From: Massalongia carnosa | Taxonomy: Eukaryota | Assembly (NCBI GenBank): GCA_965645245.1 | Contig: OZ287078.1 | Location: 1,426,001-1,490,000, forward strand | DNA: 64,000 nucleotides | Direction: 5' to 3' | Shown: one piece after another, positions 1-64,000 of the stretch | How positions within the stretch are numbered: position 1 is the first letter of the stretch | How the letters are laid out: each line of letters starts with the position of its first letter | Translations under genes and position numbers: made by a program | Notes under the pieces: generated by a model | The model's database searches: none | What the model saw: the letters and a program-made list of their open reading frames with translations, nothing else | Told to the model about the DNA's origin: nothing

Positions 1-2180
1 GGTGGTGTTCTGTTGATTGGATTCACTACATTCAGGGACTTGGTAAACAACAACGCAAAGAAGACCGGATTGAAGCCTCTGAGTAACAAGCAGCATGAGA
101 TGGTTGAAAATGCTCTGCTTAATCGGCCAAACATTATTGTCGCCGATGAAGCGCATAACGCCAAAACCGCCTCCTCCGCAATTAATAAAGCTATCAACCG
201 CCTCAAATCTATGAACCGCATCGCTCTAACAGGTTCTCCTTTATCGAATAATCTAGATGAATACTATTCTTTGATCGACTGGATCGCTCCTAATTTTCTG
301 GGTTCACAGGTTGAGTTTAAGGCAAATTACTCTGAACGAATTCAAGAGGGGTTGTACCAGGACAGCACGACATCCCAATACCGCGAAAGCTTGAAGTGGT
401 TGGAAGTCTTGAAAACAGAGCTGCAGCCAAAAGTTCATCGTGCTGATATCACTGTGTTGCGGGGGAGGTTGAAAGAGAAGCAGGAATTTGTCATAAGAGT
501 TCCCCTCACCGATTTGCAAGAGCAGACCTACAAGATATTTGTTGAAACCATGATGGTTGCAAACTCCGCAAATAAGATAGGATTTGCCAAGTTGTGGGCT
601 TGGCTGAATACCCTTCGGCTTCTTTGTAACCATCCTAGATGCTTCCAAGACAAGCTTCTGAAAAAGGATCATGGAGGAGAAGAAGAGGGGCGAACGAAGA
701 AAAGCAACGATGACAACGATGCGCTAGCTGAGGCTCTAGCTGAGGCACCAGTCTCGGAGATAGGAATCTCCCAGAGTATGGCTGAGAGACAATTAGCACC
801 ATTTAGCGGTCTGACAGAGCCTCGTGACTCGATATCACTTTCCAACAAGATTCTGGTTCTGATGGAGATTGTACAGTTCTCAAGAGAAATTCGGGATAAA
901 CTCCTTATCTTCTCACATACTCTCGATACGCTTAATTACGTCGAAGAGCAGATGAAAAAGGCTCATGTAAGATACTCACGGATTGACGGGATGGTTCAGC
1001 CGACCGACCGTCAACAGATCACTAAGGAATTCAACAGCAGCAACGTAGAGGTTTGCTTGATATCCACGCGTGCAGGTGGCCAAGGGCTGAATCTTTTTGG
1101 AGCGAATCGCGTTGTAATCTTAGATGATCACTTCAATCCAATGTGGGAGGAACAGGCCGTTGGCAGGGCATATCGTATTGGGCAAACGAAATCTGTCTTC
1201 GTCTACTACCTGATGGTTGCAGGGACGTTTGAGGAAACGATCCATAATCAGTCCGTGTTTAAGCAACAGCTCGCACGTAGGGTTGTCGACAAGAAGAATC
1301 CGGCTCGTCGTGCTGTGAAGAAAGCTGGGGAGTTTTTATTTATCCCTAAGACAGTGAGGCAGAAGGATTTGCAGGCGTTCTATGGAAAAGATCCTCTGGT
1401 TCTCGATAGAATCCTAGATATGCACAAGGAGTACGTATGCCCTAACTTGCCAGAACGACAGTAACCAATATTCGTAGACATCCCATCATCCGATCCATGG
1501 ATTTTACCGAAACCTTTCATCAAGAGGATACCATGCCGCTTACCGCGGATGAGAGAAGGGAGGCGGAGCAGCTACAAAAAGATGAACAGCTTCGTCGGTG
1601 CGATCCAGTCGCCTACGCCATCATGATCAATAAGCGGCGAGATGATCAGGTGAAGTCAATCAATGCAGCAATCTCGTCAGGGCAAGGCTTTCCTCCCATT
1701 GATCCCAACGAGCTCAATCAGGGGGCCTTGCTATCCACGCTTGGAGCAAGTACAACAACTCTCTCTGTGGCAAGTTTTTCCACGGTACCCAATGAGCCAA
1801 ATCAGGCAGATCTGCAGCCAATTCTCGGCGCAAGTACCACTGTGCTCTCTCGTGACTCCGCATCCCCAGAAAGGCAGGATGATCCTAGATCCTTAAGATT
1901 CGAACGCGAGCGGGCGACCAGGAATACTGCGGATTCTTTAGCGACCTCGGCGCTACAGCAGGCACTGTTATCGCCCGATGGTCCAAATGCTGCGAATCAG
2001 TCCCCGAAGATACAAGACGATCTTGGCACATCGAAGCTACCAAGGAGTCAAGCGGGAGCGAAGTCGCCAAACTCCGTTTCGGAATCTACACCAAACCTGA
2101 AAGCCTTCCCTCAGCTCCAGAACATACTTGACCGCGAAGCTGTTAGGATGTCAAAAGAGAGACGCAATCTCGTTGAATAA
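1..2180 (+). CDS. SNF2-family (ATRX/Rad54-like) helicase/ATPase, 5'-partial
   Basis: Frame open from base 1. Motifs DEAH, LTGSPLSNNL, STRAGGQGLNL and QAVGRAYRIGQ. A GTACGT..TAG intron at 1431-1477 joins ORF 13..1464 in frame to ORF 1497..2180. Confidence 0.9.
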
Positions 2181-2705
2181 AGTCTGCCCATAAAGTTTCA
2201 GTTCTTGCTTGTATTTTCAGGTCATCAAAGAACGCGCCCATTGCAATGGTCAGCAAAGAAGCGCGCTGACATTGTAGCTACGGAAGCAGGTAACGTATGG
2301 AGAGGTATTTTTGGTTAATCTGGGAGCTGATTGATACCCCCGATGCGGAAGCACGTGCGTTTTTTCTTCCTCGGCGATTTGTTCAGTTGTGGCTGCTGGA
2401 AAGGCATTGGTTAGCTCCTAATACATAGCATTTTTTGCTGTACAATGTTATTCATAGAAGAGGATAGAGAGAACTTCAAAACAAATCCTCAATTTAAATG
2501 TTGAGCTAGGTACCTAACCCATTGAAGACACCATGCCCCTGCACGTCCGTGCTAAGGCTTGGACTAGCGCCCGCCTCCCCACAAAGTACGCTTAGATAAG
2601 ATCTCGGATAAGGTAGGTAATGGTAAATCATTGACTTCGTTACAGCATTTGGTATCAATCTTTCATCTTCGTCACCCATTGGATAGCCTAAAAGAAAGGA
2701 CAGCA

Positions 2706-5700
2706 ATGGCTCAGCTTGAGCGATGGGCTAAGCGTCTCGAAAATCTTACTGTATCTCCCCTGACCCGTAAGAGCATGGAGTGTTTCATAACACCTCGTTC
2801 GTGCTGACGAAAATTCCAGGCGACTATCCTGAGCCCTCCCGCTCAGCTTCAGAATCCACTCGACGACCAATTGAAGCCTGCACTGCCCTTGAACTCTCAT
2901 CGGACGTGCAAAGTGCACTCGAGAAGCTCAGAAAGTGTGGAGAGAAGCAGTTTTCTAGCTTCAGTGTTTTTCTTTCTGCTCTAGTTATCCTAGTTAGCAG
3001 ATTGACTGGGGATGAAAACATTACCGTGGGTATAGACGGGAGTAATGGGGTGCCTTCTATTCTGCGAACTGCTGTGGACTTGAATGAGCCTTTTGGAAAG
3101 CTGTTGCCAAGAGTGAACGAGGTTCGGAACCACTAAATGTTAGGTAGAAGATCATGGTTAACGCAATGCAGCTTTACTTGGATTTTATGGCCGATAAGGT
3201 ACCATTGGAGGACTTACTGGAATGTATGAAGCAGTCAAGCTTTTACCGATTTGCACTTTTTCATGAACCTGTTGGCTTTTCTCAGAGGCCACTACTCAAG
3301 GGTGCTAATACCACAGATCTAACATTATTTCTATCCATTGATGATACTAAGTTTAGTTCACAAAAACTCAACGGGATCATCAAGACAACTCATATCAGGC
3401 CGCCAGAAATAAGAGCCATCTATAACCAAAGATTATTCTCATCGGCTCGAATATACACGATACTTACACAACTTGTACAAATAATTCAAAATGCGTCCTT
3501 ACGTATCCAGGAATCTATCGGCAAAATAGATCTTCTGACGCACTGGCAACGCAAGGTTCTGCCTGATCCGATGAAGGATCTGCATTGGTAACATCAATTG
3601 AGTCAGAAATTTCCGAGCCTCGTAAATCTGACTTTCTTTACAGGTCCAATTTTCGAGGCGCCATTCATGATATATTGTAAGTGAACTTAGGTTCCTACAA
3701 ACTGCGTTAAGCTAACTCCACAGTACTTCAAATGCTGAAAAACATCCAGAACGCTTATGCGTTGTGGAGACAGCGTCCCGCTCATCTGCACAGCGAGAGT
3801 TCACCTACAAGCAAATAAACGAAGCTTCTAATATACTAGGTCATCATCTCGTGCAATCGGGAATTAAACGAGGAGAAGTCATAATGATATACGCCTACAG
3901 AGGGGTAGATCTGGTAATCGCCGTTCTGGGCGTACTGAAAGCTGGCGCAGCTTTTTCCGTCATCGATCCATTATATCCTGCTGATCGGCAGATTACCTAC
4001 TTGAAGGTTGCTCAACCGCGGGCATTGATCAACCTGGAAAAAGCTACTCAGGATGCTGGGGAATTATCAGATAACGTGAGGTCTTTCATTAAAGACACAT
4101 TAGATTTGAGGACGGAAGTTCCTTCCCTTGCCATACGAGATAGCGGTTGCCTCCTGGGTGGGCATGTTAATGGAAAGGATGTGTTCGAGCCACAGAAACC
4201 TTTTAAAACTAAGCCTCCCGGTATTATCATTGGACCTGACGATGCCCCAACGCTGAGTGTGTATAGGTTAATTTTTTCCGCATGGTATATCACTGAGCTG
4301 AATGGTGTCTAGGTTTCACTTCAGGATCAGAAGGCAATCCCAAAGGCGTACGTGGTAAGATTTGTTTCTTGAATATTTATTCTTCAGAAGTCTGACCCTT
4401 CGTTTCTTACCAATGGCTGACATGAAGTTAAATATAGGTAGGCATTTTTCGCTGGCCTACTATTTCCCATGGATGGCGCAGCGGTAGGATTTGGTCTAAT
4501 GGCTGCATATTATTCATTTACTTACCTTCACCAGGTTTAATCTCGGAAAGAATGATCGCATCACTATGTTATCGGGTATAGCTCAGTAAGTTGATGTATT
4601 TGAGTTTGATAATGCCCCTTGAATGTCCTGACCACCCTTGAATGTCCTGACCACCCAAGTCTAGCGACCCTATTCAGCGCGATATTTTCACACCACTTTT
4701 CCTTGGTGCCCAGCTTTTAGTTCCGTCGAAAGAAGACATCCAGAACGAGAAGCTTGCTGAATGGATGCAAAATTACGGTGCTACGGTGACACATCTTACA
4801 CCTGCCATGGGTCAAATCCTTGTTGGAAACGCCACTGCCGAGTTCTCCAAGCTCCACCATGCGTTTTTTGTCGGCGATATATTGATCAAACGTGATTGCA
4901 AGTCGTTACAAAGACTTGCTCCAAATGTAAGAATAGTGAATATGTATGGTACGACCGAAACGCAGCGAGCTGTCAGCTACTACGAGATTCCGAGCTTCAA
5001 CGATGACCCTGGTTTCCTGGAGAATTTGAAGGATGTTATACCGGCTGGTAAGGGCATGTCGGAAGACGTGCAGCTATTAGTGGTGAATCGAACGGACCCA
5101 AGCAAACTTTGCGGTATTGGCGAAGTGGGCGAGATTTATGTACGAGCTGGCGGATTGGCGGAAGGCTATCTCGGGCAACTAGAGCTTACTGAGCAAAAGT
5201 TTAAGAAGAACTGGTTTTTGGATCCTCAAAAGTGGGTAGACAAGGATAACGAGAAGGAAGTCTGTGGAGAACAAGAGTCGTGGAGGCAATACTACCAAGG
5301 ACCACGAGACAGACTCTATCGCTCTGGAGATCTTGGCCGATACACCCCAACTGGAGGTACGTTGGGTATTGCCTTAACGATTGATCATTTCTGACATCTC
5401 ATTACTTAGAAGTTGAATGTTCTGGTAGAGCAGATGATCAGGTGAAGATACGCGGCTTTCGAGTCGAACTTGGTGAAATCGATACACACCTAAGCAAACA
5501 TCCTCTTATTCGAGAAAATGTGACCTTGGTTCGTCGAGATAAAGATGAGGAAAAGTCGTTGATTAGCTATATCGTTCCCGAGATGAAAGCATGGTCATCC
5601 TGGCTGAAGAAGCGTGGACTGGAGGATGAATTAGAAACAGAAGGCATGACCAGTCTTTTAAAACGTTTTCGCCCACTGAGAGATGATGCTAGGGAGTATC

Positions 5701-8054
5701 TTAAAACAAAGCTACCTGCATACTCCATACCTTCTACAATCATCCCCCTAAGAAAGATGCCTCTTAATCCCAATGGCAAAATTGACAAACCTGCGCTACC
5801 CTTTCCCGATGTGTCGGAGCTTTCCGCAGCTGCACTAAAAAATGCTTCAACGCCATCATCAGCCATGTCAAAAACGGAGAAGAGCTTAACGTTGATCTGG
5901 GCCAGCTTGCTTCGTATCGATGCAGAGACGATCGGTATCGACGACTCATTCTTTGACCTTGGTGGGGACAGCATCAAAGGGAACCGGATGGTTTTCGAAG
6001 TTAGAAAAACCTGGCGTGTTGAAATCAGCATGAATGTTATCTTTCGCAGCCCAACATTGAAAGACTTTGCAACGTCGATAGATAGATTACGGGATCCAGA
6101 CGCGTTTGAACCTGGAATAGATAGCCAAGTTGCGACCAATGATGCGCAGAACGACTCCACACAGCCCGACGAAGATTACGCAGCGGATGCATTAAAACTT
6201 ACAGATAGTCTTTCCAATAACTTCCCTTCCGCGATGGCGCTGGATTTGTCGCGACCGGCAACAGTTTTTTTAACTGGTGCAACTGGATTCCTGGGGGCAT
6301 ACATCATACGCGATCTACTGTCCAGAAAATTACCATTGAATCTAGTGGCTCATGTGCGAGGGAAAACCCAAGAGGCTGCAATGTTAAGGGTTCAAGAGAC
6401 ATGCAAGGTAGGTCATTTAGCTTTTAGTTTTATATATACTGACAACGCGTGCTCCAGGCGTATGGAGTCTGGGATCCAATATGGTCTCAACGAATTCGAT
6501 GCGTGACTGGCAACCTGGGAGACCCAAAACTGGGGCTTTCGGAGAGTGTCTGGGATGAGCTGAGCAAATCTGTTGATATTGTTATTCATAACGGCGCGCT
6601 TGTTCATTGGGTGTATGTTGCCTGAGTTATCCGGATTCCTTCATTGACCCTTCTTAGATACCCATATTCGAAACTAAAAGCCCCAAATGTTCAAGGGACC
6701 ATCGACGCTTTAAAGCTATGCGCCCACGATCGTCCAAAGACTTTTGTTTTTGTTAGCTCCACATCTGTGCTCGATAACGAGCACTACGTACAACTTTCGG
6801 ACCAACTCTGCGGCGAGGGCAAAGCTGGTATTCCTGAAAGCGATGACTTGCAAGGTAGCAGCTCTGGTCTTGGTGAGTTGCTCTAGAACTTGGTGCTGTG
6901 ATTATCCTTAATACGGAATAGACATTGGGTATGGACAGGTCAAATGGGTTAGCGAATATCTCACCAGAGAAGCAGGTCGAAGAGGCCTTCGCGGGGCTAT
7001 TGTCAGGTATTCTTGGATGAACCTCTAAAATCGAATTGCCGCTCACTGACATATTAAGGCCCGGCTACATAAGTGGAGACTCTCGAACAGGAGGTTAGTA
7101 TCCCTATTTCCTAATCAACCACCAAGATCAACCCTCTGAACTGCTCCAACAGTAACCAACACCGACGACTTCTTAATTCGAATGCTCAAAGGTAACACTT
7201 GGGCCTTTCCAAGCTCCTCCCTGTGTACCCCGTGGTCCCTCTTGATTAATTTGAATCACCATACAGGTTGTATCCAACTGTCCGCTCACCCCGACATTAA
7301 CAATACTATCAACATGTGTCCGGTTGATCACGTTGCCCGCCTTGTCGTCGCCGCTGCATTACATCCAATGTCCACGCTGAACGTAATGCAATGCACAAGC
7401 CACCCTCGCCTTAGATTTAATGAGTATCTTGGCATGCTGCAGACGTGTGGGTATGATGTAGCAAAGGTATTCCCATGTCCCTGCTCTCATTTCCATTGAG
7501 CTCACCCAGCTCTACAACCTCATCTACCAAAAACTGGCGGTTTAGGAAGCTAAATCCCTAATAGGTTGATTACATCCCTTGGCGTGCCTCCCTGGAGCGC
7601 TACGTCGCTCAGAATACCCAAACTTCAGCAAGCCAGCATGCTCTGTAGGTCTTTTCATTCTCTCCCCCCAATTCACTTTCCCCGCTTTCTTCCTTTACTT
7701 TACCAGGACTAACTAACATACACCTCTATTCAAAGCCTCCCACTGTACCACTTCGTCACTGCCGACCTTCCCTCTAGCACCAAATCCCCTGAACTCGACG
7801 ATCTCAACGCCCTCGCTGCCCTCCGGGCCGATGCTGATCATAACTCTTCATCCGACTCTGCCGCAAGCCCCCCTGAGAGTAGTAGCGGGGTTGATTTGAC
7901 CATCATGGGGAAATATCTTGGGTATCTAATTGCAGTGGGGTTCCTACCTCCACCCGCGTCTGTCGACGGCGAAGGGGAAATCGAAAAGGTGATGCTAAAA
8001 GAGGGGCAAAAAGAAGCGCTGAGCCGGGTCGGGGGTCGAGGCGGCATAATCTGA
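2706..8054 (+). CDS. LYS2: L-aminoadipate-semialdehyde dehydrogenase (alpha-aminoadipate reductase, A-T-R domains); at least 15 introns
   Basis: Starts [26 protein letters not shown]-domain motifs [57 protein letters not shown]. Carrier domain FFDLGGDSI. Reductase [10 protein letters not shown] and GYGQxKW. Ends VGGRGGII*. Confidence 0.95.
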
Positions 8055-11000
8055 CTCGGCGAAAATCTGATGGATTCAGTGGGTTTTGGAGAGTGGGCAT
8101 ATATATTTACAGATGGCAAGTGGAATACAGCTACCCTTTGAGGGTTTCTAAACAAAAAAGGGAAAAGGGAATTTATGCAGAAAAATTTGGCAAGTAAAAG
8201 ACTAGACTAGACTAGGATTGATAAATGGATAGATACCTAGAAACGTGGATAAAGAGTAAGGATCCAGCCCAGAACATACTATAGACCTGTCTACGAAGTG
8301 GGAATGAATGAGTTTTATTCGCCAAGGAATAGATTGGCTGATAGATCTGATAAAGTGAGGGGTGAACCCGTAACGGGACGTTATCGTGTGTCCATTTGCT
8401 GTAGCCAAGAGAGTAAGTAAGATTATAGGGGCGGTTTTGTGGAAAAGGGGGGTTTTAAATGGCCTTTATGGAAGGATGGAGAAGGGACTCTCATTTGAGG
8501 GGTTCGTTCATTCTCTGTTCATTAGGCGTTACTGCGTAACACCATACTTGTCACTACGTGGCCAGAGAACCGACGAGAGATAAAGATGAATGGGTAATAA
8601 CCAGACATGCATGGTTTTCTGTATGTCGACTAATCTAAACTACTCTAGAAATAGAAACCAATGGAGAAAAGGTTGGGTCCGGGTAGTTCTCATTGAGGCG
8701 TTGCTAGTTTAGGGCTTCGAGGGTGAGAAAACTGTACGCATAACCGGTCCAGTTCGAGATCACGCTGGCGAGGACCCAGGAGCCGGAGGCAAAGTAGCCT
8801 GAGCCGGATGGCCTTAGGCTCTCGAGATTATTGTCATACATGTACCAAAATCTTCTTAACCTCTCCTCTAGGGCAGAAAGGGATTCGCAGCTGATTGTGT
8901 CTAAGTCTCGACTGGTGGCATGGGTTTTGCCTTCGATTGGGCTTTCGGATCGGAGCTTTATCTCGGAAGGTAGAGCGTTGCTTAAGTTGGGGCTGGAATC
9001 TACAAAGTGAGAAAAGAATAGTAAGAACCGAATCTGTGGAGGAATTTTAGAGGTGCGTTCAGGATTGAGAATGTCAATACGTACTCTTCATGCTTGCTTC
9101 AAATGCCCTCAGGTCTTGTACGTGTAGGAAAACAATCGTTCTGAGTATACACTACTCTAATAATGACATGATGCTAGAATGGAGTAAAAAAGTTGTATCC
9201 GATAACTCAACTACTATGCGTTGCTCACTTATGTTTCAATTATCAGAGAGCATACTCTTCGTGACTTTTCTCCGAAACAGTTAGGTAGGCGGTCATGGTA
9301 GATTGAATAGATTGAAAGAGAGAAAGTTGCGCAATGCGGCTGATACTTGATGCAGAAATCTCTTCGTAGCATCTACTCTTACAGTGTACAGAGTACTCTC
9401 CAACAGTATCTAGCTCTCTTGTTTCGTCCATTCTCCGAATGGTTATGTAAGGATCAATGCTGAATGGAAGGTGAAGGCAGGATTTAGACAATGGAGCAAG
9501 TATAGCTCTTTTTCGAAAGACTCTGCAATGGAATGACTCTCATCGCATACAGGGAAAGGTATTCAAAAAAGACGCAATGCTCAAGCTAACAACATGGCAT
9601 GCAAAACGAGGCTGTTTAGACCTATCAGAAGCCTTAATCAGCGTCATCCTGTTTGTACTAGAGTAAGGATCACATCTAGAATTTTTCGAAGAGCCACCTT
9701 ACTTTCAGAATGGTTGTTCTCCTTGGCCATCATTGCACGGGTGGCAGGACAATTGCCACTTCCGCCGCCAGAGCACTCGGCCTCTACCTCAATCGTAGCG
9801 TTGACGGACGGATTCGCCGTGACAAGATATCAAAACTACCACAGTTGCTGGCGCATTGGAAAAACGGGAATATTGGCATTGATATCAAATATTCCCGCTA
9901 AACCTTCATGCTGGAATCCGACTGCTAGACTGGCTCACCATTCAGTGTCTTTTTGGTAGTTCACGCTAGTCTTGGTGGGACCCGGTTGCGAGATAAAAGG
10001 TATCCGCGCATATGATCGATCGAGTATATGATTTTAAGCCATGGATAAGGATTTCATCAACAGTTCTGAACGCGGCCTGCCCTCAAATCATGACTACCAA
10101 TGTTCATGAATGTTCAAGTACACTTGAACTAATTTTACTATCACTCCATGACCCCAAGGAGTTGCCGATAAATACCTGCGTCGCTCTTGTTACGGTATCG
10201 TTGTGTAGCTATTTGTGGTTATGGAGTGAGACTCGTGATATTCTCTTCAAAAAGCTTACTTAACAGATAATGCGCTTGAAGGCAGCAACGGATATAGGTT
10301 GACAAAGCTATCACCGGCTCCTTCTTTGTCCGTCTTTATCCGGAGAAGGTAAATGTTTGCTCTATTGGAAGTCCTAGGCCATTTTCGAATTCCCTCCAGC
10401 GCCATTAGATTCTGTTTCGAATATCTATTCGGGCGATTTAGATCGCTATCACCGACAACAAGATGTTTCTAGAAGGTGGTTTAGGATCAAGGTGTCTCCC
10501 CACAATGGAAGGTGCGCTATGAAAAATTGTTTCTTCTCCTCACCTCGTCATTTGACTAGTCAACTCCTATATAAGAGTGGACTCATCCATATATATCTCA
10601 AACATTGGGGGTTTGTGTGCTAAAAACACAAACGCCGATCTCCCTTCGATTTGGCCTGAGATGAAATGGTCGATTCTGTTGTATGCTTCTCTACAAAATA
10701 GATCATATATCAAAGCATGTTGGTTTAGATGTCATCCAAATGACCAAAATAATGGTGTGAGAGACATCTGCCTTTTATCAGCATGTCTCAAAACCCATCC
10801 GTTCGAGGTCAGACCTACGACTACAATTAGTATTTGATACTAGCTTTTCTTGGAATCATAGGCGGAACAATCGCCCAATGATGGTCAGATTATAGTGGTA
10901 AGCCTTTTCGAAGGCAGAGAGATTAAATCGGTACTTCTAGCTGTGAACCTTCTAGTTGGCCTCGAGGAAAGGTGCGGTGGGTGAACCGAAGGACAAAAAG

Positions 11001-11083
11001 CTTTATTGCTTCAGTTTTCCTCTGGTATAATTATTTAGTTTTATGGGTAATAGAAATACGCTTCTACTCTCCGAGACTGTAAG

Positions 11084-12094
11084 ATGAGGGCTTCGCTTCT
11101 TTTGCTTCTCTCCACTGCTTTGAAGCTTTCGGATGCTCAAGTTTAAATATGCTATTATTTCGATGGCCGTCCATCTCCAGACTATCCGTGCGACCCTAAT
11201 GCAGGAGTGAGTGTTTCTCCAAAGGAACTTTGGGTTCTTCGATTTATATATTCCTCTTTAGGTTAGCGTATGTTGCAGAGCAGGTACTGCATGTGCTTCG
11301 AGCCTGTTCTGCAGTACTCATTTTCACATTATAGGGAGCTGTACAGACAAGAATTTTAGTGACAACGCATGCTCCTGGCCACTAAGTTTGTGGCTCTCCT
11401 TTCATCTAATATTCGGTGAAGCTAACCTCTGCATACTCAAGACTCAGGAAATCTTACGATTGACTATGATCACGTTAGTTATGCGCAAAACTTTACCATC
11501 TGTCATGACGGCACCGTCTGTCCAAATCCAAAAAATCAGACCTGCTGTGATGCGGGCCAAGGAAAGACTGAAATAACTTTTCACAATAACGCAATCATTC
11601 CAACTGCAGCGGCAGATATTGATTCTTACTATGTAGCTGGTGGATATAGCGTCCGAACCACATCTGGTGAAATAATATTTCGGCCTTCCACGACCGACTC
11701 CATCTTTCGTACTTTGACTCAACCGTCAGCAACCACATCCAGAGCAGCCTACACCTCTACTACGTTATTTCTATCATCTTTCTCCCAAAAATTCACAACT
11801 CTTACGACAGCCTCCTTAGCCCCAGCTCCAACGTTAGATAGCAACCCGTCTAAACCAAAGACCTCGACGAAATTTGAACCCGCTGTCGGAGTTTTGGCCG
11901 CGACCGTTCTCGTCGTTCCTGTCCTTGTCATTCTCTTTCGTCGTTGTCGAGCTTGCAGACATCGTATGAATCCACAAGCTGCGAATAAGCTGCCGGGAGA
12001 AGTGCATGGCGAACCAGCGGCGGCTGAAATGGAAGCCGCTGCCTTGAGTGAAATGCAGGGGGACTCGATTCCATGGGAGATGGAAGAGTATTAG
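11084..12094 (+). pseudogene. Cys-rich, Ser/Thr-rich single-pass membrane protein (Mid2-like surface sensor type) with an in-frame TAA at codon 21
   Basis: Signal peptide MRASLLLLLSTALKLSDAQV, then TAA (11144-11146), then ICYYFDGRPSPDYPCDP / VSVCCRAGTAC..LFC..IGSCTD / ..TCCDAGQG.., an S/T tract, TM AVGVLAATVLVVPVLVILF and a basic stop-transfer RRCR. Two introns (~11207-11261, ~11386-11441) keep the frame into ORF 11714..12094. Confidence 0.75.
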
Positions 12095-12338
12095 TGGTGC
12101 GCACTAAGAAGCCTAATTCGGCAGGAAGCTTTGTTTTCGACTCTTGAATTCGAATACAAAAGCATGTATTGCGTACCAATGCCTCTGACTTGGCGGGGAG
12201 TTAGAGGAAGCTCGGATTGGTTCAGAACGAATAAACACTGCTACATGGAGGGCAATTCTATGCTCCTATTTGTATAGAGTAGGAACTACAGAGATTTACA
12301 CCGAAAGTCTTGATAATCCAACTACTATCCTCTCGCTG

Positions 12339-12464
12339 ACCCCCCTTCCAGACTAACTAGATCAGGCTTGATAATTTCTATTGATAGTATCAAAACTCTA
12401 CAACATATTGTTAGTGACTCTTAAGCTAGTATTAAGCCTGATCTGGTTAGTCTGAAAGTGGGGT
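12339..12464. repeat. 126-bp element with 35-bp imperfect terminal inverted repeats (MITE-like)
   Basis: 12339-12373 (accccccttccagactaactagatcaggcttgata) matches the reverse complement of 12430-12464 at 31/35 positions. AT-rich spacer. No clear target-site duplication. Confidence 0.65.
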
Positions 12465-12707
12465 GCCATTTCACCAAAGCATTAATACTTTCCACATTTA
12501 TTTAATAATCACAACACTCGTTCTATTACTTATTAAATATAAAGTGAAAAACATATCTAATAAAAATTTTTCTAAGTGTTCAAATCGTTTGTTGTCAGTG
12601 AATACAATGATTGGAACAGCGTCGTGGTCATATAATCTCTTTGACGCTAGATTTTCTTTCAGTACTAGTGCTTTCAGTAGCGGACGAGGCTGTTCGTGAC
12701 TTTTAAC

Positions 12708-12822
12708 CCAATATGGCTTAGACCGACTGTCATGCTCGGGCTAGATTTTCTCTGGTCGGTCTCTTTGTCAGCATCAGCAACGTTTGATTGGATGGTGCGC
12801 ATTGATGGCAACAAACCCAATC
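12708..12822. promoter_or_regulatory. Three CCAAT boxes upstream of HEM1
   Basis: CCAAT at 12708, ATTGG at 12787 and CCAAT at 12817, 130-240 bp upstream of the ATG. Confidence 0.35.
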
Positions 12823-12950
12823 TATTATGCGGTGTAAGCATTACTCTGGACTTTCTGACAGCTGGTCTTTTATAGTCAATCTTTCTTTCTCTACCTTATC
12901 TATTGCATCCAAAGATTTCTCGTACCGAAATCGTAGTCACGAAGACAAAT

Positions 12951-14835
12951 ATGGACGCTTTGTTGAGGCAATCGCGCTCCATGTGTCCATTCCTGAACTC
13001 TACATCCCCAAAGACCCTCCGTTCTCTCTCCACCGCCACCCGTCGTATCTCTCCGGGAGGAGGGACGATCTCCAACCTTCAGGTGATTGCTCGACGATGC
13101 CCTGTCATGGGGAAGGCAATGGCGATGCAGACAGCTAAATCCAGGTCGTCCAGCCTCGGCAGTCTTTTTGGAGGAAAAAGGAGTTTTGGTGGAAAGGCGA
13201 AGATTCATACGACCAGAGCCGTACAAGCAACCGTAGATAGCGAGCCATTGAAGCACCGAAATGATGGTTGGTTCGAAAGCCTGCGACGTGGATCGATGCT
13301 GACGCGGAGTAGGTATAGCACCAGTGCTGGGAGGCTCCACCCCGCCGCTGGCGCAGAAGTCACTTGATTCGGCAACTCCTGGCCCAAAGCCTTCCGCTCC
13401 ACAAACCGCACGGTTCAATTATGAAGGTTTCTTCGCTACAGAACTGGACAAGAAGCACAAGGACAAATCGTACCGATATTTCAACAACATCAACAGACTT
13501 GCACAAGAATTTCCCAAGGCGCACATGTCATCACGAGACGAGCGAGTTACCGTATGGTGCTCGAACGATTACCTCGGAATGGGGCGGAACAAGCAAGTTC
13601 TCGAGTCTATGCACAAGACACTTGATACTTATGGAGCCGGAGCCGGAGGTACAAGGAATATCTCCGGCCATAACCAGCATGCTGTGGACCTTGAGTCGAC
13701 CATTGCAACGCTTCATGCGCAGGAAGCAGCCTTGGTCTTTTCCTCCTGTTATGTCGCGAACGATGCAACTCTTGCGACGCTGGGGAGCAAAATGCCCGGT
13801 TGCGTGATCCTCTCGGACAGCATGAATCACGCCTCTATGATTCAAGGGATACGCCACTCAGGTGCGAAGAAGATGGTGTTCCGGCATAACGATGTCGCGG
13901 ATCTGGAGTCGAAGCTTGTATCCTTGCCAAGCGACGTGCCGAAGATCATCGCCTTTGAAAGTGTCTACAGCATGTGTGGATCAATTGGACCTATCGAGGA
14001 AATCTGTGATCTGGCAGACAAGTACGGGGCCATCACTTTTCTGGATGAAGTTCATGCGGTGGGCATGTACGGACCTCATGGCGCGGGCGTTGCAGAGCAT
14101 TTGGACTACGAAGCACACCGCGCGGGAAATGCTCGCGGCACGATCATGGAACGTATTGACATCATTACGGGAACACTAGGCAAGGCGTACGGGTGCGTGG
14201 GCGGGTACATTGCTGGGTCGGCGAAGATGGTCGATACGATCCGCTCCCTTGCTCCCGGCTTCATCTTCACCACGTCTCTGCCACCGGCCACAATGGCGGG
14301 AGCAAAGACAGCCATTGAGCACCAGATGACGCATCAGGACGATAGACGTCTCCAGCAGATACACACCCGAGCGGTGAAATCGGATTTGGCGGCGAGAGGC
14401 ATTCCTGTGATCCCCAATCCCTCCCATATTGTTCCCGTGCTGGTCGGCAACGCGGAAGTAGCCAAGCAAGCCAGCGATCTGTTGCTCGAGGACTGGGGGA
14501 TTTACGTGCAGGCCATCAATTACCCCACCGTCCCTAAAGGGGAGGAACGCTTACGGATCACCCCAACCCCCGGGCATTTCCAACCATACCGGGAGCAGCT
14601 TGTTACAGCCTTGGATGCCGTCTGGTCGCAGCTGGGCATCAGGAGAACCGAGGACTGGGCGGCAGAAGGCGGGTTCGTGGGCGTAGGTGTCAAGGGTCAA
14701 GTCGCAAATCAGCAATCTCTGTGGACGGACGAGCAATTAGGCCTAGATGGGACGATTCCTGCAAGCAGCAAGGCTAGACTAAGCCGACCAGAGAACGTCA
14801 TGCGTGTTGCTGGTGTTGCTGCGACAGACGGTTAA
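12951..14835 (+). CDS. HEM1: 5-aminolevulinate synthase, mitochondrial
   Basis: Presequence with CP motifs (MCPF, RCPV). Motifs [28 protein letters not shown] and the PLP lysine in GTLGKAYG. One intron ~13267-13312. Confidence 0.97.
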
Positions 14836-16100
14836 AAAGGGTTCTTTGGTATATTTTCATGACAGAGACTGGAACTATCCAACCACCATGTCTGACAAAA
14901 ATAAATCTATACAATATGTATCAAAAGGATTCGGGATCGGAGTGACAGACGAAAACACTTTCATATCGATACTTGAATTTTACACACGCATACTTTGACA
15001 GAACCGACCCTGCATAGATGTATTTAAGAGTAATCACAGCACTTTGGGTTATCGGACATGATGTTAGCGTAAATCATGAGGCAGTTGATTAAACGACCTA
15101 TCCTCCCCCCTTCCCCCCCTTTAATGACAATGACCCCAGGAAACTTGACTCGAGCCTCAAGAAAAAACAAGGATCCTTCGCCCCTTTCACAACCCCCCCG
15201 CGTAACTTAACTTGACAAGCTCCAATTGTTCCGGCACAGCCAGTCTCAGCTATCGGAGTTCCCCCCCGCGCAAAACAACTCTCTGGCTTATCTCATCTAG
15301 TAAGTCGTTAGCAGTTCTATAGTCAGTGGTAGGAAATTGGTAGGTGGGTGAAACAGATGATGGGATTAGTTAGGATATGATGGAGTGATACAAGAGTCCT
15401 AGGTGAGTAGTTTATGTCTGTCCGAATTGCCAGAAGTGCGGTTGATCGGCGGCTAGGCGGAGGGAAATCTGGTTTACAACAATGGCAACCCGTTAAATGC
15501 CCTTTGAACCGTCAGTCTCAATTAACCCGCAAAGCTCGACGTGAACTTGATTGAACGACATTTCACAGAAAATGAAAGGCCGCGGAAACCATGGTGTTGG
15601 GAGAATGAGTTATTCACCACAATCTTTCTTTCTGAAATAAAGACACGTAAAAAACAAGGAGAGCTGGGCAAAACAATCCTGCCTGCAGTAACCGCTTCCC
15701 TCTCTGGGCTGCCGAATCTTAACAAACAATTGTCTGTGGTGTACATATTCGCTGTAATAAGCATGTTCCAACCCGTTTGGCCCCATGCTGCAGCCTTCTA
15801 GCAAACCAACTGTAATATGCTCTTCCCACTGTTCGTTACCTGTGAGCCGACTTCTTTCCTGGTGGAGGGGTGTAGATGTGATGATGTCTGCCTCAGGAAT
15901 GGGTGTGACCCCGATAAAACACACCGCATAGAAGTTGACTATAATGCGTCAAGGTTGATGCGTGGAATACATACTGCTCGATACCTTCACCGCGTTCCTC
16001 GTTTGCACACGTTTAGTGTCTACGAAGTACACAAATTTGGATGCTATGTAAATCCACGCCCTCCGCTTAATCTTTCATCCACCCGCACAATCTCTTCATT

Positions 16101-17755
16101 ATGAGCGAGAAGAAGCGTAAACGCAGCGGCCGTGCGGATGAAGAACACTCAGCTAACAGACCCGCGCTCGCCAGTCAAGATCAAGTCATCCATGTCTCTG
16201 TGATTCAAGACGATGAAGCGTGGCTTCCCGTTCTCGGTGCGTAAAGATTTCGAGCATTTCCGGCAGATTTCTCCCCTCATGCGCCAATCCATATCTCCAA
16301 TGGTTACTAATGGTTTCCAGCGATTGCCCCTGGCCTCGGTCTACCCTCCACCCTCCGTCTGAAGCCATATCGAAAATCTCGCCAAAATGCCAAGAGAAAA
16401 GCCTCAGAGATCCTGCTGCAAGCTTCCAAAAACCCCAAAGTTGACTACGTGGCGCGCGAGCAGGAAGGAAATTCTGTGGAGAAGCTTCTGAGCAGCTACA
16501 TCGGTGTCTTCGATCGGGAAACCAATAGCCTACAGATGGTTCCAGCGCGCAAGGTCACTGTTCGAGCGACACTCTGCTCGAATTCTGCCTCTGACAGTGC
16601 GAAAGAGGAAGATGATCCTTTCTTCAATGTATACTCCTCCTTCCCTCGAACCGGTTCCCGAAAAAGGCCTTAGCGAACAGCTGACCCCATCCTTCCTCCA
16701 GTCCCTTTCGGCCCGCTCCACCCTCGGTCTTGCCTTCGGAACTAAGAAAGCCCAAAAAGCCATCCGCGCCCGCACCGAGAACACCATAACGCCCGCCCAC
16801 TGCTCCACGACTACCCCCCTTGACCCCGTCGCTGCTGCTATTCTCAATGGAATGACCTCTTCGCGAATAGTGGAACAAACCCGCCAAGAGCTCCAAGCCG
16901 CCATCGCGGATGCAAAACCCGGCCCGAAACCCAACCTGCAGGCGCAGTCGCCGGTGGACGTCTACTCGCTCGAAGACCTGGTAGGGTTTGACACGTTGCG
17001 GATTCTGGCGGTGAGGGATTGGCAGGATAAAGTCCGGGCTGGGGCGGACATTGTGACGAAAAGCCGCTTTGTGAGCGGGCGAGTCAGGAAGGTGGCCGAC
17101 AGCGGGGATGTGCGGAAGCTAAAGGCGTTGAAGTATCTGCTCTTACTGGTGCAGTGGTATCATTGCTTCCGGCCGGGGCGGAAGGGGGTGAAAGCATTGC
17201 CGTCGAAGAAGGAGGTCGAGGAGGTCGTGGAAGGCGCGAGCGAGGAGATCCGGAACGGCTTCGCAAAGCGATTTGCCGAGGGAGTGTAAGTTCTTTTTCC
17301 CCCGATCTACCTTGACCTGTTCGAAACGGATATCTACGGCGCTTCAGCCTGATCTATGCAAATTATCTATCTAACTCGCTCACTTCAGTCTCTTGAACAA
17401 ATGGCACACCTCCAATCTCCAACTCCACATCTGCGCCTTGGCCCTCCTCGTCGACGACTGGGTGACAGACGTGCACGACATCGGCGCCGATCTCCGGCTC
17501 GAAATGAAAAAGTGCGTCTTTGTGTTTCCTTACGTTTGCGTCCTCTCTCACATTTCTCCACGATTTCTTCACTTTCTGACTACACCCTTCCCTCTCCCTA
17601 GGGTCAAAACCCTACACACACAACTTGGCTGCCGCATTTCAGCCCTTACAGCCGCCGACCTGCTCCGCCACTCCCTCAACAAGAAAGAGGCAGGCGCCCA
17701 TCGTATGGCGAAGTTGGCGCTGCCGTTAGAATTCCCCAAGACAGAAAGAATATAA
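16101..17755 (+). CDS. RPA49: RNA polymerase I subunit A49 (PAF53)
   Basis: MSEKKRKR start; KVDYVARE..LLSSYIGVFD; LGLAFGTKKAQKAIR; PKPNLQAQSPVDVYSLEDLV; ends MAKLALPLEFPK. About four introns. Confidence 0.85.
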
Positions 17756-18138
17756 AAAAAAGAAATTAAATAAATCTAAAAATTATTATTACAAAATATC
17801 CAATAATATACAGGAGATGATAGATAGGTAGGTATAGCAGACGGCTACTCCATTGTCCATTTTCCCCCCAACAAACCTAAAATACCATGGATGCCACGTT
17901 CGACTTTCTCTATCCTCCAACCTCACATTCCCAAGCTATATTAAGGACCCTTTAAATTTACACTTTTCCCTACTGCCATTCCCCTGATCAACTAATGCTT
18001 AATCCTGTTTGGGGGAGGATGTCGTTGAAATGAAATTAGCCGAAACGGCGATCTATCTACACACTTGACTTGGAAAGAGAAAACTAAATGCCGCCCACAT
18101 CTAATTTTCCACCCTCCTCATCTTCCCCACAAAAAACC

Positions 18139-21100
18139 CTACCCTTCCCCCCCCAATACCCCTAAACACCCCCACCCCCTAATTCCCCTCGTTTCCTCCA
18201 GCTCTACTACCCACCAAAGCGCCTGCTTAGCCCTTTCAGCCTGCCCCCTCGCTTCGTACGCCCTCGCCAGCGCAAACCATGCCTCGGAGCAGTCCCATCC
18301 GGCGCCAGACTTTGTGAGCGAGGATAGCAAACCGTAGGCACGATCGCGGCCGGAGAGCCTGGGGAGAAGAATGGAGGTAGGGAGGTTGGTTGTTAAAGAA
18401 GAGATTGAAGGAGGGGGAGTAGGGATAGTGGCGAGTATGGAGTTAGATAAAGAGAGGTAGGGAGGAGAAATCGTTGTTCCTGCAGACTGTGGCGGTGACA
18501 ATGGCTCAACATACACGTCGAGCAACATATTCGCCAAGCTAACAATAGCCCCTGGATGCTCCTGCCACCAAATGAGGGAGCTCTCAAATGTCTCTTCCGC
18601 TCCATCTCGATCCTCGAGCGCAAGACAGAGCCGTCCTTTCTCAGTTTTGACGTCGGCCCACAGCTCCGCAACGGATTTGCGGCAACCATAGTCTGGGATG
18701 GAGAAAGCCGCTGCACTGGAGGAGATGGTGGAAGCAACGGAAGCTTCAATTGCGGAGACGTGGGATGTGGCTTCGGAGAGAGCGCCTTGGGCATCGGTGG
18801 GCATATTGGCGCGACGATAGAGGGAGGCGATTAGGAGCCAGATTTTTGTGAGCAGGGACAGTGCACGGCGGGTTTGGACGTGGAGGGGGAAAGTGGGCAA
18901 GGGAGGGGAAGGTAGATAGGGCGAGAGGATTTGGGTTGGAGGATAGTTGGAACTAACTTGATTGAGGCGCGATTGAGCTGTAGGGTTTGATTGAAGGGCT
19001 TGAGTGGCTGGTGAAAAGGTTTGCGTCCCTGGATGGGCCGGGGAGATACCAGGCAAGTCGTGAGATATAGCTACACCGACTTGGCCAGAAAGGCCATCAT
19101 CCTCAAAGGATATGGAATACTCTAATGTAGCTGGTGGCGCCGCACCGTCATGGCCTTGTTGAAAGGGCACGGTATGGCTCGGCTGGGACTTACCGTTGGT
19201 AGCGGAGCCCTTTTTCAGACTGGACGGCTGACTTCGAGTCTCAGTAGGCGCACTCTTTTTAGTATTTCGTTTATGCAACCGATTTGACTCGTGATGAAGA
19301 AAACGATAAGTGTGATCTGGTTTTGTTTGAGAGCCTTGGGTTCCCTCGGAGGTGACAGAGATAGCCGGGGCAGTTGCGAAGGTATTTGGAGACCCGGAAG
19401 AATCATTGGATCCAGACCCTGCGTTTCTTCGACCAGAGCTCGTCGTAGGAGGTTTGGCTGTTGTATTTCTAGACCGGCTGAACAAACTTCCCCGAAAACT
19501 CTTGATTGTGCCGTGTCTACTGGCAGGAGGCGATTTGGAAGCTAATTCCTGTTCTCTTGGACCTAAATGCTTAGAATAATCAAATAGTCGGCCATATAAG
19601 GCTAAAAGCTGGCTAGAGGAGTTGACTGCTTCCTCTGGGCCATCTATAACCTCCGTAAGTGCAAGTTGGGTCATCTTAATTTCTAAGATGCTTTCCTTAT
19701 CAAATATGTCTAATTTAGAAATCAGAAAACGATTTTGTAAGCATCCTGCTGATGGACTTTGAATTCCAAACAGCTCCAAAGCCGCGTCGCACGACGCTAG
19801 TGCTGTTGAAAATTTCTGTTTTGCGCTCAGCAACAGAGCCAGAAGATGCCAGCTCCGTAGCAAAATCCCTCGCTTTTGAACGTCTGGAAAATTTTCAAGC
19901 ATGGTTTCATCGGTAGCGGTGGATTCTCTTCTCGTAGAATCGACTACATTATGTGCTAGGGCTCTCTTCACAACCACGATTGCCCCATCTAGGTCCCGGG
20001 TCTTTGAAAGAACTAAAGCAAGATTGTAAAGTACCTCAATATTTTCCTCATGCCATAAGCCCGGAGTTACGGCACTTCGAAGGCTCCTAATAGCTTGAGC
20101 ATATAGATTGGAGCGTGCGGAAGTTTCGTATGTTAGGCTGGCCCAGTGAGCTTGGCTAATTCCTAGTGCGGTGAAGCCAGCAACTAACGCTTCTACACGT
20201 ACTAAACGGTTTGTTGAAGTTTTGTCATCAAGCTCCTTCTGCGAAAACAGGATATCATGATGAGGCTGGAGCCACGCCTCAAGAATGATGGCAAGCTCGT
20301 TCGCTCGCTCAGCTTCTTTTCGCCGACCATACAAACACAACATATTCAACCCTGCGGCGGCAGTCAAGATAACTGTTGCATCATCGTCAAGATTCGGCTC
20401 TTCCTGACCAGACTTATGAACACGGGCTTTACCCTTGATTACAATATCAAAATAAGTGTCAAGTGCTTTCCCTGCGAGACCAAAGTCAGCAAGGGACATG
20501 TGGACTGTGAAAAGGTGCCGTAGTATTCGTGTCGAGTGGAAACTTCTCGTAGCAGCACGGTAAAGAATCTGCGCCCAAAAGTCTGTCAGCAACATATAAG
20601 CCAAGTTTAAACTAAACATGAGGGTAGTGTTGGGATTTTACATCGCACTGCACGATCAACATACAGCCAGAACTTTGCGACTTGTGTTTTCCTTCCCTCC
20701 TTCTGGATGATCTTCATCCATCCAAGTAGGCCCACAGACCACTTTCCAATTTGAGATTACTTGGTCGACCCAAGCTTCGATTTCTGGTGTAGCTTCGTTG
20801 GCTTTCGGGAAATTCAATTCATTTAGCAAGAGCTCTTCATATATTGCTTCTACCCGTCTCAACTCAGCACACTGCAACGATTTAGGTTTAGAAAAGAATT
20901 CGGTCTCATAACATGGGGATTGTTTTCCTGACGGGTCGTGTGTGGCAGACAGAGAAGGGTAGGTAGACTCGGTCTGAAGAACAATAGAGAAAGTCTCGTA
21001 ATAAGCTTGCCACACTTCTCTTCGAGGAATGTCACCCCTATCACCGGAGTCCTGTAATGTCCCAGCATTTCGATCACCTTGGGCTTCCCAGAATTCTGCC

Positions 21101-21974
21101 CAAGCACGAAAAGGTGCTAGCAGAACCGTGGGTGCTATCAATGATGAGGTAGTATGGAGTTCTTTTGGCTGATGAGCTTTCGATTTGGCGTACCGGCTTG
21201 AGAGCATGCAATGACGAGCTAGGAGACGCTGTGTCCATCTGCAATGTTCGGCCGTTCTGCCGAATGAGGACTGAGCATTTGATATATATGGTAGCAAGGA
21301 CTCGTAAGTTTGCACAGCTTCCTCGAGATTTCCAGCATTTTCTTGACATATTCCTGTGGCGAGTTATTCAATGCCCTTCGGGTAAGATGACAGTTTCAAG
21401 GACTTACCACGGAGAAAAGCACCTTTCACAACGCAAACATGAGTCCAGCCAGCCAACTCGTCACCCTTTGATGCTAGGTGATTCGAGGTTTGTACAAGAT
21501 TAGGTGGAAGCTGCGAGAGCGCTAAGCTGGGCTTATTTATCGTCCAATGAAGCCAAGCGAGGCAGACTTCTGCATGAAAAGTATCTTCCTCGGTAGGATT
21601 ACCATGTTGCAGTGCCGTTACGAGCTCATGAACTCTTTGACCATATTCCAAAGGGGTGAGAGATGGGGAAGTCAAGGGACGCTTAGAAAATTGGGTAGAA
21701 AGCATGTAATCGGTGGCTACCGTGATGTGTAGACCTAATGTGCCTCCAGTTCAGCCATGACCATTGCATTCACATTGGAGAAGCCACGTACACTGTCGTT
21801 GGGGTACATGCTTTGCAACTTTGAGTCGCAAGCACGACACCTCCTCCCAGTTTCCAGCGCAACGAGCTTCATCTAGAAGATACAAATAACGCCTGGCCTT
21901 GTCTGGATCCTTGAGCTGGAGTTTTTATTAGCAATTTGGAGGATGTTCCACTGGGTCTTACTGACACTCAACAT
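18139..21974 (-). CDS. YPP1: TPR/helical-repeat cargo-transport protein, Ypp1/TTC7-like (filamentation protein Rhf1 type)
   Basis: N-terminus KARRYLYLLDEARCAGNWEEV; ILYRAATRSFHSTRILRHLF; WHLLALLLSA; C-terminus RDRAYGLLSSLTKSGAGWDCSEAWFALARAYE. Several introns join ORFs 21364..21705, 20656..21315 and 18139..20619. Confidence 0.8.
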
Positions 21975-22316
21975 GTTTCCTGGACGAGAGAGATAAACCC
22001 CTTATCTATTGAGCATCTTCCTACGTATCAGAATTCCATATAGGTCATTTTGCTTCTATCAACCCAAGAGCCATTAATATGCAGAGACTCAAAGGAGTGA
22101 GGACTTTATTAAAGTATTGTGGTCCCATCCCATGTGGTACTCGTGGAGTAACTTAAGCGTTCGGTATATTGTCGTACGGATACATTAACTAGCGTTGTAC
22201 TGTATACGCAGCCGAACAATATTGCATCGTCACACATTCCTGAATATCAATTTATAGTTTCCTTATTGGGGATCTAGAATGGACATTCGCTGACGTTGTC
22301 CGTTATACTTATCTCG

Positions 22317-24812
22317 ATGGCATCTCATTTTTTATCACCCCAGTTAATCACCCTTCGCGTAATTACTCAGCGCATCGCGGCGACGTCGACATGGCAGCTG
22401 ACGCACGTCGCACCATATCTGGCCGGTATGGTGATAAGTTGTGAGGTTTTATTTCGAAATGCGGAACGTCAAGGAAACTCGCAAGCTGAATCGGAAACGA
22501 TCCTTCTCCTACACAAGTTCAAAACTCAAATCTCGACTCTTTTATATGACAAAACCCCTGAGGGAAGATGGGCGGCAATCCTCCTGATCAAAGCGACAAC
22601 AGAAATAGGCGGTTGGGAAGTTTTGCGTGCGTCTGGGTTGTGGGTTCGAGGCTTGCTTGCCATCCTTGGAAGAGGTGATCCAGAAAGTATTAAGGAGCTC
22701 TGCATTATTACCCTGACGAGAATATTCCTTCTCACGCAGCATCATCAATCAATATTAAGAGAAATCACGACACCATCTTTACCTGGCTTTATCGCCTTAT
22801 GTCTCGAAATTTTAAAGGCGGATTTAACTCCTGCACAAATACAAAAACGAAAAACAAGTGGATGCCATTCTCTATGTGTGACCGCCATTTCGGCTCTTTG
22901 CGAACTGATTCCCCATCACCCGACTCTATTCCGTCCTTTCGCTTCTCAGATACGCGCGTACATTTTACCCCATATTGCTGCCACATGCCCGGAGCTCGGA
23001 GCTGACAAGACTCAATGTGTGAATTCTAAAAAGACTACGGCTTCCATAGCAGAACCTGCACAAAAACTGCTTGTTTTGCTGAGCGTATGCGCTCCAAGGA
23101 ACACTTCAGGAGACGAATGGACGAGGACCATGCATGATTTGATTCGGATTTTCCATAGAACCGCGGATTTAGTATTCAGGGCTGTATCCGAAGACTGGAA
23201 ACCATCATCAACGACATCGCAACCTGATACTTCTAATGACAAGTCATTCAACGAGGTCGTCAGTGATATGAAACAAGATTCATTTGGTTTACCAGGATGG
23301 AAAGGCATATACGCAGGAATGGATCGTCTGGACGGCATCTTACATACGCTGCAAATGTTCCTAACTACTCCAATACCGTCTGCTGTAAATGTTCCGGTAG
23401 GCTCGATTCTCGATGTCTTAACTAGGGTTCTCTCGGTTCTTCCTCCATCAAATAAGGAGAGATTCAATAACGGTATGCGGCTCAATTTGGAAATTGGTAG
23501 GGACGAACGAGAAGGTTTCTGGACCGGGCTATCACGCGTTCAAATATCGGCATTGGAAGTATATCTACTCCTAATTTCACGACTTGGCCTAAGTTCGATA
23601 GTTTTTTGCGACGGTGTTTTAGAGCAAGCCTTATTGATATTCGAAAGTGACATTGATAATGCTGATGTTCGAAAGACCGTCTATGAGCTGGTTTCAAATG
23701 TTTTGTCCTTGATTGGTTTATCGCTCAAAAAATCGAGTTCTGGACTGCTTTCGAACTGCGCAAGACGATGTTGCGAGGATGCTCTACCATCAGCAGAGTC
23801 TCCATCATCCGCTGCATATATATCTAAAGATTCATCTAAGATACCGCCTGCCAAGGGCGCATCCGCCATAAACGCCGATTCCTATTTCAAATCACTCATT
23901 ACACCGGGACGACACTCAAGCACCTCTAAGGATGTTCAGATTTCTGCTGCGAAGCTTCTACCCTTAACCATTAGCAACATCCCTCACGGTCTATTCCCTT
24001 TCGCCTTAAGAGCTCAAATTGACGGAACTGCCATCTTAACTGGTAACAAGTTAGCTATGATGGCAAGCGTGTTGAACCCTCCACAAGGACAAAAAGGCGC
24101 TCGGCAGGTCAGAAGCGTCCTGCCATTTCTTGCACGGCAGTTTCCTGATAAGCTGGAGGTTGAGGCAATGATACGACCCAGAATGCGAGTGTTACAGCGC
24201 GAAAACGATAATTTAGGATTTGTCTTATTGAATGAAGATTTGAATAATTGTCATGATAGTGATGGTGGCAACATTTACCATCAAAAAGAAACATTGACGA
24301 CCGGTGGACGAATGAAAAACGGAGAAAACCTTTATCCGTTCGAGCAGACGAATCAAAAAACACTAAATGTAACGCCGGACCACAGTAGTCTCGTTGCTGT
24401 AGTACAACAACCGCAGCCTCTCCTCAGACTGGAAACTCGACTTTCCAGCCCCTCCCAAAAACGCAATCGAGATACATCTCTTACCGAGAACAACTCCCCA
24501 GCTTCCGCGAACTCTAAACTTGAGCCATCAGCCGTGTCTGAGGACTCGTTAGCGTTGCACAGAAAGCGACAGCGCGTAGAAACCACGGACCCTATTTCCA
24601 CAAACCAAGCCATCTCACCAGATCCTGAAAATCTGCTGGCGGACCTTCAGACACCTTTGCCCATTGCAAAAGAAGCACTAAATTATTGTACTATCGCAAA
24701 GAAAGCTGCTTTCGGAGTAGAGGAAAATAATAGCGACGATAGCGAAACGTTTGTAATGCCCCACATTGATATGGAACTGGATACTGATGACGAGAGTGAG
24801 GGTGACGAGTAA
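22317..24812 (+). CDS. RIX1: Pre-rRNA-processing protein Rix1
   Basis: LHKFKTQISTLL..EGRWAAILLIKAT..GGWEVL..WVRGLL; ITLTRIF..REITTPSLPGF; acidic C-terminal tail. Divergent from the YPP1-like gene across ~340 bp. Confidence 0.88.
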   Translation: MASHFLSPQLITLRVITQRIAATSTWQLTHVAPYLAGMVISCEVLFRNAERQGNSQAESETILLLHKFKTQISTLLYDKTPEGRWAAILLIKATTEIGGWEVLRASGLWVRGLLAILGRGDPESIKELCIITLTRIFLLTQHHQSILREITTPSLPGFIALCLEILKADLTPAQIQKRKTSGCHSLCVTAISALCELIPHHPTLFRPFASQIRAYILPHIAATCPELGADKTQCVNSKKTTASIAEPAQKLLVLLSVCAPRNTSGDEWTRTMHDLIRIFHRTADLVFRAVSEDWKPSSTTSQPDTSNDKSFNEVVSDMKQDSFGLPGWKGIYAGMDRLDGILHTLQMFLTTPIPSAVNVPVGSILDVLTRVLSVLPPSNKERFNNGMRLNLEIGRDEREGFWTGLSRVQISALEVYLLLISRLGLSSIVFCDGVLEQALLIFESDIDNADVRKTVYELVSNVLSLIGLSLKKSSSGLLSNCARRCCEDALPSAESPSSAAYISKDSSKIPPAKGASAINADSYFKSLITPGRHSSTSKDVQISAAKLLPLTISNIPHGLFPFALRAQIDGTAILTGNKLAMMASVLNPPQGQKGARQVRSVLPFLARQFPDKLEVEAMIRPRMRVLQRENDNLGFVLLNEDLNNCHDSDGGNIYHQKETLTTGGRMKNGENLYPFEQTNQKTLNVTPDHSSLVAVVQQPQPLLRLETRLSSPSQKRNRDTSLTENNSPASANSKLEPSAVSEDSLALHRKRQRVETTDPISTNQAISPDPENLLADLQTPLPIAKEALNYCTIAKKAAFGVEENNSDDSETFVMPHIDMELDTDDESEGDE

Positions 24813-25230
24813 GAATGAGTGTGTTTACGAGGTTCTGATCTATTTTGATAAGATTTAGGCCCATTGATGTTGATTGGAGATATCAATTTCCCAGGTCCGG
24901 AGGAAATCCTTAATCGAAGATAAGACTCCATTTTCCTCGGGCGATCGCATCTGTTTCGCAGTAGAGTCACCATCCTCAGAGATCATCATATAATATCTTA
25001 TATCCACTCCGCACTTTTCTTGTCTCGAAAATTCTTGCAGCGGAAAGCCAGCTTGAAGCCTATTCAAACATCGCCGCTCTAACTGGCACTACCATATTTA
25101 CAATTAGATCAACTAGCTTGCGTCTCCGTAAAGCCCTAAAACTTCAAGCACTCTTACTGGATTCCATATTCTCCCACACAAAAAATATGTGGTTTAAGAC
25201 CTATAAAACGCCAACCCCCCTTCGTCACCT

Positions 25231-26838
25231 TTAAAATGCGAACCCCCTCTCCCACCACCACTTACCCCCTTCCCACCTCCCCCCCCAATTCCCCCCCCAC
25301 AATCCACCCTTCCTCCTCCAAAGACTGACCGGCACAGGCTCCATAAGCCAGATCCCGCCCTGGGCGAAATCATCCGCGATCCATGGCCCCGTAACATAAA
25401 ACCAACCAACAACCCCCAAAACATTGCCCAATCCTCTCAGCCTCGCTGGGACTCTCTCATGCCAGTCGCTTTTCCGCAATAGCGTGGACAATCCCCGATG
25501 GGCGAGGATGCCAATGGGTTGAACGGCGAAAAAGGCAAACGCGTGGAGAGGCTGGGTAGGTGGAAGCATGGTATAAGAGGCGCTAGCGTGTAATAGGCCA
25601 CTGAGAATGAAAGCGGTGACGAGACGTAGCAGACCGCCATTGGGCGATTTTCGGCCCCAAGCGGGGCCAAGAGGCCGGGCTAAAAAATCCCCGGCCGAGT
25701 CAAAGGCGAACCGGAATAGTTGGTGCCAAACGTTGCCCCAGAGTCCGGCAAGGCCCTTTTGTGCAATGAGGGCGGGTGAGGCGAAGAACGGAGGGTAAAG
25801 CCATGGGTCAGCGTGAGAGCCGAGGATGCGGGGACCGAGGAGGCAGGCGGTGAAGGGAGCGAGGAGGAAGATTGCAGAGAGAGCGGTGTAAGTGAATGTC
25901 GCGGAGAGAAGGAGGCGGGTGAAGGTGGGAAAGGGGAATGGGGAGGCGGAGGGGGGGGCAGGGAGTGAGAGGAAGTAGGGGTCCCATAGAGTTAGGGTTT
26001 TGAGGGTGTCGAGGGCTAGGATATGGAGGATTAAGGTGATAGCAGTCTTGCGCAGCAGGGATTCGCGGGTGGGTGGGGTTGAAGGGGGGAGGTTGGAGGT
26101 GGGGAATTTGGGTTGGAGGGTGGAAAGTATGATTTCCGGGGGTGGAGGGAGAGTAGGGTTTTGATGGGCCCAGCCGATTCCACGGAAATTTGTGAACAGA
26201 TCTAGGACCCAGTCAAGGCGGTGAAGGAAGGTTGGAGGGAGGGTCTGCCAAACATAGTAGGGGCCGTTTGGTGATGATGGGACGGTGGTGGGAGGCGACG
26301 TTGATTGAGAAGCCTGCAATGTTGCCGATGGGTCGGTGAGGCTGGTAACTTCATTGCGAGCCCGCAATAGCCTCTTCTCGTTGACGCAGCTGCTAGACGC
26401 AAAGCGATCCCCACCCAGCGTATCCATGCTCTTACGGCCCTGCCCCCCACTCCCTTCTCGTCTCTCGATTCTCCTGAACTCGCTCCTCGCATCCCCGAAA
26501 ACCAGCAAGGTCACCGCCCATAGCAGTGACCACGCACTTATCAACCCGATCCCGTACGCGATCGTCACCTTTGCGCTCCTGCATTCCCGCATGGTTTTCA
26601 CGGCAAGGTATGCCATCGTTGCGAGGAGCGGGTAGCGAAGATACCGCACGGTTGTCGAACCCGTGGGAGGGAGAAGTAGGTATAGAATGAGGAGGTGAGG
26701 GCCTAGCATTCGGTAGCTGTAGACATAAGGGGTGGTCTTTGTGTCGGGAGATTGAATGAGAGTATTGCAGACAGCCTGAAGATGTGAAAGGACTTCATGA
26801 TGAGTTGAGGCTAAGTCGAAAGAATACATGATGACCAT
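25231..26838 (-). CDS. Membrane-bound O-acyltransferase (MBOAT_2 / wax synthase-like)
   Basis: Multiple hydrophobic helices. RLDWVLDLFTNFRGIGW; PWLYPPFF; GLAGLWGNVWHQLFRF; AFILSGLLHA with the conserved His. Confidence 0.85.
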   Translation of the reverse strand: MVIMYSFDLASTHHEVLSHLQAVCNTLIQSPDTKTTPYVYSYRMLGPHLLILYLLLPPTGSTTVRYLRYPLLATMAYLAVKTMRECRSAKVTIAYGIGLISAWSLLWAVTLLVFGDARSEFRRIERREGSGGQGRKSMDTLGGDRFASSSCVNEKRLLRARNEVTSLTDPSATLQASQSTSPPTTVPSSPNGPYYVWQTLPPTFLHRLDWVLDLFTNFRGIGWAHQNPTLPPPPEIILSTLQPKFPTSNLPPSTPPTRESLLRKTAITLILHILALDTLKTLTLWDPYFLSLPAPPSASPFPFPTFTRLLLSATFTYTALSAIFLLAPFTACLLGPRILGSHADPWLYPPFFASPALIAQKGLAGLWGNVWHQLFRFAFDSAGDFLARPLGPAWGRKSPNGGLLRLVTAFILSGLLHASASYTMLPPTQPLHAFAFFAVQPIGILAHRGLSTLLRKSDWHERVPARLRGLGNVLGVVGWFYVTGPWIADDFAQGGIWLMEPVPVSLWRRKGGLWGGNWGGRWEGGKWWWERGFAF

Positions 26839-26941
26839 AACGTGAAATTGTTATGAAGTAGTTCAGAATCTCAACGCAAGAGTTATAATCATGATATGAT
26901 TACCTCACACCCTCAGTATCTTAGATACTTCAATACATTAT

Positions 26942-27335
26942 TGTCCTGGCTAAGCTACTTCGGGTTAATAAGCTGATTACGCAGACATGACTTTAACGAG
27001 TCGTCTAAGCCTCTCCAGGTTAACCTAATTTCACTAAGCTCTTGAGTACACAGAGTGCAGTAGCGTTCCAGCTGACTAACGTGGCTGCGATAATACGTCA
27101 TCGGCGGACTTATGGCCCCTTAACACATGAGCTATTTTAGCATCCCCTATATGCGTCGAGCTTCCTGAGCAACTACATAAAAAGTTCCACTGCTCAGAAG
27201 ACTCAGACAGCTCAGCGAGCTCCGAGCTGGCCCCAAGCTAGTCCTAGTAGCTACTCACAATATGGAATGTCCAGTTAGGCCAGATCAAGTTTAGATGACT
27301 GCCAGAATATGTCACGTCAGGCCAGGATCCTGACA
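26942..27335. mobile_element. Possible degenerate solo LTR
   Basis: Begins TGTCCTGGC and ends GCCAGGATCCTGACA; the termini are inverted if a 6-nt deletion is allowed at the left. CATAAAAA internally. No target-site duplication seen. Confidence 0.3.
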
Positions 27336-28229
27336 CCTTTCCTTTCAATTCACAGTAACTCTTTGTTCAGGCTTGGTTAAAACATGAGTGGGCAGTTCAT
27401 TTTTCTAGATTGGGACGGCGATACAGGTTGCCTCAAAGTACGAGGTCGTAGGATCGGGACACACACACAATCAAGCGGAAAGGAATAGAGGCGGGCTATG
27501 TCTTTGAAAGGTTGGCCTCGGTCATGTATGTACATAGCCGTCTGAAGGTCACACCTTATGTTGTTCCCTGATTGGGAGGAAACTGCTGTTTTGTGTAGCA
27601 AATTGTTGCAACGAGGAGCATTAGTTTGCATGCTGAGGTAAAACGAAGGGAACAAAAACCATCGATCGACTACTCTCTAAGCCGATATCATCAACCTGTA
27701 CATTCAGTGTCGCGAAAGATTGTAGAATTAATGAGCCATCTCAGGTGTGGTTCATACAGCTAGGATACTAATATCACTGATCGCAGCAGATTCAAACAGA
27801 ATACGACGCTGTCGATTCGGGGCAAGATGTTTTAAGCGTTGCTTGAGGGAGACACAAAGTTGCTCAGCCAAATCCCCTCCGCTTCACGAGTCAGGACCTC
27901 TGGGTCACACGTTCGTGGAGCGATCCCCTATTGCACATGAGCTTTTTAATCCACCGTCGACGAGTGAATAAGTCCTCTTGATACGCTTGAAACAGGTATT
28001 TCAGACAACAGGGAGTGACGGCATCGTTCACCGAAAAGTGACGTGCACTCATTATATTTCGAAATAAGATCTTTGCCCACACATGATAGTCGTACAACTC
28101 TACTTTTACGATGCGGGTCATCTTGATGCATACATAGAGAGAGCCGCTTATCAGCCTTATATTTAGTGCTGTGCTTATAATTTATTGCCGGAGGGATAAA
28201 TCGAAGTCATCTCTTGTCAGAAACTCGTT

Positions 28230-31200
28230 TCAACTGTGTAACCATGATTTCAAAGTATTAACAACCCAAAGTGTGTGAGGATGGCTGGCCCCGATCTTTT
28301 GGGTACGTAGATTAACAACACTTTCCATTAATTCAATAGCTTCATCGTGACGGCCCTCAAGCTTATAGGTGCGTGCCAGATTGGCCATGCTGGTCAGCGT
28401 GTCTGGATGCTCCTCTCCCAGCACCCTCGTGCTCGTCCTCATCACTTGCACCTCCAGCTCCTCGGCCTCTTTCCATCGTCCTTGATTCCTGTATGTCGAT
28501 GCCAGGTTGGCCATGCTGCTCAGCGTGGAAGGATGCTCCTCTCCCAGCACCCTCGTGCTCGTCCTCATCACTTGCACCTCCAGCTCCTCGGCCTCTTTCC
28601 ATCGTCCTTGATTCCTGTATGTCGATGCCAGGTTGGCCATGCTGCTCAGCGTGGAAGGATGCTCCTCTCCCAGCACCCTCGTCCTCGTCCTCATCACTTG
28701 CACCTCCAGCTCCTCGGCCTCTTTCCATCGTCCTTGATTCCTGTATGTCGATGCCAGGTTGGCCATGCTGGTCAGCGTGGAAGGATGCTCCTCTCCCAGC
28801 ACCCTCGTCCTCGTCCTCATCACTTGCACCTCCAGCTCCTCGGCCTCTTTCCATCGTCCTTGATTCCTGTATGTCGATGCCAGGTTGGCCATGCTGGTCA
28901 GCGTGGAAGGATGCTCCTCTCCCAGCACCCTCGTCCTCGTCCTCATCACTTGCACCTCCAGCTCCTCGGCCTCTTTCCATCGTCCTTGATTCCTGTATGT
29001 CGATGCCAGGTTGGCCATGCTGCTCAGCGTGGAAGGATGCTCCTCTCCCAGCACCCTCGTGCTCGTCCTCATCACTTGCACCTCCAGCTCCTCGGCCTCT
29101 TTCCATCGTCCTTGATTCCTGTATGTCGATGCCAGGTTGGCCATGCTGCTCAGCGTGGAAGGATGCTCCTCTCCCAGCACCCTCGTCCTCGTCCTCATCA
29201 CTTGCACCTCCAGCTCCTCGGCCTCTTTCCATCGTCCTTGATTCCTGTATGTCGATGCCAGGTTGGCCATGCTGCTCAGCGTGTCTGGATGCTCCTCTCC
29301 CAGCACCCTCGTCCTCGTCCTCATCACTTGCACCTCCAGCTCCTCGGCCTCTTTCCATCGTCCTTGATTCCAAAATGTCGATGCCAGGTTGGCCATGCTG
29401 CTCAGCGTGTCTGGATGCTCCTCTCCCAGCACCCTCGTGCTCGTCCTCATCACTTGCACCTCCAGCTCCTCGGCCTCTTTCCATCGTCCTTGATTCGAAA
29501 ATGTCGATGCCAGGTTGGCCATGCTGCTCAGCGTGTCTGGATGCTCCTCTCCCAGCACCCTCGTGCTCGTCCTCATCACTTGCACCTCCAGCTCCTCGGC
29601 CTCTTTCCATCGTCCTTGATTCGAAAATGTCGATGCCAGGTTGGCCATGCTGCTCAGCGTGGAAGGATGCTCCTCTCCCAGCACCCTCGTGCTCGTCCTC
29701 ATCACTTGCACCTCCAGCTCCTCGGCCTCTTTCCATCGTCCTTGATTCCTGTATGTCGATGCCAGGTTGGCCATGCTGCTCAGCGTGTCTGGATGCTCCT
29801 CTCCCAGCACCCTCGTGCTCGTCCTCATCACTTGCACCTCCAGCTCCTCGGCCTCTTTCCATCGTCCTTGATTCGAAAATGTCGATGCCAGGTTGGCCAT
29901 GCTGGTCAGCGTGTCTGGATGCTCCTCTCCCAGCACCCTCGTCCTCGTCCTCATCACTTGCACCTCCAGCTCCTCGGCCTCTTTCCATCGTCCTTGATTC
30001 CTGTATGTCGATGCCAGGTTGGCCATGCTGGTCAGCGTGGAAGGATGCTCCTCTCCCAGCACCCTCGTCCTCGTCCTCATCACTTGCACCTCCAGCTCCT
30101 CGGCCTCTTTCCATCGTCCTTGATTCCTGTATGTCGATGCCAGGTTGGCCATGCTGGTCAGCGTGTCTGGATGCTCCTCTCCCAGCACCCTCGTCCTCGT
30201 CCTCATCACTTGCACCTCCAGCTCCTCGGCCTCTTTCCATCGTCCTTGATTCCAAAATGTCGATGCCAGGTTGGCCATGCTGGTCAGCGTGTCTGGATGC
30301 TCCTCTCCCAGCACCCTCGTCCTCGTCCTCATCACTTGCACCTCCAGCTCCTCGGCCTCTTTCCATCGTCCTTGATTCCTGTATGTCGATGCTAGTAAGC
30401 CAAGACTGTTAAGTGTGTTTCTATTATCTATATCCAGTAATTCTTTCTTAGTCTTTATAGCTTCTTGAATCCTAATCTCTGCTATTGCATATTTGCCTTG
30501 AGCCAAAGCATACCACGCGCTATTATGAAGAATCCCTGCTTGTTGGAGTCGGCAATGTTGAGAAAGGTACTTGTACTTCAGAATAATCTCTGCATGTGGT
30601 CCAAGAGCTTCACAAATCTTCCAATTGCTATGTTCTCCATTTGGAAACTGGTCTGCCAGTAAATTGAGCACCCCCTCCTTTTGTTTTTCCATCTGCTCAT
30701 GCATTTCGAGCCACTTTCTAGTCGCAAGCTGTACAAGCCGATGCATCTCAAAACTATTCTTTTCTTTTTCCTCGACTATAAGTGAGAATTCAATCAGCGT
30801 TCCAATCGAATCTTCGAAGTCTATCGACGACCCGCTGTTGCTTTGATAAAAGAGAAATCCCGGAATGCCTTGTCGATCAAGCAAGCACATACAAGACAGA
30901 AGATCAGCTGCCGCTGTATTCTGATCTTTGATCTGATCAAATGAAATCTGCCATGTTGTCACAACAGAATTAGGAACGTCGGGATCCCTTCGTAGATCTC
31001 CACCATTTTTACTCAAGAGGGATATTTGATTGGATTCATTATGGCGGAAAAGTTCTAGATAACCGGAGATTGTCATTCTTGGAGCCTTGGTAGCAATGTA
31101 AGCGGACGCTTGAGTAATAGCGAGCGGTATATATTCAAGAACTTTAATCAACTCGCTCTTATCTCTTTGATTGGATTGATCATTGGGTAATTTCTTTGCA

Positions 31201-32997
31201 AGTAACGTATCGGTATCTTCTTCTCCCATTGCACTAATTCTAAAGACACGATTATCAGTGCCTGCAAGACGAATTGCTGTATTTTTATCTCTAGATGTTA
31301 TTAAGATCAAGCTCTTTGCGTTTGAAGACAGATAACGTGACAAAGATGATATCTCTCCACCTTCTCGAGGCACCTGAGCGGTACTTGTATTAAAAAAAAT
31401 GCTTGTATCGTCGGCATTATCGAGAATCATCAACCAGTCTCTGCTATCATCAGACCCCAGCCACCGGGAGACTAAACCTAATATATCGATTTTGGGATCC
31501 TCAGCTCCTGATAACTTGGCTGTAATTGCAATCTCACGATAACTTTGTTCAAAACGAGCAGCATTACTAGCGTGCACCCATAAAAGCGAAACTGAAGGAG
31601 TTCTCAGCCTCAGTCGATATGCATACTCAATCGCGATTTGCGACTTCCTACTCGAGATTAGAGAATCGCAGAATAATCGAGGTCAATTGTTTCATACCCA
31701 ATACCACCCAAGCCAACTAAAGCTACTCGACGGTTATATTGCGATTTCGAAAAGCTCTCATCAATCATTTTGATTATATCTTCACGTCCAACAAAGTCTT
31801 CATCTCGTTCGAACGGCATCACCGTTGTGACTCGTATCTTCACCGATCCTTGACGCTTGAAGTCAGTCATATCAGATAACAGAGACTTTGCGGGTCATCG
31901 CTTGTACCGTCATAATTTCGACGAACCGTTGAGGAGGCATCCATGGTCATTCCTTCAATTACCTTACGAACATTCTGAAAATTGGGATCATCGTTTCCAG
32001 AGAACTTGTTTAGTCCTGAATGATCGGTAAACAGATACATCATGTCCTTTCCCTCTTGTATTGCTGAACGCTGCTTCACTATCTAACTTCTCATGTTAGC
32101 TAATTCGACGCTCAGATAATATACCTACCTCGATTCTTGCACGCCCATCCATATACTCATTTTGCAATTTCTCGTAAAAACACATCATGCGTAGATCCTT
32201 GTATCCGACTGCAAAGTCAAGTGATAATTCATACAGATCTTTATCGCTTGGCTTCAAGGACTCCACCAGGGACGGATCGTTCCTCTTCAGCTTGGCAATA
32301 AATGCTGCGTAGCCTGCAATTTCAGTCCCTCCATGAGGTGTCCCGAGAAATATGATACCCGCAGTTGACCGTTTGATATCCTCATAGTTAGGTCGATTAC
32401 TCGCGAGCACCAGTGCCTAGCCTCCAAGTCAGAATTATGACACATGATATTTTGACTGTGTGAATACAAGCCTGCTTGATCACCAATCCACCCATACTAT
32501 GACCAATGAAAACGATCGGTCGACGAGTAGCCTAAAGACAATAAGCGAGATTGAAATGTATTCGCAGAGCATGTTTAATAAGACGAACATTTATTTTTTT
32601 TCTATCATGCTGTAACGCACCGAGCAGTTGTTCTCCCAATTCTCGAAGACTTGTTTTAACACCCTTTCGATAGGTGTACCAGTCTGATAAGTAGCTAAAC
32701 GTAGCAATCCGTGCATTGGGTACACAGTTCGGAAGCAAATCTCTCAGCCACATTACTTGCTTAACCTCTTGATCTTCTATCAATACTTTCTTGACCCAAG
32801 TAAAGTATGGACTCGCGCCGAGCCCTTGCACGGCAATGATACTGACCAGTGATCAGCATTAAAGTCAGAATCAGGAGGCCTTGATATGTTTACTCGATAG
32901 CCTCGTCTGTCGTAGCCTTGCTGTCTTCCCGCCCCGCAAATTCGGAATGCCATACATAAAGGCCCATGATTGCATCGTCTGACGGCCGAGAGGTCAT
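28230..32997 (-). CDS. Fungal NLR: SesB-like alpha/beta-hydrolase + NB-ARC + TPR repeats
   Basis: Spliced exons give IIAVQGLGA, WLRDLLP..ARIATFSY, nucleophile elbow FIGHSMGGLVIKQ, GIIFLGTPHGG and TDHSGLNKF. NB-ARC: FVGRE, Walker A GLGGIG/KSQIA, Walker B WLMILDNADD, ILITSR, YIPLAITQA, MHRLVQ. Then 42-aa TPR repeats. Confidence 0.92.
28378..30392 (-). repeat. 16 tandem 126-bp TPR-coding repeats with very high internal identity
   Basis: Unit GRWKEAEELEVQVMRT[R/S]TRVLGEEHP[D/S]TL[T/S]SMANLAST[YR/FW/FS]NQ occurs 16 times. Confidence 0.97.
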
Positions 32998-33522
32998 CTT
33001 TGCAACGTACTTCAACACCTGACGTGGGAGTATAGTCGTTAGATGGAGTATAACTGAAGAGTAGTAGTGCGAGGAGGATATAGCCTTGTGCAAATACGGT
33101 TACAGACTTGTCTCATTGAAAGGATCGGATCATATAACGCTAAGCTTCTTTGCCGCTTAGTGGATAGATACGTAGCTGCGTATACATACACGTTAAGGCT
33201 GTTGGAGGCTCGCTGCACCAAAGAAGTTCCCACATCAAAGAACTGTGTAAGATAAGTAAATCACTAAATTTATACATTGTAAAATTGAGCTTTATAGAAT
33301 TTTTCTTTTAACATCAAGCAGTTTGTATAAAGGTTTTGAAGCAGTAATATTAAAGTGTTAATTTTTGAAAAATCTCTACATTTCTGGACATTTGACGCGG
33401 TCTCGCTTGGTTTGATATGAAACTTTTTTTGGCCCCACGTGCCCGTATTCTAAGCAACAGGTATTTTATGCCCTTAGCGGTTAATACATCAAGATTTAGT
33501 ACGCGTATGAAGATACATGACA

Positions 33523-33843
33523 TGTGACGGTTCAACCAGGATGTAAATTGACTCTATCTACTTCGTACTCCGTACTGGGTTCCTATTCACTAAGAATATC
33601 AAAGATGCAGAAAGGAAAAGGTGCAGTTGTGGGTGAAGATATACACGCTCGCTTATCCAGATATGACTAGACATGACACTTCAATAAGTGATCAGGTTCT
33701 GCCATTTGTGTCCTATTCAGCCCTGCTCCATATGTGTTCCATTCAGCCTCCGGTCCATGCTCGAGGAACAGGATAATCAGGTTTTTAGAAGGTCAGGTGG
33801 GTAGAAAGGTAGGAAGTAAGGTGAGCATGGTCGAACCGTGACA
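33523..33843. mobile_element. Solo LTR (321 bp) with 5-bp target-site duplication
   Basis: TGTGACGGTTC...GAACCGTGACA (TG..CA, inverted termini 10/11), flanked by TGACA and TGACG. Related copy at 38893. Confidence 0.8.
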
Positions 33844-34271
33844 TGACGTTAATGTCAATCAACACTTTCGGTATTCACCTCCTTAATTATGAAGCATTCT
33901 GAGACCTGTCATACTTTTCGAGTCGATTCTGATTCTACTCGACACGACTTCGGCACTCGGATAAATTTGACACCGCCTAGGGGAACCGTAGATGTGTAAC
34001 ATAAAGCCAGGTCGGAACATTTGGAAAATTTATTTTTGGCGGGAACGTCTACACACGAGTTTGGCACCAAACCATAGCCGGTGGATATATGACAAAGGAT
34101 GTTTCAGAAGTAAAGTCGATATTGAACCGCTTGATTGATTAATTCATACCTTTAACCGGCCTGAAAGCCCAGCGGGGAGTGTGAATATGTTTCAACTCAT
34201 TAATCGTTTGATATCAAACGTAGTAGATGGGTTGATGGAGGGGATTCCCGGGGGGTTATCGGTGCGACCTA

Positions 34272-35412
34272 CAGTACTATGTAGGTGAAAAGTTTCCGAC
34301 AGCCCCCATCAACTTTTTACCCCCTACTGCTTTGAATTATCAACTACCAAGTTTTTATTTTGATGCCTTGAAACTTCGTACGATGATTACATACATTCTA
34401 GCAAGGAATTTGGGCTGAGAAATATATTTTTAATATTTCGTATACCATCCTTTCGCTTGGATGCAAGCTTCAATCCTTCTTTCCATACTCTCTATTAAAC
34501 TTCCCAACATTTCCTCATCTATCCAGGCCCATGCTTCTTCCAACGCTTTTCAAAGGACCTCGCGCACCTTATCATCACTACCAGTCACCGAATCGATGTC
34601 CAGATTGACTTGATAAACGAGCTGTTTAAGCACATACCAAACGTGCTCGATAGGATTCAAATCAGGAGAATAAGGAGGCCAATCGATGATTGTTACGCCG
34701 TTTTCATCGAACCGTTTCTTCACCTTTTTGGCAGTATGAATCGGTGCATTATCTTGCTTGAAAATGAGGCCCGGTTCCTAAATTCCAAGCAGATTATCGT
34801 TCAATAATTTCAAACATGAATTCGCGGAGTACCCCATCTTCTTTGCTTCGAAATCGCGAGCCAATTTGTAAAGATCCGACCTTCCTTTCCTCCAAAAAGC
34901 CCCCCATACCATGATCTTGACATCCTTGCCTTTTGCGTACGGTTGTATCATAGGTTTTTTCCATTTTTCCTCCGGAAATATGAACATCCATTGACGCTGT
35001 TTTCTCGACCCCTTTTCCACCGAATACTCGTCTGACCATATAATTTTCGACTATTGCTCAGAATTCCACTCACGCCGAAGCAAGCACCATTCCAATCTCT
35101 TCTTTGCCACCTCGGGCGTCAATAAAGGCCGCTTTTTAGCCAGCCAGTTTGTTAGACCGTAGTCTTTGAGCGTCCGATAGAGATGTACTCCGGCCTCCGT
35201 ACGCAGCTGCGCATGCCCCAACGCCTAGGCATTAATAATCATACCTCTTTGACATTGATTTAATTCGATATTACGAGGCTTATTACCAGAAATTGAAGCC
35301 AACAGAGTGCGTGGCATGGTGAAATGATGAGGTCAAAGTTGATGGGATGGTAGGGTTGAAACGCGAAATCACGAAAATCGCGGTAGAGTCGGAAACTTTT
35401 GACACGGGACTG
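34272..35412 (-). mobile_element. Tc1/mariner (DD34E) DNA transposon, internally deleted and inactivated
   Basis: TA|CAGT...ACTG|TA ends. Inverted blocks AAAAGTTTCCGAC and CCCATCAACTTT occur at both ends. Contains a transposase remnant. Confidence 0.85.
34430..35232 (-). pseudogene. Tc1-like DDE transposase remnant
   Basis: AKKRPLLT..RLEWC; IIWSDE; MVWGAF; FKQDNAPIH..WPPYSPDLNPIE with 34 residues between D and E; GWYTKY*. In-frame stops at 35051, 34778 and 34550. Most of the N-terminal HTH region is deleted. Confidence 0.9.
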
Positions 35413-35414
35413 TA

Positions 35415-36341
35415 AGGCCCGTTTGGGTCTTTCGTCGGCTGGTCTCTCCCCGGTCATCCACGGCTCGTCGGCGTGCCCAGCTGGGGTGCACGGAAGTCCT
35501 TTCGGGGTAGTGAGCTCGTCGTACGGAAATGCGTCGGCCGCAGCGATCCCCCTTGGTAGGTCTCCTTGTGCCCAATCGCCGGTGAGTCGCCGCTCCATCG
35601 CCTCTTTGCGCTCTCCGAAGTGGTCACATTCGCCCTTGTTTGGCTGCGGTGCATGCTAGAAGATCGCCCGAGCAAAAGAGATCAATAAGCTTCGAGGGCC
35701 CCCCCGGCCAGGCGTGCTCGCGCGCGCCGTGCAGGGGGTTCCTTCGGAGGGGGGCCTCTGAGTGGTTTTCCCTGCCTCTGCACCGCTTCGCGACGGCACC
35801 TTTTTTTGTCTAATACTTGTAGGATCGCTCTCTTCAGGTCGAGTGCCCAAGACGGCGGGTACTTGAGGACTAGCCGGCTCAGGCCTGGGAAGCGTGTCGC
35901 TGTTGGGGCCCATTGACGCCGAACCGTTCCTTTCGGGGGACTGTTTCGGGGTTCGTGGTCCCTGACGCCCGAAGGCCCGTGGGCGTCGCCCGCGGGTTCC
36001 GAGGGAGGGAGTATGTGGGTGGTTGGCCGAAGGTCATGGCTACCAACAAGACAATTGGGGGTCAACCGAAGCCTGTACCCGCTGTGAGGCGTGATGGGTC
36101 GCTGGTATCCTCCTCTTGAAAGCTTGTATGTCGCAGGCCGCTCGTTGCCTTGCGGGCGTCTTGCGCTGTTCGTGGCGGACCATCTCTTGGGGGAACTCCG
36201 TGGAGGCAATTGGATGGTTTTTGGCTAGGCGATGGACTTTCGCGGGTCCGGATACCCCCGACTGCTTAAACATCTCGATTTGCTTCGGAGAATTTTTCGG
36301 GGCGTGCTTGTCCCTGGGCAGCCGCTCCGGGCAAAGATAGT
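35415..36341 (+). other. rDNA 5' external transcribed spacer-like sequence (dispersed copy)
   Basis: GC-rich, hairpin-rich sequence ending in the fungal ETS/18S junction AAGATAGT|TACCTGGTTGAT. Confidence 0.75.
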
Positions 36342-36707
36342 TACCTGGTTGATTCTGCCAGTAGTCATATACTTGTCTCAAAGATTAAGCCATGCATGTC
36401 TAAGTATGAGCAATCTAAATGGTGAATGAAACTGCGAATGGCTCATTAAATCAGTTATCGTTTATTTGACAGTCCCTTACTACTTGGATACCTGTGGTAA
36501 CTCTAGAGCTAATAATACATGCTATAAAACCCCGACTTCGGATGGGTGTATTTATTAGATATTAAATCAATGCCCTTCGGCGGGGCTTCTTGGTGATTCA
36601 TAATAACTTGACGAATCGCATGGCCTTGCGCCGGCGATGGTTCATTCAAAGTTCTGCCCTATCAACTTTCGATCGTAGAATAGTGGCCTACCATGGTTTC
36701 TACGGGT

Positions 36708-36916
36708 AGACCGTTGCCCGTCAATTTGGCTGTCGGAGGGGGGTGGGGTGGATCCCTCTCGGCGACACCCCTGGCTCAGAAGACGTTGTTCCCTGCGAGG
36801 GCGATCGATTTTGAGGCGAGCTCTCGCGTGGGGAGCTGCCGAAACGCATACGAAGTGGTGGGCCTCTTCCGGGCTTTTGGCATATGTTATCGCCCGGCTA
36901 CCGCCGTGGTCGACAG
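36708..36916 (+). ncRNA. Group I intron (IE-like) at SSU position S287
   Basis: Interrupts ACGGGT|AACGGGG, follows a U and ends in G. Internal guide CCGTT-GCCCGT can pair with the 3' exon (P10) and the 5' exon with a U-G wobble (P1). IE-like core words GGCGACAC-CCTGG and GAGGCGAGC. Confidence 0.85.
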
Positions 36917-37189
36917 AACGGGGAATTACTCTAGTGTTCTGTTGAATTGCACTGCCCTCGTTCTGGAAGTTTCTATGCTTAGTCAGCTGAATGTATATTA
37001 GCCGCTCTTCTCCCTCTATAGAACAATCAACCGTCTCAAGGTTCTATTCCGGAGAGGAAGCCTAAGAAACGGGCTACCACATCCAAGGAAGGCAGCAGCA
37101 GGCGCGCAAATTACTCAATAACCGACATGGGGAGGTAGTGACAATAAATATTGATGCAGAGAGCTCTTTTGGGTTTTGCAATTGAAATG

Positions 37190-37352
37190 CCTTGGCACCA
37201 GAAAATACAGGCTTGCATGCGACTGTCAGTCCGACGTTTGGCTTCAAACGCAGGGCAAGGCTACCTGGCTCGGGGAACAGCGGAAGACGCCGGAAAGGAA
37301 AGGAAGGCTCTTCGGACGATCTCGTAGTGAACATGTTTTCATGTCATTGTAC
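37190..37352 (+). ncRNA. Remnant of a group IE intron, probably from S516
   Basis: TGGCACCAGA is a guide complementary to the S516 exon junction TCTGGT|GCCA. Core GGGCAAGGCTACCTGGCTCGGGGAAC. The flanking 18S exon sequence is deleted. Confidence 0.65.
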
Positions 37353-37552
37353 CACAGTAGTTGACACCGCGTGCACTGGTCCGGCCAGGCCTTTTCTTCT
37401 GCATGCCCTTTATTGGGTATGTCGGGGAGCCAGGACTTTTACTTTGAAAAAATTAAAGTGTTCAAAGCAGGGCCCATGCTCGAATACATTAGCATTTGCC
37501 AAGGATGTTTTTATTAATCAGTGAACGAAAGTTGGGGGGAATTGAAGACGAT

Positions 37553-37690
37553 CCTTCGGGGTGGTTTGGTCGTCCACAGTGTAACTAAAACTAGTCTGAA
37601 CCGATGTCCAACGAGTTTAGGCGGCACCATCTAATTGTTTAGAGTCATTGGCGTCTTGTCGAGGCGTGATCCACAGCCAAATCTGTAGCC
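37553..37690 (+). ncRNA. 5' part of a group IC1 intron at SSU position S788
   Basis: Starts right after GAAGACGAT. Guide GTCGTC pairs with GACGAU. IC1-like words GGCACCATCTAATTG and ATCCACAGCCAA. Truncated. Confidence 0.7.
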
Positions 37691-38140
37691 GGAAGTTGGG
37701 AGGCTTTAGGCGGGGCTGATTGGTCTGAGTGTGAGCTTCTTCGGGAGCACACTCGGGCCGATGGGATCGCCCGGGGATGGCTTCCTCGCGGGGGGGCTCA
37801 TCCAACCCAGTTACGGATTTTCCCTTTCCGATTGTTAACAAGTATTTAGGTGCCCGCGCCCCACTAGTCCCAGGGGCGTGGGTAACGGCACGGTCGCCTT
37901 TAGGCGGCCGGCCCCTGAGGAACCCCTTCCCGAGAGGGAAGGGGTTCAATCGGGGGGGTCTGGGCGCTCATATACGCCGTCTAGTGACGAACGCCGGGTA
38001 GCGGCGAGAAAATGGAGCGATTTTCGTTTCGAGAAATTTTGTTTCCGAGGTCTCCAGCTGCCGGTGGGTAACCCGCTGCGGATGCCCCAGTCCGACTGCC
38101 GGGTAGCATCTGCTGGGTAACTCGACTGCTGGGTAATCTT
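37690..38140 (+). other. rDNA intergenic-spacer-like GC-rich sequence with short subrepeats
   Basis: GC-rich, with CTGC(C/T)GGGTA repeated 3 times at ~38096-38136. Composition resembles the ETS block, not the flanks. Confidence 0.45.
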
Positions 38141-38892
38141 AACCTAACTCATTGAAATTTTCGTGTCATGTTCGATCGATTCTGTTACAGCGATAGCTGG
38201 GCAGCGGGCGCATTACAGAGTGCTTAAGAGGTACGGTGACGTACCGGGCGCGGGGCACCTATAAGTGGTATAATAGGCGGTGGTCTTCCATAGGAGAATC
38301 ACCATAGTAGTCTTTTGACTCGGTGGTCTAAATGACTTATTATCACCCCTTTTACATTTTCAAAGTCATTATCGAAGCCATTACATGGACCAATTCGTCT
38401 TCAAGAGTCAACGCAGCGTTCAATCCGGAATGCAAGGTCGCCCTCAGAACACAAGGAAGGTTCATCGCGTTCATAGAAGGATTTAAAGATACGTTAAAGC
38501 GGCCGAAAACATACAACAAGTCTGAATTCTGATCAAATGAATCAAGATCAAAGACGCTCCCTTTCAATCGCACATTTCCTCAATTCAAGCATCGGACGAG
38601 CTCAATCGTTTACTTTGTCTATCTAATATTTAAAAGAGATGTTCACGTTAAGATGAGTGCAGGAATGATGAATCACATAAGTAAGCAATCAAAATTTTGG
38701 CTAAAGTATGCCTCAGTAATCGTATTACAGTCTATTGCGCTGATGTCTCCATCTCCGGCCGAATAGGAGCATCTTTTGGCTGACAGACTGGGCCGACAGT
38801 CTTGCAGAGGAGGTGATAAACGTGCTGGTGGGTTCGCGATTCGAGATCGATTACAATCTTGCATCGACTAGCGGCAAATCCACCGCCTTCCT

Positions 38893-39140
38893 TGTGACGG
38901 TTCAACCAGGACGTTTGAGTTTATCTACTTGGTTTCTATGCACTAAGAATATCAAGATGCAGAAACGAAAACAAGTACAAGGTGCAGTTGTGGGTGAAGA
39001 TATACTTCAAGTTCTGCCATTTGTGTTCCATTCAGCCTCCGGTCCATGCTCCGCAGAGCCGCAAGTATGCTCCGAGGTGGTCCATGCTCGAGGGTCAGGA
39101 TAGTCAGGTGGTTAGAAGAGCAGGTGGGTAGAAAGGTAGG
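38893..39140. mobile_element. Truncated LTR, diverged copy of 33523-33843 in the same orientation
   Basis: Shares TGTGACGGTTCAACCAGGA, CACTAAGAATATCAA, AAGGTGCAGTTGTGGGTGAAGATATAC, TGTGTTCCATTCAGCCTCCGGTCCATGCTC and CAGGTGGGTAGAAAGGTAGG. Lacks the last ~30 bp. Confidence 0.8.
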
Positions 39141-39609
39141 TATAATTGCGTCAAGCAGCTCCGAATCCTTCAACACTAATGCTGGAGCATGCATGCAATT
39201 GCACTCCATCATACGATAGGCTTCAATCATAGTTCATAGAAGCGTACCTTTATCAACCCTTGTCTTCAAGAAAAGCATTGTACTTCAACACAAGCTTAAC
39301 CGTAGGAGCTGATATAGACACTTTTGCGACAGGGCTTTTTGGGAGGCTATGTTTATGATCATGAGTAGCATAAGAAAACACATCTTTGATCAATTAGCTA
39401 CCTCAAGGGTCGAAGGGTGGTATGTACCCAGCATGATCTCGGCAAAGTCTTGAAATTTCGAATTTTTCCGTCAAACAAATAAATCATAAACGCAATCGCT
39501 CTAAATTTTATTATAAAATAATGCAAAAACCGTAACCGCAAGAATCGAAGTTTTTGTCATTATCATTATTACTCGTCCCACCCATCTTCTCTTCACCACC
39601 TTCCGGTCT

Positions 39610-39972
39610 TCAGCCAAGCGGACTATTTAATACGCGCGCTGTCCGCCACCTCTCGACCCCCCCGGTCCATCTCCCAAGGGCAATCAGCAACGGAGGGTCC
39701 CTCGGTTTGCCACTCGCCACCCATCTTTGCCGCAGCTCGTCCTGGACGGACTGCCACGCGTGGGCATAGCTTGCTCCGGCTATCGAGACGACGGGGAAAT
39801 CTCCGATCAGCTCGTAGAAATGGTAGATGGTTGGCAGCATGGCGTCGAGAATGTGGTCCTTACCGACGAACACTTTGGGCCAATCGTTTCGCGAGTCCGA
39901 GGGGTCGGTCGTGTCGAATTCGAATCGGGGGTAGATTTTCGGAACGGGGGCGCTGCTCTGTTGCGTGGCCAT
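39610..39972 (-). CDS. 120-aa hypothetical protein; stand-alone version of the C-terminal domain of the paralogs at 51026 and 56361
   Basis: AMLPTIYHFYELIG..P..SYAHAWQSVQDELRQRW..PPLL..RWTGG aligns by eye with ATIPARRNYLHITG..NYAMQWNYLQASLMRWW..APVL..EWYGG and ALVNTWMEFSNLSG..SYAVQYDLLEQEFSRIW..PPRL..PWKDG. Confidence 0.7.
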   Translation of the reverse strand: MATQQSSAPVPKIYPRFEFDTTDPSDSRNDWPKVFVGKDHILDAMLPTIYHFYELIGDFPVVSIAGASYAHAWQSVQDELRQRWVASGKPRDPPLLIALGRWTGGVERWRTARVLNSPLG

Positions 39973-41269
39973 TATTCGTCGTTTTTCGAGCGGGATTCTG
40001 TTCTTTCTGAGCGAGTTTGCTTTGACTGTTGCGGAGTCAAGAGAACAGTGTTAGCTGCCTTGTGGTTTGCTCCGATCTGAAGGAGGGGTGGTAATAAAGA
40101 CGTAAGATTAGAGAATAGGCGATATTCTTGATTTCCGAGTTGCTTTGCCTTGACCTTGAATTTTCCGATGACTGAAGTATCGGCCGAAGTTCAGTTATTT
40201 TCAAATTCCAGAGTTAGTAAGAGCCTTCAAGAATTCAAGTATTAGAACCTTGCCGTTGCGTTTACGACGCAATCCAGACAGCGAACGGTATTTATAGAAA
40301 ATTCCCCTTGCGTTCAACATGCAAAGAGATTCACAGTCCTCGCCTCCAGGCCCCTTTTCCAACTGTCAAGATACTATTTACCCAAACACATCTCCACCCA
40401 ACCTAGATCACAGGCTCATCGTCCAGTTTGCATAAAGATATCACCCTGCTCGATTTCGAGGTTTAACCATGTATCAACATCTTCCGCCAGCAAAGTGCAA
40501 GAAAAATAGAAATGAATGACTATCTTGCAGGGCGATCGGAAAGAGTGAAGACTTAGTTAGGAACGTAATCGAATCGGTGCACACAAATTTCTGTAATGAA
40601 TGAATGAATAGCTATCGAAATGCTAGCTTCGCGGTGGAGGGGATGTTGCTATCTGCGCCATGGTCTAGAGATTCAATCTACGATTCCACTCAGGCACGAG
40701 AGGGAAGAATCATTTCTTCATTCATCCACTTTCCTTTACATTCACTTACTTATCGGCAAATTACCTGGCTTACAACCTCGCCACCCCTTTTGGAAGACTC
40801 AATGTTTGGTTATTTTCGTGGCAATTCATTGGATTTACCTTTCCTTTCTTCTCTTTGTCAAGCCTTAGAGATCCATCTTACCATCGTCCTACTTTATTCC
40901 TTCCTTCTGATCAAAATATATAGCTCGGCGTTTTGTTCTTCTCGTTTCTTTATCTTGTCCCTTCACTTAAACGAGAAAACCTATATCTCCATACTTCCAT
41001 GATTCCTCTCCCTTATCTTCCCTGACCTCTGTATCTTTTCCTCCGTTTCCTTTCCCTCCGTCTATTTGATAGTTGTTCGGAAGAGAAGAGAGAGCGAGAT
41101 TGAGAAGATAAGAGAAGATCATGAGCTAGGAACTGGCGAAGAGTTAAGGAATGAAGGGAAAATCTGGAAAACGGAAGACGAGGCATGAATTGAAGAGGAA
41201 TAAAGCGATAGGAGGTTTGGTTCGAATGCTGAAGGCTGACGAAGAGACACAAAAGCAATCACTCATCAC

Positions 41270-41339
41270 GCAAACCTCCTCACACAAACCTCCTCACACA
41301 AACCTCCTCACACAAACCTCCTCACACAAACCTCCTCAC
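41270..41339 (+). repeat. Minisatellite, 14-bp unit (acaaacctcctcac) x5
   Basis: Direct tandem repeat visible in the sequence. Confidence 0.9.
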
Positions 41340-41897
41340 CCTATTTTCTTCTCATCATAAATCAATTATTACAATGAACGCTTTACAATTTCTGCCTGCA
41401 TGTCTCCTCCCTCTTTGCTGGGTTTGTTCTACATACATTCTTTGCTCTTCACAAGTTTCCCAATTTGTTACACTACTTACGCTCCTCCTATCCCAAACTT
41501 CAACTTCAACATCGATATGGAACATACAAAACACCGAAAAACCTCGTCTATCCGCTCTTCCGTCTGCCTGTCCGTCGGCGTAGGCGCGCTAAACCTCCAA
41601 TAAGGGAGGACACAAAACGACTCTTGGCTGTGCCTATTTGCGAGAACAAACGAGGGTGATAAAAGAGGCGGGAGGGGATGGTCGGTTGGTGAGTATGTGA
41701 GATTCAAAAGCCGGGAAGGTGAAGTGATGGTAGGAGATGATGGCGATATCCAACATCTAGCACTAAACTGTCGCTCGCCAAAACTGCATAACACTAGCGC
41801 TCAGTCATAAACTTGTCGAGTCCAAGTCAACTTATCGGCCATACTATCACCACAATTCACGAACAAATTATCGTCCGCTGATAACCACATCGAAAAA

Positions 41898-43673
41898 CTA
41901 CCCACTCATTGTGGCATCCTCATCAAGTTGCTGCTCGGATGCCGTCCCAAGGGCATCAAGGAAATACTGGCCGTCTTGATGGAGCCAAGGATACGGCGCG
42001 CCGATGATCGCTGTATCCTCTGGATAGGGCGGTGTAGGGTATCGAGGAGAGATGATAGCGTTGTCATGCATGTGGCTGGGGAAGAGGAAATTGGTAGGTT
42101 CATGGTGAGAACAAGCCCGTGCGTTCCCACCACGTGAGTGAATGTGCGCGGTGTAGTGGTGGACACGTTGCACGAAACCCTCTACGTTTTCATAACTCTC
42201 AACATCCTCTTGGATGGTAGAAGCTTCCTCATCTTCATCGTAGGTATTATAGCCGTCAACGGCGTTCGTATAAGCGCAAGCTCTCATGCTTTCTTGACAG
42301 AGACGAGGGTTCTGGGCCTCATAGCGGGTGGAAATTACGGACAAGCAGCGCCCGGCATCATAGGTATCGCTTTCCCCATCAGCGTCTCTTTCCGAGCGAT
42401 GGCCGTCCATGTTGGCTTCGAAGCTAGAGCCTTCAGCGTGCTCGTCCGCGACCTGTCTCTCCTTGGCGATCCTAGCTTTACTTTTCGCCTTCAGAGCCTG
42501 CGCCCGGCGTTTGAAGCCCTCGATATAACTGTTTGTTTTCTCAGGGTCACAAAGTCGAGATCTTTCCGAGAATTTGCCCAGGTTTTTCAGCTTCAGCTCG
42601 GCCGTTTCATAGGGTTCGAGATCACGCCATCCCCTGGTGGTGTTGGCCCGCTTCAGGTGGTCGGGGAGATGGGCTTCGAGAAAGTCGTACATGACGTCGC
42701 TGCCAACACGTTCTTTCCACGCGAGGCAACCGGCCTGTTGCCGGAACCGGCTCATGCGCGCCGACAGCGTGTTTGGCTTGAACAGCGGCTTTTTCCGCGT
42801 ATACCTTTTGCCGCACTTGACGGTAGTTTTGAGGAAGTAGGGAGGCATGCGACCAAGAAAGTCGTTGCGCTGGATGCGGCTATCGATGCGCTCAATGGCT
42901 TCCATTGCGTACCCGGGGAAGTTGGACGAAAGCACGTCGGGGATATCCCGAAAGTGCACCATTGGACGTTGCTTCCAATCAAGCACGAGCTTTCCGCCAT
43001 GATACCAGAGCTGCGGTTTATAGGGAGGGTGACGGTCTTCGGTGCTTTTGTACACAAATGTGATGGAGGGATAATTTGGACGTGTGGGACCCCACGACCT
43101 TTGGGACGGTAGGAAGCTCGTAATATCATTGGGCGCTTCGCCGCGGGGCTGTGGGATATCTTCATAGTGTGAGATGCTAGGTTATTGTGGAAAAGGGGAA
43201 AGATCCTACCATAGCTACCAAGCTGGGATGCGGCGGCAAGGAGTTCATCGCGGATTTGGTAGTGGAAGACTGCTGGGACTGAGTGACGTTAGGTTTTCAT
43301 TTGACAATCACCGAATAGAATGTTTTGCTTACTCCCATCCTGAAATCCCTCAGCGAAGAACATCAGCTCGTACTTATCATTCTCCGAAATGGGCGAGTCT
43401 ATGTTTGGCACGGTGGCAGGTTCTTCTTCAGTCTTGCTTCCTCCATCACCGTTGGATTCATGTTCTTCGTCGGTGGTATCTTCAACCTCGGTATCGCTAG
43501 ATCCTGATGCTTTTACAGATTTAGGACGTGCTAGGAGGATGGGCCGTTGACACATCTGAAAGGGGCGTACCTTGGGCCTTTCTAATTTCAGCTTTAGTCT
43601 TTTCGACAACTTGAATTGAGCGCCGTATGGAGCGTCGTGTGAAGCATCTTGTGGCGGAACGAGTGTTAACCAT
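41898..43673 (-). CDS. Uncharacterised family protein, paralog 1 (core domain only)
   Basis: Exons MVNTRSATR.. / acidic tract / PAVFHYQIRDELL..GSY / DITSF..WG..LWYHGGKLVLD..FRDIPDVLSS..DSRI..DFLGRMP..NTLSARMSRFR..W..R.G..NLGKF.ERS. Three introns. Confidence 0.8.
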
Positions 43674-45536
43674 CGTGCATGAAGATACGATACCTGTTAT
43701 CTAAGCTAGGGTGCACAATCAGGTCTTGTGGGTGATAGAAAGGGAGATCAATGCTTTGTTAGTCTTGATTGAACAGCAGTAGTAATACAGAGATTTACAC
43801 AGCTCCCTGAGGACGGAAGAAAGCCTTAGCAATTTGCGAAGATGAATTCTGTTTCTGCTAGGTGGAGGCAAAGACCGGACCAACATTGAAGAAAGGAATC
43901 AACAAATAAACAAAGCACGGCGATCTCCAATACGGATTGCCACGAGTGATATACTCCAGCGTTTAAATCGCGTGTTTTTTTTTTGAAGTGTTTCAATCTC
44001 TCTAATAGTGCAGGGGGTATTCCTTTTCGCGATAGTCGATGAAATGATCTACGCGTCCTCTCTCTGGAAGCCCCATCACGCACTCCTTGCAGCGAGACCG
44101 CCCTACCGGGACCTGAAACCTCGAGCTTGTGAAAAGTTATGCATCGCGAGATACGAGAACTGGATTATTGCTTCGTCGCCGTGCAACACGCTACAGGTGC
44201 TGTGCGTATGGAGCACCTCCTGGAGTTCGTCGTTAAGCGATTAGGTCATGTGATTAGGGCTTGTAACATCCGCGCCTGATTAGCCGACATGGCTTGGACC
44301 GATTGCGATTGATATTTGTCGGGATATCAAAACCTACCTGGCGCCCCTCCAGTTTCGCTCTACCTGTTTGATGTCTCCAGGATTCATCCTTTGATGGGTT
44401 GGGAGGCAGAGAATGATCTATCGTTCTTACAGAGAAATTGGGTATTTGAAAAACAACGCTGGTGGACGACCCGTTCCAAGAATCGCTTGATGAAAATAAG
44501 GTTCGAAGGGATAGTCAACCTCCGACTGAAACCCCCCACATGGAGTCCACCACTTGTAAATATTCAAAGCCGTCTTCTATCCGAAGTATAATTCATACAT
44601 AGAATAAGACTCAGAACATGAAGAATGCTCATGCAAGAATGGCAATTTTAGTCAATGTATCTTCGGTCTATACGATTCATTTCTGCGTCCAAATAGCTAG
44701 TAGCAGATTTCTCCAGATCCGTGTGCCAGAGTGATGAAGTAGATACTGATTTGATATGGCTTAATCTGAAGCCCAGGCTTCCTGGAACGTACTCATAGCC
44801 GTAGTCCTGTTGCAACATGCTTACCATCCGCCATACTTGATGAATGCAAGGCTTCAAGGTCTCGTTGACAAGCCTTTCTGGTTGTAATCTTGTCTGAAGG
44901 TGTCAACTTATGTTCCAGGATGATAATGGCATCCTAAAATACAAACCCCGTCTCCCTCATAATCAACCAATCATGGTTTATTCGTGTATGATCATGTGTC
45001 GTTGCCAGTGCATAGTGATTTATGCTGACGCGAGCGTCCTCCTGTTTTGTCCGCTCAAGGGTTGGCATAACGATTGATCCTAACACGAGCATCCTTCTAC
45101 TTAGTCCGCTTTAGAGCGGATGCAATCTTGCGTTTGTCGAGAGTAAACTTCTTGCAAACAGAAACAACCAGAAAGCTTAGATCCTCATCTGATAGTCTCT
45201 TCGTCATCATTTCAAGACTTCGATCTAGAAATACTTAACGTCTGTATCCATTAGCCAAACCCCTGAACCCAGAATTCAGACTAGATATCAGTGGACTCAG
45301 AGTGTAGGGGAAAAAACGGTCTTGATAAAAACTGTTGTGAGAAAGGTTCTAACCGCATCAACTGTCGACATCACACAAAGTGAAAGAACATTCCCTCCGG
45401 CGGCGGTGGAGAACACCTAGTACATCTTATTACTCGCTCCGAGACGTGAACATTCAGGGCATCAGAATATTCCATTCCGAGACGCGGAAAATTTAGTACC
45501 CGAGGTTCAATCTCGTCTAACTCCCGTGCACCCACA

Positions 45537-46316
45537 ATGTCTCAAACTTCTATTTCTTCACAAGACTTCGAGTATCCTGACCCAGAGCTACTTCACGGAG
45601 GCAACTCGGCCTATCCACTATTAGACCATAGACTCTACCAACTCTCTTCATCATATCATCAAAGCATCCACGACAACCTTTTATCATCCTATCAGCACCA
45701 AACAGAACTCTCTTTCCCTACGGATGAGACGGAGATGGATCCCGAAGATGATCACCGCATGGATGATGCTGTCGAGAGCCCGGAGAGAGGCATTCAGAGA
45801 GCACCAAACACCGGCCAAGCCAACACACGGCTTGTTGGGAACGCGAATGCGCTCACTACACAAGCAGAAAACCCGTCCTGTGGACGGCAACTCGTTGCCG
45901 AGCTGAAACTGCTTCCACGCCTTCGCGAGGTAGAAATCAAGCCGGGGAAAGGGTTTTCGCTGATTCGGATCAGCAACCAGGTCGCAGCACTGGGGTACAC
46001 GCGTGGGCAGTTAGCCCATCGCCCGTGTACCTACTGCGAAGTCCGGAACGGTCCGTTTCCGCAATGCGTGATCGTTCCGGGGGAGCTGAAGGGAACCTGC
46101 ACCAATTGCTACTATGGCAATAATAGCTCGGCATGCTCGTTCCGAAGTATGTTTTAATCTCTGATGGATGAGGAATCACTGCTGACTTATTTCACAGCGG
46201 ACTTGCCCCAGAACTCCTCGCGTCGTGCGGCGATCCGCCATCCGAGTTTTGTCCATAGCCAGCACCGGCGAGGACCTCGTGGTGGTGGGGTTGGCTCCGC
46301 TCAAACGCATTCCTAA
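45537..46316 (+). CDS. DUF3716-like Cys-cluster protein
   Basis: PCTYCEVRNGPFPQCVIVPGELKGTCTNCYYGNNSSACSFR motif. A GTATGT..GCTGAC..CAG intron (~46148-46197) extends the ORF to a stop at 46316. Confidence 0.75.
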
Positions 46317-46979
46317 ATGCGGGCTTTTGAGGGAGAGGGGGAGGGGGTTACCGGCGGTGGAGGATAATGCCTGCTATGTTACAGATGAACTAGATAATTT
46401 GGATGAGCGGGAAGGATGGGAAGAGCTGGGGAAGAAGAGAGAGATGTTGGTCGACGGCTTGATTAACTTTTCTTTTCACGTGGGTTGGAGGTTTATCAGA
46501 AGGATGTTTCACTCAAGAAGGGTTGCTTACGTAAAGAGAGCGAGGCTGCTTCCCGCCACACCGCCACTGGCGTCAACGTTTAATCGGACTTCACCTTCAC
46601 TTTCACCTGCGTCGTCAACTACATCCTCCTCCGTTCTTGTACTTTACACTTTGTATTTCGTTAGTAGATAGCATGCCTTTTACTTCGAGTACGGTTCCTC
46701 TTCATTGAGCTGGACTCATGTGTTCGGACCAAAGAGCCCAAGCTGCTTCCCGCTTCATCCCGTCATTACAACAAATGTCCGAGATAACGGCCAAGATAGT
46801 GAGAGTAGATGTGTACTACACTTTCATTCCATCGTCGGAGAAAATACCGCGTGATCTGAGCTGAAACTTTAGATGTCGATTCATCAGAGGTTTCCCTGCA
46901 TGAACGGCCTTTTAACATATAAAATATATCTTCTTGCCTTCCTTCAATGTTCCACTCTCCGCTCCACGATCCCTTCATC

Positions 46980-47989
46980 ATGAACCTTTCTCTCATGTTC
47001 CATGTCTCCTTGGTGACTTTTGCGGGTGTTAATGCGATGCCCAAAATCCTCAACCCCTGGTCTACTGATTACCCAGAGGGTCCTCCATGTACTGGTTACC
47101 CCGAGCCCGGATTCACACCTTCTGAGCTGGAAGGTACCTTGATGAGAGAAATAAAGTGGCTGGGGTGGACCGGGCATCACGTTCCATGCGGAGACTACAT
47201 AAGGATGTGGACAACAGCAGAACGCACCGGTACGCTTCGCCATATGTGCGGGCTACTTCCCCCTCTCCTCTATATTCACCCAAGGATTTACCCTTCTAAC
47301 GGATTTTGTTATTATATTTACAGAGATTGGAGTGGCCTACACTGTGACATGCTGCGCCAGGATAGCATGCGCATCGCCATTCCAAAATTCCTACTGCAAG
47401 GATATATCCGATGACAATAGAGATGCACCGCAATGGGTCAAGTACAATTTTATGAGATGAAATCGGGATGGAACCTTTACTGATATAGCACAGAAACGTA
47501 AACGGGAACAAGTTTTGCCCCGGACATGGGAAACAAGGTTGCTGGGTACACGAGTTTGACAATATCGCATCGACAGGGAGTTTGGACGGAGATAAAGTGG
47601 CAGCCACGATCGATACAAACGGCGATGCCACAAATCCCACAGAACAGCAAGCCATGTCAGGCAACACTTTAGCTCCAGCGAACAACAATCTTCCTAGCGA
47701 TAAACCCCAACAAAGCCCCGAGGGAGACACTGCTTTGGCATCAACGCAAGGCGTAACTCAAGACGGTATGTTCTCGCCGAGCTCAGGAGGAGAGCCTGTT
47801 TTCGATCCAGCCAAAGGTATAACTCAGGACACCGGGAACCCCCCTGTCTCTGGCGGAGATACTACCCTTGCTCCCTCGCAAGACGTTGCCCAAGGAGGCG
47901 ATATCATACCGAATTCCAGCGCAGACGTCTCCGCCTTTACCCCTCCTCCTTCTCAGGATGTCGGCTTGTCTTCGTTCATATCCGGATGA
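46980..47989 (+). CDS. Small secreted Cys-rich protein with a low-complexity repeat tail
   Basis: Signal peptide MNLSLMFHVSLVTFAGVNA. With two introns spliced it reads ..IGVAYTVTCCARIACASPFQNSYCKD..WVK/NVNGNKFCPGHGKQGCWVHEF into ORF 47582..47989, which has ~22-aa G/P/T/Q repeats. Confidence 0.65.
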
Positions 47990-48494
47990 CGGAGACCAGA
48001 AAATTATGCCTCGCTCCGAGCACAACGATGATTGCGATAACCTTGATATACTCGAGCTACTCGTGATATCTTTGGCGTCCTTGATCCGATTATCGATCAA
48101 CAAAGTTTCGGTCCCCCTCTCAAGACTATCGATCCTTTGAATTCACAGCTGCCTAACTTCTCCACACAGGAACGCTGACTCGGAATGGGAACATAAGTCA
48201 TGTCCGAGCATGAGATCTAGGTATCCTATCTCAGTGAACATGGCATATATGAGTCAACGATACGATGAGCGTTAAAAATATTCGAATGCGGCGTTGTGCA
48301 AAAGCTAACATATATAAGCTTTGGATCATTTTTAGATAGGAGTTCTACCCCCTCATTTATATCTACGCAAGCACTTTAGTTTAATCTTTGCCATCTTTCG
48401 AAAACCGTAACTAAGCCATAAAAAATCTAACAAACCATCGAACCCAAGTAACATGTACTTCTGCTCTTTTTCCTTTACTCGTCCATACCTCTCA

Positions 48495-49250
48495 TACTAT
48501 CTATATACATACATACATACCTAACTTAAGCCTCCTCCCAAACTAGATATATCTTCCGCCCCCTTTGCATAGCGAAACACCAACCACGGAATTCCTCCCC
48601 ATCCACCCATCTATCCATCCATCCATATACATCCATTCATCTATTCATATGCATATATACATACCCATCCACCCGTATATACAACCAACTCCCAACCTCC
48701 TCCCCAACCCTCCCCCCATCGCGCCCAGATGCGCCCAAGCCCTATTATTCTTCACCTCAAATCCCGTCACTTTTTGTTTTTTTTTGGATTTGATTTTTCC
48801 CTTCCTCTACCTCCTTCTTCTCCTCTGTTCCCTAAATACGTAGGTGCGAGTGAAGATAGAGAGGGGTGGAAAGACTAGTGGAGGTGAATGAATAGATGGA
48901 TGGATTGGATAGATAGCGTTAATTCCTTCCACTGAGGAACTTGACGGTAAATTGAAACAGATATTATAACATTACCTAACATAGCCTAACATAAAAACCC
49001 CTTTCCCAATTCACGACCGAGGGACGAAAAAAAGCCACGCTCCTAGATGAATAAAAATAAAGAAGATACAGAGGAATAAATTCCCTCTAGGGCCGGGAAA
49101 CAAAGCACAGGAGAAGGAGAAGGAGAAGGCATGGGATGGGATGGACAAGAGCACGACATTTTACGTTATTAGTTATTTACTTCTCTATTCCGTCCCGTAC
49201 TAGGCATTCTTTCGATTTTTTGGGATGGATGAATGAATGGATGGATGTAA
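48495..49250. repeat. Low-complexity/microsatellite-rich region ((CATA)n, (CATC)n, (GGAT)n, (GAGAAG)n)
   Basis: Short degenerate tetranucleotide and hexanucleotide runs. Confidence 0.6.
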
Positions 49251-51025
49251 GTATGTTTGTTAGTTCTTACTATTTTACGTATATACCCACAATGTATCGC
49301 ACCGATTGAGATTTATTCAATGTCCATCCATGGATTCTCTCAATTCGCCCCCCTATCCAGACATTCATTTTTTTAAAAAATTTGTGCCCACATCTATTTT
49401 GATGTCAATATGAAGGGATGTCTTGCTCAGTGTGGTTTTTCCCTATCCTGCCTTTTCATTCATCACATACTTTTCCCTTATTGCAATACCGAAATCACAA
49501 GCGTCGCATGCTCCGATGCTGGTTATTTCGGGTTTTAAGTTGATATGAACGCGTCATCATCATCATCAATCTTATGAATAGTTGACTGAAAGGGCAAACC
49601 GAACTTTGGGGATATTTTCAGCTTTTTCCGCTGTCAGATACATACATAACTCAGCACTTGCAGCTTAAGATGAGTTGAGTTCTTATGAAAGTCTGGAGTT
49701 ATATACCTCCTCACATTACCATGATTCCAGGATGAATAGGTGATAGGTGAGCTGTCTATCTGTCTTAGCCGTGCTGCTTGCTGGTTAGATTCTAATCTTC
49801 AAAAGTGCAGTCAGCATGCGAAACTTGGCAGAGCTATTTTGGATGTTTGACGTGAAAGCACTTAACGACATAGATCGCCCCAAATCATCGCAAATCCGTA
49901 TTTGTTAATGTTACTTCAAACTCAAGTGTACGTTGTGCGGTAAATGGTGTGAACTGTCAACAACCATGATGGGGAGGAAGAACAAGAGTCTTTCCCACTT
50001 TTGAAGCATAGTTACTCAGTGCTTTGCCGAATTGCTGTATTTATGCCCTTCTTGGGCAAAGCCGTTGAGCTGGGTTTTCGTTTGATCAGCAGAATTCCTT
50101 TTTTATTGGCTGTTATCCATGTCACTTATAACGTCGAGGAGGTTTGTTTTATTCGTCGGTGTCCAGCAAAAACGGCATCTAATTGGAAAAAATCGGGATA
50201 ATTAGCTTCAGGCTGAAAACGTCAAGGTCATTAAGGAGTTCCAAATTATTGTTAATAGTCACTGATAGATCATAAGTAGCATGAGAATATGACGCGCCGG
50301 GGGCGAAAGTTGTTTCGGAAAAGAGATGATGCCTGTTGCATTCCAGCCCGGGCGAAGCACAGATGGGTATCACAGTGGCGACCTTTGAGATGATAGTGCC
50401 TAGTGCGCGCTTCACGTCCAACGATGCTTAGGACATTAGAGGCTGCTTCAAGAAGAATAACACACGTCGGGTAAACTTACGTTGAACAAAGGGCCTTTGT
50501 TAAAGCTTACAATGTGTTCTTCCGGAGTGTATCTCCTTATGTCTCCTTGAGGACAATTAGACACTGGAAGAAATACTCGGAGACAAAGGCAAGGCGGGCA
50601 GAGGAAAGAAGGATTCTCGGAAACAAGAACGCTGCCTTGCAACTGGGTGTCAGTTTTGTCAAATACCTTCCTGACCTCCATATAAATGATTCCGATGAGT
50701 ACTTGAGAAATAACAACACGGCACCAAGTAGACAAGTGCTGGTTTATTGCCTGAATACTTCTTGCGCGTACCGTTAAAACGCGGTGTGGTGTTGCTATTC
50801 TTCTGGCTGTTTCTTCGTCCCAACACTATTGTTGCTCGATCATTCAACATACTGTATTAACACTAAAAACTCAGCCTCCCTTGCATCGAGCATACTTGTT
50901 ACCTTTCTCCACTTCATATCTTGTACTTTTGCTCTGTGCTCTTTCAGTCATCAAACTCATCGTTAACCAATTCTTGATAAAATCTCTGGATAAAACCTCT
51001 TGAAATCAGTCATCTTACCAGGATA

Positions 51026-52805
51026 ATGGCACGGCTTCCTAAGTCGGTTGGCATCAAGCAGGCCCATTACAGTACAACTCTATCTTCGCATTCTCGTGGG
51101 ACTGTCAGGAGGATGAAGATGAATACCCTCGAGCTTGCTAAGAAACAAGTCAATGATGGACTCGATGGGACCAACGAGTCGAATAATGACAGTAAGCTCG
51201 ATACTCTGGATTGTTTTATGCTTTCAACTCTGACGTAGATTAGGTGATGATTGCGGCTCCATAGTGGAATACTCCACACGTGCTACTACTCGTAAGCCGT
51301 CAACTGCGGTTTAGAGCTGTTTCAACCTTGGATCGATACTAATTCAGTTCCTGATTGCGAAGACACAGATGTTTCTGATGTCGAGCCGAAGTTTGCTTTG
51401 GGCAGAAACCAATCTTCAACCAGCAACAAAGCGCCTAGGAGAAGCGATATGAAAAGTCCAAATACCGTGTATCGTCCTCGTGGAATGATCAAGACTGATG
51501 ATGATGGCTTCGTTTTTTGGCGTGAACAAACCAAGGACACATGGAGTAAGATTGAGCTGCTTTATCTCTATACCATTCAAGTGTAGATGCTCATGATTTG
51601 CAGAGCCAGCAGTGTACCATAATGACATCCGAGCACAGTTGCTTACAGCACGTGCAATAGAAGGACAATATCGTAAGGCACCCATGACTTGGACAGATCC
51701 AACCCTCGCAAAATCAGAAAGACTAATTGGAATAGATTACCCCCGTGAGGTAGGTAGGGCACCCACCGATATTACAGCATTTCACAAGGATCAAGAGTAT
51801 TGGGGGTTCGAGCGCCACCAACGTCCAGATATCCTGCATCAGTATGAGAAGAGAGATCACAAGAACCCCAGTTACGACGTGAAAATCTGGATTCACAACG
51901 GATGTGTCGTCCTTGACTACGACAACCATCCCATCCTTAATTTTAGGAACATCCCAGACACCTTATCCTCCAAACTAGAAGGTGGTCTTCAGGAAGCAAT
52001 CATGCGCGAAGACGCTCGTATTGATGTCAAAGATTTTCGTGTCCGCATGCCAATCGATCCGAAAAACAAGGGGCAGATGTCACTACCAACAAATAGCGCC
52101 ATCAGTATGCGCCGCTCCCGCTTTCGCTGGAAAGCAGGTTACATTTCCTGGACCAAGCGAACCGGATGGGTGGATATCAAGAACTATTTGGACAACTTGC
52201 TTCCAAAGGAGTGCCACTTGGCAAACGACACCCGCAACTTCCGCGAACTCAAGCGCTCCGAAGTCAAGAAAATGGCCTTGATGAACCGCGGAAGATTTCT
52301 CGAGCGCGCCGGAAACCGCAGCATCACCGTGGCGGAACGCGAAAAAATGGATCAGTACTTTCAAAGGAGCATCGACATTGCAGAAGAGTACGAACAGTTG
52401 GTTGAATCCATGGTCGAGGAAGAGACGGGCGACTCTGAGATGGATGAAGACGAGGATATAGGCGTCATGCAGGTGGATGACGATGAAGACATGAGCGACA
52501 GTCAGTTAGTAGAAGATTACCGTTTTAAGACACCGCAGACTCGTCACGAACAGGCCATCGTGGGCAGAGCCACCATTCCGGCTCGTCGCAATTACCTGCA
52601 TATCACCGGGCATATCCCCCCTGCTACTATCAGCACGGACAACTACGCCATGCAGTGGAATTATTTGCAGGCCAGTTTGATGAGGTGGTGGGAGAAGCAG
52701 AATCCAGATGACGATGCGGAGGACGCGCCAGCTGCGCCAGTCTTGGCTCGCGCATACGAATGGTATGGTGGGTTCCCAGATTCCTTCGATGACGATTATG
52801 ATTAG
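51026..52805 (+). CDS. Uncharacterised family protein, paralog 2 (core + C-terminal domain)
   Basis: GMIKTDDDGFVFW / PAVYHNDIRAQLL..GQY / DITAF..WG..WIHNGCVVLD..FRNIPDTLSSKLEG..DARI..DFRVRMP..SAISMRRSRFR..SWTKRTG..NRGRFLERA; acidic linker; C-terminal domain. A 63-nt in-frame intron lies at 51673-51735. 5' exons are tentative. Confidence 0.8.
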
Positions 52806-53645
52806 GTTCGTCTTACCGAGGGCCAAAGGAAGGCATCATTCAGATTTTTCTATTTTATGGATGTATTGTCTGTATACATGTCAAACAGTGCGCTATGTGG
52901 AAGCGAGATTGTACGAAGGAAGATCCTGTGTTGGATAAAAGGTTTTCGACGATGCAGCACGGCCTGGCCACGCCGAGACCATATCAAACACCTATCATTT
53001 GTCCTGCGCTTTACATAGCCGTATACTCTCCTTTCGAGTCATCGAAGCACGAGGGAAGCCCCATTACATGTTGAGATCCGTCTTTCACAAAAGGCGTGTC
53101 TTCAAGAGCGTCGTCCTTTGTTCTGAATCTTTCCCTCGTATCCCCGCTTCAGCCCTGGCTTCTAGACGAACACGATGAGAGCTGTTAGTTAGATAGTCAA
53201 TGAAACAACGAGCTGTACAAAGCCCATCATCATTTGCAGAGAGCGAGAATGAAAGCTTGAAAGATATTGATGTCGAGACTTGGCGCTTGGCGCGCGCGCA
53301 AGGAGCTCCTCGTACATTTCAGGTTAGCCTACAAGTGAACATATCCTAATTAAAAGATGCGATTGTGTGAATACTACTCAGATGGATTTATTTCTCATCT
53401 TTAGTATATCTGGAGACCGCAATCACAAAAGTCACTTAATTTCTTCTCTTAATCTTGTGCCTGACGTTGTAAATTCTCGCTTTTCCATGTCTTAGTCTGC
53501 GGGGTAGTTGATCAATTCAAGGAGTTGAATCGTATTCATTGCTTGATAATTAGAACCTAGTAAAATTTGCCGTGTATCGCAAATCTACTTCACTGATCGA
53601 GTCTCCCTAACTTGAAAGGACTAGTGACATAGATATTTTGGTTAG

Positions 53646-53682
53646 AGTGTGTGTGTGTGTGAGAGAAAGAGAGAGAGGGAGA
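53646..53682 (+). repeat. (GT)n(GA)n microsatellite
   Basis: gtgtgtgtgtgtgtgagagaaagagagagagggaga. Confidence 0.8.
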
Positions 53683-56360
53683 TAGTATACGGATATGCCG
53701 TACTTTTGTACAATTCGCTTTACAAGCTTTCTCGTGGCTGAGTATCCCTTGGATTGATACCTACTCGACCATTATCTTTCTACATGCAACGCCAAATACG
53801 TTCACGCCCATCATGCTACCGCTTCAGCTCTTCTTTCTTAGGACACTCTGGGCACCTAGAGAATAGATGTGCTACAGAATGCAGCACGCGCAGCTTCGAC
53901 GGCGCCCTACTCCGCTAGACAGCAAATTGTTGGCCCCACTAGAAAACATCTATTTGGCAGCGCCGTACCCGTATTACCATTCCAGCCTTGCCGATGATAT
54001 CGAATCTCCAACTCCCCTATGAAATATTTATCGCCCGGCCATTTTTCCCTTTAGAAATAAAGCTGGCAAAAACCTCTACCTCCTCAAATATAATATTCAA
54101 TGCAGAGTTCCATGACAGCATATTCATCCTCGTGAGCAATGCTCTGGTTGATTGGGTTGATGATGTTCTGCCTCAGCGTACTACGGTTGAGTATGGTGTT
54201 TTTTTTCGATCCTTTAGGCAGGTGTCTATCACTGGCTCAGCGGAATGTATCGACCCAAGCATTCGACAATCGATAGTCAACGCCTAATTTTTAGGATCAT
54301 GGGTAGACTCAGCGATAAAGTGTAGAGGGTGGAGAGTAACGTCAATTCGTTGTATCAGGCAGGATAACTCGCTCTGAGGCTGCTTCGATATCACATGAAT
54401 AATCCTACTAGAAAATATTGGTTCTACCGCCGAATAATCTCCAGTACCCTACGCTCATTCTCGTCGTCCTGATGTCAGTGCAGTCTTAACCATATCACCG
54501 TAAAGCCATCAGGTCTGGAAAGAAAACCCAAGAGTCAGGGAAGGGAATTATGAAGTGACGAAACCGAACTAGACATATGAGGATATGCCGGAGGTATGTG
54601 AGGTTGATGATGGTTGATGCAGTATATGAGGATATGAATGAATTCGCAGATTGGTTTGAAGGAAGTAATCGGCAGTAAAGACGAACTAGTTACCATTTAC
54701 CATTTTAGTAAGATAGAAGGCAAATGGATAGTACCACGCTCTTCGCTATCAATTTTCCTATTCAGCCAATCCAGATCCAGGATGATGGCGGCCCTCAAAA
54801 CCGCGAAAGAACAATGGCAAAATTCCCTGCCTAGGTAAGATGAGTGATATAGCACAAAACTAAGAAAATGATGGGAAAGGGCAAATAAAGATATCGAGTA
54901 CGGAAAATAAACAAAGAACCTGGACAAAGAATAAAACAATGGATTCACCACGAGTAAAGATAAATGTCCAATAAAGAGGTTATAAAGATCGAGTCTCTTA
55001 GAGGGCATTGAGACCTTATGAGCCCCCGGGGAATCGGCCACCGCTGCATCTCTTTCCCACCAAACCATACAACCGAACATACATCACACCACAACCAGGC
55101 CAGATGGTGACGACGAGGACGGGGACTAAGCGTACGTTCACCCGTCGATTGCTCAAGATTCAGGGATTGTGATAAATTGTAACGAGCAGCGCGGAGAAAG
55201 GAGGATGGTACAAAGCCGAAGGATGTGGTTGGACTCAGGTCCCCTTGATGGCTAGGCTGGTGGCAGACAACGAAGGACGGAGCAGACAAGAGCGGCGGAT
55301 GGCTCGGGGCTTTGGGTATCCGGAACTCTTTTTCGAGGGGCCCATATGATGATAGTGATGATCGGTTTAAGATGGAGAGTCGGCTATCTATCGAAGTCAG
55401 TCACGTTTGCTCCTCGGCGAGCGTAGTTTCGGAACGAGGAACATACTGAGGTGAAAGCGAGGCAACACCTCCTCTCCTAAGGACGACAACATTCCCTTCT
55501 CGAGATAATGCTTGAGATCATTCGCAAGGGATTATGATTCTATGTCTTCCCTTTGTATCGCCGATCGGCAGCAGTCTTCTCATATCATGCATAGGCAAAA
55601 ATGTAGAGAAATACTTGTTATACTATACGAAACAGCTTGTTATACTACCGCATATATATACTAAATATCGTCACTTATTCTTCTCTCAGGGCGTTCTTTG
55701 TTGAAACCCCCTATATGGGATTTGAGAATTCCTTGATATATCACATAATGATCGGTAAACTCGTTCTTTGACCTGGCACAACTTTGCTTGTCACAACAAC
55801 ATTCAAGATATCTTGTTGTCAAAGGGGGGGGTGGTTGCCAAATTTTCCTCCGTGGAGCGAACCAGAAGTAAACATGGCGATGGAGTACGCACCCCGACCG
55901 TGGGAATCATCACTGCTGGCCGGTTTCTTGTATAAATCTCCGAAACTTATATTTGTTTTCTTTCCTTCCCTTCACACTTGGCTGCTTGTATTCCTCGTTG
56001 GCATCGATATTTTTTCAAGCATCTGCCTGAGTCATCGATTCATTCTTAAGCATACCGATACCATCTTGGAGCCATCAAGGACCTCGGTAAGTCATTCCCT
56101 CTTCCTGTTTTCATCTGCTCCTTATTGTGTGATACCTTGATGCACATACAATGTACCGCATTCCCCTTCAGCATCAAGTCATATACATGGCCAACCTCCA
56201 ATAGCATATTGGCTGATGATGTTTCATTGTTTTCCGCACCATCATACCCCATTCTAATCAAATATTCATTCTAGGACAACTAACATTTTATCTTTCATAG
56301 GCCATCCACCGCTAGCGAACCCCTATTATCTGAAGATCATATCAGATAAAAAGGAATCAG

Positions 56361-59300
56361 ATGTACTCCCGCGGTCTTTCCTTCGCTGGCCTTGGTGAGT
56401 ATCAAGAAACACCCATAAATTTTTTTGAAAAGAAATTGATACCGTGGATAGGGGCCAATAAACCCATGAATAACACCAGCTTTAATTCTCATCGAACTCT
56501 TCAGCAACAAATCCAGCCAAGAATAGGCACTGCAGGTCTTGGACCTCAATACTACCAGCCTCTTCTTGATGGTAAGCTGATGGAATATCAAAACGTAAGA
56601 AAAATGCTAACTTAAGATAGAAAACCATCGACCGGTTGACGAAGAAGAGCTAGGGCGCTTCCTGAGAGCTGAAGGTAAGTCATCGTCCCTCTCTCAGGTA
56701 GGGTTGCTAACTGTACGTAGTGAACGAACCGGATCATAGTCTTTTTGCACAGGAACCACTGGATGGCATCTCCTTGGGCTATCAGAACCCATCAGCTAAC
56801 CAACAAAGAAACGCCCAAGAAACCCACGCAACCCTGGTGCCAACTAAAACCGAACCATATCGCAACCAAAGCTTCCCCACTTTTCAAATTCCTTTGTATG
56901 AAGGTGGTCGAGAGAATTCTAGCGACGTTACAAGAAATTTTGTAAGAAATGAATCTTCGGGCTACCAATACGAACAGACGTATCATGGTTACCCGGATAG
57001 TTATCTGGGAAACAATGCGATAGGAAATTGGCCTCAAAAAAATAACTTGCAAGGGAATGGATCCAAATGGAATGCTCAGCCACAGAAAGCTCCTCAAGGA
57101 AACAGTTATCCGGAATATGGATCTCAGGGCTTCGGGTTTCAAGGGAACGAATATCCAGCAAATGGCTTTCAAGGAATCGGGTATCTTGATAATGTATATC
57201 CAGCAAATCAGATTCAAGGAACCAACTTTCGAGACAGCTGGCGGCAACAACTGCAAAGCAACTTCCCAACTGCGGAGCAGATCCAACAACTTCAGTACCA
57301 AGACAACCTTGCCTATAATCCTCCATGCAACAAAAGTCCCAAGCTCAATCCTCGCCATAGCATGTTTCAAGAACCGCGTGCAATTGGGTACAATTACGAT
57401 CTCAGCCACGGGGGTGCGACATTCCAATTCCACGAATACGAGGGGAGCCAATCGAGTGGGTTGCAGTCTTACGGAGTATATGGAGACTCCGTGGACGACG
57501 CGATTCCAGAGGTTGATTTAACAGAAAAGGAGCCACGAGGTATCGTTGGTGAAGGAGGTTGGGTTGACTTGGCAGTACTTCCGAGGATTCCTTCTAGAGA
57601 GTTGGGATTTCGGAATCGTCAACCAGCGCCTCCTAGAAATCCTCTTATAGAGCCTAATTTTCAGTATCCCACCCTACCGAGAGACGAATTCGATTACATC
57701 ATTCCAGTAGTTCCAAGCAGTCCGAACTATGAGGGAATGAATATCAAGAACTCGGATTTTCAAAATACCTTGTACAACAGTCCGGACAGTAAAGAACAGG
57801 AAGAACAGGTAGAGGCTGACGGGTTTGAAGATCAAGACAACGACGACGGCTTCGGCTTGGACGATGAGGAAGGCGGAAGCGAAGAAGAGCGTATTGCTAG
57901 TTCAACGACGGAGAAAGGCAAGAGCCAGAGTTCCCGAAATCGTAAGTGACCTATGTGAAACTATCAGGCTTGATTACTAACCTATCGCAGGACCAACAAA
58001 CTCAACAGCGAGTCCCTCCTCACAGAGCTACAATCCTCTCACAGGAAAGAGAAAGGCCCTGACTCGCCAAGAAAGGAAAGCACGCGTAAAGGGTATTCCC
58101 GGGTCTGACGGCATTACATCGGCTGGAGAAGTACGGACTTTAGCCGACGGGAGTTTGGTGTGGAAGAGTGGAACGGGCTGGGGTAAGTTCTTGCTTCTCC
58201 GATTATGTGGCTAAACGCTGACCTCGTTACAGTGCCTGCCGTCTACCACAACACAATTCGACCCCGACTGATTCAAGAGATGGCGTCGGTGGGGAGCTAT
58301 GGTAAGTCTTCCAGCCAGTTTTTACTGAACATAACTAATGGAGACAGACAACCCACGGGCATGCGGTCGGGGCGAATGGGATATAACAAGCTACCACCCA
58401 CCCCATAAGGCGTGGGGACCGAGTCGCGTAAACGACTGGCCCTACATGCCCGGGAAGCTTCTTTTCCGTCTGGAACGCAAGGGATACCCAGTGCCAACAT
58501 ATAAGCCCCCGATTTGGCATGATAAAGGCCATGTGGTACTTGATGGAGACAACATGCCTCTTAAGAAATATCACAACATGCCGCTCACGCTCTCGTCGCA
58601 GGTAGAAGGATATCTCATTGAGCAGATGCGTCGTGAGGATATCAGGATAAGCCGCAAGGATATATGTGCCAGAATGCCTCTTCAAAAGGTCAATTCCAAG
58701 GGCAATCTAGTCCGGGGGGCGGGTTTAACAGCCATAGGAATGCGATCGACACGGTTTCGAATGGAGCAAGCTTGCGTTGCATGGACCAAGAGAGAGGGTA
58801 CTGACACTATCTGCGATTACATCAAGGGACTGTTGTCAAAAGAAGGTCTCGAGGCAAACTCGACGGAGGAGCTGCCCGGATTGACACCCCGGCAGCAGGC
58901 GGAAGCTAAACGACCAAACAAGGGCAAATACCTCTCACGGGCAGGACCACGAGCCCTCTCGCCACAGACACGTCTTGAAAGAGATCAGCTTGACGAGGCC
59001 AGACTGAATAGATTGGACGCCAACTCGACTGGCGTTAAGCGTAAGCGAGATAGTCGCGAGTACTCGGGGCTTGGTCCATCAACGATTCAGGGTCAAGAGA
59101 GCCTTGAGTTTGCCACATTGAGAATGGATGACCAAACTGTCCCAGCGCCAAAGAAAATGAGAACTCAATCCATGCCGGTTCTCGGGAATGATTTAGCGGG
59201 ACCGTCACGGTTGCACGGTCATGAATCTGGAGGAGCAGGCGGAGGCAATTCTAGACCTCTTCAATTCGACGCCCAATCGCATCAGTCCTTTTTACCACTG

Positions 59301-59807
59301 CTTACAACTAGCCAGACATACCTACCGATGAACAACTCAAGTCTAGGCGATATCGGATACAGGAGTCACTCTTCTGGCTCTTTTGTGGAAGACCCGTTGT
59401 CTCGACAAGAAAACTTAGATTCTCAATTGAGCCAACAATTCAGGCGAACCGGAGGTAATGAGGAACGGCATGAGCTTAATGAGCACACCAATAACTATAC
59501 CATCAATCCACCGGAAGGTGCCGTGGACTATAGATATGTCCGTCCGAACACCGACGAGGAGATCGAGCTTGTCTCACAGGCCCTCGTTAACACGTGGATG
59601 GAGTTCTCCAATCTCTCCGGACGTATCGCATCTAACACACCAAGTCATGAAAGTTATGCTGTCCAGTACGATTTGCTAGAGCAGGAATTCTCCAGAATAT
59701 GGCGAGGGCAAGGTCCGCCGCCTCGGCTGACAAATGTGGGTCCTTGGAAGGATGGGTTTCACTCTTGCCCAGATCTATACTACGTCGATATCTTTGGAGG
59801 TCTATAG
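56361..59807 (+). CDS. Uncharacterised family protein, paralog 3 (Q/N/G/Y-rich N-terminus + core + C-terminal domain)
   Basis: Multi-exon. ORF 56720..57949 is low complexity, then GEVRTLADGSLVW / PAVYHNTIRPRLI..GSY / DITSY..WG..WHDKGHVVLD..MPLTLSSQVEG..DIRI..DICARMP..AIGMRSTRFR..WTKREG..NKGKYLSRA; basic GVKRKR and PKKMR motifs; C-terminal domain. Start codon uncertain. Confidence 0.8.
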
Positions 59808-60887
59808 GCTCTCGACAAGGCTTCGAGGTTAGAAAAAAAAGCTGTATTTTGAATTCGAGACTGGTGTTGGGTGGTAAAGGAAGTTGGAATAAAACGGATG
59901 GTACCTACCATGTAGCATGCGTAAGAAATGGAGCTATCAGTATGAACAACGACATAACGATTTTCTAGAAGGTTGAATAGATTGTTAAGACTTTTTCCAA
60001 GCGTAAATAAATATCTCTCAAACACAGAAGAATATGTCTTAAACCTCGTTCTTTTACAAGGTCAGTTTTTTTTTCGACAAGCGTGCCTTGAAAGGTGATT
60101 TCAAATAATACGTGGAAGAGTCCCAATTAATCTTATTTGAGGGCTTATCACTTTCGCAACATCAGCAGTCTTAACGGAAAAGAAAAGGTGTTGAAAAGGC
60201 TAACGGTCGACTTGACCATTTTACCGCAACTGTTTCTTTTCATTTGCGGTGATTCCGTTTTCAAAGAGGAATCCAAGCGGATAGCAGTTATACCTCGATT
60301 AGCAATAATAATTTTCCAAATCTCTACTCAAGAAATCCTAGCGACAAGTAGCTGACCATGAGACAGTATGGGAAAGCATATTTCTTAAATAAGTGCCTAG
60401 ATCCTGCCTGGAGACTAATCTTTACGTTCAATACCCCGTTTCTGAGAGCGCAGATGTTTATGAAGCACTCTTGGTTCATTAACTTGATAGGCAGTCTCTT
60501 AACTCTTAAATCACTCTCTATAACATCACGGGCTCCAGTGATTTTTCCCACATATCGGCAAAATTTTTGAGTGAGCCGCTCTAATCACACTTGTAACACT
60601 TTCTCATGCTCCGGATGATACCTACTTAGTTAAGATTCCCAGAAAAGCCGTACTTAGGCAGCGTTGAAACAGCAGGGACGATGGACCGACCGATTCTCGT
60701 GTCCATGGCAATTAGCTATAGAAAGGACATGAAAATGATGCAGCTGTGAATACCCAAAGGTTTCCAAAAAGCCTGTTATATTCTTCCACTGGTTATACAA
60801 TTACCCCTAGTATTCTTTTTAGTATATTTGCAAGATCTTTAACCTGCATTCGTCAAAGTGGCGAGAATACCATATTTGTATATCAAC

Positions 60888-62038
60888 ATGAGCTCATCTA
60901 GAGGTCAGTAGAGTGCATATAATTTTATCTGGCCACTTTTTTAAGCAAAAGTGTAGCTCGGTTACCAGAGGTAGACTTGGACGAAGTTTATGAACGGCTA
61001 AAAACCGCGGTGGCGAAAAGTATCTCCGCTGGAAGTGCTACCAAGTGCACAGAGACGCATTCTATAGAACGAACTCCGCAGAATCCTGAGACAGAGGAGA
61101 GTGAAGTTCTGGAAGAGCTAGACGTCATTGAGAACGATTTCTCAGTTGAGAATCTTACCAAGTGCACAAAGACATATTTAGGAGAAGAAGGTCCGCAGAG
61201 GTTGGAGACAGACAAGAACGAACTTCTGAAGTGGCTGGACGCGGTGGAGGAGAAAAGTTTCTCAGCCGAAAGTCCCATTAAGTGCACCGAGACATATATA
61301 GGCGAAGAAAGTCCGCCAAAGGTAGAGACAGATGAGAACAAAGTTCTGAAATGGCTGGACGCGGTGGAGAATGATTATCCAATTGGTTCCCACATGGAGT
61401 GCACAGAAATAAACTCTACAGCAGTAAGTCTACAGAGCATGGAGTCAAATGAAGTGCTAGAATCGTCGATAAGCGCTCACACGGACATTTTTCTGGTAAC
61501 TCAAGACCGCAACTTGGCCTTGCGGATTCTTGATAGAGTCATAACCAAGGATCGCACGGGCTTCGCAGAATGGCTCAAGGCAAATGGAAGATGGGAATGG
61601 CGCACATTCTGGGGTCCCCCGAAAGGTAAAGTCCAGTGGTGGGACTTTTGCTCCTGGATAGCGCCAACGAGGTATGAGGAGGTGTTGGCAAATCTACCTC
61701 GAGGTTCCTCAGCTCGAAATAAAAACTCCAATCGCATCAATTTGGATAAAAATTTGTGGCTATCGACAGACCAGTGGATAACAGAGGTTCTGAGACCTAT
61801 TTTCATGCAGGATGAACCCACAAAAAGCCCTTTCGAGGTGATGTTATGGAAGGGAGACACAACGCTGAGAGATAAAAGGCTGTCAAAAAATAGGGCTAGC
61901 CCAGTAAGCGCATTTGCTGAGGCCCGGGACTGATGATTCCCATCTCAAACTCATGGGATCGACTGGACGCTTCAACAGGAGTTTTACGATATCCTAAACG
62001 CGTGGCTAGATTATGCTGTTCCCGACTTTACCACGTGA
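60888..62038 (+). CDS. Hypothetical protein with 3.5 acidic ~39-40-aa repeats and a Trp-rich C-terminal domain
   Basis: ORF 60977..61933 with repeats KCT[EK]T....E..P...ET...EVL.WLD.VE. Likely short first exon (ATG at 60888) and last exon (EFYDILNAWLDY..*, 62038) via canonical introns. Confidence 0.65.
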
Positions 62039-63300
62039 TTGTAGATATGAGTGTAGTAACGCTATACCTACTTGTTATACTAATAGTTGAACGGTTTTGA
62101 TCCAGCGTCATCTAGTGTACCTATGTAGGTAGTTATGTTGAAGTACAAACACGCAGTGAGCAGAAGTTCCCATTGACAGCACGGGGAATGTCACCTGACC
62201 AAGCTAGTCTCAATAAGCGATGCCTGGCATCCAGATATCTTCCTAAAACTACTTCTGCTGCGTCGATATTATGAGAGCGAGCATAATCAAAGTGAAAAAA
62301 GGCTAATTTCAGCGCATGATTGCTAAGACCCTTTACGATCCTTAACGACTCCGAGTTTCACTTCTTGTTTGGGGGGTTTTTCTTCTTCCAACATCTGTGC
62401 GAACAACATCCCCAATCAGAATCTATTAGCAAAGAAGTAGATAGATACTCCCATTTTAAACGTTTCCGAGATCGGAGAGGAAGAAAGAGCAATATTTACG
62501 GGAATATATTTTGTCTTTTAAGAGGTTAGCTACAGTGTCGTGAAGTTATATTGGTGAGAGGGGCTACAAAGGGTTAGGATGTAGAGGGTTACCTGGGCCA
62601 AAATGTAAGGGAGGGGGAGTATTGAAAGATTGTTAACCGACTACGAGGAATAAGAACGTGGAATTAAGGAAGGTAATATCAAGAGTATTGAGAACGGGCA
62701 ACAAGATAGAGGGGCGAAGGGTGGTTTGTGGAGATGAAGAGCGGATAAGGTTATGTACAGCCCCCCCTCACTGTCTTTGTTGAAAGGAGCATGACATGGA
62801 CTTGGGAAAAGAACATGTCGGACTAACGGCAGAGATTATATAACAAGCGAGACAAGCTCATACAAAATTCTCTTCTTGTAAATTTAGGCTTAGAGGATTC
62901 ATCATAAATTCATCAATAAATCAATCATCTATTTCACTATCAAGAGATATTCTTCTGACGTAAATATAAATTCACCATAGAGCTCATTGTTATCATACAT
63001 TCAGCTCAACAGAACATTTGGCAAGGCGGCTGTTGAGTGAGACTAACTTGTCAGATCAGTGGTAGCCAGTAAGCCTTTGGTGAGGGTTGGGACATGGGGG
63101 TCCGAATGGACTTGAGGGTGGGTGAAAGAGAGACTGAGTTGGGGGTTGTTGGTAGTTGCAGATAGATGCTTTGTGCCGAAATGCTTCATGTATATAGGTC
63201 TAATATTTTATACCAGAGTTTGGACGCACGCACTCCCCTGTCCCCGGAGCGATTCTCTCAAAACACTGTATGGTACACCTTGCCCCCCATGAAAACACCT

Positions 63301-64000
63301 TCAGGAGCTCCTAGCACGACTATGGAGAATTAGCTTCGGAAATCTCAATTGAGCAACGGAGGGAGCAACGAACCTCTTCGTGCCGCGACGGCGCAATCTC
63401 AGTTTCTTGGATGCGAGGTCGGTGAACAAAAGGTCCTTGCTTCCGGGCACATCGTTAGGGCTCGTGTCGACGGAAGGGGTCACGTCCGGAGCTGTCATGG
63501 GGGTTCCTCCAGAGTTCATGAAGATTCTGATCTTCGGCGCCATATCCAAACTCGCAGCGTCAACGGGGACGATAGTCGCGCCCAATCTGTCTCTTGATGT
63601 CCCGGCCATAACGGAGTTTAGGTATGATGTCAAGTCCCCTTCATCCTCGGCAGGCAAGGATTCTGGCAGTTTGCTCTCTTTCTCTGCGCTCTTCAACTGC
63701 GATGGAGTTTCTTCGCCTGGTTTTATTATTATGTTTTCTGCGCATGTACAGTATTTAATAGATATTTCTCGTTCGCAGAGCGCAACATTCTCCTTTCGTG
63801 GCGAAAAATATTCCTTCTCTCCGTTGCCGTCCTGAAAGTTACACGTATTGGTAGTTTCCTTTCCTGCGGCCGAGTCTGGCTTCTTATTCGAGCACTGACA
63901 AAACACCGCGAGCGTGGGCTGTTTGCAAAGGGGTTGATCTTTAGGATCGCTTCCGTAATACTGCATGCCTAGCCCGTCCTTGAAGTCGCAGGACGAGTAT
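63301..64000 (-). CDS. Cys-rich hypothetical protein, 5'-partial (possibly secreted)
   Basis: Frame open to the window end. Two copies of C-x-F-x-DG-x-G...LC-x7-[FY]C-x-C (CDFKDGLG..LCKQPTLAVFCQC; CNFQDGNG..LCEREISIKYCTC). Confidence 0.6.
   Translation of the reverse strand, partial: YSSCDFKDGLGMQYYGSDPKDQPLCKQPTLAVFCQCSNKKPDSAAGKETTNTCNFQDGNGEKEYFSPRKENVALCEREISIKYCTCAENIIIKPGEETPSQLKSAEKESKLPESLPAEDEGDLTSYLNSVMAGTSRDRLGATIVPVDAASLDMAPKIRIFMNSGGTPMTAPDVTPSVDTSPNDVPGSKDLLFTDLASKKLRLRRRGTKRFVAPSVAQLRFPKLILHSRARSS

Follow-up and report, generated by a model that had tools for sequence, protein, structure and literature searches.

Three diverged tandem paralogs in Massalongia carnosa belong to a large, undescribed protein family of Lecanoromycete fungi

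When three diverged genes without a recognisable domain lie side by side in a fungal genome, one may ask whether they are a local oddity, a product of mobile or selfish DNA, or members of a wider family with a cellular role. Such a cluster occupies positions 39,610 to 59,807 of the window (the whole stretch of 64,000 nucleotides analysed here, from contig OZ287078.1 of Massalongia carnosa). A sequence-only reading had described it as three old gene duplicates sharing one core, and had proposed a nuclear nucleic-acid-binding module within a lineage-specific regulatory or genome-conflict system. We followed up these proposals by comparing the three genes with one another, with their homologs and with known structures.

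The locus and its gene models

The features considered are the following, in window positions:

39613-40050, minus strand: orphan ORF, a complete family C-terminal domain, 120 aa from its own ATG
41898-43673, minus strand: gene A, a script-assembled splice model of 543 aa (517 aa from the second ATG)
43571-43673, 43333-43530, 43210-43278 (the PAVFH exon) and 41898-43159, minus strand: exons of gene A
41898-43181, minus strand: large-exon ORF of gene A
45450-46157: neighbouring ORF with a Pfam match to DUF3716
51026-52805, plus strand: gene B, a model of 516 aa with four GT..AG introns of 52-63 nt
51026-51191, 51244-51291, 51348-51545, 51604-51672 (the PAVYH exon) and 51736-52805, plus strand: exons of gene B
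51597-52805, plus strand: large-exon ORF of gene B
about 51604-52331, plus strand: core of gene B, with a long helix and then an acidic linker after it
about 52509-52802, plus strand: C-terminal domain of gene B
56361-59807, plus strand: gene C, a model of 1049 aa with seven exons and six GT..AG introns of 46-57 nt, beginning with a long Q/N/G/Y-rich N-terminus
56361-56394, 56452-56571, 56621-56674 and 56721-57941, plus strand: exons 1-4 of gene C
57991-58182, 58233-58301 (the PAVYH exon) and 58348-59807, plus strand: exons 5-7 of gene C
58335-59807, plus strand: large-exon ORF of gene C
about 58233-59030, plus strand: core of gene C
about 59490-59804, plus strand: C-terminal domain of gene C

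The spliced models of all three genes are open, and a DNA contig of 21.5 kb spans 41310-59807 unbroken in three DNA runs; contigs of four DNA runs contained no spliced joints. The first exon of gene A is uncertain because the intron that follows it would be just 40 nt long, and an alternative start ATG lies at 43555. The 63-nt intron of gene B is in frame, so that the ORF runs on through it.

A shared core and a 69-nt exon

The three proteins share a core of about 245 aa (rather than the roughly 220 aa first proposed), with 56 invariant columns in their alignment, and every core motif that had been listed from the sequence recurs there. By BLASTP, A and B are 35% identical over 219 aa (E 4e-39), A and C 33% over 209 aa (E 7e-30), and the cores of B and C 38% over 218 aa (E 1e-39), so that the similarity, as judged from the sequences, is far above chance. 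Outside the core, as had been stated, the alignment shows no relationship among the N-termini or among the linkers, and their composition can be extreme: the N-terminal exon of gene C is 18% Q+N and the linker of gene B 41% D+E.

The gene structures agree with the alignment. As had been claimed, the short PAV[YF]H exon is bordered in all three genes by canonical GT..AG introns at the same positions; it measures exactly 69 nt in each (A 43210-43278, B 51604-51672, C 58233-58301), the flanking introns being 54 and 50 nt long in A, 58 and 63 nt in B, and 50 and 46 nt in C. The downstream intron is in phase 1 in all three genes, directly after G[SQ]Y, and family intron positions are also kept in another lichen.

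A second conserved domain and an orphan ORF

The description of the family as modular holds, yet it had missed that the C-terminus is conserved as well, in the form of a second domain that is acidic (pI 5.1), helical and about 90 aa long. B and C are 29% identical over 87 aa of it (BLASTP, E 2e-8). Gene A contains the core and has no recognisable C-terminal domain, since the family profile matches it at HMM positions 19-293 only, and its likeness to the homolog P0027 stops near residue 169 of the latter. The orphan ORF matches the family profile at HMM positions 300-386 (hmmsearch, E 2e-11) and residues 178-272 of P0027 (BLASTP, E 6e-16). A branch point and acceptor (CTAAC...CAG) lie upstream of it at 40026-40055, whereas no convincing phase-1 donor for splicing to it was found in the tail of gene A. 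Either the orphan is the last exon of gene A, now detached, or it is what remains of a fourth paralog.

Size, distribution and age of the family

Counting homologs was among the checks suggested for this locus, and the count shows that it is no local oddity: among 1.84 billion proteins clustered at 50% identity, the family profile matches 1,738 clusters at E<=1e-3, of which 530 reach E<=1e-30. All 17 clusters for which an organism was named, among the 30 clusters looked up and 34 proteins listed from the best 150 of the 1,738, are from Lecanoromycetes. They come from the orders Peltigerales, Teloschistales, Rhizocarpales, Trapeliales and Baeomycetales (six genera checked in the taxonomy) and represent both large subclasses. 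The family may therefore be called lineage-specific with respect to this whole fungal class, but not with respect to Massalongia carnosa alone.

Genes A, B and C fall into three separate clades and are therefore old paralogs, as the sequence-only reading had held. Other species have closer homologs of each copy, at distances that are plausible, and the clades are common to several orders rather than species-specific. The three genes are intact, or almost so, and belong to a large, undescribed family of intracellular proteins in lichen-forming Lecanoromycetes, in which genes duplicate in tandem and the diverged copies are then kept for a long time. In the literature searched we found no description of this family. 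To our knowledge, comparisons of lichen fungi have yielded almost no gene sets that are common to lichen-formers yet absent elsewhere. A single lichen-specific core orthogroup, not specified further, has been reported (PMC9232553).

Fold and remote homology

The core was correctly judged not to be a named domain: in Pfam scans it had no domain match in A, B or C, and no family matched repeatedly among 84 aligned homologs. The core of gene B is compact and confidently folded in an AlphaFold2 model (pLDDT 90.9, pTM 0.87), the whole protein reaching a pTM of 0.71. When both models were compared with the PDB by Foldseek, another of the checks that had been suggested, no row had E<1; among rows to homeodomains and Myb domains the best E values were 3.7-9.5, and neither a helix-turn-helix nor any other nucleic-acid-binding fold was recovered. 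A Foldseek search of a viral library gave a best E of 1.1, none of 10 proteins had a match in PHROGs, Protein Atlas searches yielded nothing beyond noise, and sequence searches of the PDB, run with the family profile or with P0125, returned low-complexity or chance rows only. Judging from the predicted structure, the fold of the core is probably new. The family has hundreds to thousands of members, it is kept in arrays of ancient paralogs, and its main domain, although predicted with confidence, is unlike any solved structure. Should its restriction to lichen fungi hold, it would be a concrete candidate for lichen-specific biology, probably with a new fold; should it fail, the family would still be a large fungal one awaiting characterisation, and its domains would merit a name and a model.

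Charge and a possible nuclear role

The family core is basic (median pI 9.5, net charge +7, n=184), and this charge is concentrated in Arg-rich helices, with +6 within HMM positions 99-160. Runs of the form [KR]{4} occur in 86 of the 123 homologs of at least 450 aa, vs 18.7 +/- 3.6 in 200 shuffles, of which the maximum was 31. The basic core and the enriched runs resembling nuclear localisation signals, together with a weak similarity to the Pfam family TAF1C_C (see below), would point to binding of nucleic acid or transcription machinery in the nucleus. Such a role, proposed earlier on similar grounds, is plausible in view of these features, whereas the binding fold that it might have led one to expect was not recovered. 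A regulatory function of the proteins in the nucleus is a real possibility, to which we would give a little less than an even chance. Basic charge and K/R runs are frequent in non-nuclear proteins also, an observation that counts against a nuclear reading.

In the architecture of the family, a variable disordered N-terminus precedes the basic core of about 245 aa; a long helix comes next, then an acidic disordered linker and finally the acidic C-terminal domain of about 90 aa. If the proteins are nuclear regulators, the binding surface would be the Arg-rich helix-loop-helix of the core (residues ~126-184 of the gene B ORF), with the motifs EA..R.D.RI...D..ARMP ... SMR.SRFR, and its target might be nucleic acid or chromatin, or else part of the transcription machinery. 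Effector or recruitment functions would fall to the disordered regions, acidic or rich in Q and N. The C-terminal domain, being acidic, may bind to the basic core and so modulate it, as suggested by the pTM of the whole-protein model only. The paralogs would then differ in target or partner. The broadest form of this reading, in which a class-wide lichen-fungus family of nuclear regulators has a fold not seen before and the paralogs of an array each control a part of lichen development, symbiosis or genome defence, seems to us unlikely as a whole; if true, this would be one of few candidate gene families for a "lichen toolkit".

The same conserved segment may also be read in a different way. 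The nearly invariant charged residues are grouped in one segment of the core (the invariant ones being E133, R137, D146, R150, R175, R177 and N210 in the numbering of the gene B ORF), as would be expected if they formed the active or ligand-binding site of a non-nuclear protein, either an enzyme or a cytoplasmic scaffold, whose fold is new. The compact, confidently predicted domain and the failure of structure searches to detect a DNA-binding fold would fit this as well. However, neither Pfam scans of family members nor Foldseek matched an enzyme family or fold, the E-x3-R and D-x3-R spacings could be mere salt bridges within a helix, and long disordered acidic and Q/N-rich regions with enriched basic runs are more typical of regulators. 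We consider a non-nuclear protein of this kind improbable, though worth keeping in mind.

The TAF1C_C signal

Among 92 members scanned, TAF1C_C (PF20643) was the sole Pfam family to match more than one. It matched four (P0125 with 26.9 bits, P0087 with 21.8, P0093 with 18.5 and P0044 with 16.5), of which P0125 alone passed the gathering score of 22.5 bits. The four matches are spread over two subclades with 33-35% identity between them, and their register is consistent, Pfam positions 11-67 aligning with family HMM positions 98-158, the most conserved segment. One may consider that the family is related to the RNA polymerase I factor TAF1C/Rrn6, either as its diverged paralogs or through a borrowed module, and acts in rDNA transcription. 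The likeness amounts to a repeated weak signal over the Arg-rich helix-loop-helix segment; in contrast to a TAF1C/Rrn6 protein, the family shows no other domain of that factor, and the match covers ~57 of ~245 core residues, about a quarter. No beta-propeller or helical-bundle domain of TAF1C was matched among the 54, 84 or 92 homologs scanned by Pfam, genes A, B and C had no TAF1C_C match at E<=1, and no Rrn6/TAF1C chain appeared among the structure matches listed (for the core and the whole model) or the PDB sequence matches. Since the other 88 of the 92 members lack a match, the link may be compositional, reflecting Arg-richness. Descent or borrowing from TAF1C/Rrn6 therefore appears quite improbable.

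Tandem arrays, neighbours and the question of genome conflict

The array is not confined to Massalongia. A scan of metagenomes with the homolog P0077 yielded seven sequences (L001-L007), whereas a scan with an alignment of the B clade yielded no relative. At L001, in a second lichen, 4-5 family members lie on one strand within 23.6 kb and are 23-41% identical to one another, a divergence like that among A, B and C; in addition, the locus tags of two members from Caloplaca differ by 8. Among the L001-L006 alleles dN/dS ranged from 0.07 to 0.6, a tendency towards purifying selection, while allele L007 has frame breaks in two array members.

By analogy with other clustered families, one may consider a role in genome conflict or recognition, with the tandem arrays serving allorecognition, meiotic drive or transposon control. 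In its favour one could cite that two or three lichens carry diverged paralogs in tandem, that the family is large, that gene A lacks a C-terminal domain, that L007 has frame breaks and that an NLR gene lies 8 kb from the orphan ORF. Yet Pfam scans of the window copies and of homologs matched no domain of death or recognition, such as HET or HeLo, PADLOC matched none of 10 proteins, dN/dS is below 1, and the clades of paralogs are of old origin and occur in several orders. The NLR, to which the cluster had been linked, has no counterpart beside the L001 array, where Pfam recognised no neighbour at all, and the transposon debris that had been suspected nearby was not supported, none of 48 neighbouring ORFs having a transposon-type Pfam domain. 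The genome-conflict reading gained no support, and we hold such a function to be unlikely.

A more direct connection to mobile DNA, namely that the family is encoded by transposons or was recently domesticated from a mobile element, seems highly improbable. It would suit a large family without cellular homologs of known function, and a near-threshold match to a Ulp1 protease (Peptidase_C48) was found in P0119, outside the core. Peptidase_C48 rides on some transposons. However, Pfam detected no transposase, integrase or reverse-transcriptase domain in neighbouring ORFs or scanned homologs, the region is unique sequence through which DNA contigs pass unbroken, and no further copies of it exist within the 64-kb window. 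Moreover, the intron positions are kept between ancient paralogs and in another lichen, and for every clade there are homologs at plausible distances among other species.

The analogues behind the conflict reading are clustered KRAB zinc-finger genes and fungal het loci. The lichen family resembles KRAB zinc-finger clusters, which are lineage-expanded nuclear regulators, in having many paralogs per genome, tandem diverged copies and a binding module (here putative) with variable effector regions, but it differs in having no zinc fingers or known DNA-binding fold, in its old clades shared between orders, and in showing no link to transposons at this locus. It also recalls the lineage-restricted fungal DUFs, such as the DUF3716 encoded within the locus itself, in being conserved in fungi only and appearing in public records as "hypothetical protein"; in contrast to these, it has no Pfam model, comprises two domains (~245 and ~90 aa), and all its named members belong to one class.

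Three genes with one core and shared introns

Reading of the sequence alone had proposed three genes with one common core in the window:

41898-43673, reverse strand, gene A
51026-52805, forward strand, gene B
56361-59807, forward strand, gene C

All the motifs of that reading were found, and alignment of the big-exon ORFs (41898-43181, reverse; 51597-52805 and 58335-59807, forward) contains 56 invariant columns. By pairwise BLASTP, A and B are 35% identical over 219 aa (E 4e-39), A and C 33% over 209 aa (E 7e-30), and B and C 38% over 218 aa (E 1e-39), with a further B-C match near the C-terminus (29% over 87 aa, E 2e-8). Gene models, in which exons read from the DNA were joined by script, are open, with 543 aa for A (517 aa if an alternative ATG is used; the 40-nt first intron is doubtful), 516 aa for B and 1049 aa for C. 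The introns proposed on both sides of the short PAV[YF]H exon are present in each gene, this exon being located as follows:

43210-43278, reverse strand, gene A, exactly 69 nt
51604-51672, forward strand, gene B, exactly 69 nt
58233-58301, forward strand, gene C, exactly 69 nt

The flanking introns are of GT..AG type and 46-63 nt long, and the one 3' of the exon is in phase 1, immediately after G[SQ]Y, in all three genes. In B this intron has 63 nt and is in frame, so that the ORF stays open across it. A small motif, an Asp/Gly-rich turn followed by aromatics (DDDGFVFWRE...W in B, LADGSLVWKSGTGW in C), is shared by the exons directly 5' (51464-51545, 58100-58182 and 43333-43400) and also occurs in the homologues P0010 and P0030.

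The C-terminal domain and gene A

The family profile contains a second conserved domain of ~90 aa, located C-terminally (D-Y-R-x-x-x-P ... Y-A-x-Q ... W-x-G-G-F), which in B and C lies in the same ORF as the core. For the ORF of gene A the profile match is limited to positions 19-293, and 1.85 kb past its stop there is an orphan ORF:

39613-40050, reverse strand, orphan ORF, profile positions 300-386 (E 2e-11)

The nearest relatives of A, P0027 and P0028, both have core and C-terminal domain in a single ORF. Since A can be aligned with P0027 as far as about residue 169, and the orphan ORF matches residues 178-272 (E 6e-16), the two are complementary pieces. Before the orphan ORF there are a branch point and acceptor of typical form (CTAAC...CAG), and inspection of A's tail revealed no convincing phase-1 donor; thus either ~2.3 kb of unrelated sequence splits gene A, or a fourth paralog has left the orphan ORF as its remnant. 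Between gene A and the orphan ORF lies a short repeat (41271-41314), 33-41-nt pieces of which are found at about three times the neighbouring depth, and the contigs of all three assemblies of the organism end there.

Paralog age and tandem arrays

Maximum-likelihood trees of the core (quick search, 84 and 88 rows) place A, B and C in three separate supported clades, and each has closer homologues in other species than in the window. The duplications are therefore older than at least the split among the sampled Peltigerales, in agreement with the initial view of old duplicates with an unnamed core; Pfam gave no match in the three window copies.

A metagenome contig scan with homologue P0077 recovered seven alleles (L001-L007) of one locus from another lichen. 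L001 carries, on one strand and within 23.6 kb, four members of the family plus the beginning of another:

2134-5123, first array member
9866-13618, second array member
14931-16967, third array member
19662-21503, fourth array member
23263 onwards, start of the fifth

These are mutually 23-41% identical in the core. Two of the four start exactly at the window genes' intron position after G[SQ]Y and the other two are open across it, without an intron, so this position is old, though not universal. In one Caloplaca-like genome the locus tags of two members differ by eight, and their contigs are equally long; together with the L001 array, these two members indicate that arrays of old, diverged paralogs recur and are not peculiar to the window. 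In L007 (DNA 99.4-99.8% identical to L001, few indels) the first member is in four ORF pieces (2223-5209) and the second begins ~440 codons late (11183-13618), which may reflect true pseudogenisation or errors of assembly.

Family size and taxonomic range

Word-based searches with the cores of B, A and C yielded 25, 3 and 6 relatives, respectively, 54-66% identical if near-identical entries are excepted. A profile built from 19 sequences, run against 1.84 billion cluster representatives, matched 1,738 proteins at E<=1e-3 (1,104 at E<=1e-10; 530 at E<=1e-30). We looked up 30 clusters from the best 150 of these 1,738, plus the 34 word-search proteins; 17 entries bore an organism name, and all 17 were lichen-forming Lecanoromycetes: Pseudocyphellaria, Lobaria, Sticta, Villophora, Trapelia (two clusters), Gallowayella, Variospora/Caloplaca, Xylographa, three more Caloplaca-like clusters, Fulgogasparrea, Blastenia, Letrouitia, Toensbergia and Lignoscripta. 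Six genera checked in the taxonomy span Peltigerales, Teloschistales, Rhizocarpales, Trapeliales and Baeomycetales, i.e. both large subclasses; the remaining named genera we take to be Lecanoromycetes as well. Among these named entries the family thus appears restricted, as the term "lineage-specific" had implied, but it is class-wide rather than local to the species. Every named member is annotated as a hypothetical protein, and no description of the family was found by full-text searches of the literature, or in passages of a Peltigera pangenome preprint. Passages of PMC9232553 report a single lichen-specific core orthogroup for six lichen fungi, and do not say which it is.

Domain identity, structure and possible function

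Among 84 aligned members, no Pfam family was matched by more than one. In a second scan (92 members, E<=10) all families were matched once each, except TAF1C_C (PF20643), which matched P0125 (26.9 bits, cut-off 22.5), P0087 (21.8), P0093 (18.5) and P0044 (16.5). These four members come from two subclades, which are 33-35% identical, and match in the same register within two residues, TAF1C_C positions 11-67 corresponding to profile positions 98-158 and to residues ~126-184 of the B ORF (51597-52805), the most conserved, Arg-rich part of the core. Although this consistent register speaks for a true TAF1C-related Pol I factor, we consider one quite improbable: the matches cover a quarter of the core only, 88 of the 92 members and the window copies have none, and the Pfam scans found no further TAF1C/Rrn6 domain in the family. 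Judged by these profile matches, the TAF1C_C signal is a real lead, not membership. PADLOC and PHROGs gave no match. Outside the core of P0119 (586 aa), residues 320-414 resemble the Ulp1 protease (Peptidase_C48; E 6.4e-4, 20.1 bits, cut-off 20.7). This may reflect a gene fusion or the merging of gene calls.

AlphaFold2 modelled the B ORF (402 aa, 84 sequences) with pLDDT 87.3 and pTM 0.71, and the core alone (245 aa, 109 sequences) with 90.9 and 0.87. In the prediction the core begins with a strand and helix (PAVYH...), continues with a largely irregular, Trp-rich segment that has short strands, and ends in seven helices; behind it follow a helix of 32 residues, an acidic linker that is disordered, and three helices with an ordered tail. 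In Foldseek searches of the PDB neither model gave a row with E<1, and the viral library gave none.

With a median pI of 9.5 and a net charge of +7 (n=184) the core is basic, +6 of this charge falling within profile positions 99-160, and the C-terminal domain, at pI 5.1 and net -4 (n=110), is acidic. Four consecutive K/R occur in 86 of 123 homologues of at least 450 aa, against 18.7 +/- 3.6 in shuffles (maximum 31 in 200). The linker of B is strongly acidic (41% D+E), the N-terminal exon of C is Q/N/G/Y-rich (18% Q+N), and no signal-peptide-like N-termini were seen in the gene models inspected. Together with the TAF1C_C lead, these features favour a module that would bind in the nucleus, has effector regions that are disordered and may be modulated by the acidic C-terminal domain, a reading to which we give somewhat less than even credence, over a non-nuclear enzyme or scaffold, which we think unlikely. 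The nuclear nucleic-acid binding proposed in the sequence-only reading may therefore be called plausible, with indirect support from the basic core, the K/R runs and the TAF1C_C lead.

Host genes and neighbourhood

The transposon debris proposed to lie beside the cluster gained no support, none of 48 neighbouring ORFs having a transposon-type Pfam domain, and a mobile-element protein is very hard to credit. In three DNA runs from the organism, 41310-59807 is spanned by one contig of ~21.5 kb that is identical to the window, and within the window there is no second copy of the region save an unrelated 130-bp match. Among alleles L001-L006, three array members have dN/dS values of 0.44-0.60, 0.17-0.34 and 0.07-0.88, weak evidence because dS is at most 0.03 and differences are few. 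The family members are host genes, not repeats. The supposed link of the cluster to the NLR does not hold, and a conflict or recognition family appears doubtful.

Other features of the neighbourhood are:

28230-31682, reverse strand, NLR-type ORF (1150 aa): NB-ARC-like region with DUF7779 match, then 17 nearly identical 42-aa TPR_10 repeats, all three frames of the repeat block being open on both strands
33692-33813 and 39007-39140, ~130-bp pair, 73% identical, in the ORF-poor stretch between NLR and family cluster
45450-46157, forward strand, ORF between A and B whose Cys-rich domain is DUF3716 (Pfam E 1.3e-16), no neighbour of this kind being seen in the L001 array

Run X4, labelled as a second organism, contains 58% of the words sampled from 39808-59807, and its short contigs are 99-100% identical over the entire cluster, the listed differences being two bases and one 3-nt insertion.
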